From assembly GCA_964057225.1 (NCBI GenBank), contig OZ059898.1:5580001-5644000 (forward strand): DNA of 64,000 nt, read 5' to 3'. Numbering within the stretch: the stretch's first letter is position 1; each line of letters opens with the position of its first letter. This DNA is from Auanema rhodensis. Lineage: Eukaryota; Animalia; Nematoda. Below, piece by piece: positions 1-64,000 of the stretch. The position numbers and the translations under genes were made by a program. The notes beneath the pieces are model-generated. The model searched no databases and was not told the DNA's origin. It saw nothing but the letters and a program-made list of their open reading frames with translations.

Positions 1-356
1 ATATGAGATATCATATTATACATTAATCAAGAAGAAAAATAAGAAAATCCGTTTGTTCTTTCAAAATTTTACAGGTTACTTTTCGTTTTAGTCACCGTCG
101 AATAGATCAAATTGAGTTGATTGTTCAAACAATGCTTTCATTTGCCTGTTCACTGAGCCTTCACAGTGCAGCTTATAAAATTTTTTGATTTGTCTACTGA
201 TTGAATTTAAGACTTGGCATAGTCATAGTTAGTAACATATACACACGTATATAACTTCATTGTAAATCTTAAGGTGAAAACTTGAACCTACAAGTTGTCT
301 TCTTACCCCTTCATGCTTATTTTTTAAATTCCATCTGATTGTTTTATTTGAATTTC

Positions 357-937
357 TTATCACCTTATTTGATATATCTTTATATTACCATATTTGCAAC
401 ATAGATATCTACGTAACTATTACTCTTTAATAATTACGATAAAGATGTACATCGAACACCCAAAAATTAAAATTACTAATTAAATTTCTCATGAAATGTA
501 GTTGATTTAACTTTTTTTCCATTAATCCTATTTGTACATGTAAATATGAAATATCATATCAAAGGTTTTATCAGTTTCTTCCGTTTTATATATTTTTGTG
601 TCACATATCAGACTACTTGGGTATATATGTATATAGACATATATCTGATATATCTAATTATATTTGGAGCCTACTACAAAAAATAAGCTTAATTTTAATT
701 ATTTGTCAAATTTGGTAATGTGATCCTCTCCAAATGATGTCATAAACGTAAAAATTCTTAGTCATCAAGGAAGATAAATTGAGAAAAACGTTTTTGATAA
801 TCAACTCACAAGGCAAATATTCCACCAGTGATAGTTATATTTACTTATCAATTCAGTTAAGATAGATTGGCACATTTTTAGTTCAATACGGATTGATGAC
901 ATCATCCTATGTTAATGTTTGAAATGCCGTCTTATCA
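357..937. promoter_or_regulatory. Cluster of TGATAA/TTATCA GATA sites upstream of the ABCA gene
   Basis: Sites at about 357, 568, 795, 845 and 932, with more in the long intron near 2297 and 2500. TGATAA is the ELT-2-type intestinal motif, but it is common in AT-rich DNA. Confidence 0.4.
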
Positions 938-1252
938 TCCACAGAGACATTTTCGATTTCTGTGTCTAGGCCAAGAATCGCATTTGAACATATTAATTTA
1001 TTTATTCTAGCTCTTATGATTAAAGACAATTTTCTAGATTTCTTTGGAAGTAATAGTTCAAAATTGTAAATAGCTATCTATTTGTGTACTTTCTTTTAAA
1101 ATTTATATAGTATCGCATTACAACTCTATTTCATACCAGTATAAGGATATACATGACCACTTATATCGAATATGCCTCTGAATTCAATTATTTTTATATC
1201 TTATAGCATAGTAATTCTAACTTTTGAATTTTCATATTTCAGCTTACATGTT

Positions 1253-4200
1253 ATGGGTGCATTTACTCAGCTTAGATTGTTATTATGGAAAAACTGGTTA
1301 CAACAAATTCGATCTCCTTGGTTTACGCTTTTCGAATTTCTTGTACCACTTTCGTTGATTGGAGCTAGTTTCGGACTTATGATAGGTGTTAGTTTGTATG
1401 TTGTTCAGAATCTTCGATTTATACAATGTTTAGTTGCGAGGTAACTTTGAGGTATCATATGCAGAGAGGGTTTATTCTACTTGGCCGGTCATGGGTAGTG
1501 CATACGACCTTTTCATTATGACAAAACCAGGAGATTTCGATGTCAGAACATAATTCTATTAACTGTTAAATAATAAAATTTTTTGCAGAGTGCAATTGTA
1601 GATCCATCAGCGGTATATTCAACAGATGGTAGCTGTGCTTTTCTGAACGTTACCCAAGTTGGGGATACGTTTATTCTGAGAATGGATATTGCATTTGCGC
1701 CTAAAACGACATCCACAATTGCGATTATGAACACAGTTAAAGTAATAATCTAATAATAATAATGTACTACTTACATTAAAATGTTTCAGAATCGTTATTC
1801 TGGAAAAGATATTCTAAATACACCTGAAATTCACAAGATTCTCAATGGTACTTATAAGTCAATGCCTTTCGTTAATTCTGCAATTAACGTTGAGTGCAAT
1901 GTACATGGTAATGAAATGATTAAGAGTCAATTTAATTTCTAAGAATAACAGGTTATACAACTGAAGCTGAAATGGTCAATGACCTCAAAAATTCATTTTC
2001 AAATCAATGTGGCAATCCAATATTAGGTACAGAACTCCAATAAATATTTTAAAAAATATATTTTTATAGGTGGTATTGTATTTTCTAATGCATTTGGTGA
2101 TAATATTGATGAGCAAACAACTAATTTAACTTACACTATAAGGCTATCTAATACAAATCGACGTCTTACTGTAAGTGCTTTATACATTTTGATATAATCT
2201 AGCTATATTTAATATTATATTTCACACATTTTTAGCATTTGTAAACTAAGTCATGCTTATACGTAGTATGAACATTTTGCTTTCAAAAAAGCGCATGATA
2301 ACAAAATAAGCTATAAAACAAAATATTTTTACATTTATGCTTCAATTCAAATTATTCTGACTCATATTAACGCATGCATCATTACTGTTTTCATTTCAAG
2401 AGTTCAAGATATCAGCTTATAAAATGAGTAATTACCATAAGATATTAGTGACTAATTAAGCTATTGGCTATCTCAAATCTATTGACATCTATAAAATTCT
2501 TATCAGAATGATGTCATTTAATCAGCATTTTAGAGTTTTGGTGATTCTTATTCACCTTGGAACACAGCCAAATCTTTTGCAGTGGATTATATTGCTGGTC
2601 CTATTAATGCAAATGCATACGATGGAGGATCTCCAGGTAGATATATTTTATTAGTTATTAAAATATAAAACGAAATATAGGATACTGGAAAGAAGGATTT
2701 GTTACACTTCAGCGAGCTGTTGCTATAGGAATTTCTGATTTTAAATCAAAAAAAACAACAAATAAAATAATTGCAGATGTTCTGGTACTTTAACAATATA
2801 AATGATAAAATCTATAATTTGTTTTTTTTACAGCTTGGCCGTTTTCCATATCCAAAGTATCAGAATAAAATAATCGAAATTGGTGCTTTCTTCATTCCAG
2901 TTATTGTTATTTTTTCTAATATGTCAAGTGTTATTTATATAGTACGAAATATTGTAATGGAAAAAGAAAATCGACTCAAGGTTTGATTTATAAAATAATC
3001 GTTGAAATCAAGAATATTTCAGGAATATATGCGTGTGATGGGTTTATCTCAATGGATTCACTGGGTTGCTCATTTTATTGCTAATTACATTAAATTATTA
3101 TTTAGTGCAATAATCATATCAATTTTAATATCGGTTATAACTCCTCAGTTAGTTTTTTACATATATTTCAATTTATTATATTTAATTTTAGATCAGATTT
3201 CTCGGTTACGCTTGTTCTATTTCTATTATATGCTTTTAATGTTCTATATTTTTCATTTACTATATCTACGTTTCTTTCAAATGGTAGTTTGATTTTCATT
3301 ATATTTCAAAACCAAATTTATTCATTTAAGGTACGGCAGGTACTTTATTTGCTACAATTGGATGGATGTTGTTATATTTTTGGTATGCATTTTTCTCCGG
3401 AAAGGACACAGTTCAGCCCTTCTCTTTTGGAGCTAGAATGGCAAACTGTTTAAATCCTGATATTGCTATAGGCTTTGCAATAACTTTGTTAGCTCGATAT
3501 GAAACACAAGGTAATTTTTTTCCAGATATTTTACAAATAGAAATAATTGTTTAAGCTGATGGTATTCATTGGGGAAAGCTGTTCACTACTCCAACTCCAG
3601 ATGAACATTTGTCTATGGGACATGTCATGATAATGCTGGTTGTTGATGGTATAATGTTTATTCTACTTACTTGGTATGTGGAAGCTATCTTCCCAGGTGG
3701 AGAGGGAGTACCTCAAAAACCATATTTTTTCATTTTGGTGAGTAACGCTCGATAATTTAAATAAAGTTGTATATTTCAGCCGTCGTATTGGTTCCCTAGC
3801 AGTGCTAAAAAAATTATTTCTAAAGAGTCACAAGAGGATGAAAACAAAGGAAACCGTGACGCTAAGATCGAACAAAGTTCTTCATCAAAATTGGTAAGTA
3901 CTCATGTAAAATATGATGTTAAATTCATATTAATTTAGAATACAGTTAATGTTGTTAATCTTTCTAAAACATATGGATCATCTTTCTTTAAACAATTATA
4001 TGATTGCAAATTTGGGAATAAAGCAGTGAAAAAAGCAGTAGATAACTTAAATATTAAACTTTATCAAGGTGAAATAACAGCATTATTGGGCCATAATGGT
4101 GCTGGAAAAAGTACAACATTCAGCATGCTGTCTGGTAGGTTTCATATCTCAGCCTCACGGCTTACAAATTGAAATTTTAGGAGTTATTTCTCCAAGCAGT

Positions 4201-7200
4201 GGAACAGCATATATTAATGATATGGATCTTCGTAACTCACTTCCAGCAATTAGAAAAAGTGTTGGATTGTGTCCTCAATACAACACATTATTCAATTCCA
4301 TGACTGTTATGGAACATTTAGAATTTTTCTGTAAACTTAAGGTATATTTAATAGAATGAACAGCATGTTTAATTACTGTTCAGGATCGTCCTTATGATCC
4401 AGCAGATGCTAGAGATATGTTAACTCGCTTGCGCATTGAATTCAAGGCAAATGCTCGTGCAGGAACACTGTCCGGAGGACAAAAAAGAAAGCTTTCATTG
4501 GCTATAGCTTTAATTGGAAACTCTGAAGTTTGCTGTTGTTTTTAAAATGTCAACCTAACCATATTATTTCAGATTGTTATGCTAGATGAGCCAACTTCAG
4601 GCATGGACCCTGGAGCTCGTCATGAAACCTGGACATTACTACAAGAAGAAAAACTTCATAGAACCATTCTATTCACAACTCATTTCATGGAGGAAGCCGA
4701 TTTATTGGGAGATCGTATTGCAATAATGGCTCATGGGGAATTGCAATGCTATGGATCTGGAATGTTTTTGAAAAAAGAATACGGTGAACTTTATTGCTTA
4801 GTTCATAATACTTTATTATATATTTTAGGTGATGGTTATCATTTGACAATTGCATATCATCATGGTTCAACTAAACAGAATTGGGATCAAACTCTTGAAT
4901 TGATCAGAAAATATATTCCAAATGCCAGACAAGTATCTTGTGTAGGTCAGGAGAGTACAATTTTACTGTCAGGTTCATACAGATCAGAGTATGAGTTATT
5001 CTTTTTTTATTTTAATAATGACCTTCATTCAGATTTCCAACTCTGTTTGCGGATTTAGAAAAAAATCAGAAAAGATTATCAATTTCATCTTTTGGTGTTT
5101 CTATTACTACTATGGAAGAAGTCTTTTTAAAGTATCAAAATGTTTCCCACTCTTAAAATAACTTTTGTTTTGAAGAGTTGGTGATGTGGCTGAAGAAAAA
5201 TATAACCGAGAACATGAAAAGGATCAAGTGGAAGTTGCAGATTTGAGTGAAGATACTTCTTTGCTTGAAAGTATAATACATTTCAGTAATTTTTTCACAT
5301 AACACTATTGTTCAGGAATGAGAAACAAGAATCGATTGAGTGGATTACAATTTTACTTGCAGCATGCAAAAGCTATGTTTATAAAGCGAGCAATATATTT
5401 CAGTCGAAAGTGGACCATTTTTCTGCCCGAAGTGCTTTATCCGGTATATTCAACAAATGAATATATATACATACATATATATGTATCTATATTTCAGGTT
5501 GGTTATCTTTGTCTGATGGTATGGTCGGCCACAAATATTCCAACTGCTAAAGAGCAGCCACCACTGGTTGTCAATTTTGATCCTATAGTTTCTAAAAATA
5601 CTCATGGTTACATAACAACTTCGCAGCAACAATATCACGGCAGTAGTCTTGAAAGGTATGAATAATACTGTTAATATACATATACTATATGTATATATAA
5701 ATATTTTTTGTTTAGCATCATCAATCAAACATGTAAAACTATGAATGCACCTTCTCGAGTTATTGTACAAAGTGAACCTAATATAAGAGATTATATAGTT
5801 AATACAACAAACACGGTATTAAAATTAAGTTTTATCATCTTAAATTAATTTTTAAGGTTGGAGCAGCTACATTTGGAATTCACTATCCGTTAGCTTTTGA
5901 AGTTACTAACTTGATTCCTTTGTATGATAGTTTAAGAGGTCAAATGATAAAATGAAGATTTTTTAAAATAATTTTCAATTTTAGTTTATTTCAACAATTA
6001 TTTTTTACAATCACCTGTTCTTGGAATACTAATGGCTGACACTTTGAAATTGTCCAAAACTTTTAACAGAGATATTGATGTTTCCGTAAGTTGTTCATTT
6101 CTAAACATTATTCAGACCTACTAACACACAGGTTATCAACCATCCTCTACCACCTTCTTCTCAAGATTCTCTTAAAAACAGAGCTTCTTCTGGTGGAACA
6201 GCTTATATGATTGGGTACGCTATGATCGTAGCAATGGCAATGGTCATTTCCGGTAATGCTTCATTCATCATCCGTGAAAAATCCAAAAGAAGTAAACATA
6301 TGCAGGTTTCTTATTATCGATTATCAAGTACCTTTTAAGTATTATTTTAGCTACTTTCGGGGTTAAGACCATGGATGTATTGGTTAACAATTTTTATTTG
6401 GGATAGCGTTTGGTACTTAATGCGTGTTATATTGTTTTTAGCCGTTTTCTATGCGTTTAACATTAAGGTAACTAATGAAATGTTTGGAAAAAAACTTTTT
6501 GAATATTTATAGCAATATACATATGACTTTGGAATAGTTCTCACATTGTTCTTATCCTTGGTATTATATGGCTGGGCTGCTATACCTAGCACCTATTGGT
6601 TCTCTTTTGCATTTAGCAGCGCTCCGAAAGGTTTCACAATTATCGTCTTATATCATGTGATGAGTGGTAAGCTTTGAATGCTTTTTTTTATATTGTTATC
6701 AAAAAAATAGGCATGATTGGTGCTATTGCGGTACCAATAATATCTCAAACTGCAAACTCGGATACAGCATACTTATGGAGTATCATCTTGTCTTGGTTTT
6801 TCCCTACATATTCTATTGCAAATATATTCATCTTGGTAAATTGAAATATATTTGAAATGAATAATATGAAACTCTAGGTATACAGCAATGAATTTGCTCG
6901 AGAAGCATGTCGCTCCTTTCAGTGTACTACAGCTATCGGAAAAGCGAGTGTGCAATGTTGTGGAACTCCAGATCGTTATTATTAGCTTTATTTATATCAA
7001 AATAATTGAGATTTCAGAACTTGCATTCACTAATAATCTTCTTGGAACAGCTGGCAAAAAAGGAATTCTGATACCTATACTGTTTTTTGCAGGACAAGTA
7101 TGTTAAGTTTATATTTAACAATGATAACATTAATGCCCAGGGATTCTTATATTGGATGGCTACTTATGCCCAAGAAACAGGATTGTTACCGCGATTAATA

Positions 7201-8749
7201 GATTCCATTAAACAATTTTTCAAAAAGAATAACAAAATTGGTGACTCGGTGAGCATTTATTACATAATCATTATTCTGTTTTATTATTATTATACTTAAG
7301 TTCGCTATCACAAAAGAAAACGTCGAAGACACGGATGTAATTAATGAAAAGAACAAAGTGGCTAATATGTCTCGTGAAAGCTCTTCTGTTATCGTAGACA
7401 ATATCAAAAAATGGTAAAGTTTTTTGAAAGATTTAGGTTAATTATATTTTGCTCAGGTATGGTAATTTTAATGCGGTTAAAGGAGTAAGCTTCCATGTTA
7501 ATGAGCTGGAGTGCTTTGGTCTATTGGGTGTAAACGGGGCTGGAAAAACCACTACTTTCCAAATGATTACTGGTTAATAGTTGCATGTTCCGTACTTTGC
7601 ATGAGGTTTCTATATCTAGGCGAAAATACTATAACAGAAGGATCAGCATTTATAAAAGGCTATAATGTGTCGACAGCATGGAGAAATGCTGGCTCACACG
7701 TGGGTTATTGTCCTCAGTACGATGCTATCATTAAAGAGATGACAGGAGAAGAAACATTGTACATGTTTGCACGTATTCGGTAATTATGAAGATGTGAAAT
7801 TTTTTAAATACGGAAGACTTCAGAGGAATTCCTTCAAATCAAATAGCGGATTGTGTTGATGCTGTTATCAAAGCAATAGGTATTGGAATATATGCCAAAC
7901 GTCAAATAAAAGGATACAGGTAGAACCATGACATATTCATCTACTAAATTAACTTTTTTTAGTGGTGGTAACAAACGAAGACTATCTCTAGGAATTGCTC
8001 TAGTTGGATTGCCAGAAGTTCTCTTATTGGACGAACCTACCAGTGGAGTAGACCCTCGCGCACGACGTATAATATGGAATATTCTTTCTCAAGTATGACA
8101 ATTAAACAAAATAAAATAATCTGACCATGTTCAGGTTCGTAATATTGGTACAGCATTAGTATTAACTTCACATAGTATGGACGAATGTGAAGCTTTGTGC
8201 ACTGAATTAGCAATAATGGTTTATGGTGAGCAATCTGTTAGCAGAGAAAACTATTAACTTTTTTTCAGGACGCTTCCGCTGTTATGGTAGTTGTCAACAT
8301 ATTAAGAGCAGGTATGGGGCTGGATTTACTCTTCTTATCCGCTTGAAGCAAGCTAGAGATAGTAATGAAGCTAAGCATAAAATATTCAAAGCGTTCCCTG
8401 GAGCGATTCTGAAAGTGAAGCTCACATTCTTATAGATTTTTCATCATTCATATATTTAGGAAGATCATATTCTTCAGTTAAACTTTGAATTGCCTCGCGG
8501 TTCTGGTGTCACATGGTCACATCTTTTCAATCGCATGGAAGCTATCAGTTATGAAATGGAGTTTGAGGACTATTCATTAAGTCAAACCACATTAGAACAA
8601 GTGATTTAAAACTAAATATATTATATGTGAATATGTTTTTTTTGTAGGTTTTCCTCGAATTTTCGAGAGCAGCATCAAACAACGAGGATGTAATATCGAT
8701 GGAAATGGATATCGAAAATGAGGACACAAATATTGATATCCACTTCTAA
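1253..8749 (+). CDS. abt-4: ABCA-subfamily full ABC transporter (abt-4-like), multi-exon gene span
   Basis: N-terminus [23 protein letters not shown] is ABCA-typical. NBD1 has [18 protein letters not shown] and LDEPTSG. NBD2 has [24 protein letters not shown] and [10 protein letters not shown]-terminal [19 protein letters not shown] acceptor ends at 1242; stop TAA 8747-8749. The paralog name is less certain than the family. Confidence 0.9.
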
Positions 8750-9186
8750 TCTTTAGAATATTCATAAGATTAATTTATTGAAAACGTGTATACTATTGCC
8801 GATCTTATATTCATGCATGCATATGGATATGGATATGTATGTGTATAATATTGTTATACTTGTATATAATTATAAAAATTATGATTTACTTGAAATAAAA
8901 TTTATAATTTAAAAATTTGTTCAAATATTCAGAAATATAATATAAATTATCTATCTATAAAAACATCAATAAAAAACTGATTTGACTGAATCACCATCTA
9001 CTATGTATGTATATTGTAATTGGGCTGGGCCAACTAAATGAAGCCATCATAAATGTTATCAGTTTTATTATCCTGGTAATAGAGACAAATTGAAAATTGA
9101 TGGGACATTTTCAAATACGTGTAGGCTCTGATTCTTATTGATGTGATCAATTATTCTTTAAAACGCTTTATTTCAGATATAAGACT

Positions 9187-10158
9187 ATGCAAGCTATTAT
9201 AGTGTTTTGCTGTGCATTACTTGCGATATCTGTGAATTCAGTAAAGGTACATATATGGATAATTCGATGTTTATTTTCATTGTTTAAGGCAGATGACAGT
9301 CCGTATGGAAAATGCATATATTCACTGTTCGATGCAGCAAATGTAAGACCAAAAACTATAAAGTATTTAATTATTTTAATTATTGCTTAGCAAGACTTTA
9401 ACCAAGCGCTCAATATCAGTACTGGTATCAACTGGACAAAAGGAATCCAATTGAACGATATTGTCACAAAAATTATTAATTCTAAAGGAATTGATGGTTT
9501 GAACAACGCTTGCAAGTATATTATTTTTTTAGATAAAATGATGATTATTTTATTGTAGTGCCCGTCAAGCCTTTTCTAAACAACTTGCTATAACGTATCC
9601 TTTCTGCTTAGATCGGTAGTTGAAGCGTACTTATGAACTTAGTATTAATTTTTAGATATTACTTACTTACTCTGTCAGATACAGATTTGAACAACGCAAT
9701 TTATTACGTTCATTTATTCAAGCATTTAGAATTCATATGTAGTGCTGCATATGAAGGTAACATCTTTGTTAACAATGTCATTAACACCTAATTTTAGTTT
9801 ACATTTATGAAAATAGTTGTATAGCAGGAGGAGAGACTTTACCAGGTTACAAACAATGTCGTAACAATTTCGCCACAGCTCTAAAGAACGATGCGCAAAG
9901 CTTTTGCTCGTAAGTTAATAACAATATCATTAAGATTACTATATCATATGTAATTAAGAAGCGTAGCTACTTTGATGAGCTGTAACCAAAATTTTTTCCT
10001 CAGTCTTAATAGTTGCAGCTCGGCAGTAAGTTGAGATTGAAATTATTTTCTTTAAAGGAATTAATTAGGCGGCTTGGGTGGAATGCGAAAAAGAGCGTGT
10101 TGGATTTGCTTATGATTGTCCAAACTTGAAGTGCGAAGCTCTTCCTAAGTCTTCCTAA
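9187..10158 (+). CDS. Secreted cysteine-rich protein, probably nematode-specific, multi-exon
   Basis: Signal peptide MQAIIVFCCALLAISVNSVKA. Spliced exons read DDSPYGKCIYSLFDAAN...NNAC..ARQAFSKQLAITYPFCLDR...HLEFICSAAYE...WVECEKERVGFAYDCPNLKCEALPKSS*. AATAAA-like signals lie downstream. Confidence 0.75.
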
Positions 10159-10498
10159 GTCGTGAGCTGTTTTATGTCGTACCAATAGCTTGGACTGTAG
10201 ACGAGAATATAAATATTCACATGAAAATATATCTGATTTACTTTTTTTGTTCAAAGTTATATAAAATGAATTTTGTTAACAATATTAGCATGGAACAACA
10301 ATAACAAAAAGAAAACAATGACACAAGTAACCTTAACAAATCAAGAATATTTCAATGTGGCAATGCTATGTATTAGCTAACATAATATATCGAACGGTAA
10401 TAAAAAATTTCAAAAGCATAAAGCATTGAACCTGGATATAAGAATGTAACAGTAACAGAATCACAAACACTAAATAAAGAATAATATCTTTACAAACT

Positions 10499-12439
10499 TT
10501 ATACATTAGATATGGTAATTTCGATAATTGCATCTTCATTACTATCTACGCTGATTGAATCTATATCCACTAAATAGGAAAAATAAATAGGAAAAAATAA
10601 AATATATACCTTCTTCATATCCTTTAGGTTTAGATTTTTTAACTGAGATCGGCGATTTATTCACTGCTTTCCTTGAAGCATCAAGAATACGTTTGGCGCT
10701 AGCTGATATCTGAAAATAAGTTCATGAATTTTTACTACGTCAAAAAAACCAACAGGCTTGTTTTTATTCGCCCTTGTTTTCCTTTTTTCAGTACTCGGGG
10801 GAGGAGAATGTTCAGAAGAAGATTCATCATCTGATCTAATATTATTTCTAAATTCAAAGAATATTACAATATCAAGAAAAAACATACATTGTATTATCCT
10901 CCCTTTGCAAAGCATTGATAATCTCTTCAGCTTCACCAACTAAATCAGCTGTTGATTCGTTCCATTCCTCACTTTCAGCAATACTCTTAATTATATTTAA
11001 TTTTACAAATTCAAAGCATATACTAACTCTTTCACGTTTGTGAAATCTTATAGATTTTTCTTTTTTCTTCTTCTTTTCTTCAGCTTCAAATTCTATTTCT
11101 TTTGCAAGAGCTTCAGCGCGGTCGCGTAATGTTTCATCAAAAACTGCTGGTAAACTCATAACCTACAAACTTATATTTTATGTTATGTTATGCAAAATCA
11201 AATAAACTGACTTCTTTCATTTTATCCCAGTTTGTTCGTTCTTCTCGGTTGAACTTGCTCTTTAACTCATTTCGAGCTCTTGATGGAAAGAACTGATGCA
11301 TCAAACCAAAGTCTGTACCCGTACATCTCAATAATTCTATAACTGTGTAATTAACCGAGAACATTTTGAACAAAAATCTTTACCATAAAATAACTCATCC
11401 TCTTTCTTTGTCCATGCTGTCCCTTTCCGCCATAAGCGATTTCGAAACGATAATGAAGTGACTTTTCGAGAAAGTCGATCCTTTAAAGAAAGGCTTCATG
11501 GGTAATATAATCTCACAATTACCTCATCAATTGTCTCCCACATAGATGAATCTTGCTGGGTTTCGGAAATATATAGACTAGTTTCGTCAAGAATAAGCTT
11601 ACCATCTGGACCCACTTTTACCTGAATAAAACATGATATAAAATACTTGATAAAGATTATAAAACCTGTGGAGCTGCAACTTTAGCTGGAGTGATGACCT
11701 CAGGTTTTGTCGTAGAAACATTTGTTGCAGTTACATCTAACTCTTTCAACCTGAAAACATATTACTTTCGAAAACACTATTTTCTTCAAAACCTCATCAA
11801 TCCTTTTTCATTTTTTGGATTCCAATATATCATATCCATCATTCTCATTTTTTTAGTATCGAGCACCTCATCTCCTCGGAATTTCTTTTTTCGGCTACAT
11901 AAAAACCATTAAACATTACATTTAAAGAACAAAGACATACTTCTGAGGGCGTGGTGCCTCACAAGTAGAAGTCAAGCGAGTACGCGGAATAATAGAATCT
12001 TTCAATATACTGGAAAAAAAAATCTAAAATACAGAAAATAAAATAAAAAATACGGTGCTAGTCGTTTTCTTGGAGATGGCTGATCAGAAACAGTAGGAGA
12101 AACAGTGGGAGAAACAGACGATATCACAACTGATAACTCATCTAACAAAAAAAATTTAGCAAATGAGAATCATTTAATAAGAAAATTACTGGTAACCGGA
12201 AGTTTATTTGGGTCACTACCGTCAGAAACAGGACAATCTACACTCGGTGGAAGCAGAGGATTAGCATCCGCATTAATTATGGCATTTTTTACCAATTTAA
12301 TATCACCGCCTTCGTTACTGTAATCATATAATTAGAAGAAATTTCAGATAATCACAAACTTTAATCCTTCAGTTTTTTTTGAACTTTTGGAACCTTTTGA
12401 TATATTAGGTTTAATTTTAAGTCTGCCTCGAGCTAGCAT
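10499..12439 (-). CDS. BDP1: TFIIIB B'' subunit (Bdp1) homolog with SANT/Myb-like domain, multi-exon
   Basis: Start MLARGRLKIKPNISK. APQVKVGPDGKLILDETSL segment, then WTKKEDELFYELLRCTGTDFGLMHQFFPSRARNELKSKFNREER, the Bdp1 SANT signature. Confidence 0.88.
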
Positions 12440-13515
12440 TCTCTAAAACAGAAAGTATGCCATTAATAAAAAACAGTAACTTATAGTGATTTTAAGAAAT
12501 AACAGTATTTTAATTGACAAAAAAAAATTTTAAAATATAATGCTTTAAAGAAATGAAAAAAAAAGTGCTCATACAATAAAATTCCAACGGATTAGATAGT
12601 TTATAATAGTGTAAAAATCATTTATAATTTTAAATTGGAAATTGAAATTTCTATCCCGACGACGACGATTTTATATATGTATATCCATTTGCTATATAGA
12701 TTTTTGGAAATTTAGAATATATGGGAAAATTTTTTTACTACGTATGAGACGCAAAGTAGCGTCAGGTATTCTTTTGATATTACAGAAGAACCCGAACTGT
12801 ACAAGATATGAACCGCAATTTGAGAAGAAAAACTGTTCGTTCAGAAATAGTTATTCAGTTTTCGTGCATATGAATGATACATAAGACCATTGGAATAAAA
12901 TATTGTTTTGATTATTAGCTTAACGTCTATGAAAAACCCTGTAAATAATCTGTTCTCAAGAAATCATTAAACTAAACATAGACATATTGTTTTCCTAGTT
13001 GAAACTATACTGAAATAAGATTTTTTTCTTGTAAAAGTTAATTTTGAATGTCGTTTCCTGGGTCTATAAACTCAAATAGTAAGTAGGTGATCTTCCGATT
13101 TTTTATATTCCATATTATATCCTTTCATAATTGTATATGATTGAACGTAAAACCAACATTTAAAAAAAAGTATTATAATATATCTTTGTAGCATTAAGAA
13201 TTGTAATAAATAGTTTGCGATCAAGACGTATGTCGTGCATTGTACGGTACAGGATACGTAATAACGAAATATTTTTCATTAAGCGTCTGATTGAAAATAT
13301 TTGGTACTATGAACTACTAAAATATAGTGAAAGTGTATAGAAATAACAGTGCTCTTTCCGAACAATTGGCCATTTTTACAAGAATACGAAACGTGAACCT
13401 TTGCATTATGTTTTCTTTGAATATACGATTGAGAACATACAATTTTTTTAACAAAATATTGATTTCCGTTCTTCTTGCATCATATATTGTTTTTTTTTCA
13501 GTAATTTTCTTAAAA

Positions 13516-16500
13516 ATGCCACCAAAAAAAGGAGGCAAGAAGAATAAGGATGATGATTGGTAAGCAGAGAATATAAATGAAATTTCATTGTAATATTCAG
13601 GGATGACAAAGCCCTCGATAATAAAATGGCAGCTCTTAAGTTAATGGAAGAGAAAGAGAAGGAAGACGCAGCATGGGATGATGAAAGTGATGAAGAACCG
13701 GCTCCAGCTCCAACTCGTGGTAAAGCTGCATTTGCTATGCTGGTATTAGGTTTCTACAGTTGAGGAACTATTACAGTTATTTAGATGGATGATTCTGATA
13801 GTGAGCATAGCAACAAATCAGATTCAGAACCAGAACAGGCTTCATCCCCTAAATCCCCCAAGGTTCTTCAACGTTATTAAGGCGAAATAATAAATTGTCT
13901 TTTAGATTGAAGCGAAGCCAACCAAGAAAGTAGAGAAGGCTGAACCTAAAAATGAAAAGAAGAAGGGTAAAAAGGGAAAAAAAGTTTGAAGTAATTTAAA
14001 GTATTTACTTGATTTCTTTCCAATTAGGGCAAACAAGAAGATGATGATGAATTGGATGCTATTCTTGCTAATCTGGATAAACCTGTAGAAAAAGAACAAA
14101 GTGGTAAAAGTAAAAAGAAAGCTAAATCTGCAGAAGCCACAGCTGATCAATCAAAATCCGAACCTAAAGATTCTAATGCTGTAAATGAAACCTCTATTCC
14201 AGATGCTGATGCTGTAAAAGGTAAGTTTTGTCTATTGAAACATTAAATGAAATGTTATTCTAGATGCCGAGGTAGAAGATGCGAAGAAAAAGAAGAAGAA
14301 GAAGAAGGACAAGAAAAAAAGCGCAGAAGATGAAGAACAGAATGATGACGCTAAAGAAGAAAAAGAGGAAGATGTAGTGCATACATCCTTATGTTTTTTA
14401 ATAAGTAATAATTCAGGTAAAAGATGTTGATAATGAAGGCGAAGAGGGAGGGGATGGCGAGAAAGACAAGAAGAAAAAGAAGAAGAAAAAGGATAAGAAG
14501 AAGGAGGAGGAAAAGCCAAAGAAAAATAAACATGCGAGTTTTTGTGGTAATTTTTCTTTCTTTCTAACATATATTCTTTCAGGTGGATACTATCAAGGAG
14601 TTCCTGAGAGCTAAAAAGGAGGCTGAGGAAGCTGAAGCTCAAAGGCTAAAGGAAGAAGAAGAGCGACTTGAAGCGTTACAAAGAGAGAGGGACGAGGAGG
14701 TAATACTTTCTAATTTATATTTAATTTTTTTATATTCAGGAAAGAATAGCACGAGAGAAGAAAGAAGCTGAAAAGGAGCGCAAAAAGGCTTTAATTCAAA
14801 AGAAAAAGGAGGATGGGTCATGGAAATCTGCCAAGGAAAAGGAAAAAGCAAGGTTGGCAGCGGCCAAACTTGCTGCTGCTGGAAGTCTGAGATTTTTTTC
14901 CTTTTCGACTCAATTTATTGTTATATTGCTTCAGTTGATGTTGAAGCCATTAGTTCTTCTGCTCCTCCTACGAAGCCTATTGTGTATCTGGACAAGCGTG
15001 CTTTAAAAAAGCAACAGCAACGTGAGCAGCGTAAGGCTGCTGCTGCAGGCGCTTCTGAATCACCTACTCCTACTCCGGAGAGTCCCGAAGAAGCTGCATC
15101 TGCAGAAGAAAAATCCGCTTCACCTCATGTATGTTTGTTTATTCATTTTTTTCTCATTTTTAGTTATAGGAGGAGCCCCTTGATGACTGGGAAATGGCAG
15201 AAGTAGAGGATCTTAAACTTGCTGCTCAAAACGCAAAAGCTGCAAGTGATAAAAAGGCAGAATCTTTAAAAAAAGAATCGGTTTCACTCATCAATGTTCT
15301 CTTTTATAATTTATTTTGCTTTAGTCTGTTGAACAGGAGGAATCTTCAGAGGATGAATCAAGTGAAGAAGAGTCTTCAGATTCTTCAGAAGAGGAATCGT
15401 CGAGTGATGAAGATTCACCAAAAAGAAAAGAAACCAAGGAAGAAATGATAGAGAGAGTTCGACTCCGCCTTAAAGTATATTTAGACAATCCTATCTGAAA
15501 TATACATTTCGTTTTCTAGAAAAGACGAGAAGCTGCAGAAGCTAAGCGTACAACTAATGATTTGCGCTCTCCTGTTATTTGTGTTTTAGGACATGTAGAT
15601 ACTGGCAAAACCAAAATGCTTGATACGGTATGAACTGCTCTATCGTTTTTTTTGCTAACGTATATAAGCAGATTCGTAGAACACATGTTCAAGAAGGCGA
15701 AGCTGGTGGAATTACTCAACAAATAGGAGCAACATGTGTTCCAAGTGATGCAATTAAGGAAAGATGCAAACAAGTCAGAGACTTTAATGCCGCTGATATG
15801 AAATTACCTGGATTTCTTATTATTGATACTCCTGGTCACGAATCTTTCACGTATGCTTCGTTTCTTATAATTTCTTAAGTTCCTTTTTTGCTTCAGTAAC
15901 CTTCGCTCTCGTGGATCATCGTTATGTGACTTTGCCATTCTTGTTGTCGACTTGATGCATGGTCTCGAAGCTCAAACAATCGAATCATTGAAAATGTTAT
16001 TGAAAAGGAAGACTCCATTTGTTGTCGCGCTAAATAAGGTAGTTTAATTTGTGGAGAGCTTTAATATTTCTTATTTTCAGATTGATCGTCTTTACGGATA
16101 TGAGTCGAATCCTCGGAAAGATGTGTATCGGCATCTCGAAACTCAGCCTAATAACACTAGGCTGGAATTTAAAGATAAGAGTAATGTGGTTATTGCTCAG
16201 TTTGCTGAACAAGTACAGATGCTATTTCTGCATAATATTATCTTGAGATTCTAGGGAATCAACGTGTGTTTCAGCAATGAAGATATTCAAGATGATGACT
16301 ATGTTAAGATGGTTCCAACCTCTGCTATGAGGGGGGATGGAATTGGTTTTTTTTAAAATTTGACTTTGAATAATTAACATCCGTTTCAGGAAATCTTATG
16401 TCTTTCATTGTTAATGAGTGTCAGACTACACATGCTCAAAAATTGGCTTTCAGTGAGGAACTCAACGCCTCTGTAATGGAAGTATAGAATCACCTATTTG

Positions 16501-17916
16501 TATTCGTTATTAAATAGTATGCTTTCAGGTTAAAGTTATCCCTGGATTAGGAACAACTATTGATGTTATTCTGGTCAACGGAAGATTGAAGGTTTATGAT
16601 GTTCTTGTAATAACAGGACTTGACGGAGCTATAATGGCCCCAATCAGAGAGCTACTAATGCCTCAGCCGTTGAAAGAACTAAGGGTTAAGGTAAGATAAT
16701 ATTCTTTATATTAAGTTACCATGACCTTTAGAATGAGTACGAACATTTCAAAGAAGTTAAGGGTGCTCAGGGTGTTAAAATCCTAGCCAAGGGTTTGGAA
16801 AAAACAGTTGCTGGATTGCCTGTTTTCGTGGCCCATAATGAAGATGAAATTGACCTTTTGAAGTAAGAAAAATTGAATTTCTTTAAAACATGCTATGTAT
16901 TGAAGGGAAGATGCCGAGCAGCAACTCAGTAAAGCTTTAACCTCAATCAAGAAGAAAAGCGAAGGAGTGTACGTAATGGCAAGTACTCTAGGTTCCCTAG
17001 AGGCTTTATTGGAGTTTTTGCGATCACAGAAAATTCCCGTACGTATATTCATTTACCCTTTTCCAAAATTTGAAAGTTTAGTATTCGAATGTTAACATTG
17101 GTCCAGTGCATAAGAAGGATGTACAGAAAGCTGCGGCAATGAAGGAGCACAATAATGAGTACGATTCTTTAAAATTTGCGTTAATAACTTCCGATGCTTC
17201 CAGATACGCTTGTATTCTTGCATTTGACGTAAAAGTAGAGCGGGATGCTCAATTGTTTGCTGACCATGAAGGTGTTAAGATTTTCCAAGCCGACATTATT
17301 TATCACCTCGAAGACAGTTTCATGAAATATAGGTAAAATAATCATGAAAATATTTGTAAAAGCAGCACGAATTTGTGTTTAGAGAGGACCTTCGCTTAGC
17401 AGCCAGAAAAGAAAACGAACACAAAGCTATCTTCCCTTGTAAGCTTCGGATTTTGGAAAATCATATTTTCAACGCCCGTAATCCTATCATTGTTGGTGTA
17501 ATCGTTGAAGCTGGTCAATTAAAGAGGGGAACTCCCATTTGTGTTCCTACTAAAGGGGTTAGTTTTTTTCCTCTCTTGTCATTACTGTTTATTTAGCGTA
17601 TGTTTATTGGTACTGTATCGTCGGTTCAAAAAAATCACGAAGAAGTTGCTATTGCCAAAAAGGGAGAAGAAGTATGTATTAAGATTGAAAATACTACCGG
17701 TGAGGCTCCTAAACTTTTTGGACGTCACTTCCAACTGGTTGATCCCCTTGTCAGCATGGTGCGTTAATTTTTTTTGTATTTCACTATATTTTTTTAATTC
17801 TATTGAAGATATCGCGTGATTCGATTGATGCTTGCAAAAATTATTTCCGTGATGATTTGTCAACTAAAGATTGGCAATTAGTTCTCGAGTTAAAGAAAAC
17901 GTTGGATATTCTTTAA
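13516..17916 (+). CDS. iffb-1: Translation initiation factor eIF5B, multi-exon
   Basis: Lys/Glu-rich N-terminus. G-domain motifs [40 protein letters not shown] and ALNKID. C-terminal [14 protein letters not shown] and AIFPCKL; ends LKKTLDIL*. Confidence 0.96.
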
Positions 17917-18330
17917 TTTTTTTCTCGGTGCATATCTGTTTGTTTTTTGTTTTTCTTGTTGTGGGTTTTCTTGAGTGTTTTAATAAGTTCGTGGACGAAT
18001 GAATGAATTTATAATAATGTTTTTTTAATCAGAAGCACATTAAAAGTTTTTTACATAGCTTGATCCACGAATTGATTAAAGACTCAATTTTCGCACTTTT
18101 TTCTGCTTATTTTTCTTTTCATTAAAACATTAGAGATACTATTATATTTCTACAAATAAATTAAGAAGTATCTAATATAATTATTATCAGAATTCAAGTT
18201 AATAGAAAGTCTAGGCCACTGACCCGTTATTAGGACCTGTTAATGTATAAGAAAACGAATCACGAGAAGTAACACCGTTTGGGATTATTCTCCCTATCTA
18301 CTCTCAAAAATATTGTTACATAAAATGCAA

Positions 18331-21300
18331 CTAACTACCAGCTAGCTTAGATCTCACAGAAGACTGCGGCTGGGTAACATAGCCATTGTTATCTAAACGT
18401 TGACGAAGTTCTTCAACTGTTCCACTTGATGTAATTCCATATAAAGTATTTAAAGTGGGTACTGCAACTTTTTTTTTGTTCATAACATTTACAATAATGA
18501 TCATACTTGCACGAATTGTTGGTGCTGCACTGATCTGTTCCCATTGTGTCTTTAATTGAGACACAGAGGAGCTAACTTCAATATTAAAATGATTATCTAC
18601 GTGGGGTTCAAGAATGTTGACAATCTGAAAAAAAGCACTATGATTTTTCTAAAAGTAGTTTGGTACCTCTGAAAATGGTGGACGTAGGGCTGGATCAGCA
18701 TGCCACGCTTGTACTAGTAATTTTAATATGTGAGCAGGAAACTGAGCTGTAGGCCCATGTGGTAAGGAAGGTCGACCTGATTGTATCTTTATGAATTACA
18801 AAAGTTGAAAGAAACAATTACCTTGTTTGTAAGCCATTTCCGCAGCTGCAGCTGCTGGTTTCAAATGAGCAAACGGGAGTTCTGCAGAATGAATTTCCCA
18901 AACAACCAATGCGAATGAGAAAACGTCCAAACGCTGATCATAACGACCACTTTGAGAAAATACTTCAGGTGCCATCCATCGCAAATTCTTGAAAAGAAAA
19001 ATATATCTCTATAGTGTTGACTTGAACGTACACCAGGTTGTTTAGTCATGTTTTCGTGATCATTTTGCGCAGCAAAACGGCTTTCTCCAAAATCAGCTAC
19101 CACACTTCTTCCGTTACCTTGTATCAAAATATTATGACTATTCAAATCCCTACAATATAAAATAAACAGAAGCTCAATACTAACTATTCACCTATGTATA
19201 ACTGGCTCTACAGCACTGTCATGTAAATATCTCATTCCTTGTGAAACATCGTAAGATATTCGAAGTCTAAAAGCAGGCTCTAATACTCTCTTTTGCTCAT
19301 GCAGCAAACAAAATAATGATCCATTTTCAGCAAATTCTGTTATAATAGCGAATTGCTGAAAAAATAATTGGATACATAGCATATGAACAATAATTACGCT
19401 TGGATCATCTAAAGAAGCTCCTATGAAGGAAAGTATATTGGGATGAGAGAGTCGGGATAAAATAGAGACTTCACGACATAAAAGGTCAACCTCTGATTTT
19501 GATCCAAAAGCTATAGCTCGATATCTGAATAATACTAGTTTATTAAATAATGTTTTTGAACTATACCGTTTAATTGCCACAGTTCTTCCACGATAGGTAC
19601 CACGATATACTTTTCCAAATGATCCACTGCCAATAGCTTCTTGAAAATCTACATCTCCTAGATTTAGATGGTGAATTGGCTTTAATGTGCTACGAAGTTG
19701 TAATATTTCTGCTTTTTCTCTTGTGATTGAATGTAGTCGACCCATAGGTGAAGGTAACGGTGTATACGACGATTCACCGGAACTACAAATACTTTTTCTC
19801 ATTGTTGGAAGAATAGTTTGCTAACCTATATTCACTAGCTAAATCTCCATCTGCTCTTCTGTTGGCATAATGTTTTAACAGAGCGACAATCTCATCATGT
19901 CCTTTTTCGTAAGCCCATAAAATTGGTGTTTGTTGATCCTGAATTTATAAATAATCAGGAAATTAAAAAATAAACAATATTACCTCTAATGATATAGTAG
20001 AGTTATGAGAGGAAATAGAAGAAGAAGCTGGCTCGGGCCGATTCAACTGAAGAATCGCTGAAGCTACCGTAGATGGCTTAGCACATACTAAAGTTTATTT
20101 TCAAACAAATACTACATAATTTTAATACTACCATAACCGTGTGTTGCTGCAAGTGGAGTGTCTATTGCTTTAGCAGTTAATGATTGATCAGCACCATTTT
20201 CTAACAAGAATTGTACAATTCGCAAGTGCCCGTGATAACATGCGGAATGAAGAGCTAAATTTCCAAAAAAAAGTTAAGCAAACAGTGCTTGTTTTTAGAT
20301 AAACCTGTATGTCCATCTTGTCCTTGATAATTAGGATCAACGCCTGGCTGTTTCATTAATAAGTTCACAAGTTCTGCAGATTTGCCACTTGTACAAGCAG
20401 CATGTAATGGAGTTTCAGAATAAACATTTTCCTAACAATATCTGGGTAATAAAAAAACAGAAATAACTTTGTAAGATACCAGCGTTGCGACATTATAGTC
20501 CGCAGCTGATAGCAAAGCTCGGGCTACATCTGCTCGTCCTGAATAACAAGCCGAATGAAGTGGAGTATCACCATATACGTTTCTATTTATGATCATCTTA
20601 AGTTTATAAAATTACAAAAAAAATAATAAAAAGTTTTACATCAACATTGTTAAAATATTTTTTAAGCAATAAATTAACAATCTGAATATGGCCTGCCTTT
20701 GCAGCAAAATGTAACGGTAAATTGCCTTCATCATCTTCTAAGAAAGCTAAAAAAAAACAGTAAAAACAGAAGATTAGAAGTGTGTCTAACCATCGGCTCC
20801 AGATAGCAATAATAATTCAGCTATAGAAACCAGTCCACGACTGGCTGCAAGATGAAGAGGTCTATCCCGAACACCTCCAGCCCAATTAGCATCTGCTCCA
20901 TGTTCCAAAAGGCATTTAACAATCTGATTCATAATATTTGAAAGTAAATTGTAGCAATTCGTTACAAACCGGTTCATGAGCAAAATATGTAGCACAGTGT
21001 AAAGCTGTGAATTTAACGAAGTCATTAGCATGAAGAGGTGCTCCTGCATCTAACAAATGCTGAAAGAAGAAAAGGAGTTTTCTTGAAGTTTATTCTTCAA
21101 TTCCATTGACTAACTTTAACAATTAGCGGGGAACCACCCATAGCAGCCAGATGAAGTGGTGGAAGATGATGTCTCCCATCTTGTGTAGGATCAGCTCCGT
21201 GTTGTAAAAGAAATTGTACCAAAACAGGATCCATCTAAATAGGAAAAAGTAAAACATAGAAATAGTTTCATGTTCACCTTATATATAGCTAAATGTAAGG

Positions 21301-21840
21301 AAGAGAATCCGTTATTCGTAAGCATAGAAACTATGGATCTTTTCTTGGCATCGTCATTATCATAAAGTGAGAGCAGAGCAGAAACTTTTGCTTGCTATAC
21401 GATAAAATAAAAAATGATTAAAAAAGATGGTTTGTTCAAACCGAATCGTTATGTCCCGAGCAAATTATATGAAGTAGTGAAAGATTTTGAGATGATAAAA
21501 TATCGGCATTATCTATATTTAGTAAAGATATGAACTCCGTTAAGCTTTTTTCACTGAATTAAACATGAAGATTGATATCCTTGTAACAAAACTTACAATG
21601 CTGATATTTGAACTTCGGACCAAGTTGAAACACGGGCTTTAACATCATCATTAAGTCGACTACGTACAACTGCATAACCCTCACTAATCTTTTTCTTCAG
21701 TTCATCTACGAAATATTATTGCTTACTAATAAAACTAGATGAAATGTAACATATAAATCATGTGAATAAGATTTCTTGTAAACAATAAAAAAATTTTTAC
21801 CTGAACATGAAGTTGGTGGACGCGATTTGTAATTTCCCAT
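18331..21840 (-). CDS. TNNI3K: TNNI3K/CARK-like ankyrin-repeat Ser/Thr kinase, multi-exon
   Basis: Start [13 protein letters not shown] matches the TNNI3K N-terminus. Multiple ankyrin repeats, then kinase motifs [35 protein letters not shown] and [10 protein letters not shown]. Confidence 0.93.
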
Positions 21841-22398
21841 TCACATTTAAATGATCCTGATTAGTAACACCTTTTAATATTAGTTATGCTTAAATGTAGT
21901 TTTTAGTTCAATATAGTTTTTAATACGTGAAATATAAATATCGAAAAACTGGTTTTGGTATATTAAGGCAAATTAACTGATTCATTGACTATACACAAAT
22001 AACCTTTAGCTCCAATAGTTTTACACTTATGAAGAAGAGTCGATACAACGCAAGATAGAATTGAGCACAGCGAAAAAATCAATATTGGGGTTCGATTGAT
22101 GGGAGATCTTTCTTCTTCTGTCGGAAAGATGAACAGAAAAGCTAAGCTGCAATCTGACAGTGTACAATAATGAAATAAACTTTTAAGAGGATGAGTACAA
22201 GCTAAAGTAAAAGTAAGAAAAAGAAAAAAATGCCATTTGATTCAAACTCATGTACTAATGTTATCAGGGATTGTTTATGTTTTATCACTTATCAATGATA
22301 TTATGTATATCTATGTATGTTCATATATACATAAATGTTAATAATTTAAGAAAGATTAAATTTTAATTTTAAAAATTGTTCATTTTCAAGAAAATAAG

Positions 22399-22418
22399 TA
22401 TATATATATATATATATA
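22399..22418. repeat. (TA)n microsatellite
   Basis: About 10 TA units visible directly. Confidence 0.85.
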
Positions 22419-22797
22419 TTTAAGTAAACAACGTGATTAATTACAATATTTATTCTTCTATTAGTCAAGGCAATGAAATACTCAGAAAAATTAGATTGGT
22501 GTACATTATTCTTTAAATAGCTCTGAGCATAAAATATATAAAAGGCAGATAATTAAATCTCTTATCTTTACATTTTCCTATCCTATCCCATTGCTCTCAG
22601 AAATTCTCTTTCAATACTATTGTAAAAAAAGGGATATACCCTTTTCTACAGTATTAAATGATACTGGATACAAATGTTTTTTTAAAACATTTAAAATGCA
22701 TTACAACAGACATCACACTCTTTCAAAATCTAACATAATACATAGTAAAATACTATAATAAAATTATATACTGATAAATTAGTTTTGAAGGAGTAAA

Positions 22798-23438
22798 TTA
22801 AGTCCTCTTTTCCAGCCAACCAGTAGAACCACCATCGCTACATCCTCCTGGATTAGAGAAGCTAGAGCAACCCTGTTGATTTGAGCTGTATTTTGATGTA
22901 CCTGAAATTTGCATTGTAATAGAAAATTTTTAGGAAAAATTATACTTGAAATGCGCTTTCTCATGTTATTGCCACTATTTATTATCCCGTTAGTCATAGT
23001 GTCCATTCCTTGCCCAAAACCTAATCCCATACCGTACATACCATATCCACCAAAGCCATAGTTACCAGACATGCTGTTCATTCCATTGAGACCTGCATTT
23101 TTAAATTTCCAAAAAAAAATAAATAAAATAAAACTATAGACCATAAGATCCCATCATGCCATATGGATATCCGCCATATAATCCATATCCTCCCATAGTA
23201 GAGTAATCCATGCCATTTCCATACATACTCATAGGGTTAAGCATAAAGTTGTTATAAGGAAAACCTAAAAATGTAGAAAAGAAGTAGAAATAAATTTTTG
23301 TTACGCTGTAAAGGTTTTATAGAACAATACTACAAAAGCTGACTTACAACACTGCATACCTCCTAAGAAATTTCCGAATTGAGCCACCGTTGTTCCCACA
23401 ACAGTAAAAATTAGTACAAAAGATGATATAACAGTCAT
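22798..23438 (-). CDS. Small secreted Gly/Tyr/Met-rich protein, candidate peptide precursor, 4 exons
   Basis: Signal peptide MTVISSFVLIFTVVGTTVA, then QFGNFLGGFPYNNFMLNPMSMYGNGMDYSTMGGYGLYGGYPYGMMGSYGLNGM...GFGGYGMYGMG...NMRKRISSTSKYSSNQQGCSSFSNPGGCSDGGSTGWLEKRT*. GT-AG introns are phase-consistent. Confidence 0.75.
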
Positions 23439-24202
23439 GTTGAAACGATGCTTCACGAGATATTACAAAATTATATAACTATTTCCCTTTTATAGCCGTA
23501 CTACATTAATGTCAATAGTCAGTACCATCTTGAAAACTCAAGTATCCACACGACATGTTGAAGTTGCACGCAGAATTTGGAAACTGAAGTAAAATCCACA
23601 ATTTGTTATTCAGAAATCTTTTCACGATTATTTTCAAAAGAATACATAAACAGTACCATTATACCGAATAATGTTAAGAGCTATATCTTTTGTCCTTTCT
23701 GATATTTATTATGAAATATTAAAGTTTCGTAAACTTATTGATGAAAGTTGACCATATTGAAACTGTACAAATTTGAAATCTCATGAAAAGATTTAGATAT
23801 GCTACGTTTTGAAAAATTAGAACATTCTTAGAAATAATGTGAGCTTTATCTCAAGTACTTAATTTTCATCTCTTCATGTAGACCATGAACTAGAACAGGA
23901 AAAAAATTTTAATCTTATTTTATAACTTCTATTTAAAATATTTTTACAATGTCTCTTTCAAGCTTGCGCGTAAAATCCTGTTAATCTGATTTCTTGGTCA
24001 AAACAAAGTCACGCCTTTGTAAATCGGCACTTGCTGTTTACCAATTAACTGCGCGCTCTAAAATAAAAATATTCGTCGTTTGGTTTAAATAATACAACCT
24101 ATACCTATTGAGATTTTATTGATTCTAGTTTTTTAAACTCTAGTGATTATATCAATATAACGGATTTAAACTTTCATAATATTAATCTTACTATATAGCA
24201 GA

Positions 24203-24820
24203 ATGATTCGATCTATTTTAACAATTCCTCGTATTTCTGTTCGTTCCCTGACATTGTCATCTCGGTCTTCAGTTGAAGCACCAACAAAAAGGGAAGTAGA
24301 TGATCTGTTTTCGGAAAAACCTCAAGATAGAAAGAAAAATAGCTTCAGGTTTATTAGAAGGAATTTATTTCTTCAAGCAATATTGAATTTTGTAGCAAAA
24401 ATCATGTAGAAATAGTTGGTGGTGTTGCCAATGATCCTTTCCACAAAATTGGTCAAAACAATAGAGGTTTCACTGTTATTAATGTTATTACCAATAACAG
24501 ATACAAATTGAGCAATGGGGAATTTGCTGAAACTGTAAGTTTATCTCTCATAGAATTCTTCATATAATAATTGTCCATTCAGAACGAAAGACATGCAATC
24601 ACATTTTTCGGGAAGCAAGCAGAATTTGTAGCTAAATCAATTAAGAAAGGTAATGATACACTATAATTTCTAACTAAATAAGTTTTCAGGAAATCGCGTC
24701 ATGGTTGATGGTCGTTTACATTATACTGGTGGTCAACTGCAAGAAAATGGACAACGAACTCCAAGACAAACTCATATTCACGGTGAAAACATTCAATGCT
24801 TGGCTGCCCGTAGGGACTGA
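24203..24820 (+). CDS. mtss-1: Mitochondrial single-stranded DNA-binding protein, 4 exons
   Basis: Arg/Ser-rich presequence, KREVDDLFSEKP, then OB-fold segments NHVEIVGGVANDP, TERHAITFFGKQAE and KKGNRVMVDGRLHYTGG. Closely matches recalled C. elegans MTSS-1. Confidence 0.93.
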
Positions 24821-25031
24821 GGTTCTTACCACTCTATGATCTTATTGTGAGAATTTACCTGACTCTGTTTTAAATATTGTGTAGGGCTTTTGTTGATCAG
24901 TTTAATTAGGTTGTTGTTATTGTTATTGAAATTCATGAAAAAAAGTTTCTCTATACTATTTAAGGTTTTAGTCCTCAAATATTTTATATTATTGATTGAG
25001 TCATCAGAAATATGTTTCTTGCAGTTGTTCG

Positions 25032-27685
25032 ATGAATCGCTCCGCAAAAATCATTTTGTCAGCCACATGCGGTCCTCAGCGACAAACATTGAGCAGGTAT
25101 GTTTTTAAGTCAAATTTCCCTTTGAGTCATTTTAACGAAGCGAATGAAATTAAGCAACAAAACATTGCTACACTCTGTCTTTGAAAATCGATTCTCTCTT
25201 TGTTTATATAATACATTTGTTTTGATATTATGAGTCGGGAGTACGTGGCTCTCCCGGAACCTCGTTCATTTTTGTTTCCGAATGAAACTAATTGGCTGTT
25301 TATTGTTCGGGTAATTTAATTTTTTGCTTGACTTATGTTTTTATATACATTTCTTAATGTCTGCATTGCTTTTTAACCACATTTGTTTAAAGAACATTTG
25401 GACGATTTTTCTATCTGGATCATTAGGTCTTTTTTGAAAAGCTGTCCCAATTTTCATGCCTTATAGTTAAGTCTTTAACTATTTAGTTGCTTTAACGTTT
25501 TTTAGCTAAGCCCAACTGTTTAAATAAATTTAAACTTTGAAAACGTTACGTTGTTTGATATTGGTCAATGCCATCTACATATCTCTGTACGTTATTTCTG
25601 TTTTTTGTTAACAACATTTGTTCAGGTATCATGGTTATACAGATTTCTCGCGAGGAGTTATTAAAAAAGGACACTTTCTTGTTCGACGCTGATGGGGTTC
25701 TTTGGACTGGAGAAAATCCTGTGCCTGGTGCTGTCGACTTCGTGAAATCCCTTCTTGCTGCTGGAAAGAGAGTTTTCATTCTCACCAATAATTCTACTAA
25801 GACCATTGACCATTATATGAAGAAGATTGAACGTATTGGTTTTGGTGATATTTCTAAGGAGAATGTTATAAGCCCTGCCATTGTTCTTGTGGACTATCTC
25901 AACGAGAATAAGGATTTCGAAAATCAAAAAGTATATTTAATAGGAACTGAGAATCTTCGTACTATGATCGAAACTGGAAGCACTGTACGTTGCTTTGGGA
26001 CCGGGCCAGATCACATCATGGATTATACAAGTGAAGATATTTTACACAGTGTCGATATTCAGACGATACCAAAAGCTGTAATATGCAGCTTTGATTCACA
26101 TTTCTCTTATCCCAAGATCATGAAAGCCGCAAACTATCTGAAAAGGAAGGACGTCCAATTTTTTATCACCAACGAGGATTACACGTTTCCTGGACCAGAT
26201 CCTAACGTTGTTATTCCTGGCTCTGGTACTACTGCCGCATGTCTTCGAGCTATTGCGAATGATACAGAGCCTATCGTCTTTGGTAAACCACACAAACAAA
26301 TGGCGAATTATTTAAAAAAACGCCACCATATTGATCCATCTTCAACGATTATGTTTGGTGATCGCCTGGATACTGACATTGCATTTGCTAACAATAATAA
26401 CATTGATAGTTGTCTTGTTTTAACTGGTATTCACAGTCTTGCCGATGTCGAAAAAGCTCGACAACAAGAAAAATCTCATCTTATTCCTAAATTCCAATTT
26501 TCGTTTGCTTAGTTTCATTCGCTTCTATGTCGTGTTTTTTTTAATTGTATTAGGTATTAGAAAGTTTGTTGTAATAAATAGTTTTAGGTTCTCGACTTCT
26601 GCCGTAGTGCGTAAAGATGGTCCCAGCGAGCAGCCGAAAGCCCAAGGATGGTTCAGCAAGATCTTGGTATACATATTTTTTTCTTACCTTTTTACAAATG
26701 AAGTTATAGACAGGACAGCAAATGGATCCCTCTGGGTGGCAAAAGCAAAGTCATTCCAGTTTGCTAAGTTCATCAAATGCAATTTACGAGATATCTAGTT
26801 AGTCAAAAGAGGTCATCTTCAGTCTGGAATTTTTTTAGCCCATAATTACAAACCTGGAGAAAAAGAAGAATATTTGGCAAAGTTCGGCAATCTGAAGAAT
26901 GAACTAACAGAAAAAGTTTGGTTTTTTCTTGTGTTGAAATAATTAAAATTTATAGATACCATCTGTTGATTTGGTAGGGTCTTGGACAGTCAGTTATGGA
27001 AGGACCAGAGACCAAGCCATTCATCTTTGGCGGTATTCCAAAGGATACGGAGACGTTGACAGGTTTTCCTGTTTATTAAGTTTTCTTCAAAGCGCACACT
27101 GATATTTTAGCGTTGTGAGACTTGGAGCATCAGATTCAGCTTTGGTAGCAGCTGATAATGATGTGGGGCGCCTTTGTGGAAGACGTAAAAGTGTTCTTGT
27201 AAAGTCCTTCAGCTACTGGAGAGAACCCGAGCAGCGTCCTGCTACTCATGTATATGATATGAGAAGTTATTGTCTTCAGGTGAAGGGATTTACTGTTGTA
27301 TTATATATTTTCTTAATTTAGCCTGGTACAATGATCGAGTGGGCAAATGCATGGGCTAAAGGTATCACTTTCCGCCGTGAGCAGAATCAAGATGTAGGTG
27401 GCTTTTTTGCACAGGTAGAGTTTCGTTTTTCTGCTCATCCTATTCACTATTGCTTTACAGATAGGCCAACTCTATGTTGTCTACCATATTTGGGCTTATC
27501 CATCCATGTCGGCTAGACACGATACTCGAACTCAAACCTGGGCTAAGCCTGGATGGGACGCAACTGTTGCTTACACCGGTATTGTACTTTCTCCTTTTTT
27601 AAAGACACACTTTTTTTCAGTTCCTCTTATAAAAAAGATGCAATCTAAGATTCTAACACCAACTAAGTATTCCCAACTTCAATAA
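25032..27685 (+). CDS. NIPSNAP: NIPSNAP family mitochondrial protein, multi-exon; intron 1 (25097-26587) hosts another gene
   Basis: Exon 1 (25032-25096, MNRSAKIILSATCGPQRQTLSR, phase 2) joins exon 2 at 26588 (FSTSAVVRKDG...GWFSKIL). NIPSNAP motifs YDMRSYCLQPGTMIEWANAWAKGI, GGFFAQIGQLYVVYHIWAY and WAKPGWDATVAYTVPLI. Confidence 0.92.
25631..26512 (+). CDS. Intronless HAD class IIA phosphatase (PGP/glycerol-3-phosphate phosphatase/pNPPase-like), nested in NIPSNAP intron 1
   Basis: Motif I FDADGVLW, motif II LTNNS, motif III FGKP, motif IV GDRLDTD, plus LVLTG. Start placed at ATG 25631, 5 nt after a TTCAG acceptor; the ORF-track start at 25568 is probably intronic. Confidence 0.93.
   Translation: MVIQISREELLKKDTFLFDADGVLWTGENPVPGAVDFVKSLLAAGKRVFILTNNSTKTIDHYMKKIERIGFGDISKENVISPAIVLVDYLNENKDFENQKVYLIGTENLRTMIETGSTVRCFGTGPDHIMDYTSEDILHSVDIQTIPKAVICSFDSHFSYPKIMKAANYLKRKDVQFFITNEDYTFPGPDPNVVIPGSGTTAACLRAIANDTEPIVFGKPHKQMANYLKKRHHIDPSSTIMFGDRLDTDIAFANNNNIDSCLVLTGIHSLADVEKARQQEKSHLIPKFQFSFA
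26573..26587 (+). promoter_or_regulatory. AATAAA poly(A) signal abutting the TTTTAG 3' splice site
   Basis: Sequence gtAATAAAtagTTTTAG|gttctc: AATAAA at 26573-26578, acceptor AG at 26586-26587. Confidence 0.7.
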
Positions 27686-28014
27686 GGAGAATGAGCATAA
27701 CGATCGATGAATTGCATCTCATAATTTCTAGTTCAAGTTTAACCCCATTTATACGATATTATAGATTAGAATGCCTATTCAGCAAACTATTTATGAAGTT
27801 TAGTCAGCCTTATGTTTTTTTAGTGCTTATGACCGGGTGTTTTCTGTGTAGATAGAAGGGGGCTATTAATTAGTTTGGTCATTTCGCAATTTTGAAACGT
27901 GTGTTACTTTCTGTATTATAAATATTTATAATTGCTGGGTTTTCACTCAAGATTGTTTCTTCAATAAGAATATCTGTTTTGCATTTTTTCATTTACAGTT
28001 TCAATGTTTTTAGA

Positions 28015-29152
28015 ATGTCCAAAAATCCTTTTGAGGATGATTTCCGAAGCAGCGGTGTGAACAAAACTAGTATAATTTGTCTAAATTATGCTTTCGAAAA
28101 TAGTTTCTTTTAGACCAAGTAAAAAGCTATACTATGGGCCCGAGTACTATTGAAGACGAAACTGATTATTACGAAAGAGAAATCGAAAAGTATATGCAAG
28201 ACTCTTTGGACTCTACTGAACGTTCTCGACGTCATCTCGAGAACTCTGAAAGGCTTGGTGTTCAAACTGCTCAAGTAATACCTATATTTTACTAATATGT
28301 ATAATTATGTTTTTTTAGGACCTTCTTGAACAAAGAGAGAAGCTGGAAAGAACTGAGAAGAATCTCCAGGACATTCGGCATACTACACAGGTTCGGTAGT
28401 ATATCTGGTGTTGTATTGAAACATTGTAATAGGTAACGCAAAGAAATTTGAACAGTTTGAAATCATTCTTCGGGGGTTTTATAAAAAATAAATTCAGTCG
28501 TAAACCACAGGAACAAATACCATCTGTCAATGTGAGTTTCTGAAATTTTTTGAAATAATTGACTAAAATGTTTGCAGGTTCCCGCTTCAAAATCGTCTTC
28601 TCATCTTAATGATAAATTGAACGATTTAACTCAAGGTGGCTCTACCTCTGCTTCTTTTTCTGGAGGATCAAGTTTAAGTGATTCTTCTCGAGCTGCTCTG
28701 CAAGGGACTCGCTGGGAAGAAATGGATAAGCAAATTGACCAAAATCTTGGTAATACGAAAAATAAGAAATGCTCCGAATATTCTATCATTTTTCAGATAG
28801 CATGGCTGCTAACTTACGCAGTCTGAAAGGATTGGGAGTAGCATTGGGGCGTGAAGTCGAGGAGCAAAATCAAATGTTGGATCGTATCCATGATGTAGCA
28901 TTAGGCAACGACGAAATTATTCGTGCTCAAGACAAACAAGTATAATTTTTCTATTTATACATTTTGGTAGCATCATATATATGACTATTGCAGATGAAAA
29001 AAATACTTGGTCAAGTTGATTCAAAGCCTGATGAGTCTTCATCTGTTCCAAGGTTTCCTATCATTTGTTATTAATATGTTTATATTTGTTTCAGCATGGA
29101 CACATCTACTAAAATGTCTTTAGTCATGAAGGCGGGATCCCTCATGCGTTGA
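28015..29152 (+). CDS. snap-29: SNAP-29 (Qbc-SNARE), multi-exon
   Basis: N-terminal NPF motif (MSKNPFEDD) and two SNARE motifs: SLDSTERSRRHLENSERLGVQTAQDLLEQREKL and EMDKQIDQNL...LGREVEEQNQMLDRI. Confidence 0.95.
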
Positions 29153-29616
29153 GTTCTTTCACCTATATCGGTGTTCCATTTATATACATTCTGTGTACAG
29201 TCCAAAGCAATAAAAGTAATATTTCAACAAAACAACTTAATTATAATTCCTATTTCCAGACTTGAATATTTCGTCGAATACGAATCACTAAATATGTAAA
29301 AAGAATATGATCGCAAGGGTTTTTCAGAGAGGAAATGTGATTTTTCATATAATCTGTTCATATTTTAAATTTTTTTCTAACCAGTGCTTCAATACATTTT
29401 ATGTTCTTTGCATGCATAAAGGCTTTTCATTATTAATTATATAAATTTAAAATCTCAAATTATCTAGATTGTTCACAGAACGTTTATCATTCGAGGTGAA
29501 AATATGACAACGAAAACTGATGACCTCTATATATATCGTTCTAGAATTGATTCATTTAGTCATGGAAATGTTAGCTGAGATATTTCCTCTTGGATTGCAT
29601 CATGTTTGTTTTATCC

Positions 29617-31581
<1,965 letters not shown>

Positions 31582-32650
31582 CTATCATAAAGGAGTGATA
31601 AATCTATGCTCCAGAGAGCAGAAATGTGATGGTCAAGTCAATAAGAAAAGAGAGATATTGCCCCAAAATATCCATTCAATATGTAAATTATGATTATGTT
31701 GAAGTTTTCGATATAATGATTTCAGATGAACTAATCAAAAAAATGAAGGGATGATTCAGAATCGTAAGGCAATTGATAAGACAGAGGCTTATCGATTTGT
31801 TAATTTGTATAGGTTTAGTGCCAAGAAGTGCGTAGAGTTGCGCGTCATCTGATAGACGCGCACTCCCGACCAGTCAGGTTCGTTGTCATCTTGCGTTCAA
31901 CTGATATTTTCAAATAAAAGAAAAAAGAAGATTGTTGAAGAAGAGACAGAGCGTTGACACGAGACAATATTGCACATTGTTTCTAAGTATATAAGAATAT
32001 TAATGTATTTTAAAATATGAGATAGGCATATATATGGTCATAAACTTCAATCTGATTGAAAAGTTTGGATATTTGGTATAGTGCGAGTTGTTTCACCACT
32101 GTTGACCAGAAAGGCGGAAAAAATGATAAGCCGATGTAGTGGAAGAGGACAACCCAAGTCCGATTTTTAATTCGATTCGCATAAAACGAGGGACTCCAAC
32201 ATGAAAAATGGGATCATCAAACCATCAACTAGCAGTCAATGACATTGTTCTCTTCTGATGATGACTGTATGTTTCGCCAGTTCAAGCAAAGTTGACCATC
32301 TGTTAGGTCTTACCAGGTGCATTCCTAGGAAATCTCATACTTTACTTTTTACGAATTTGAAGTTTAAGTAAAATTATATATTTATTTATACTTTATTAAT
32401 AAATCAACAAATTAAAACTTTTGACTTGATAACAAGGTAGCAACATTTGTAAAATTTAGTTAGAAGACGCGTTGGCAGAATTAATGTTATGATATGATAT
32501 GACAGATTTAAAGATATTCTCCTATTTCCACACAACCTAATTAAAAAGTAAAAATAAACAACTAATATATCATATCAAAGGCACTGAGTATTAAAAATCT
32601 AGTAAACTTCTGTAACAAAAACAAAACATTTTAATTTTTAGATGCACTAT

Positions 32651-35467
32651 CTAAATAGTGGTTTCATCATCTTTTGGAATATCAAACAGTGGGAACAGTT
32701 TGGCTAACTGTCGGAAATCTTCAACTGGTCTACCGTCCTCGATTAATCTACGTGCTACATCAATGGATGGACCAAACACATTAAGTAAAAGAACACCAAT
32801 AACCTGGAACAACCTTCAAGGGCAACAGATTAGAAATGAACGCACCTGGTTATTAGTTCCTTTATAGAAAACAACTCCTCTTTCATATTTTTCCTTATCT
32901 TGTTCCTATAGCAGTTTGAAATAAAAATAAAAATAAAAATAGTATTTTATACATCTTTCGCAAACACTGAAACAGTGGGGAGCTCAGAAGAGGTAACACC
33001 AACAGCACTTATGTGATACTTCGGTGAAAACTTGGTGAAAAATGAAGGCTGATACCTGAAATCAAAATCGATTTTCAGTTTAAACGTAGAAAACACAAAC
33101 CAGAAAGATTTTTCTCCTCCTGTCATATTCTCTCCAGCCAAACGACCAGATATCTGAGCATGTTCCCAATGTTCTAATCGTCGTCTACCAAGTGCTTTAT
33201 CGAAGAAGGAGCAATTATCTCCAGCACAATAAACTCCAGACTTAACTCTTAATTCAGAATCGGCTAACAAACCTCCTAGTTTGGAATCGGTCTAAGAAAA
33301 ATATATTGATTAGTAACACGAATAACGTTCGTACCTCTAATCCTGATGCTCCTGCTAATTCTACATTAGGAGACACCCCAATAGCTACAACAACAAAATC
33401 GCTTTGAATATCAGATGTAGGACCAGATAGCTAAAAAAATATTAAGAGACAATCCGATTTTTGTTGTATACTTTCAAGTTAATTTTGTCATTAGAGACTT
33501 CTGCAGCAATTACTTTCGATTGAGTTAAAACGTTTACTCCAAACTGCTTTACTGATTCAGTTGCTAAGTGTGATAAGTGATCTGGCAAAACTTTAGCTAA
33601 GTTGCCATTCTCCGCAATAACCTGATTTTAAAATGAGAATTCAAAAGAGTTATGATGTGTAGAACAAAACCTGGTTAACTTGCAAATGATTGTTTTTACG
33701 CTTGATACTGTAAGCCAATTCAGATCCTAAAAATCCACCTCCCACAACTGTTACGGACTTGGCTTGCTTAGTTTTCTCTTCTAGATGTTTGTAATCATTT
33801 ATCTGGAATAGTATAGTATTAGATGAAAACATGGAAAAGAAATTAACATTACGAAGATATATAACTTTGCTCTTGATCTGTTCGTTTTTTTCTAATTCAC
33901 TTATTTTCTTAGGTTGAGAGCCTGAATATATATTATTTTAAGTTATATGAAAACTAACAAAAACCTGTAGCTAATAAGCATTTTCCAAATTTAACAACGG
34001 TACCATCCTCCAAATAAGCTTCCCGAGCATCAGCGTTTAGTTTCACCACTTTACGCTGGGATAACAGCGAAACACCTCCATGAACAGTTTTTTCAAGTTC
34101 CGAAGGGGGTACAAAGAATCCCTGAACAGAAAATGAAAAAAAATTTACAAGCTGAATCATACTGGTGCTTCAAAGAAAATATCTCTTGTTTTTCCAGTTA
34201 AAGCTTTATATTCAAGAGTTTCATTAGAATTTTCATCACCGTACCACCATAACTCCTTTGATAGAGGTGGTTTTTGATATGGTAAATTAGATTCTTCCCC
34301 GACCTAGGTTGTGAATATGTAATTTTTGGATCAGATTGATCACAAACCATTAAAACCTTCGCATCTGCATCCCGAGCTCTAATAGCTATAGCAGCATAAT
34401 AAGCTGCAGCTCCACTACCGATAAGGAGATATTCACAATAAACGGGAATCTATAATCTTATTCTTAACAAATTACACTTTAAAATTTGAGCATGCAATGG
34501 CAAAATAAAGGCAATCACCATACAATATCAAAATATACTATTTATCTATTACACTATAACAATAAAATCTAAGAATCCACCTTGCTGTCGTTATTTTTCG
34601 ATGTGTTGTGAATCTTAAAATAAAACAATAAATGAGGTTAAATAATTTGATAAGTTACCTCCTCAGCAGCAACATTTGATGATTCAGCTTCTACAGCTTT
34701 TTCATTTTTCTTAATTTTAACAAATTGATCAAAAGTTCATTTTGGAGTAACTCACCTCTGTTGGCACTTCTTCAGATGGGCTATCGGTGCGCGAAAGCTC
34801 ATCTTCTTTTGGAGATTCCGAAACATTATTTTCAGCGACCGAATCAACAGTAACAGATTCAACAGGTGCTGTTTCAATTATTTCGGGTTGTTCTATAACA
34901 GTAGATGCCTCAACATGAACCTTGGCTTCTTTCTCTTCTCGAACTTGAGTAGTAGGCTGAACACATTTTGTGAAGACAAAGCTATCAGATAATTCAAACC
35001 TTAGCATGAGAATGGGATTTTCCATGGTCATCAGAGCTCTTGAAGACATCAGTGTAGGTTACCTATAAAGAAAAATTTTCATAACAACATTTGCTTGAAG
35101 TTTGTTACCACAGCCAAGAATGTTAATAAGACTCCAATACCGGCACCAACAAATGATGCATAATCCTCAGCACCTGGACTATAAGGCGTTGGGGCACTGA
35201 TTGGCTCTACCTAGATAAATAATCATTTTTTCAAAAACAAAAAATACAGAAACAACCTTATTTCCAAAAAAGCTTTGATTTGCAGAACCCGGCTTGGGGA
35301 TATAAACAGGAACAGGCTCTGCAAAACGTAAAAATATTTTCAAATTTTTATTAGAGAAAGTAACCATGATCATGGTGTCCTCCTAAGCTGACAGCGGTAG
35401 TTCTGATATTTCTGAACGAGTTTCTTAAAGAAACGCGTGATGAGGAAGAAATAAGTCTAATTAACAT
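32651..35467 (-). CDS. wah-1: Apoptosis-inducing factor (AIF) homolog, mitochondrial flavoprotein, multi-exon
   Basis: Presequence MLIRLISSSSRVSLRNSFRNIRT. FAD/NAD motifs YLLIGSGAAA, PYQKPPLSKELW, CLLATG and VVGGGFLGSELA, plus RRRLEHWEHAQISGRLAGENM. Confidence 0.94.
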
Positions 35468-35663
35468 TTTCTACTCGCTCTAGCTAATAGCCCTGTAAAT
35501 ATAAAAAATGAAATACATAAAACATAAAACACAACAAAATATAAAAGTTGGTAAAACCGATAATAGAATATAATTAAAGAATATAAATAAAAATACTCTT
35601 TAAAAAGAGATAGCAAAACCCGTATTTTTACACTTTAACAACAAACAATATTAACACAAAACT

Positions 35664-37531
35664 TCACATAGGAATAACTTTTTGTTTCAGAGGTGAAGGT
35701 TCAGTGTGAACCGGCGAGGATGGAGGAGGAATATCTGGTTCAGGAGATTGTGGGGGTGGGATCTCCGGCTCAGGAGAGGCTGGAGGAGGAATTTCAGCTT
35801 GAGGAGAAGCAGCTGGAGGAATTTCTGGTTCTGGTGAAGCTGGAGACTGAAGATTTTTCGTGGGAGATACTTTTTTCTTCGTTATGAGATCAGAACGAGT
35901 CGCTCGAGTTTTAGTTGGAGAAACATTTTTCTTTGGTGACTCGGATACTTTACGACCCCTAAGTGTTGTGCGTCTAATATTAGCCTGCTCTTTATTATCA
36001 TCAGCGTTTGCTTTCGGAGAAACCATATCACCAGTGTCATCAATTAAATCTATCTCCATCATTTCAACAGGTACAATTTTTTCTTCCTTAACTATTTTTT
36101 GACGTGCCAACTTCTGTTTTCTCAATGCCTCAGCTTTGTTAACTAGATCTCTCAATTCCTTGACTTTATCTAGTTGAACTGGGATATCGCCCAACATTGG
36201 AGTTATTTTCTGAAACAGATAATTCTAGATAATATAATACACGCTTGCTATACTTCTGCAATGATATCTCTCCTAGATTGGTTGCGAGCGATTTCTGCTA
36301 TCAAAAAATCAATTCTGGTCTTTGTCCATGGAGTATTAGCATCCCACAGTAACGCTTAAAAGAAAAGTTGTTATTCATAGGTTCTCTTCAGCAGAAATCT
36401 CAATCAAGGATAAGGTAAATTTTTCAACAAATGCAAAATGAACTTACAAATATCAAGATCTGCTTCTTTGACTTTCGTATTCCACTTCATCGTTAACTCA
36501 GCGATCCCCATATTTAGATTAACAGATGCAGGTATAATATCTTTCTCGTACACAATATACTTCAGATATTTAGGAAACGCCTAAAAAAGGGTAGTTATTA
36601 CTTCATTATCAACATAGTACTATACCATTTTAGCAAACTCCTTTGCCAAAAGAGCAGAATCCCGGTACTGATTAAGAATGTAGTTATTGTTTTTTACAAA
36701 GTAATCACCACACACGACAACCATAGAGGAACACATCTCAGCAAACTTAGGAGCATATGTTATGAAAAATACCGTGAACTCAGGGCATTTTAAATCCAAG
36801 GGCAATAGGTATTGATACTTAAATATAGAAGTATGATCAGTCACGTAATAAATATACCATTTTTTTGTCGTAACCAGGGAATATAAAATGTTCAACCAAT
36901 GTTTTTATGAAAAACTCAGCGTGCTTACGACTTGTGCTATCCTCAAAATATAATAATCAGTAGCTTATGCAAGAATGCAATTTACTTTGGAAAGCCATTG
37001 AGATATTGGCATATACAGATGCAGAACAGGAACTTGCAGAGCAAAAGAAGCAAGGCGAAATAACACTTGTATTCTGTAATCGTGAAGGATAGTCTCTCCT
37101 TGACGACCCAAAAAAATAGCCTCAAAATAAGCGTTTTTGCTCGAATCTTCAGATTTTTCCTAAAAAGATCAAATCGTAATAGAACCATAGAATATTGAAA
37201 CACACGGTGAAAAACTGAGCCAAAACCCTTAGTAGAGCAAACTGTTGTAGCGAAGATAATCTGGTAGTTGATCGATCATTGGTTAAACAAAATATATCAT
37301 TGTCAACTAGTGGTTGCCAATCTGCATATTGAGGAGCCATAGTTCGTTTTCGTGCAGGACCCGCAAGACGAACATGTTTAGACATCTAAGATTAATTTTT
37401 AATTGGTCGAAATAAAATTATTTATGTGCCTGAGCTAATGCTTCCTGTGCACATTGCGGAAATGGTAAATTTGTGGTTGTTGGTATCACAGGTCCCGCAT
37501 GATTTTGACCTCCTCCTCTAGGAGGTCTCAT
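35664..37531 (-). CDS. INTS15: C7orf26/INTS15 (Integrator subunit 15)-like protein with Pro-rich tail, multi-exon
   Basis: LPFPQCAQEALAQ...RLSSLQQFALLRVLAQFFTEKSEDSSKNAYFEAIF...RIQVLFRLASFAL..PVL....SQWL aligns by eye to recalled human C7orf26 (RLNSLQELQLLEIMCNYFQEQTKDSVRQIIF...RMSLLGKLVSMAV..PVL..AASWL). Confidence 0.78.
35711..35850 (-). repeat. Degenerate 30-bp coding tandem repeat (about 4.5 copies) encoding SPEPEIPPP-like units
   Basis: PASPEPEIPP AASPQAEIPP PASPEPEIPP PQSPEPDIPP PSSP in ORF 35664..36197. Confidence 0.85.
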
Positions 37532-37894
37532 ACTAAAGAGAATATTAGGGAGATTTGAAGCATTAATTTAATTCTAATAATAGACAGGTTAATTCGGCAA
37601 ATAAATCTATAATTAATTCAATATAATTAAACGTAAAATTTATTTCCAATTTGACGTACTGCACATACTCTGTTTACAGCGTTTTTATGGTTATGATTGT
37701 AGGATTTTAATAGTTCCCAGGCGCGAATTTGAAATTTTGCATATTATTATTAAGATTTTAAATATTTTTTCATTTGTTTACTTTCATTATTTTGTTTCTA
37801 ATTTTAGCTCTATGATAAAATATCAATGCTTCATGTCAAGTAAATTTTGGAGCACAGTTTGTTAAGTAAGAAGGGCTTTTGCTTGTTCTGAAAT
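37532..37894. promoter_or_regulatory. Bidirectional promoter with adjacent E2F and CHR elements (37720-37734)
   Basis: 363 bp between divergent ATGs. It contains GGCGCGAA (reverse complement TTCGCGCC, E2F site) followed immediately by TTTGAAA (CHR). Confidence 0.6.
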
Positions 37895-40800
37895 ATGAGC
37901 GATCCCGGGAGGCCAACTTATACTGGTTCAAATCCTTCCGAAGAAGGTAATGGGGGAAAGCTTCCTCCCATTTCATTTTTTGCTTCTTCTTTACCGCCTT
38001 TGAAAACTGATATACCTGATTTATCATATTTCGGAAACACGTCTTCATATGCTTCCCCTAATAAGACATATCCTTCACCGGTTTGTTTTCAACCATATAT
38101 AATCATTTGTTAGTTTTTTTTTAAGCAAATAATGTGCTCTCCAGTAATATCATCTAATGTTTCTACCGGATACACTTCAGGGTTGAATCCAATCACTCCC
38201 AGAACGTTTGGTGGGGTTGAAGGTAATTTTTAAAGTCACATAAAGTAGGTATCTTTTTAATTATAGAGTTCGATTCTAAAACTTCTAAGACTAATATAAA
38301 TAGTTCTCAATCTTGTGCTAGTAACTCAAGCACTGCCCCAAATACTGGTCAAAGTTCACGCTTACCAACAATGAATAAAGAGGCACGCAGGGAGTTTGAA
38401 AGTATTAAATATTTTTTTAACTTATGGTAAAATAAATATTTGCAGGCGTTCCTAATTCTCCTCATTTGTTCTCATCGTCCTGCTTACCATCACCAAAATC
38501 TGTACCAAACGTATATAAAAAATAATACCAATTTTATCAAATTATTTTCAGTTGGGAGATGTTGCTCATGTTCGTTCTCTCGCTGACGATCATGATTATC
38601 AGCGTAGCAATCGTTCTGAAGAATCTCTCTTTAGTAATTATAAGGAACAAAAAGATCAAGAAGTAGCAATTTTTCATATTTTTCCAGAAATATTTCGTAT
38701 TTAAGGCTCTTGTTATACCTTCCTCAAAGTCTCTACTTATCCCTACTCCACAAAATTCAAAAGTGGAAGAGGATTTAACCAAAAAAAATTCGATACAAAC
38801 AGCCAAAGGCCATGGAAGCGTGTCTAATTTGAAGGATATCAATATTAGTCCTAAAGATGTTTGGAGTAAGGTTCCGCAACAAAACGCTATTCCTACGACG
38901 GTAGATAAGTTGATAATGGAACCCAAGCCGAAGGGTCCGCCACGAAAGCCAAAAAATTCTTCAGCAAGTGTACCTGTTTCTACCGCACCTGGTGAGGTTA
39001 AATGCTGTATATACATAATTTTGTAAATTTCTAGGTGATGATTTCCAACCTCACACTCCCATCAAATCTAAAGAGTCTAAGCAAAGCTTATTAGTCGATC
39101 TCCTGACTTCGGGAGAAGAAAGCTCAGCGCTTATAAATGGTGATATATCAATTAATCATTCATTTATTAATCTTTATAACTTCAAGATCCTTATAAAGCC
39201 ACTGTTGCTGATGGTCAAAAAGGTGATACATCAAAAATTCAAGATGCTATTAAAATAGCTGAAAACTCGAGGAAATTATCTTCGCAAAAGGTATACCTCT
39301 TGTGAATTGTTTTTATTTTCTTCTTTAATTTGTAGTCAAGAAATGATTTTCATGCTATCATTGAGCATAAACCGTTACCTCCTGTAGCTTCAACAAAAAA
39401 GCACACTATTTCTCCTGTGGTTCGTACGGTAATCCATATATATATATATATATATATTACTTTTAATGTTCAGACACCTTCGGCAACTGTTCCGAAATCA
39501 CCAGTAGCATTACATATGCCTATGGATAAAACTAATAAAAACATTCCCGTTGCTAACACTAGAAGCAACTTTATTAATCCCAGCAATAGAGTTAACCTTA
39601 ATACCAGGCCTTCAGAGCCTATTCAAGGACCACTACCTCGAGAACAGTTTAATATCACTCCCTTGGTATGAACATTAGTATTATATCATAGTTTTATTGC
39701 CTTTAGGTTCGTACGAGAATTCCTCCAACGAATCCAACTCACAGACCTGAATTATCTCAGAAACAATCAATTACTCCTAGTTCTCATGTTGGAGTTTCCA
39801 AGCATAATAATATAGACAATTCATGTTTCACAATATCGCCAGGAAATTCTCAGAAGCCTAATGACGTATGTTAGTCATATACTTTTTACAAATAATTTAT
39901 TTGATTCCAGCCGTCTTGGAATTTGCAACTGCATTCTAATGTTCAAATAAAGAAAGAAAAGGTTGGTGCAAATTTCTTATTGTTTCTATTTTGATTACAG
40001 GAGCTGGAAGCTGGAGATTTTTACAAATCTAGCATCCACGAACCACCAAAAGAGGAGGTTTTTGAACATAATTTAAAATATTTTATTTTCTTATTTACAG
40101 ATCGATAAAAAAAATAGCTTCAGAAATGAGACTAGTCCTATTATACCTGAACGATTGACTAAATTATTTCCGCAATCGAATGATTTAAATGATGAGGTTA
40201 ATATTAGTACCGTTAATGTATTTCTAAAGTTTTTTCCAGCCTATTAGTCGGAATAAAAAAGATGGTGTACTTTATAAAACAATAATTGACTATTTGGTGA
40301 AGGTATCTTGGCATGATCTCAATTTTTATAATAATGTTTCTTTTACAGGAAAATGAAGAATATAGAAGCGAGGTTGGAAGGTTACAAAATAAATTGAACA
40401 GTTTACAAGGAGAGATTACTTCTCTCATGAAAGAGTTGACGAAAATGATTAACGCATCGGATGATTCCGATACTAGTCAAGAGACTATCATCGATGAGCC
40501 CAAGCACCGAAGGTTTGAAAATATTTTTTTGTTTCTGATTTCTGATTTAAGAAAAACTAGTAGTAGGAGGAAGCGAAAATCGGAGAAATTAGAAAGTGCA
40601 GATATAAGCCGATCTGTATCACCGGATCCAACCTTTTCTAATTCTGAACGTAAATCTAAATCGAGGCGAAGAGCAGGCAACTCGAGGAACAAAAAGCCAT
40701 TTTCACGTCGAAGACCCGGTAAAGTTCAACCTACAACAAAAAAGAAGCAATCCTCTCCAACCATTGACGAAGAGGAAGTTGAAGAAACAAAATCCTCAGT

Positions 40801-41410
40801 AGAGCCTATTTTAAATACTGAAGAAATGTCCTCAACATTAGAATCGAAGGTATATATTAACTTTTTTCTACTCAACTACTGTCTATATTTTCTAGATTAA
40901 GCGTACAAGACAACGAAGGAAAGTCTCAGATGAAGGTGTACTTGGTGTATCAGAGGTATTTTTCGTAATGGTACAGATGTTTATCGAACATGGGCTTATT
41001 TCTAGCCGAAGAGACCCAGAAGACCAGTGCCAAAACAGCCGGAAAGTTTTAATGAAGATGGAATGTCAAGCAATATAAATAAACTTGACGATAGTTCCGT
41101 AACGTCTACTCATGAACTTGAAAAGGATGTATCAATAGATTCTACTGAAGGTATTGTTATCAATTAAAAATTTTCTAATATCGCAATATAGATCAACCAA
41201 AAACAAGAAGATCGAGTCGCCGTTCGGTGCGTAACAGATTCTTGAGTCCTATTGAAGATGCGTTTGCATATGAAAAAGCAGGTCCTTCTAAGGATGCTCC
41301 GAAACTATTGGATCAAGAGACTCGGCTAATTAAAGGTAAGATCATGTATTAGAGCATTAAGGTTAAAGTATTTTTCAGAGAGTTCTGTCTCTTCTGAAAG
41401 CAAGTCATAA
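37895..41410 (+). CDS. Uncharacterised Ser/Pro/Lys-rich, largely disordered protein with a short coiled coil, multi-exon
   Basis: Run of exons flanked by GT-AG introns from MSDPGRPTY to SSESKS*. Coiled coil ENEEYRSEVGRLQNKLNSLQGEITSLMKEL and basic NLS-like clusters. No recognised domain. Confidence 0.75.
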
Positions 41411-42016
41411 GCGAATCCGGAAACCGAGCTGACCATTTTTTTAATGTTACGGGTGCAACTAGTCTTCGCTAGTCTCACACTGTATTTATATTTCTTGTTA
41501 TTAGTTTCAAAGCAGTTTCAAATTTTTATCAACTACTTAGTACCTTGTGAATATTCTCTTACCATTACTCAATAATTCTTATATTGTATACATCATTCCA
41601 GTTTTTGCAGTTCCATATAATTATTTTTATCATTCGGAATGTTTTATTGCTAGGTTCTTCATTCTCGGTTACTGGTTGTATAGTTTGCAACAAGCATACT
41701 ATTATAGGATATTCTGATTCACTAATCATCTACTGTTTTATTTTTAGGCTTTATATGGTGTTAATAGGATCTCTCAAAACTTGTTATGTTTTCGCTTCCG
41801 GTCTGCATTTTGGTCACTTTTTAAAGTTGGTTGCATGTTCTCAAAATTCGCACAATTATCGAACCTTCGCGATTCCATCACAGCTGTCATATTATATGTA
41901 TAATGGATTCAAAATTCATTCCAAATTTATTGATTTAATTTGCTTATATGGTATATATGATCCATATTAATTCCTTGTCAGTTTTGTATGTTCTTTTTTT
42001 AAATGTAAAATCTAGG

Positions 42017-43123
42017 ATGTCTTCTCCTTCTGTCAAAATTCCTGAAATGTTTCTGCGTGCCATGAAAAGACGTAATGATAATACTACATCTTGTGCTACC
42101 TCGAATAAGAAAGATAGTGATGAAACTAGTGCTAAGGTTTTTCGTTAAAAATAATCAATAGTTCAACGATTACTTTCAGATGTCCAAACCCAATCCTGAA
42201 TCTGCCGAAACTAAAGAAAATTTATACAAATCCGCTCTTCCTGTCATTAATAACAGCGGTGCTTTTAGTTTGAGACGCTTACTTACTGAACATAGTTGGC
42301 TTGAAAAGTTGGGTACTGAATTTGACAAAAAATATATGAAAGATATTGAAACTTTTCTTCAAAAACAATACGAGAAGGTTGTGTGCTGCAAATTGAATTG
42401 AGCATAGAAAATGTTCATATTTTTAGAATGTCAAAATTTTTCCTCCAAAAGAAGAAATTTTTTCGGTGTTTAACATAGTTCCTTTGAAATCGGTTCGTGT
42501 TGTAGTTATTGGCCAAGATCCTTACCATAATGATGGTCAGGCTCATGGCCTTTCATTTTCTGTCAAGAAAGGTGTAGCTTGTCCTCCATCTTTAAAAAAT
42601 ATTTATAAGGTTTTCTATACTTAGCTGCTAATGTAGTTGTATGTTTATAGGAATTAGCGAATGATATTCCCGGATTCACTGCTCCAAACCATGGCTTTCT
42701 TGTAGGTTGGGCTAAACAGGGGGTCTTTATGCTCAATGCTTCATTAACCGTTGAGTTCGTTTGACACCCTCCATGGAAGTTTGGAAATAATTGTTCAGAG
42801 CTCACAAAGCAAATTCCCATGCTAATATTGGTTGGCAGAAGTTCACGGATCACGTCATCAAGACTATTTCTAATGAGACTAGTGGAGTGGTTTTTCTTCT
42901 CTGGGGTGCATTTGCACAGAAGAAAGATATTCTTGTCGATTCTAAGAAACATGCGGTTGTTAAGGTTAGAAATTAAATCAATCTGATGATTTGTTTTTAC
43001 TTTCAGACTGCTCATCCTTCACCTTTATCTGCTACTAAATGGTGGGGTTGTAAATGCTTCTCTAAAACGAATACTCATTTGGAAAGTTTTAATAAAAAAC
43101 CAATCGATTGGAATGATCTATAG
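42017..43123 (+). CDS. ung-1: Uracil-DNA glycosylase (family 1), multi-exon
   Basis: Catalytic motifs [40 protein letters not shown] and TAHPSPLS; ends PIDWNDL*. Confidence 0.96.
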
Positions 43124-43316
43124 ATATATTTACTTTTTTTTTCTTTTGAAAGGTCTCATATTGTCATATTACTCAGGTCTTATGCACCATATCATGTACT
43201 GTATATGCATATCTCGAATAAGAAGAATCTGTATCTTAGTTTTTGGTTGAAAATGGTTCTGACCACTTTCTATTTTTGTCATTAAATTGCCAATAGTTGA
43301 CATAAATTTAGTACCA

Positions 43317-44833
43317 ATGATTACCAGGCCGGGAGGGAACCAAATGCTACAATCAAACCAAAGAATGCTCGGAGTTCCCTCGTCAAATGCTAGACGACCG
43401 TTTGCTTGTGCGGAATGTAATAAGAATTTCAAAACCAGAGTAAATTCGATTTTTTTGTATCAATTTTACTTATAAGGCAATGAGGTTTAGACAGATCTTA
43501 TATGGCATGCCGAAGCTTGTTTGATTGAAGCTTTTGAAAATGAAGCTTTATCTGTGTTATCTGATGTTTCTGTAGTTCGACCTAGGATAGGTCTTGGTGG
43601 TTTAAAAACAGCAACACCTGTAGGAATTACTGTAAAAGTGAGCAAAATCTTAAATCTTTTTTTGTGATCCTTGTATTTCTTTTAAAGTCATTTGATGCTC
43701 ATCCTCGACAGCAATGGATCAAAATGAAGGTTGGATCCAGCACTGATCGTCCTGATCTCGTTCCGGCATCGAAAGACGATGAAAATGATTATGAAAGGTT
43801 CAGAACATACCCTGATTTGATGTTTATTCATTGTTTTGTTTAGATCAATGACTTACTCTGAGCCACAAACTATAGAAGGTCCTGGTGGTATTCAGCTCAT
43901 GGTAACTGTGGAAAAAGAAAAGGTTAAAAGAAATGGGTTGAAACCTACCTTTGTTTATGATATAGGATACTGATGGCCCACCAGTATTAGATCCTGAAAT
44001 AGCAGAAATATCAATGGATCAAGCGGAGACTGAGGAAGAAACTAACGTGGATGAATTGGAAGGTAAGTTAAGAGTATTAATCATACCTTATTATATTGGT
44101 TTAGAATATACTCCGATGCCTTCTTCCTTTTCGGGAATGCATTCCAATCCAACTCAGGTTATAGGAGCATTGGCGAATGCTAATGACGATCCATATAAAC
44201 CAAAAATGGAATGCCCAACATGTGGTTTAGTATGTATATTTTAAATTACTGTTCTGAATAGTATCTTTAGATTCTGTATAGGCATAACTTTGCTACACAC
44301 TATAGAATACACACAGGAGAATTGCCGTTTGCTTGTGCCTATTGTCCTAAGCGTTTTAGGTTTTATACTTGTTTTTAATACCTTAATTCTAGTTTAATAA
44401 CAGGACAACTTCTTCACTAAAAGTGCACACACGAGCTCATACGGGAGAGAAACCTTATAATTGTCCAACTTGTTCTTATGCTACAATAACAAAACGGAAT
44501 CTCGATCGTCATGTATATCATCATCATGTTAAAACTCCAATTATTAAAGGACCTGTAACAAGGAGGAGCCGGTATATAGTTTACCCTAAATCCTTATTTT
44601 ATTTTTTGATAGGTATCGAGAATCGGAAGATGTTGAATGGATAGATATGAGTACATCAAGCTATACGAAAGATGATCATCAATATCAAGAGGACCAGTTA
44701 ATAGAAGAAGTTTTTGTTTCAATTAATTTTCCCACAAACTTAAATTATTCAGATTAAAAACCGAATTATTGAAAGAGGTACCGAAAAAGAAAAGATGATG
44801 AAGGAAAGTGGACTTAGTAGCAAGCATCGTTAA
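43317..44833 (+). CDS. C2H2 zinc-finger protein, multi-exon
   Basis: N-terminal C2HC finger CAECNKNFKTRTDLIWHAEAC. Three tandem fingers CPTC..HYRIH-TGELPF-CAYC..HTRAH-TGEKPY-CPTC..HVYHHH. Confidence 0.88.
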
Positions 44834-45027
44834 TACTGGATCTGATGTGTGTACAAAATCTAATTTTACTCTTTGTTCCAAAAACTCAATTTATTTTACC
44901 TGATGATATTTGTATATATGTTGTGAAATAATATTATTTAAAACGATAAAAACAGTTTTCCTGTGTTTATTACACAGCATATTGGTTAAAAGGTTTAAAA
45001 TTTATATAATATTTCGTTTGATAGATT

Positions 45028-48000
45028 ATGAAAAGAATATTATTTGTGGCCGAGAAGAATGATGTAGCTAAAGGGGTTGCCGCCATTCTCTCGAGGGGTG
45101 AAGCTATTATTTAAAAATGCTTTTAATTTTTTGTAAGTAGGTCAAATGACAAGAAGAGAGGGCCGTTCAAAATTCAATAAGATTTACGAGCTTCATGCAA
45201 ATATATTGGGTCAAGTTTGTAGGGCTTTTGGTTTTTTTGATGAATTTGTCTAACTCAGCAAGCCCGATTATCGATAACCAGTGTGTCAGGACATTTAATG
45301 GAGTGGCAATTTGGACCAGAAATGAAAGATTGGCAGGTTTTTTCATCGGTAAAAATTTTAAAATATCTGAAGCTGAGCGTTTTAGAATGTTCCTATCGGC
45401 ACGCTATTCGAAGCCCCGATACATCACCTTGTAAATGAAAATATGAAAGCTATTGCTCAAACTTTACAGTAAGAGTAGACTAGAAGCATTTTCTGTTATA
45501 TTATGCTTACAGAGAAGAAGCTCGAAAATGTGATGTCTTAGTTATATGGACAGATTGTGATCGTGAAGGTGAGAACATCGGAGCCGAAATTGTGAAAACA
45601 TGCATGTCGACAAATAAGCATCTCGATATTTTTCGGGCGAAGTATATATATGTACAGGCTTTGCTAACCTAATATGTTTAGATTTTCTGAAATCACCCCT
45701 CAAGCAATTGAAAATGCTACAAGAAATTTAGCTAGATTAGATAAAAAAATTGCTGATGCAGTTGATTGCAGACAGGAATTAGATCTTCGAATTGGTAAAG
45801 GTTTCAACTCAATTTTTTAAGTGTTGAAATTCATTTAGGAGCTGCTTTTACAAGACTTCAAACTTTACATTTAAGGCAAAAATTTGCTCACATACTAGGA
45901 GAGAGTTCGTTTACATGTTCCTTCAAATTATTTTCATTTAATTTGCAGACAAACAAGTGATCAGTTATGGAAGTTGTCAATTCCCAACATTAGGATTTGT
46001 AGTGGAACGGTATAAAGCTATTCAAGATTTTATTACAGAAGCATTTTGGAAATTATCTGTTGAACATACGAGAGGTGGTCTTAAGGTAAGAAGGCTTTAA
46101 AGCAATTATAAAACCTTTTTTTGTAGGCTGATTTTCACTGGAACAGGAATCGTCTCTTTGATCGTGATGTTATAAATGTTTGTTCTAATTTCTAAAAGAT
46201 AGTACAAGATATGTTTTTAGGTTATATATGATGAGTGTCGTGAGGTTTCAACAGCCAAAATTGAAAAAATTGAAAAAAAGCCTAAATCTAGATATAGACC
46301 ATATGTAGAGTTTTCTTTAATATTTTTAAAATGAAATAGTTCTAGGCTCTTGATACAGTAGAAATGGAAAAGTTGGCCGTACGAAAGTTAAAGATGAGTG
46401 CTAAGACTGCGATGGGTATTGCCGAGAAACTTTATAGTAAAGGATGGATATCATATCCCAGGTTCCCTTTTTTCTATCTCACGGAACTCATTCTAATTAT
46501 AGAACTGAAACCAACAAGTTCCCTCCAGATATTAATCTACAATCATTGGTTCAGATGCAGGTACCTTCCAGTGACTGGGGGGCTTTTGCTTCAGAAGTAT
46601 GTTAATATACCATTCTTTCAAGAAATTTCAATTTTTACAGATTCTGGATAATGTGCCTTCACCACGTAATGGAAATAAAAGTGACGAAGCTCACCCTCCT
46701 ATTCACCCTTTAAAATTTGCTACGAGGTTTAACTTTATGTTCATTGACAGTTTGTTGAAACAGCTTAGTCTAGAAGTCAACTAGAAGGAAACGATTGGAG
46801 ATTATATGAACTAGTTGTCAGACATTTTTTAGCTTGTGTGTCTTGGGATGCAAAAGGATTTGAGACTAAATGCGAGGTAAGCTAATGTCATGTGCCATAT
46901 ATAAAATTTTTTTTTAGCTCAAGGTGGGCTCAGAATATTTTACTGCTACTGGTCTTCAAGTTCATGATTTAGGTTGGAAGTCAATTGGTTTTAATTTATC
47001 TCTTATTTTAAGGTTATATGAGAGTATATGTTTACGACAAATGGAGTGATAAAACCATACCTAATTACGTCGAAGGTGAGCAAATCACTGATTATTTACT
47101 TAAAATATTGGACGGGACAACTGAACCCCCACAACTTCTTAATGAAGGTATGGTTTTTTTATAAATATTATGTATGAACGAGAAATGCCCTAGCTGACTT
47201 GATTGCTCTGATGGACAAATTCGGCATAGGAACTGATGCAACACATGCTGAACATATTGAGAAAATAAAAGTTTATCAAGATTATTCTTTAATTTCAATA
47301 TTTTGTTTTCTTAGGAACGACAATATGTGGGAGTTCGCGATGATGGCCGATTCATTCCAGGTTTTCTAGGTTTAGCTCTTGTTGATGGATACGATGAAAT
47401 GGGTATTTTTTTATTTTGGCATGAATAGATTATTTAAAATAATGTTACAGGCTATGCTATGAGTAAACCTCAATTACGTGCTGACTTAGAAAGACAATTA
47501 CTGGTTATTAATAAGTTGAATAGGAAAAGCATAATCTTTGAAATTAAGGAAATTTGTGCTGGACGAAAATCCCGCCATGAAGTCATTACTGAGCAGAAAA
47601 GTAAATATAAAAGAATTTTTGAACACGCTGAAGCTCATGTTACTCTTCTCTCGTCCGCTTTATCTAAGTTGTACTTTTAGATTTTACTGGTTTTCATTAA
47701 GTACCATTTAGATACCTAAATAATAATCCTAATGCTGCTACTGCTATTGCCACTTCGGGTTCAAGTAGAGGAAGACCTACTGAAAGAGGGCGAGGTCGAG
47801 GAAGAGGTGGAACTAGAGCTCCAGAAGTCGCTCAGGTTTTTCAGAGCGTTATAATACAGTTCTACTTGCATTTTAGATTCCTAATCACAATCTCCCTCCC
47901 GCGAGGCCTAGAGGTCGGCCAAAGACAAGAGGTGCAACTACAGTACCGGCAACCGTTGGAAATGGCATGGGGAGAGGAAGAGGTATTTGTGGTTTTTAAT

Positions 48001-48206
48001 TTGATTATGGAATTAGCTGTTTAGCTGTCGTTCCTGGACAACAACCCTTGGCTTTGACAGGAGGAGCTAAGACTTGTACTTGTGGCTTGGAAGCAGTCCA
48101 AAAAACTGTAAATAAAGAAGGTTCCAACAAAGGAAGACAGTTTTGGTCTTGCCCTAAGCCTTTCGGACAGGCAGATAAATGTAATTTCTTTGAATGGGCT
48201 AATTGA
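45028..48206 (+). CDS. top-3: DNA topoisomerase III alpha, multi-exon
   Basis: TOPRIM motifs VAEKNDVAK and WTDCDREGENIG, then SYGSCQFPTLGFVV, catalytic ISYPRTET and GIGTDAT. RG-rich linker and C-terminal zf-GRF CTCG...NKGRQFWSC...CNFFEW. Confidence 0.96.
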
Positions 48207-49096
48207 AAAGACCTTAAATAGTTTTATGAATTTCATGATATCTTGTGAATGTTGATCTCGTATCTCATTAACCTGAACGGGCTAATAATTCTAATAAAAA
48301 TACGTTTCGATAATTGTTGATTTTGTTCTGCATAAATGAATAATCAGATTTCAAAAAAGTTCTTTCATCGAAAATCTAGATCTGGGCGTGGTCCTTTTAT
48401 ATTTGTCTAGAGAGATACCAGTCCAATCAAATTGAACAAGAAAAGTGAGGGTAGAATTTCTTCAATACTAACTGTTTGTTCTTTTGATTATGCATCAGAA
48501 GTCCCTTTCTTTTCTTTAGGCCTTATTATTACGATGCTCATTTCTTTTTGGATAATTTAACTTTAATTATGAAAATATTTACTTCCAACTGTCATTTTTG
48601 ATTCGCAAGAATCACATCATCATGAGTTACATATTTGATTTAAAAAAAAACATCCTTATCATGCCGTTATACGGGAACGGTTTTTTGTGAAAATAATAAT
48701 ATTGTTCGTACTTAAATGAGAGTATGTGGTGAAACTAAGAATGCTTCACTTATCATATTGTACAATAGAAACTTTATCTTTAATACCTGCCTATATTTGT
48801 ATAGTGAGAACTACATATTCAATCGATAATGACTGGCCTTGTGGTATTATTCAACCTTGGTCATACTCAATGTGATCTTTTATTGTCATACCTCTTTTCT
48901 ACTTTTACTTGTTAAATGCTATTCTAAATTGTGGTATTATAAGTTGGTAATAGTATCTTTTGAATTTTATTTTTTCTTTCTTTATTTCAAAATTTTGAGT
49001 TCTGTAGTTTCGATTTATTTTAATGTTCAAAATACATGTGTATATTACTATTTTTTAATGATTTTAACGTTTTCATGATTTTCAGTTGAGTGAAAT

Positions 49097-52000
49097 ATGT
49101 CAGAGAATAAGGAAACTTTAATGCCTTCAGCGCCTAAAGATAACAGCATAGTTATAAATAAATTACCAATAGAAGCTTTATCAAAATATTTGCAGGTTAG
49201 CAGAAAAAAATATGTGAAAGAAAGTTTGGATTTAATAAAGGAGAAAAAAGATAGACTTCGTCAAACTATGAAAGCTATCTCAGAAAGCGAACAGGTTTCA
49301 GAATTTAAATTATACTTCTTTTATTTTTATTTACAGCCGGACCTAGAGGTAATGGGTAAACTTCTTCAAGCTTATGACACAATGACTGAGCAAGAAAATC
49401 AGTATCTAGAAGTTTTAAAAAGTATCGTGGTAAGAAGGAAAAAACGGTTATATTTAAAAACATTTCTGAAATAGATAATTCATGAACATGCTGTTGAAGA
49501 TGTTGCGCAAGATCTGGCTGCAGCAAAAGCTGAGCTAGCTGCTCAGCCTAATATAAAGCCTCCTGTAGCAAGTGAAAACCCCGCTAATGAACCAGGTTGA
49601 ATATCTATATAATACTTGATTTAATCAAATTGATATTACAGCTTCTGAAGAAGATATGAAAGAACTTCTTGATACTTTAAAAGAGATTCATGACGTTTCT
49701 AAGCAGGCTGCTTTGGCTGCTCAAATCAATGAACAATTACAGGATAAGTTGAATCTTCATAAAAACAAGGTCAGGATTCTTTTTTCTTCTCCCGCTCGGT
49801 CCCTTGAATGCTAGCAGAAAATTTATTATCTATATCCATCTTTCCGTTTTCTTTCGACTTCATTATATACTCATTCTGCGCAGCTGTTGAAACCTTATGG
49901 ATTCTTGTCTGGTCATCGTATCCTTACAAGCTATTCATGAATATATTGCGTGCAGACTTGGTTTTGTTGTCTTTTCTATTCATCTAGTTAGTTTATTTAT
50001 AATTTTGAGTGGTATAAACTCATCTAACCGATTGAAGAAACACCAATTAGGTAGCTTAATCATATAACTTATGGATATATTAACATATTTATGATATGGC
50101 CGATTAAGATTTTTAAATATAATATAACTGGTTTATATATATCGCCGTACGATCGAATTGAATTTTTTTTCTTAAAAAATAATGATGAACGTGGGGCTGA
50201 AAAGGGGCTGAAACCGTTCTTCAAGGAGATGCATCTAAAATCTCAATGAATAAAAGATTGTATAGACCCATCTGGATATAAGATGATTGGAAATAATCAT
50301 CATATGGTCAAATCCATTTAGAGAATATAACTAATAAATTGAAAAAAACTACGCTGCTCTTTAACAGAAATAAAAAGTAGCTCTCTCAGTTATGACAATA
50401 AAGTTATTTTGAATTATGTCCTGCTGCTTGTCAATTAGTTAATCAACCATATTTTCCTGAAAAAAACTCAAAATCCTTTTTTTGAAAACAGACTTATTTC
50501 AGAAAGCTGCTCTTCAAGAAATTCGCAAAGAGAAAGCTGAGGCGTTACAAAAAAAAGCAAACGAAACACTGACAGCGGTTGAAATGACCAAAATAAAGTG
50601 TAAGCTAACTTTCTCAATAAAATTGATGAAAACTAATATTATTTAAGTGGACAATGAAAAGCAAGCTAAAAAACAAAAAGAAAAGGAATTGGAACGTCTT
50701 CGTAAAACAGCCCTTCAAAAGGGAATTGAATTGGGAGTAGTTGAGGAAAATATGGTAAAATATAATAGAAAACTTCATTTTCAACTATAATGGTTGCTCA
50801 GAAAGACGCAGCCATTAAAGCTATATCTGATTTAACTTCTGATGCTCAACGGATTCCTCCCACTATGGGAGAAACTGAAGAAGAACGAGAAGAGAAGGTA
50901 GTTTTTTATTTATTTTTATTGAATAGAATTTTTGACAAATGATGTGTTGTGAGAGGATTTTCAATTTTACAGATTTATGAGTTTGTTGTGAATGGTTTAC
51001 TTGAGCAACAGATGGCTTATATAAATGAGAATTTTCCATCAGAACCTCAACTTGAAATGTTTAATCACTGTAGATATTGTTAGAAAACTAGAAAACATGC
51101 ACAAACAAGCTATTACATCGATATATCCACATAATTTACATTAACATATAAAATCAAATAAATACTTTTTTTTTCTAATTTTTTGCAAATTTTCAGCCTT
51201 CATTAACAAAAGAAGAACAAATGGAAGAACGCCGAAAGGAGATTCGAGAAAATATTAAAAAAGAACGCGAACGGTACGTTAATTTTTCATCCTCTAGAAT
51301 GCTTCAATGTTTTTTGTCTGAAATATTTTAAAGCATTTCGAAAATATTTTATTATGATATTAAATATCTATGTGTCCCTCAATACATATATGAGAACAAA
51401 GAAAAATCTAAATATAATACAAATTGTACTGAGTTGTGCTTTGCGGTCAGCTGTTCTCCGTAGTCAGACAAGTAAGAAGTGAGGATTAACAACATGGCTA
51501 TGATCTGCTGACCTGCTTTAAACTATAGTTTAAGACTTTGGCACAATACGTCAAATAAGTTAAAGAAGGCAAATTTTGATATATTTGGATAGATATTCTT
51601 AACAATATCTGTACATCTCCATATATCACACAAATCTTTTTGTGAGCAATATATCATATTTTAATGGTTTAATTTTTATAATAAGCTTTTCAATATAATA
51701 TATCGTATTACCTTAATGAAATCGTAACCAATTTCAATATGCAGTTAGAACGAAAACGGATACTTTAGTAAAATCTTCTTCCCGAATTTTCTTTTCATCT
51801 TCAGCTTCAAAGAAATTATTTCGTCCTAACCTGTTCTAATGACCAACTGTTCAGGGTCCGAGTTTTGCACCTTATCGATGTATCAATTTACCTTCTTATG
51901 GATAAACATAAGAGAAACAATAATGATTAATAATCTGCGAAATTGAGAGTAGAAGTTAAAGTAACCTTTGAAACCCTTAATTTTAGAATATCGTACTTGG

Positions 52001-55000
52001 ATATTTTAATCACATTTTATTAAATAACTTCTGCTGTAATTGAAGTCAAGTTTAAGAAGTTCAAAATGAGTTGCATTCTTGAAATTCTTTGTTTTGATAA
52101 CATGTTCAAACATTTTTGATGAAATATTTTTGTTTCGAAAATGAACCAACTTGGTTTCAGTATGAAGAAGATTTTCTAGAAGAGTGATGTTGAAACGAGG
52201 ACACATCATCAACATTAAGAAAAGATGAAGAGTCTAGAGTGAGAAAAAGTATATGACACTATGTATATTTAAGAGAGAGAAAGAAAACGACCGAGTGAGA
52301 AAGCAAGATATTCTGAGTCAAATGAGAAAAAGCTTTCTTGTTTTAAGAATTTATTCGATCAATAGGAAATATTCCTTGTTACAAAAATAATTTCAATTTC
52401 ATTTATGTGTTTTCTTTATCATATCTGTATATTGGCCTGAATTTAAAAATATTTAGAATTTATATTTTAGAAAAGAACTAGTAAACCAACAGATTCGAGA
52501 AAAACTTAAAGCTGTTGAAGCCCGCAAGGATCGTATTAGGCAATTAAGAGAAATGCTTGAAATTAGTCGTTAGTTATTTTTAGAATTTTAGTTTTTCTAT
52601 TTTCATTGTAGTTTTTGAAAAAAAACAATTAATTCTCGTGTAAAACAATAATTTTACAGACAAACATGCGCTTGCAGAACAAGCTGAGCAAGATGCTCAA
52701 CAGCAAGCACAGGAACATGCTGAGCAACAAAATGAGAAACCCGCAGAGGAACAGGTTAAGCAACAAGCTGAAAAGAAGACATCGAATGATTTGGAGAAGG
52801 ATGATCATAAAGAAGAAGAATTGCATTCACTTGACCGTCAAATATCATCTGACATTCATGATGATATGACAGAAGAAGAACTTCGAGAATATGAACGAAC
52901 AGAGAAAGAATTGAGTGAAACAATACGAAACGCCACCTTCAATCTTCAGTAAGAACTTTTTTTCTTTAAAATTCCTTGGCAAAAATATTGGGTGTGATGA
53001 ACAAAAAAAAACTATTTATAAGAAACATTGTTCATTTGTTTTTTACTTCATTCTTCATTAATTTTATTGATGAAGGCTCAAAAAATAGTAAAACAGTTGC
53101 TTCTTAGTTTTTTTTCAACCAGTTTTCATTTCATGATTAGTAACCTTGCTCAATAACTTTGTATCTAAATCTAAATTATTCTATAAAACTAATTATAAAA
53201 ATATGAGACACTGGGATGATTTAAGAATGTAAGTTGCTTTTGTTGTTTTAATTATGCATATTAACTATATCATTTTAATTTTTGTGATTCATCAGTGCAA
53301 CTGTTCTTTATTTAATATCCATTTTCTTGAAAAGAACACATACACGTGAAATATCTTGGTTAATTATTCTTTTGTTACTTTATAGTTCAGTTGTAAAAGA
53401 AGCAGCCAATTTAATTATACTAATATCGTATTATATAATATTAAATTTCATTTTGTTTCAGGAACTTAACATTAATGCGAATGCGTTTGGAAGATATGCA
53501 AGCTCGGGGTGAAAGTATTTCTGAAGAAGATGCTCAGCTCATAGATCGCTTAGATAATCATGGTGGAAATGAACAATCTTCCGAAGCCATTGAAGACCAG
53601 GCGCCTCCAGTTCCTACATCGTCACCTCCATCAGCATCCTTAGAGAAGGAGGTTTGTAGAAGTATAACACGTTTCTAAGCTTGATTATTGTGTGTCTAGT
53701 TTCTATTTTCTATTTCTATGTGGAGCATGTATGAGTTTGTTTATGTCTTCAAGATTTTTAAGAAAATATACTTTGTTTTTTAAACAAAAACAGTTTTTTT
53801 TTGTTTCAAGCATTATAGATTTTTTTTAAATTCGAATACTATTTAGTGCATGTTCATTAATGATGTGATGATTGCTGTGATTATTAATATTAAGTAATAT
53901 GTTATATACCTATTTTTCAATATTTTCTAACAATATCTTACATATAATTCGATAATAATCTGATATACGGGCTTGTATATTGAATTCATTTATATTTTTC
54001 TTGAATATACGAATGTCTTTTCATATTCAGAAGTTATTGCATGAGTAAAATGGTGTCTCCCAGTTGTAAGCAAATTTGAAATTTTTTTGAAGATTTTCAA
54101 TTAGGTGTGGTGAAACAAATATGTTTGATTATGAGGAATATATAAAAGGCTGAAAGGAGAGAATGAAAGACAGAAGAGATAAAATGATGAAAAGAGACAT
54201 CAGGAGAGTATACAACGAGAGTTAGAGAGAATCAAGGAGTAGTGTGATGGAAAATGAGAAAATAGAAAGGAAAGAACGAGCATATAAGAGATTCTACTTA
54301 GCATTAACATATAATAACCATTTATACCACCTGTTGGTTAATGTTTAGAGATAGTGAAGTCAGCCGAAGTATTATTAATAATTGTGGTTGCCTTAGCTTT
54401 ATGGATGCAAAGATCATCTCGAAATATGGCTTAGACACTAGTTGTCATGGTGATAATCAGCTGGCGTACATTCATGTAAGTAAAGAGAAGAGAAATGAAA
54501 GAAATGCGTAAGAAATACTATCAGCTGAATTTATAAGCTATAGTAGCTATATGAGAATTAAGAATTAAAAAAGATTATTTTAATCCATGCTTATAACTTT
54601 TTCGATAAAATTATTTCAATAATTACTTCGGAAATAGACTAGTTTCTTCCTTTTAGTTAGAAATGATTAAAAACTCATTATATATAACTTTTAACTATTT
54701 AAGTAACACAATTAGAAAATATACCTAAATTACTCTTAAAAATCTATTGTGATATCAGGTTGAAGATTCCTGAGATTCCTGCAAGTTTCAACGATTGCAT
54801 AATCGCTTGTATTAAAAATATCATTGAAAGAGTTTGTATTTCTTTGCTGTTTTACTATTAACTCTCTCATTCTTTCCCTCATTTTGCCTTCCAATTTTCA
54901 TCTCTCAATATCTTTTCATTTATAATTGTGTATCTCTTTTAGTCATGAAATGACTCGCTTATTTCCATATAGAGTAATTGTAGTCATCGTTCGCAGAGAA

Positions 55001-58000
55001 AACAAGAAAAAATTCACAAATAAAAGCGATCTAATTAAAATTCTAACCAGCGGAATGTGTTTAGATTATGGTTGCTATTTTGAGACTTCATTCCTTATAC
55101 CAAGTTTTATTTCATAGAAAATAATGATAACATACATATATGAGGAAATGTATTTTTCAAAATCAAAATGATCCGCATTAACTATGATACAAGATCAGAA
55201 ATGCGGCTTCTATATTTCAAATACAAGAAAGTTGAAGAAACGAAAAAATATTAGTGTGTTAGTGAGAAGAAGTCAATTTGGAAGAAAAAAATGTAGGAGC
55301 GCTTACTAAAATCTCCTCTTCTCCAGTTTTCTCAACTTAGATATCTATAAATAGAGAAGCACATAAGCTTGCTTCGGCTTACATGCTATCAACAGCATTC
55401 AATATGAATGAAGTAAGCGATCATGTCGATCATCAACTTTATAAAACGAAAATACATTCTTTAATGCTTAATAATGAAGCCTTTTACTAATATTTATAAT
55501 TAAAATGTAATTTCATCATAAATATGAGTGAATCGGAAACAAATGCACAACATCTGGCTACGTGCGTGAAGTCGAAGAAGATGGAAAAACGAAACGAGCC
55601 TGCTTTTACTCATTGATGAGTGGTAGAGGAGGAAGAACCCAGTACAGATGTGCCTGAATTGAATTGAACTTGCAATTGTCCCTCCATCTTGCCTTTGATT
55701 AGTTTCATTGTGAGCTTTCAACTAATTTTCATTGTGAAGATTAAAATTGTAATCGTTTTTTCAAGTCCTATCTAATGTGAATGTCCAAAATTGTCTATTT
55801 TCTTAAACAAAAATAACAATACTACTAGGATATAAAGTTCAATTATAAAGATTTATGAATTACAGATCGAGGATGTCGTCCGTGAACAGTTTACATCAGT
55901 ATTCAAAAAACCAGCTACAAGTGCTAGATCTAATGTAGCCTGTTGTTCCTGCCATGAAAATTATAATTTTTCAACAACAGCGACAAGACTGAATCGCATG
56001 GAACATTTATTTCGTCAACAAATGGATGATGTACGCCATATCAAGGAAATGGTAACTTTCTTACGTTCTTTTTCCTATAAATATTCTGAAAATATCTGAG
56101 TCGAAGAGTCTCTGTTTCTGTATGTTGAGGAAGCTCGGTTGTGTATGTATTGCTGAGATAAGAAGCAAATGGAATTTTCTATCTTTTTTAGCTCATCCAA
56201 CACGATGAAGGAGACTTCCATGTCTTCTGGTCACCTCTTCACTCACTCTGCTATTACATTAGGGCAACGGAAATGACAATTCCGACATCTGCACAAGCTG
56301 TCGGATTCCGTTTACTCAGCCATCCAATATTTTCTTTGATGCTGCTACATTAATTGGGAAAATTTGAGATTTTCTTTGGTTTCGTAAGAGTTGAGACACT
56401 AGCCTATATCATGGCATGCTAGGCATTTCGTCTATTGTTGCAAAACTTTTCGTCTCTCCGTTAGCTTTTATTCGGAAATAAAACAATATTTTTGGTAAAA
56501 AATGTGGAAGAATTTGACGAAAAGGAGAAGTTTTCGAAAAGACTCTTCAAAACATTAGCATATGCTTGAGCATGTAGATCATAGCATCAATGTTTATAAA
56601 AACATTTTATAAACATAATTCCACTTTTCATTTGGGCTTTTAGCAAAAAAATCAAAAAAAAAAGATCGATAGTTTGAAGAACCTGAGGAAGGGTTGATCT
56701 TTATATTATATATTATATTAAGTCTTTTATTATTTTCTCAATCCACTTTATGCATTTTTATACTATTATTCCTTTTTTTTCTACTTTTTTTCTGCAAATC
56801 TTAATTAACAAAAAAAACTTTATTACTCTATGCAACTGGCCGCCAGATGTTTCTTATTGCTTTTCAACTTCTTACTCATCTAATGTTCTTTTATGAATAT
56901 ACCGTCGAAATCTTCTGATGTCTGGCGGCCAACTCAACTATGATTCTTTTGATAATACCGACGAAGAACCATACCCCCTGCTCTGCGTTCAACTCACTTC
57001 ATTATTTTTCGGTGCTCTCTGTTCGTCCAATGCGCACGAGGCTTTTGTAACCAGCACATTAATTCCGTTTTTTCAACAGATATTTGCAATCAAATCTTAC
57101 TCAGTTTAAACAAGAAACTGCCTTAATTTCCATAGGTGACAGATGGATTAACTTTAGGAGATCTGATATATCGATTAGAGGGCGGGGCCATAAGGTGGGT
57201 GGAGAAGCTGAGCTGTGAGCTGAAGTAGGCGGGACGAGGGGCACATCAGCAGCAGCAGCAGCAGCAGTCGTTCTGCCAAGTCTCTGGTCGTCATCAGTGG
57301 TGTCCACTTCATCAGTACACTCATTTATTTACACTTCTACGTACTACTACTGCCCATCTTCGTTCTTGTCATCCATATTTTCCCAATTCCAATCACAGTC
57401 TTATCCATCCTTCCCAAAATCTATATAGCAATAGCTAGTACATAGACATCAGATTTTGAATAATTCAACCTTATGGCGAGGACCATGATGTATTCAAGTC
57501 AGCCATTTCAATCAAACCCCATGTTTGGATTTAAACCTGTTCACATACTCAAAAGATATTTCTAAGTAGTTTTGCCACTTGGAACTTCGGCAGTAGCTTT
57601 GATGACGTATGCTAAGTTTCAAAGTCGATTCATAAGTGGATATAGAAGGGACGGCTGTCTCGTCCAGCTTATTCATAAGACATTCGAGTTGCTACTGCAT
57701 TTGATATAAGCTTCTGAAAATAGTCGTTGTGTGTATGTGTCTCTGATGCCTTCAGGCGGTTTAGTGTGGTCATGACGAGCGGTCATGCCTCGAGGCTGGT
57801 GGAGTCGGCAGCACGAGTGTGCTCTCTGTGCAAGAGCCTTTTCAGTCTTTTTCCCGGAAATCAATGTGCTGTCTGCCCGGCTGAATTGCCTCCATTGACA
57901 GCACGACAACGAACTGGCAGGCAACCGGACATCTTACATAAACGACAAAACAATAGCATCATCATATATCCTGTGAAAATGTTCAGCTAATCTCAAGTAA

Positions 58001-60791
58001 CATAGACGATGTTTTGATTGTCAAATTAGCACAACAAACTCACCATTATTAAAGATTAAATAGATAATTAGCTATAAGTTATCCGTTAACTATATGCATA
58101 TTGTATATAGTATATCTATTTAAATAGAAGCATTTTATCAATGTACAGCACATTCCCTGTTTCTTTTTAGTCATCTGTTCAGGACCTTTTCACTACTAGT
58201 TACAACCATGTTCATTCTATTTCATCGTCATGTCTCTCTGCTCGTAATAATGTCGCAACCATGCTGGTTGCTCTGTTTCGTTCTGGGCATTTGACACAAC
58301 CAACAGACGTGCCTATGTCTAAATCTATATCGATAATATATTGCTTAGAAAAAACATTGTAAAGGTGTTTGATACAACATCAAATGTATTGTTTCTATTG
58401 GTATTCCATAGCTATATTTATAGTTATAAAAAGACAAAACAATCTAAAAGAATTGATGTATTCCCAAAAGTAGAAAGATACCTTTTCAATTATCTATTAA
58501 TCACACCATCATCATAAATTCTAGCTTATAATGTCATTGAGAACGTGTTTATGGACGTTTGTGATGTGAGAACTTCATACGTTTTGAAAGCTTATCCATA
58601 TTTCTATATTCAAAATCCTATATACGTTTCTGTTTGTAAAAATTGTGAACTAGTGTTCTCTAATAACATGACTACCTATCGCAATACTACATCAGATTCG
58701 TTTTTTCATTTGCTCCTGTTTCAATTCAGTTCTTCAACCCCCTTGTCTTCTATCTTTGATCAGCATACAAGACATACCGAGTCAGGCTACAGATAATAAA
58801 TATGATATAAACCATATTGAATGTTCCCTTAACTATTCAACTTCAAATTATCTAGATATGTCCCACTGCTTCTAATCTATCCATTACTAAATCGGCTTTA
58901 CTTCGTGCTTCATCCAGCTTGCTTGGCTCTCTGGCTGATGTGCTGAGCCAGATGGCAGTTGGGCAGCATACAGCTGCTCGCGAATTAGACAGCCTTTTGA
59001 ATCAACTTTATCAGGCTGATTATACTGTATCTAACAACTCATTACATCATCAGGTACGTTAATTAAAATATGTGTTGTGTCTTCACTCATTTGAAATTTG
59101 TTTTCTCATAACTTTTGTTTTTACTATTACTTTTAATATAAAGTATATATCTAAATGAATAAACATCTAGATATACATTTCAGAGATCTTTGTAGATATA
59201 ACATATTTTCATTTATTATATTTTCATTTTTTTTTAAATTTCAAATAAAAAAATAGAAATTAATAAACTTTTTTCTTTTTCATTCTGTCGTGTCTGTGTC
59301 TGTTAGTTTGCTTTTTGTGTATGTCAGTGTGATATTTCTTAATTTTTCTAATTTTTTAAAAATTTTTTTCCTTGCAAAAATTTTTTTTATAAATTTTCAC
59401 TTCGTAAGTACAGCGCCTCGCCAGTTAAGTGAATGCTTTGCCACAGTCTTAGAAGTAGTAAGCTGGGCTTAGGTTCGCTTAGGCTGGAGAGAGTGGCATT
59501 ACCGTATTCACACACGGCTTCTCTGATGATCAGAGATTTAATTTAAATTATTTCAAATAGATAAAAGCAATGAGTTATAAACTATCAAAAGTTATTAAAT
59601 AAACTAAACCGGGAAATAAAGCCATTATTTATTATCGAATATTTCATTACCAGTACTTCTTTATTTCCATATTCATGCTTAACTATTTTTTATAGTTCAG
59701 ATTTCATTGTATGTATATAAGTATTGGGATATATATGAAATTTTACGAATTTTTCTGCTTCTGCCTTCATTTTAACCTCTTTTTCATTTTGCTCTCCATC
59801 TGCTTATTTTGGGGCGGGCATCGATTGCTTTCCTGACCACCACGGAGCTACACATGATACCAGGCAGTGTCTCCAGTTGAGGAGCAGCGCGTAATTCAGT
59901 TTTTAATTTCCTCTTAGGCTGTTTGTGGGTTTTATTGACGAAAGAGCCAGGCGCTTCATCGTCTTCACTAGACGTTATCGCCAACTTAAAAGTTTTATTT
60001 ATTTATATATTACATATATGTATAAGAAATGTATTATACAAAATATATATGTGTAAATATAATAAGGTTGGAGAAAAAAAAGAAGATATAATCTATTTAT
60101 ATTAATTAATATAATTAATATATTATTTGATTAATACTTCTCTTTCTTTATTTATTCTTTTTCAAGTTTTTTTTTGAAAAAATACTCATAATAATCATTC
60201 ATAGTTTATTATAAAAATAAAACATCTTGATAAGTGAAGAGATTTTAAAATATAAATATTTTAAAATTAGTTGAAATACTAAAGCAACCGATCTTTGTTT
60301 TCAATTTATTTGAAATGAAAAAAAAAAGAAGAATAGTGCCGTTTCCTCTACAAAATATTTCAGTTAAAATGAAATGTCCATGTATAGGACATTTAATGAT
60401 TATTCCATATGAAGTTCAAATCTTTTTGAATCAGAAACTAGGGGATTACAACAAAGTTTAATAATGTTTTCATGGTTATACAGATTTTTATGAAAATAAG
60501 GTGTTTCACTGCCCGCTGTTGACCCTTCAAAGTAACCATAAATTTAATTTTAGAAAAAGTAAAAACAGGACTTTCAACATTTTTCTATCTAAGTTTAAAT
60601 TTTTGTGTCTTAAGGTTTCAATGCTTCAAAACGTATATAAGAATGTTCACTATATTGTTTTAAAAGGAAGAAAAATAATTTAATTTGTGAACTACAGAGG
60701 AAAGGCAATTATGGATTCTGAAAGTTGGCATGTCAGAATTCTCGTTCTATATTCATCTGTATAGCACATACACATACATACATATGTACAT

Positions 60792-60857
<66 letters not shown>

Positions 60858-63360
60858 TTATTATAAAAAACATTTTTTGGAAAAAAAAGTAACTCATTGA
60901 TTCCATTTCTACAGTATTTTACAGCTTATAAGTTATATGCTTATACATGTATGACAATGAATATTTAATGTTAGTTTTAAAGTATTTTTTCGATTAAGAT
61001 GGCTCCAATGAAAACGAAAAAAAAGTTTTTCTTTTTGATATGTAAACTTTGAAGATGAATTAGATATATAATATGATTTTCGAGGTTTCTTTTTGAAAGA
61101 CCCATGTTTAGCTCAGCTTTGACTGTTTCCATGGCAATAATTTTCATGCAAAATCTCGGACGAGAATGCATACCAAAAGAAATATATGAAAAAACTTGAC
61201 TTAAACGAATTTTAAGAGTAAAGATAAAAAATATATGCTGATTGTTATAGATAATTGAATGATATTAGCATATAATCTGAAATATATGTATGAGTAGAAT
61301 ATATGTCTATTTGTTATAAAAATTTATTATTTTTATTCTTCCAATACAATATGTGGAATACTGCAATTAATTCTAAAAAAAGAGACTTCATGTAACATTT
61401 GTGATGATCGATAGATGTCACAAATATTTTCATATAAACGAAGTGTTGTCAGTTGGAAGACAAAAATGCAAATCAAAGACAAAGATTGAATAACTACAAT
61501 ATGGCTCTAACAATTGGCATTTCTTTATTAATATTTCAATAATAATATACTTAATTTATTTTTTTAGTTTTTTAAATATAAATATATACATAATATTGTA
61601 TAATTAGAATCAAATTTATATTTACAGGCCTTAAACTCTGATGTTCATATGGGATTTGAAGATGTTATAGCAAATCCACAGGTATGTTCAACTGTTCATA
61701 AACTATTCGATTTTTAAACACGATATGTGTAGAAAATATTTCGAAATTGTGCAAGTGTTTGAAGAGAACCGTTGATGGCTTTCTACTATCGACAGTTGTT
61801 TTACGTCAAATGATGTTCTTCATCTACCCCAAAGACGCTAATACATATTTTCGGTGGAAGAGGGAAGGGGGCCCGAGAAGTATAGCAAAGAGAGATGAGT
61901 TGAGAAGAGGATTTCATTCAGATGTTGTAATAGAGAACATATTGGACTATCATTCGAATTTCAATTTCAGAATTAACCAGATGCTTACACTCAGGTCAAT
62001 GTATTCGAAAAAATGAAATTTATTTTATTTTAAGCGGAAGAAAGATTTTCATGACCAGGCTATTCTGAGAGGTCATTGAAAGTTTAAAAAAAGGAAATGG
62101 AATGAATAGAAAGAAAGAGCTGCAAGCAAGACGTAGAAAAAATAAGTTTTAGATGGCTCAGCTTCTATCATCCTCATCTGATTAGTTTACTCTATTGAAT
62201 TTTACTTTTCATTCTCTAATGAGCTTAATATGGATATCAAAAGAATAATCTGACTTAGAAGGGCTCATATGAAAGAAGAAAAGAATTTGTATGTTGGCAG
62301 TTGGTAGAGATAATAGAGGAGAAACGAGAACAAGCAAAGAGGATTGTGGGGGGGGGGCAAGAGGAAGGGGGCATTTCGATAGAATAATTTGAAGAATTTT
62401 TTTGGTTTCATACTGAATACTAAATGAAAAACATTTAGAATGAAACTGAATATTCAATGATTACTATTATGTTACAAAACAGATTTTTGTCACTGAGTAG
62501 ACTATATTTTGAAATAAAAAAAGTTATTTTTATTGAAATATTTATTATTCTTTATTGTATTTCATAGACTAAAACTACATTTCATATTCATAACGAACTA
62601 TATAGCTTGCTTCGTTGCCATGGTAAATTCTCTCACTCATCAGCCTAAAGAGAAAAAGATTAATCTCAAACTTAAATAAGTGAATGAACAAGATTTTCAA
62701 TTAGGAGCTGCAAGAAATAATTAATTCAATTTCTAGTCTTAACGTTAAAAAAAGAACAATTGATAGTGGTATTATACATATATCTAAATATAGCTATGTG
62801 GTTTTGAAACAAGAAAAAAACGTTTATTTTCTCAGCAAAATATTTTTTTTAATATTTCAGGCATATGATTACTCAGAAGAAATAAGCCAACATCAAAATT
62901 CTAAGCGTGATAATCAATCTCCTACACTTGTGAAACAGAAAACAATCGAAAGTGTTCGATTTGTGATTGAACCTACAGAAATTGAAGATAATGTTGAATA
63001 TAGAAGTCCCTCGACTTCTGAAATATCGGGATCTTCAACTTCGGAACGGCTATCGTGTTCACCTACAGCTGCCGGCGGATTTGCACATCCTATTGTTGGA
63101 TATCAAGCTGCATCTGGTGGCAGTGGAATGACTTCAACTGAATCTGTAGAATCGAATGGTATATGGATGAAGCAGATTAACTCAGAAGCAGATGTAGTAC
63201 CTGTTAATAACCAAACTGAAGTGGTCAATGAGCCAGAACGAGAAAATGAAATATCTAAAACGGAAAATGAGCATTTACAGAATATTGTTCGAACTATCAT
63301 TCAGATTTTGTCATCACAATTTCAATGTGCCACTGTACTTACACTTGACATAGGTAACAG
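49097..63360 (+). CDS. Large coiled-coil protein, candidate divergent PCM1-like; mir-86 host gene; 3'-incomplete in this window
   Basis: Approximate exons: 49097-49293, 49337-49429, 49474-49595, 49642-49769, 50503-50598, 50648-50754, 50802-50897, 51197-51273, 52471-52568, 52659-52948, 53462-53651, 55866-56051, 58856-59053, 61628-61681, 62861-63360. The junctions I checked are in phase and no terminal stop is reached. Gene existence is well supported; PCM1 identity is tentative. Confidence 0.7.
54441..54454 (-). promoter_or_regulatory. X-box (RFX/DAF-19 site) ATCACCATGACAAC
   Basis: Plus strand GTTGTCATGGTGAT; fits RTHNYY-WT-RRNRAC. Confidence 0.5.
57165..57330 (+). promoter_or_regulatory. 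GC-rich intronic island with GC boxes and (CAG)6, possible internal promoter
   Basis: GAGGGCGGGGC, GGTGGGTGG and AGGCGGGAC, followed by a CAG repeat, in an otherwise AT-rich intron. Confidence 0.4.
59418..59490 (+). ncRNA. mir-86: microRNA mir-86 precursor hairpin (mature 5p at 59426-59448)
   Basis: TAAGTGAATGCTTTGCCACAGTC matches recalled C. elegans miR-86-5p exactly. Complementary 3' arm GCTGGGCTTAGGTTCGCTTAGGC at 59462-59484. Intronic and on the sense strand of the host. Confidence 0.93.
60765..60859. repeat. Compound (CATA)n/(TA)n/poly-T microsatellite
   Basis: Directly visible. Confidence 0.9.
61125..61138 (-). promoter_or_regulatory. X-box (RFX/DAF-19 site) ATTGCCATGGAAAC
   Basis: Plus strand GTTTCCATGGCAAT; a strong consensus match. 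Confidence 0.55.
62614..62627 (+). promoter_or_regulatory. Near-consensus X-box GTTGCCATGGTAAA
   Basis: One terminal mismatch; about 235 bp upstream of exon 62861. Confidence 0.4.
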
Positions 63361-64000
63361 GTATGTGCTTCTTTATTTTTTAAAAAAGAAAATTCTTTTA
63401 GTGTAATTCTTAAAATAAGGGGTTTCGAAATTTTACATACCATTTGCTCTATCAACGTGTAATTATAAATGTTTTCGAATAACAACCTTCCCATCTAGCA
63501 GTTTCTTTTTCCTTTCTATATTACAAAAAAAATACTTTTGAGATTCAATCACGAGGGGTTAAAGGTAACCCAAATGAACAGTTGTTGCGTTGATAGAATA
63601 GTCACAAAAGTAAAAGATGTAGGAAAGATGAAAATCTTTTACGAGAAACAAAAAGGCCAGCAGCCGTCTCTCTGCAATTACAATAAGTGAGAGAGAAAGG
63701 CTGAAGATAGAGACAAGAAAAAGCAACAGTTGACGTTTTGGAGATTAGGCGACGAATAAGACCGGATAGATGAGAAAACAGCTTCCTTTTCATTTCGCAT
63801 ACAATTGCTCAACCAAATACTTCTCTATAGTTGAGAAAAAGGGATAATGAATGGGAAAAAAGGGAGTAAGGGAGTGGGGAAGTAGACAATTCCGATAACA
63901 TTTCCAAGTAAAAATTTTTTTTCCAAAAAAAAAGAAAGTTTTATAGTAAATCCTATAACATTCTCAATTTTTAGCTTGCGAGACCTCATAGTAGCATTAG

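Follow-up and report, generated by a model that had tools for sequence, protein, structure and literature searches.

A phosphatase gene nested in the first intron of Auanema rhodensis NIPSNAP has a poly(A) signal at a conserved position beside the host 3' splice site

Alternative terminal exons can set splicing against polyadenylation, as in the choice between secreted and membrane immunoglobulin mu and in that between calcitonin and CGRP. On the precursor of an SL1-type operon, Williams, Xu and Blumenthal are said to have expected 3'-end formation and use of the downstream acceptor to be mutually exclusive. The closest described locus, K02D10.1/pgph-3 of Caenorhabditis elegans, lies next to snap-29 and has long been annotated with a HAD phosphatase and NIPSNAP in one compound locus, and Seroussi and colleagues reportedly drew the name NIPSNAP from it in 1998. 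The expansion of that name is cited in PMC7686508, and PMC9258526 cites the 1999 work of Williams, Xu and Blumenthal on SL1-type operons in C. elegans. Same-strand nested genes in introns have been surveyed for Drosophila (PMC3814207). A full-text literature search for K02D10.1 returned only an unrelated match and thus no published analysis of expression of the locus, a literature search found no paper linking NIPSNAP with operons, and the paper of Possik et al. contains no information on gene structure.

We analyzed a 64-kb window of A. rhodensis DNA, by which we mean the whole stretch presented above. The window contains the orthologue of K02D10.1/pgph-3, the nematode HAD and NIPSNAP compound locus, which the first-pass annotation had correctly described as annotated with both parts. 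The architecture itself is therefore already known; the new and testable detail is the conserved placement of a poly(A) signal. As in K02D10.1, a HAD ORF lies between a presequence exon and the NIPSNAP body, and the flanking genes are mtSSB and a SNAP-29-like gene, all on the forward strand. The order mtSSB, HAD, NIPSNAP, SNARE was recovered by synteny comparison with relatives and is shared with the C. elegans locus (order taken from C. angaria): in A. ceylanicum and C. angaria, tblastn matches are flanked by PF00436 SSB genes, and in the latter species the gene after NIPSNAP matches PF12352. The RNA sample consisted of four runs from one study (X1 to X4), whose Logan contigs were aligned to the window with depth accounting. 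All coordinates of the first-pass annotation were reproduced in the sequence, and the contigs of the four runs support them.

The last three exons of the upstream mitochondrial single-stranded-DNA-binding protein gene, mtSSB (24396-24534, 24583-24649 and 24690-24846) give an SSB-like translation and are joined in four runs. The stop codon TGA lies at 24818-24820, and no canonical poly(A) signal was found 3' of it. The mtSSB 3'UTR is spliced onto NIPSNAP exon 1 in 4/4 runs (joint 24846>25025) through a GT..AG intron of 178 nt (24847-25024), and by depth accounting no contig crosses 24847-24987. This splice is a complication that the first-pass annotation had not described. NIPSNAP exon 1 (25025-25096) begins translation at ATG 25032, ends in phase 2 at the donor GT 25097-98 and encodes a basic 21-residue presequence (MNRSAK...). 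It is spliced to exon 2 (26588-26666, acceptor AG 26586-87) by joint 25096>26588 in 4/4 runs, which establishes as real an intron 1 of 1,491 nt (25097-26587) that contains the entire HAD gene; RNAs with this joint have lost HAD and code for presequence-bearing NIPSNAP. Annotated strongylid NIPSNAP proteins begin MNR...K|FST, with exon 1 and exon 2 meeting at the same point. Exons 3-6 (26710-26797, 26839-26915, 26956-27062 and 27111-27279, entered by joint 26666>26710) and exons 7-9 (27322-27414, 27461-27578 and 27621 onward) are supported by joints in four runs and by their translations. The stop codon TAA is at 27683-85, and the 3'UTR extends to at least 27903. In an exon-by-exon scan, exon 8 matched PF07978 with 45.3 bits (cutoff 22.3) and exons 5 and 7 matched more weakly; the NIPSNAP exons are 77-92% identical to those of C. 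elegans and A. ceylanicum. The downstream SNAP-29-like SNARE gene (28014-29432) has its ATG at 28015, directly after an acceptor, and encodes an N-terminal NPF motif. An Rfam search of 24000-28600 gave no match.

The gene inside intron 1 is a single-exon HAD-IIA phosphatase ORF of 293 aa (25631-26512), identified from the ORF list, family scans and alignment. It matches TIGR01452 PGP_euk with 228.1 bits (cutoff 201.95, E 1.4e-67) as well as the Pfam families Hydrolase_6 and Hydrolase_like. Catalytic motifs I-IV (the DxD nucleophile, T/S, K and the acidic pair) are represented by D19, D21, T56, K219, D244 and D249, none of which varies among the six species aligned, and the protein is 57% identical to its C. 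elegans orthologue. Judged from its sequence, it is a member of the PGP/glycerol-3-phosphate phosphatase family and the orthologue of PGPH-3, which is named a glycerol-3-phosphate phosphatase in C. elegans (PMC8752807). The nested, same-strand position of this ORF, as reported in the first-pass annotation, is thus borne out by a host intron that is spliced in every run. A complete gene in a host intron on the same strand is the layout of Drosophila-type nested genes; typical nested genes, however, end far from the host splice sites, whereas the 3' signal of HAD overlaps the host acceptor region, an overlap that is conserved.

The HAD acceptor AG (25624-25625) lies 5 nt before the HAD ATG and requires phase 1. 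Because the 65 nt from the exon 1 ATG to its donor leave phase 2, splicing of exon 1 onto HAD in cis would be out of frame, as had been pointed out before. The acceptor is used. The X3 contig comprises 25069-25586 joined to 25626-26507 (joint 25586>25626), with removal of a 39-nt mini-intron (25587-25625) that is retained in X1 and X2. The sequence upstream of this mini-intron is the end of an optional mini-exon (25568-25586, donor GT at 25587) with an ATG in frame with HAD, and the extended ORF (25568-26512, 314 aa) is open from that ATG through HAD. That such a mini-exon can feed the HAD acceptor was likewise not foreseen in the first-pass annotation. An exact-sequence look-up of the 293-aa HAD protein and of the 314-aa extended ORF matched no public contig.

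A second contig, in X4, begins at 25624 with 3 non-genomic letters. These are compatible with a spliced leader ending in ...GAG or ...AAG and do not fit the mini-exon or exon 1, since ...CAG would align from 25623. In the same run, coverage downstream of exon 1 stops at 25395 and 25396-25623 has zero coverage while HAD has a depth of 121, which indicates that HAD RNA is a separate processed species, accumulating by way of its own acceptor at 25625. Over the four runs, depth is 32-121 for the HAD exon and 191-281 for NIPSNAP. The C. elegans RNA gives direct evidence of a leader: in one contig (L017) the complete SL1 runs straight into the HAD ATG, and the first letters of five contigs are those of AG|ATG of HAD. 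The earlier proposal that HAD needs either a spliced leader or its own promoter is therefore supported as far as separate 5' processing at 25626 is concerned; the leader itself is directly seen in C. elegans, and in A. rhodensis the mature HAD mRNA would carry one at 25626.

Intron 1 holds a second AATAAA (25523-25528), 97 nt upstream of the HAD acceptor. Its spacing resembles that of an operon intercistronic region, which makes it a candidate element; comparable sites occur in 4/5 species, with ~40% expected by chance on our own estimate. As the main 3' end of mtSSB this signal was rejected, with coverage of 25097-25545 at 3-27% of mtSSB depth.

At the other end of HAD, the stop codon, an AATAAA (26573-26578) and exon 2 follow one another directly in a space of 75 nt. 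No other major poly(A) hexamer occurs between this stop codon and the exon; the AATAAA is 9 nt away from the exon and, as had been noted, 7 nt away from the acceptor AG. A corresponding placement was found in five species (A. rhodensis, C. elegans, C. angaria, A. ceylanicum and the L006 organism): the sole major hexamer after the HAD stop is 6-14 nt before the next NIPSNAP exon, across gaps of 75-883 nt. The hexamer at the C. angaria boundary is TATAAA. The product of uniform-placement odds over the five species is ~2e-5, and in the window an AATAAA precedes acceptor-like AGs by 3-22 nt at 2-2.6% of such sites. Because the position is kept despite the differing gaps, placement of the hexamer next to the NIPSNAP exon looks selected. 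The suggestion that a poly(A) signal at this splice site matters is thereby strengthened. No NIPSNAP gene adjoins the HAD homologues of C. nigoni, M. belari, P. pacificus and B. xylophilus, which may be paralogues or may come from species that lack the arrangement; they are uninformative on the placement.

The HAD 3' end at this signal is a predicted one. In three runs HAD contigs end at 26507, 26555 and 26571, that is 2-66 nt before AATAAA and without poly(A) letters; Logan contigs clip short tips, which hides any leader or poly(A) tail located close to a branch point. No contig in X2-X4 bridges HAD and exon 2, and by exact depth accounting contigs are absent in these runs over 26572-26585 or from an earlier position, at a HAD depth of 32-121. 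Neither an exon 1>HAD nor a HAD>exon 2 joint is present among the joints listed, which are the stronger ones; a minor joint of either kind may be among the 10 weaker joints and 89 contig pieces outside this list. The only use of the exon 2 acceptor seen is in cis from exon 1, in contigs whose leader tips would be clipped, so that trans-splicing at 26588 may also occur.

We therefore favor, while granting it only about an even chance of being right, a reading in which HAD is nested in NIPSNAP intron 1 and its polyadenylation and the use of the exon 2 acceptor are mutually exclusive on each RNA. The HAD mRNA would take its 3' end from the AATAAA beside exon 2, with cleavage predicted at ~26588-26598. 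Since poly(A) signal, predicted cleavage site and exon 2 3' splice site fall within ~25 nt, HAD polyadenylation and exon 2 splicing should exclude each other, and one RNA probably makes only one of the NIPSNAP and HAD proteins. The HAD/exon 2 boundary would then resemble the junction of an SL1-type operon, placed within an intron that is spliced in cis. As in an SL1-type operon, a few nucleotides separate the upstream cistron's poly(A) signal from the downstream acceptor and there is no intercistronic region; unlike there, the A. rhodensis acceptor is used in cis by exon 1, which places the upstream cistron inside an intron. As with immunoglobulin mu and calcitonin/CGRP, an intronic poly(A) site would be pitted against removal of the intron and the choice would set the protein. 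The HAD and NIPSNAP products, in contrast, have no common coding sequence, and the internal terminal exon amounts to an entire, unrelated gene, HAD, whose separate 5' end is probably trans-spliced.

HAD could also be an ordinary independent nested gene, with a promoter in intron 1, SL1 added to its outron and a separate poly(A) site. HAD and NIPSNAP would then have different precursors and would not have to compete for a shared one, no switch would exist and the signal beside exon 2 would only stop HAD transcripts before they reach the NIPSNAP body. We think this unlikely, although several observations agree with it. SL1, found on C. elegans HAD, is a leader typical of promoter-proximal genes, and an X2 contig starts at 25415, inside intron 1. 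The ratio of HAD to NIPSNAP depth differs between runs (0.12 to 0.59), contig depth being a poor proxy for expression. In N. americanus, duplicated HAD copies each retain AATAAA, which ties the signal to HAD and in that respect also serves the favored reading, and no exon 2 was found within 400 nt after these signals; the stretch examined there has two HAD copies and neither exon 1 nor exon 2. Against separate precursors, contigs of X1 and X3 continue without a break from read-through of exon 1 to HAD. Moreover, the signal stays beside the acceptor in a gap as long as 883 nt, a closeness that a simple terminator would not need.

A different difficulty for strict exclusion comes from RNAs that pass the signal. 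One collinear X1 contig (25069-26615) runs through AATAAA into exon 2. In C. elegans, where the HAD ORF also follows directly on an acceptor, its stop lies shortly before a NIPSNAP exon and a poly(A) hexamer is 13 nt before a NIPSNAP acceptor, contig L002 contains the HAD ORF, 55 nt and then a donor spliced to NIPSNAP exons, the signal-bearing intron having been removed. A search with the C. elegans NIPSNAP ORF gave no C. elegans protein within the length limits and so did not place exon 1 of that species. The C. elegans locus differs here: a coding mini-exon of 17 nt, equipped with a donor, separates the HAD stop from that intron and allows the HAD exon to splice onto NIPSNAP; A. rhodensis for its part adds the 39-nt mini-intron before HAD and the splice from mtSSB to exon 1. 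A comparable 34-nt mini-intron in A. rhodensis (GT 26554 to AG 26587) is unsupported, with no spliced branch by depth; the X2 contig end at 26555 adjoins the putative donor. L002 implies that read-on RNAs exist and that the choice is not strictly binary. The earlier claim of mutually exclusive products thus gains from the signal position conserved in five species and has to admit a third outcome, the C. elegans read-on RNA.

These same RNAs are what would be expected if the locus were one gene with alternative 5' exons, as in the K02D10.1 annotation, whose HAD RNAs mostly ignore AATAAA, use the NIPSNAP poly(A) site and carry NIPSNAP exons 2-9 as a long 3'UTR. We judge this improbable: a contig that covers two ORFs, such as the X1 contig or the collinear C. 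elegans contigs L014 and L002, is no proof of a single molecule, a conserved poly(A) hexamer would be without a role, and X2-X4 lack the contigs over 26572-26585 that such RNAs should leave at the HAD depths seen.

Still further from the data is an in-frame HAD-NIPSNAP fusion protein as the main product, which we consider extremely improbable. Database models of 375-526 aa predict such proteins in H. bacteriophora, S. vulgaris and A. costaricensis, but the three join the parts at three different places and so look like prediction artefacts. In A. rhodensis the HAD ORF ends in TAG at 26510-12, HAD and NIPSNAP are in different frames, no phase 2 donor is found near the HAD end (the GT at 26427 is phase 1) and no in-frame HAD-to-NIPSNAP joint is among those listed. 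C. elegans L002 likewise has its two ORFs in different frames with a stop between them. The first-pass view that the fusion is only apparent holds in both species, and the nested layout has probably produced several of the HAD-NIPSNAP fusion proteins in databases as artefacts, which is a warning for annotation.

The favored reading may also be extended, doubtfully, to a true SL1-type junction in a cis-spliced intron, with a three-way choice on one polycistronic precursor driven from mtSSB. Splicing of exon 1 to exon 2 would give mitochondrial NIPSNAP, some of it on a mature mRNA that is bicistronic for mtSSB and NIPSNAP; a leader on HAD together with cleavage at the acceptor would give a cytosolic glycerol-3-phosphate phosphatase; and a leader on exon 2 would give presequence-less NIPSNAP starting at a conserved Met in exon 3. 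If so, the conserved overlap between poly(A) signal and exon 2 acceptor would determine the ratio of products and link mitochondrial quality control to glycerol metabolism.

C. elegans is suited to a direct test, because pgph-3 phenotypes in osmotic stress and healthspan are known (PMC8752807). If the favored reading is true, the idea of the SL1-type operon would extend to intron-nested genes. Caenorhabditis, hookworm and the A. rhodensis lineage would then share, in the locus from which the NIPSNAP family reportedly takes its name, a natural and conserved competition between the cleavage and splicing machineries on the same ~25 nt.

Re-reading the window bore out every coordinate in the first-pass annotation, along with its claim that splicing exon 1 of NIPSNAP onto the nested HAD phosphatase would be out of frame. 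All features lie on the forward strand. NIPSNAP exon 1 begins with an ATG at 25032, encodes a short basic peptide (MNRSAKIILSATCGPQRQTLS) and ends at a donor GT at 25097, which is 65 nt from the ATG and so in phase 2. The HAD ORF (25631 to the TAG at 26510–12; 293 codons) is preceded by an acceptor, TTGTTCAG, that ends at 25625, 5 nt ahead of the HAD ATG; this acceptor requires phase 1, so the exon 1–HAD splice is out of frame. A poly(A) hexamer, AATAAA, follows at 26573–78, and the exon 2 acceptor, TTTTAG, ends at 26587, with exon 2 starting at 26588. The ORF encodes a HAD-IIA protein of the eukaryotic phosphoglycolate/glycerol-3-phosphate phosphatase subfamily (TIGR01452, 228 bits, over the curated cutoff) with Pfam matches to Hydrolase_6 and Hydrolase_like, and its catalytic residues are all invariant in an alignment of six species. 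Its closest protein, from Heterorhabditis, is only 65% identical and the C. elegans protein 57%. NIPSNAP exons 2–9 encode a NIPSNAP1/2-type protein, match PF07978 when scanned singly and are 77–92% identical to C. elegans and hookworm exons.

The RNA data are Logan contigs from four runs of a single study (X1–X4). The contigs carry GT..AG joints and are thus RNA; the assembler strips short dead-end tips, so that a leader or poly(A) end close to a branch point is lost, and the joint listing covers all but ten weaker joints. The joint 25096>26588 is found in all four runs with the 293-codon ORF between its ends, which establishes that HAD is nested complete in NIPSNAP intron 1 and that exon 1–exon 2 splicing removes it. 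The later NIPSNAP introns, of 40–48 nt each, are all confirmed by contigs. Contig depth, which is a mean per contig and a poor measure of expression, is 32–121 for the HAD exon versus 191–281 for NIPSNAP, with HAD:NIPSNAP ratios of 0.12 to 0.59 across runs.

HAD also exists as an RNA of its own, made with the acceptor at 25625. Depth accounting for X4 gave zero contigs over 25396–25623, yet a HAD contig covers 25624–26571 at a depth of 121, which argues that HAD RNA is a distinct 5'-processed species and more than unspliced precursor. The alignment of this contig begins at 25624 (AG), preceded by 3 letters foreign to the genome that fit the end (...GAG or ...AAG) of a spliced leader. Two other sources of these letters were rejected: with the exon 1 donor (...GCAG) the alignment would begin at 25623, and with a mini-exon (...TCT) at 25626. 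A second route to HAD is seen in X3, where one contig joins 25069–25586 to 25626–26507 and so lacks a mini-intron of 39 nt; upstream of it the contig runs on unbroken from exon 1 read-through and holds an ATG at 25568 in the HAD frame. This ATG is in frame with or without the mini-intron (25587–25625), retention of which gives HAD a hydrophobic, signal peptide-like N-terminus of 21 residues, and splicing of which adds 8 residues. The whole intron is retained in X1, in a single collinear contig (25069–26615). The other HAD contigs end at 26507 (X3), 26555 (X2) and 26571 (X4), all short of the hexamer, and depth accounting showed no coverage from these ends to 26585; three of the four runs thus lack a contig that carries HAD into exon 2. 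Intron 1 also contains a second AATAAA at 25523–25528, 97 nt 5' of the HAD acceptor, a standard operon intercistronic spacing. Comparable sites are present 100–190 nt upstream of the HAD acceptor in C. elegans, A. ceylanicum and the strongylid-like organism of L006, and would arise by chance often enough.

The basic architecture is already annotated in C. elegans and gave the NIPSNAP family its name. The C. elegans HAD match (299 aa, "glycerol-3-phosphate phosphatase") is PGPH-3 (PMC8752807). One C. elegans contig, L017, has a complete SL1 leader fused straight to the HAD ATG, and five more start exactly at the AG|ATG of HAD. Within L017 1–47, 25 letters of unexplained source stand ahead of SL1 and may be an adapter or library artefact. 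The SL1 leader also fits a HAD promoter inside the intron, as does an X2 contig that starts within the window intron at 25415; the data are compatible with such a promoter, under which the two mRNAs would come from separate precursors and the signal would only stop HAD transcripts. Downstream of the C. elegans HAD stop come 31 nt, an acceptor, a 17-nt coding mini-exon with its donor, and an intron with AATAAA in its last 20 nt; 13 nt later the next NIPSNAP exon begins. Three contigs (L015, L016 and L018) fade within this intron short of the AATAAA, the same pattern as that of the window HAD contigs, while L001, L003 and L014 read through it. In L002 the intron is spliced out and the contig continues across all NIPSNAP exons; a stop lies between the HAD and NIPSNAP ORFs and their frames differ, which leaves this RNA unable to code for a fusion protein. 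C. elegans therefore has a third outcome, with HAD and the NIPSNAP body on one RNA.

We listed the major poly(A) hexamers from the HAD stop to the next NIPSNAP exon in the five species that share the nesting. The gap is 75 nt in the window, with an AATAAA ending 9 nt from the exon; 159 nt in C. elegans (AATAAA, 13 nt); 94 nt in C. angaria (TATAAA, 13 nt); 176 nt in the L006 organism (two overlapping AATAAA, 10 and 14 nt); and 883 nt in A. ceylanicum (two overlapping AATAAA, 6 and 11 nt). Apart from one extra AATGAA far upstream in A. ceylanicum, the five gaps hold no further major hexamers. The joint chance of all five falling in the final 20 nt is ~2e-5, assuming uniform placement and one site per gap, and only 2–2.6% of acceptor-like AGs in the window have an AATAAA 3–22 nt upstream. 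The juxtaposition of hexamer and acceptor looks selected rather than accidental. The N. americanus HAD is a tandem duplicate (L019 7001–8140 and 13511–14500), and each copy has an AATAAA followed 3–5 nt on by an acceptor-like TT[TC]AG, with no NIPSNAP exon within 400 nt after either signal; the copies keep the signal without the exon, which ties it to HAD. The conserved abutment of the HAD poly(A) signal and a NIPSNAP acceptor is apparently undescribed to date.

The order mtSSB (mitochondrial SSB gene), HAD, NIPSNAP is found in A. ceylanicum and likewise in the strongylid-like organism (L006–L008), and C. angaria has mig-22-like, mtSSB, HAD, NIPSNAP and SNARE genes in that order. A repeat of ~100 nt occurs about three times in tandem in the C. 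angaria NIPSNAP exon 2–3 intron (L009 8390–8710). Relatives of HAD in C. nigoni, Mesorhabditis, Pristionchus and Bursaphelenchus were not found beside NIPSNAP. Annotated strongylid NIPSNAP proteins start MNR...K|FST..., which is the exon 1|exon 2 join of the window. In A. ceylanicum (L005; 6001–6075, 7379, 9169) the frame of the presequence exon (MNRAG...) fits the HAD exon and NIPSNAP exon 2 alike, and the deposited hookworm HAD model P0006 includes the presequence. One presequence might thus serve both proteins in hookworm, where HAD might be mitochondrial, whereas the phases forbid sharing in the window species. HAD–NIPSNAP fusion models from H. bacteriophora, A. costaricensis and S. vulgaris (P0001, P0007 and P0012) have three different join points, and such database fusions are probably gene-prediction artefacts of the nested layout.

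Upstream in the window, every one of the four runs has the exon 1 acceptor (25024) spliced to a donor at 24847 (joint 24846>25025, GT..AG), 26 nt past the mtSSB stop codon, and the splice lands 7 nt before the NIPSNAP ATG. No contig in the four runs covers the intervening 178 nt, and the window sequence has no canonical mtSSB poly(A) signal ahead of exon 1. Once spliced, the RNA has the NIPSNAP ATG in the mtSSB frame with one TGA between, an arrangement with accidental odds of one in three. The mature mRNA may be a bicistronic mtSSB–NIPSNAP message; alternatively, mtSSB may have its own 3' end and exon 1 its own leader, both masked by tip clipping. Downstream lies a SNAP-29-like SNARE gene (28014–29432, forward strand) with its ATG at 28015, one base past the acceptor, and an N-terminal NPF motif. 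It is ~110 nt or more past the last NIPSNAP contig end, an operon-like spacing, and contigs from another gene start near 29477. Because the cluster continues into the SNAP-29-like gene, the region as a whole resembles an operon.

The acceptor motif UUUUCAG/R is bound directly by nematode U2AF and the poly(A) hexamer by CPSF. In the window the AATAAA and the acceptor motif are 3 nt apart, so that either bound complex should hinder the other. We propose that HAD mRNA would be leader-capped at 25626 and cleaved ~10–20 nt past the AATAAA (26588–26598), on or just inside exon 2; cleavage would cut exon 2 off from its acceptor, and one RNA would then yield NIPSNAP or HAD, never both. The same either/or logic is found in classic splice-versus-poly(A) choices, IgM among them. 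Williams and colleagues are said to have proposed for SL1-type operons that one RNA gives one product or the other, as the window locus would. Unlike an SL1-type operon (Williams et al. 1999, as cited in PMC9258526), in which the downstream acceptor receives a trans-leader, the window locus has an exon 2 acceptor to which an upstream exon is spliced in cis, the only use seen among contigs with clipped tips. Given this cis use, and an exon 2 leader and a HAD cleavage site that are putative, we leave the locus unassigned to that class. The either/or switch put forward in the first-pass annotation is supported in part, its underlying observation being confirmed: the separate HAD RNA favors it, and the conserved hexamer placement is its strongest new support, but RNAs in X1 and in C. 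elegans (L002 and L014) pass the signal, so that the choice is at best leaky. The conserved abutment adds a new form to the known layouts of competing RNA processing, one that lends itself readily to testing in C. elegans.

What the first reader, a model, noticed from the sequence alone, without database searches (positions are those of the whole stretch)
49097..63360. Candidate divergent nematode PCM1 (centriolar satellite scaffold)
Seen: three collinear coiled-coil segments. (a) VKESLDLIKEKKDRLRQTMKAI...MGKLLQAYDTMTEQENQYLEVLKSIV; (b) EKLKAVEARKDRIRQLREML; (c) EHLFRQQMDDVRHIKEMI. By eye they resemble recalled human PCM1 segments (a) IVSRLVQIRDYITK...ERLTHLIDHLKEQEKSYMKFLKKIL, (b) KLNEVRKRLNELRELV and (c) TQLTWQQNNVQRLKQML, in the same order. 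Known: nematodes were long considered to lack PCM1 and centriolar satellites; I recall a divergent fly ortholog (Combover) being proposed. Inference: this is a hidden PCM1 ortholog. Coiled coils can match by chance.
Basis: inference. Interest (0 to 1): 0.75.

Follow-up and report, generated by a model that had tools for sequence, protein, structure and literature searches.

The report
Roundworm PCM1-family gene, already published
This is an intact roundworm gene for a long helical protein that ends in a short PCM1-type tail; it is the counterpart of C. elegans Y56A3A.7, which was already listed as the worm PCM1 in 2014 and 2025, so the reading is right but not new.

Summary
The three segments are real. 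They lie in one + strand gene of 15 (perhaps 16) exons and about 867 codons, starting at the ATG at 49097. The last exon runs 197 bases past the window end. The gene is collinear over its whole length with a 926-aa Auanema protein.

The last exon is the only place in the 181 Mb genome that matches Pfam PCM1_C (21 bits, below the 27.4 cut-off). It links by profile comparison (97.4%, E 1.6e-11) to filarial proteins that pass the cut-off at 45 bits.

Two position markers tie the gene to C. elegans Y56A3A.7: mir-86 in sense in an intron, and topoisomerase III directly upstream.

Kuhn et al. 2014 and Pachinger et al. 2025 already list Y56A3A.7 and Brugia Bm10731 as PCM1 orthologs, and UniProt names the hookworm relatives for the domain. 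It is therefore already known, though uncharacterised and still overlooked in some papers.

The claimed resemblance of the N-terminal segments to human PCM1 could not be tested, and the N-terminus alone does not retrieve PCM1.

This scan also holds a first-reader note on the same domain, from the overlapping window of the same genome.

The parts
49097..49294 (+). Exon 1 with the start codon; holds the first half of reader segment (a). It may be split by an in-frame 45-nt intron at 49151-49195.
   Evidence: tblastn with Auanema P0001; splice sites; sequence read. Removing 49151-49195 improves the fit to the orthologues.
49337..49429 (+). Exon 2; second half of segment (a)
49475..49595 (+). Exon 3
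49642..49769 (+). Exon 4
50503..50599 (+). Exon 5
50648..50754 (+). Exon 6
50802..50897 (+). Exon 7; holds the conserved RIPP motif, which sits in a predicted linker
51197..51273 (+). Exon 8; start of the invariant IRENxxKERER block
52471..52568 (+). Exon 9; reader segment (b). This is the most conserved N-terminal motif among rhabditid orthologues.
52660..52948 (+). Exon 10; acidic, poorly conserved stretch. An alternative acceptor lies at 52678.
53462..53651 (+). Exon 11
55866..56051 (+). Exon 12; reader segment (c). An alternative acceptor lies at 55851.
58856..59053 (+). Exon 13; 82% identical to Auanema
59418..59490 (+). mir-86 precursor, in sense inside intron 13
   Evidence: Rfam RF00808, 83.5 bits against a gathering score of 64, E 2e-19. 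It lies at the same place in the Auanema and C. auriculariae orthologues.
62861..63360 (+). Exon 14; low-complexity middle. Its tail starts the PCM1_C-like region.
   Evidence: The Auanema piece that spans this junction matches PCM1_C positions 195-314.
63975..64000 (+). Exon 15, the last. It continues 197 bases past the window end, to G000:C6:5644197 (L005:1503-1725), followed by TAA and AATAAA. It encodes 74 residues, a three-helix core of PCM1_C.

Best explanation
The locus is an intact protein-coding gene of 15 or 16 exons and about 852-867 codons. It is the orthologue of C. elegans Y56A3A.7 and Brugia Bm10731, the divergent nematode member of the PCM1 (centriolar-satellite scaffold) family.

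Shown here: the exon structure, the long N-terminal helices, a 74-residue three-helix C-terminal exon homologous to the conserved core of Pfam PCM1_C, a single copy in the genome, and conserved neighbours.

Inferred from vertebrate PCM1 and fly Combover, and not shown here: the helices self-associate, so the protein scaffolds cytoplasmic granules that gather centrosomal and ciliary proteins (or their mRNAs while they are translated), and the C-terminal core is a conserved docking or regulatory module.
For: - A whole-genome six-frame scan with PF15717 finds one hit, the last exon.
- That exon has PCM1_C as its only Pfam match: 21.3 bits, E 1.3e-4, model positions 266-316.
- All 9 nematode C-terminal pieces match PCM1_C, best E 1.3e-14.
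- The filarial Elaeophora protein passes the curated cut-off, at 45 bits against 27.4.
- phmmer of the exon against 1.84 billion proteins gives only nematode relatives, including that filarial cluster at E 3.5e-4.
- BLASTP of the exon against the filarial protein gives E 1e-12.
- hhalign of the rhabditid profile against the filarial proteins gives 97.4%, E 1.6e-11.
- The gene is collinear over its full length with the Auanema 926-aa protein.
- The exons make an open frame of 867 codons with in-phase GT-AG junctions.
- UniRef names the hookworm orthologues 'Pericentriolar material 1 protein C-terminal domain-containing protein'.
- mir-86 lies in sense in an intron here, in Auanema and in C. auriculariae, as published for Y56A3A.7 and its H. 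contortus homologue (PMC2835999, PMC3282659).
- TOP3 lies directly upstream in all three genomes.
- The literature equates PCM1 with Y56A3A.7 and Bm10731.
- The three nearest named clusters to the whole orthologue in the ESM Atlas are all PCM1; at scores of 0.76-0.78 this is a lead only.
Against: - The window's own exon stays below Pfam's gathering score, and only about 50-120 of the 628 model positions are matched.
- No non-nematode protein reached E 1e-3 in the one exhaustive search.
- The N-terminal third alone does not point to PCM1, and its likeness to human PCM1 was not tested.
- The protein is less than half the length of human PCM1 (2024 aa; PMC11839937).
- No C-terminal-domain exon was detectable in the C. 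auriculariae locus.
Confidence: 0.82

Rival explanations
1. A nematode-specific coiled-coil protein that shares only a short three-helix module with PCM1. The sharing would be by domain-level homology or exon shuffling, without descent of the whole gene from PCM1 and without satellite-scaffold function.
For: The similarity is confined to about 60-120 residues and is sub-threshold for rhabditids. The N-terminus gives no PCM1 signal. The protein is less than half the size of PCM1. The C. elegans reporter is not neuronal. SAS-1/SSNA-1 satellites are described in C. elegans without reference to any PCM1.
Against: The architecture matches PCM1 and Combover: long N-terminal coiled coils, a disordered middle, and the conserved core at the C-terminus. 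It is the single PCM1_C locus in the genome. Two independent published orthology analyses reached PCM1. In insects too the homology is largely restricted to the C-terminus.
Confidence: 0.13
2. The PCM1 likeness is chance similarity between helical, low-complexity sequences.
For: The direct Pfam score is 21 bits, and the genome-wide E-value is 0.05. The structure search of the 74-residue model returns unrelated helical hairpins.
Against: PCM1_C is the only family hit for 9 of 9 independent nematode pieces, always at the same model positions (266-319), and two pieces pass the curated cut-off. hhalign gives E 1.6e-11. The matched exon is not coiled-coil-like in composition.
Confidence: 0.03
3. 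A decayed or unexpressed gene copy.
Against: The frame is open across all exons with in-phase splice sites, a stop codon and a poly(A) signal. Protein identity to Auanema is 49-82% in the best-conserved exons and 31-43% in the rest, and the gene is single-copy in a conserved neighbourhood.
Confidence: 0.02

Closest known systems
C. elegans Y56A3A.7 and Brugia malayi Bm10731 (putative nematode PCM1 orthologues; Kuhn et al. 2014, Pachinger et al. 2025)
   Same: It hosts mir-86 in sense in an intron and sits next to topoisomerase III. Orthologues in Auanema, hookworms, Heterorhabditis and C. auriculariae are collinear with it.
   Different: The C. elegans and Brugia proteins themselves were not retrieved here, so orthology rests on position markers and intermediates. 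In C. auriculariae no C-terminal PCM1_C-like exon was found, whereas this gene has a clear one.
Vertebrate PCM1 (2024 aa, centriolar-satellite scaffold; Pfam PF15717 PCM1_C)
   Same: The order of parts is the same: N-terminal coiled coils, a disordered middle and a conserved C-terminal core. The last exon matches PCM1_C model positions 266-316, and the Auanema piece spanning the last two exons matches 195-314.
   Different: It is about 860 aa against 2024. Only about a fifth of the PCM1_C model is present. The protein ends right after the conserved helices, so the stretch that follows the core in human PCM1 and carries the LIR motif at 1953-1958 has no counterpart. N-terminal homology is unproven.
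Drosophila Combover (CG10732)
   Same: It is also a highly divergent PCM1 orthologue, recognisable mainly by the C-terminal core and found through intermediates.
   Different: Combover has been characterised (foci, ciliary and fertility phenotypes, translation-related interactome). The nematode protein is uncharacterised.

Membership tests
PCM1 family (Pfam PF15717 PCM1_C) | A match to PCM1_C at or above Pfam's gathering score (27.4 bits) | tested here: inconclusive
   The window's last exon scores 21.3 bits (E 1.3e-4) and PCM1_C is its only family match. The genome-wide scan finds this locus alone, at 18.2 bits, E 0.05. The joined last two exons were not scored, because the spliced model was not joined.
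PCM1 family (Pfam PF15717 PCM1_C) | Significant homology to proteins that do pass the PCM1_C cut-off | tested here: met
   The filarial P0005 and P0003 score 45-46 bits. The exon against P0005 gives BLASTP E 1e-12. phmmer gives E 3.5e-4 in a library of 1.84 billion proteins. hhalign gives 97.4%, E 1.6e-11.
PCM1 family | N-terminal coiled-coil regions that self-associate | tested here: inconclusive
   Four long helices are predicted in the orthologue's first 340 residues. The homodimer prediction gave no verdict. No PCM1 N-terminal profile or sequence was available for comparison.
PCM1 family | Reciprocal best match to PCM1 outside nematodes | not testable with these tools
   Forward direction: PF15717 hits only this locus. 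Reverse direction: no non-nematode protein reached E 1e-3, and the word-based searches were swamped by coiled-coil words. The published reciprocal BLAST and HMM analysis reports it for Y56A3A.7 and Bm10731.
Orthologue of C. elegans Y56A3A.7 | Hosts mir-86 in sense in an intron | tested here: met
   RF00808 at 59418-59490, 83.5 bits. The same holds in Auanema and C. auriculariae. Published for C. elegans and H. contortus.
Orthologue of C. elegans Y56A3A.7 | Conserved neighbours (topoisomerase III upstream) | tested here: met
   A GRF zinc-finger exon lies at 48000-48203. TOP3 lies directly upstream in Auanema and C. auriculariae. The Heterorhabditis gene model fuses TOP3 with this gene. That C. 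elegans top-3 also carries a Y56A3A clone name is from my memory and was not checked.
Centriolar-satellite scaffold (function) | Forms cytoplasmic granules that hold centrosomal or ciliary proteins | not testable with these tools
   This needs tagging and imaging. Nothing is published for any nematode, and Pachinger et al. call the C. elegans orthologue uncharacterised.

The most novel reading that the evidence does not exclude
The Y56A3A.7-family protein is the missing PCM1-type scaffold of the SAS-1/SSNA-1 satellite-like foci recently described in C. elegans, which their authors believe form without any PCM1 homologue. A related possibility is that a conserved X-box-like element in intron 13 (61125-61138, with a counterpart in Auanema) gives ciliated neurons their own transcript of the C-terminal exons.
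Probability: 0.15. Interest if true: 0.6.

Novelty: already known. Interest (0 to 1): 0.25.

Why it matters
The identification is correct but published. PCM1 = CG10732 = Y56A3A.7 has stood in Kuhn et al. since 2014 and was confirmed in 2025, and UniProt already names the hookworm orthologues for the domain.

Its remaining value is practical. A 2024 review and a 2026 preprint still state that C. elegans has no PCM1, and the nematode protein is uncharacterised. A clean gene model from a species that keeps a clear C-terminal core, together with the mir-86 and TOP3 position markers, makes the orthologue easy to trace across nematodes. It also points to a simple experiment in C. elegans: tag and delete Y56A3A.7, then look at the SAS-1/SSNA-1 foci.

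Tried and rejected
- Pfam on every N-terminal exon and on the full-length orthologues gave nothing above noise. Full-length scoring hides the C-terminal hit, which appears when the piece is cut out.
- The three word-based protein searches returned only the same eight rhabditid proteins, or the query itself; candidates were swamped by coiled-coil words. So the C. elegans, Brugia and non-nematode PCM1 sequences were never retrieved.
- Exon 14's tail alone gave no Pfam hit.
- The Atlas structure search with the 74-residue model returned only unrelated short helical proteins and was uninformative.
- The homodimer prediction for residues 120-330 of the orthologue gave no verdict: no support, and no evidence against.
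- My heptad-versus-shuffle test was not decisive.
- The exact X-box consensus has no match in the window, and none lies in the promoter even with one mismatch.
- The conserved block at 59848-59965 does not fold better than shuffles.
- tblastn found no C-terminal-domain exon in the C. auriculariae locus.
- The exons were never joined into one protein for any search or fold. Each was used by reference, with the Auanema protein as a full-length proxy.
Full report
**What is there.** The window is G000:C6:5580001-5644000 of a 181 Mb AT-rich roundworm genome. Splice-site and phase arithmetic gives 15 exons from the ATG at 49097. The last exon starts at 63975 and ends 197 bases beyond the window, followed by TAA and AATAAA. 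The exons total 2601 nt, or 867 codons, with no internal stop and every junction in phase. Exon 1 may hold one more in-frame 45-nt intron (49151-49195); removing it improves the fit to orthologues.

Each exon was used by reference, and the Auanema orthologue served as the full-length proxy. 

**Relatives.** I searched the 74-residue last exon with phmmer against 1.84 billion representative proteins. It found a 926-aa protein of Auanema sp. JU1783 (68% identity, E 6e-23) and three short nematode fragments. One fragment is from Ancylostoma duodenale. Another shares a 90% cluster with Elaeophora elaphi A0A0R3RJN5, named 'PCM1_C domain-containing protein'.

The Auanema protein aligns to the window exon by exon over its whole length, at 31-82% identity. 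Word-based searches added hookworm, Heterorhabditis and Caenorhabditis auriculariae orthologues. UniRef names the hookworm ones 'Pericentriolar material 1 protein C-terminal domain-containing protein'.

**The PCM1 test.** None of the N-terminal exons hits any Pfam family. A six-frame scan of the whole genome with PF15717 (PCM1_C) finds a single place, the last exon (18.2 bits). As a protein, that exon has PCM1_C as its only match: 21.3 bits, E 1.3e-4, model positions 266-316. This is below the 27.4-bit cut-off.

- All nine nematode C-terminal pieces match PCM1_C at the same model positions, with a best E of 1.3e-14.
- The filarial proteins pass the cut-off at 45-46 bits.
- The Auanema piece that spans the last two exons matches model positions 195-314.
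- The window exon aligns to the filarial protein at E 1e-12.
- A rhabditid profile aligns to the filarial proteins with 97.4% probability, E 1.6e-11.

So the C-terminal core is homologous to PCM1_C through an intermediate that is a curated-threshold member. AlphaFold folds the exon as three helices (pLDDT 87). A structure search with so short a model was uninformative.

**The N-terminus.** A model of the orthologue's first 340 residues shows four long helices separated by disordered linkers, so 'coiled-coil segments' is a fair description. Segment (b) lies in the most conserved block of the family, the invariant IRENxxKERER...EARK run, so it is more than generic coiled coil.

I could not obtain any non-nematode PCM1 sequence, so the claimed likeness to human PCM1 segments remains untested. 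In the Atlas feature search the whole orthologue's three nearest named clusters are all PCM1 (scores 0.76-0.78, a lead only). The N-terminal 340 residues alone give unrelated families. The PCM1 signal therefore sits in the C-terminal part.

**Orthology to the published worm gene.** Rfam finds mir-86 at 59418-59490, in sense inside intron 13 (83.5 bits). It is also inside the Auanema and C. auriculariae orthologues. mir-86 is known to lie in an intron of C. elegans Y56A3A.7 and of its Haemonchus homologue (PMC2835999, PMC3282659).

A topoisomerase III gene lies directly upstream here (GRF finger at 48000-48203) and in both other genomes. A Heterorhabditis gene model even fuses the two genes.

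**What is known.**
- Kuhn et al. 2014 list PCM1 = CG10732 = Y56A3A.7 (PMC4046923, Tables S1 and S3).
- Pachinger et al. 2025 confirm this by reciprocal BLAST and HMMs, list Bm10731 and Y56A3A.7, and call the C. elegans gene uncharacterised (PMC12094185).
- A 2024 review and a 2026 preprint still say C. elegans lacks PCM1.

**Function.** By analogy with PCM1 and Combover, the helices would self-associate to scaffold cytoplasmic granules linked to centrosomal and ciliary proteins. This is inference only.

- A dimer prediction gave no verdict.
- The C. elegans promoter reporter is not neuronal.
- The protein is less than half the length of PCM1.
- Caenorhabditis may have lost or strongly changed the C-terminal core.

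**Verdict.** This is a correct, well-supported orthologue call of a known but neglected family. Interest is low to moderate.

Noticed in passing
window 61125-61138 (also 62614-62627); L006:20683-20696: Two near-consensus X-box-like palindromes, each with one mismatch at the last base, lie in intron 13 between mir-86 and exon 14. The one at 61125 has a counterpart in the same intron of Auanema with similar flanks: 33 of 48 bases identical around the motif, against 18-24 for the other pairs. By count alone, one-mismatch sites are common (25 seen against about 15 expected in the window). This may be a conserved regulatory element, or chance.
   Followed up: partly
window 59418-59490: mir-86 precursor in sense in intron 13, 96% identical to Auanema over 94 bases. 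The host-gene linkage was known for C. elegans and H. contortus. Here it is also seen in this genome, in Auanema and in C. auriculariae.
   Followed up: yes
window 59848-59965: A 121-base block 88% identical to Auanema lies 350 bases downstream of mir-86 in the same intron. It does not fold better than shuffles on the + strand. A 66-codon ORF overlaps it on the - strand (59784-59984). Its nature is unknown.
   Followed up: partly
window 56819-57896: Several blocks in intron 12 are 75-83% identical to the matching Auanema intron (56819-56860, 57127-57327, 57742-57808, 57828-57896). They lie in the most G+C-rich part of the gene region. There is no Rfam match and no annotated gene in Auanema. 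They may be a nested RNA gene or conserved regulatory DNA.
   Followed up: no
L006:20930-20989 (Auanema): The Auanema gene model has a 20-codon exon between the counterparts of exons 13 and 14. No counterpart was found in the window. Either way the frame stays open, so only RNA data can tell.
   Followed up: partly
L007 (C. auriculariae), 16000-20000: No exon resembling the PCM1_C core could be found downstream of mir-86 in the C. auriculariae orthologue, and its annotated protein ends differently. The core may be lost or very diverged in Caenorhabditis, or the gene model may be wrong.
   Followed up: partly
P0012 (Heterorhabditis), P0014 (Necator): Public gene models fuse this gene with its neighbours: topoisomerase III upstream and dolichol kinase downstream. 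These are most likely annotation merges, but they record the conserved gene order.
   Followed up: partly
window 48000-48203; L002:450-2000 (- strand); L003:5200-10000 (- strand): The neighbours are the last exon of a topoisomerase III gene (GRF zinc finger, 57.9 bits), an armadillo-repeat gene converging on the 3' end, and further on a collagen with long Gly-X-Y runs and a cysteine-rich end, which looks like type IV.
   Followed up: partly
window 60720-60900: A TA/CA-rich simple repeat gives sub-threshold Rfam matches to mir-297, mir-466 and similar families. These are composition artefacts.
   Followed up: yes
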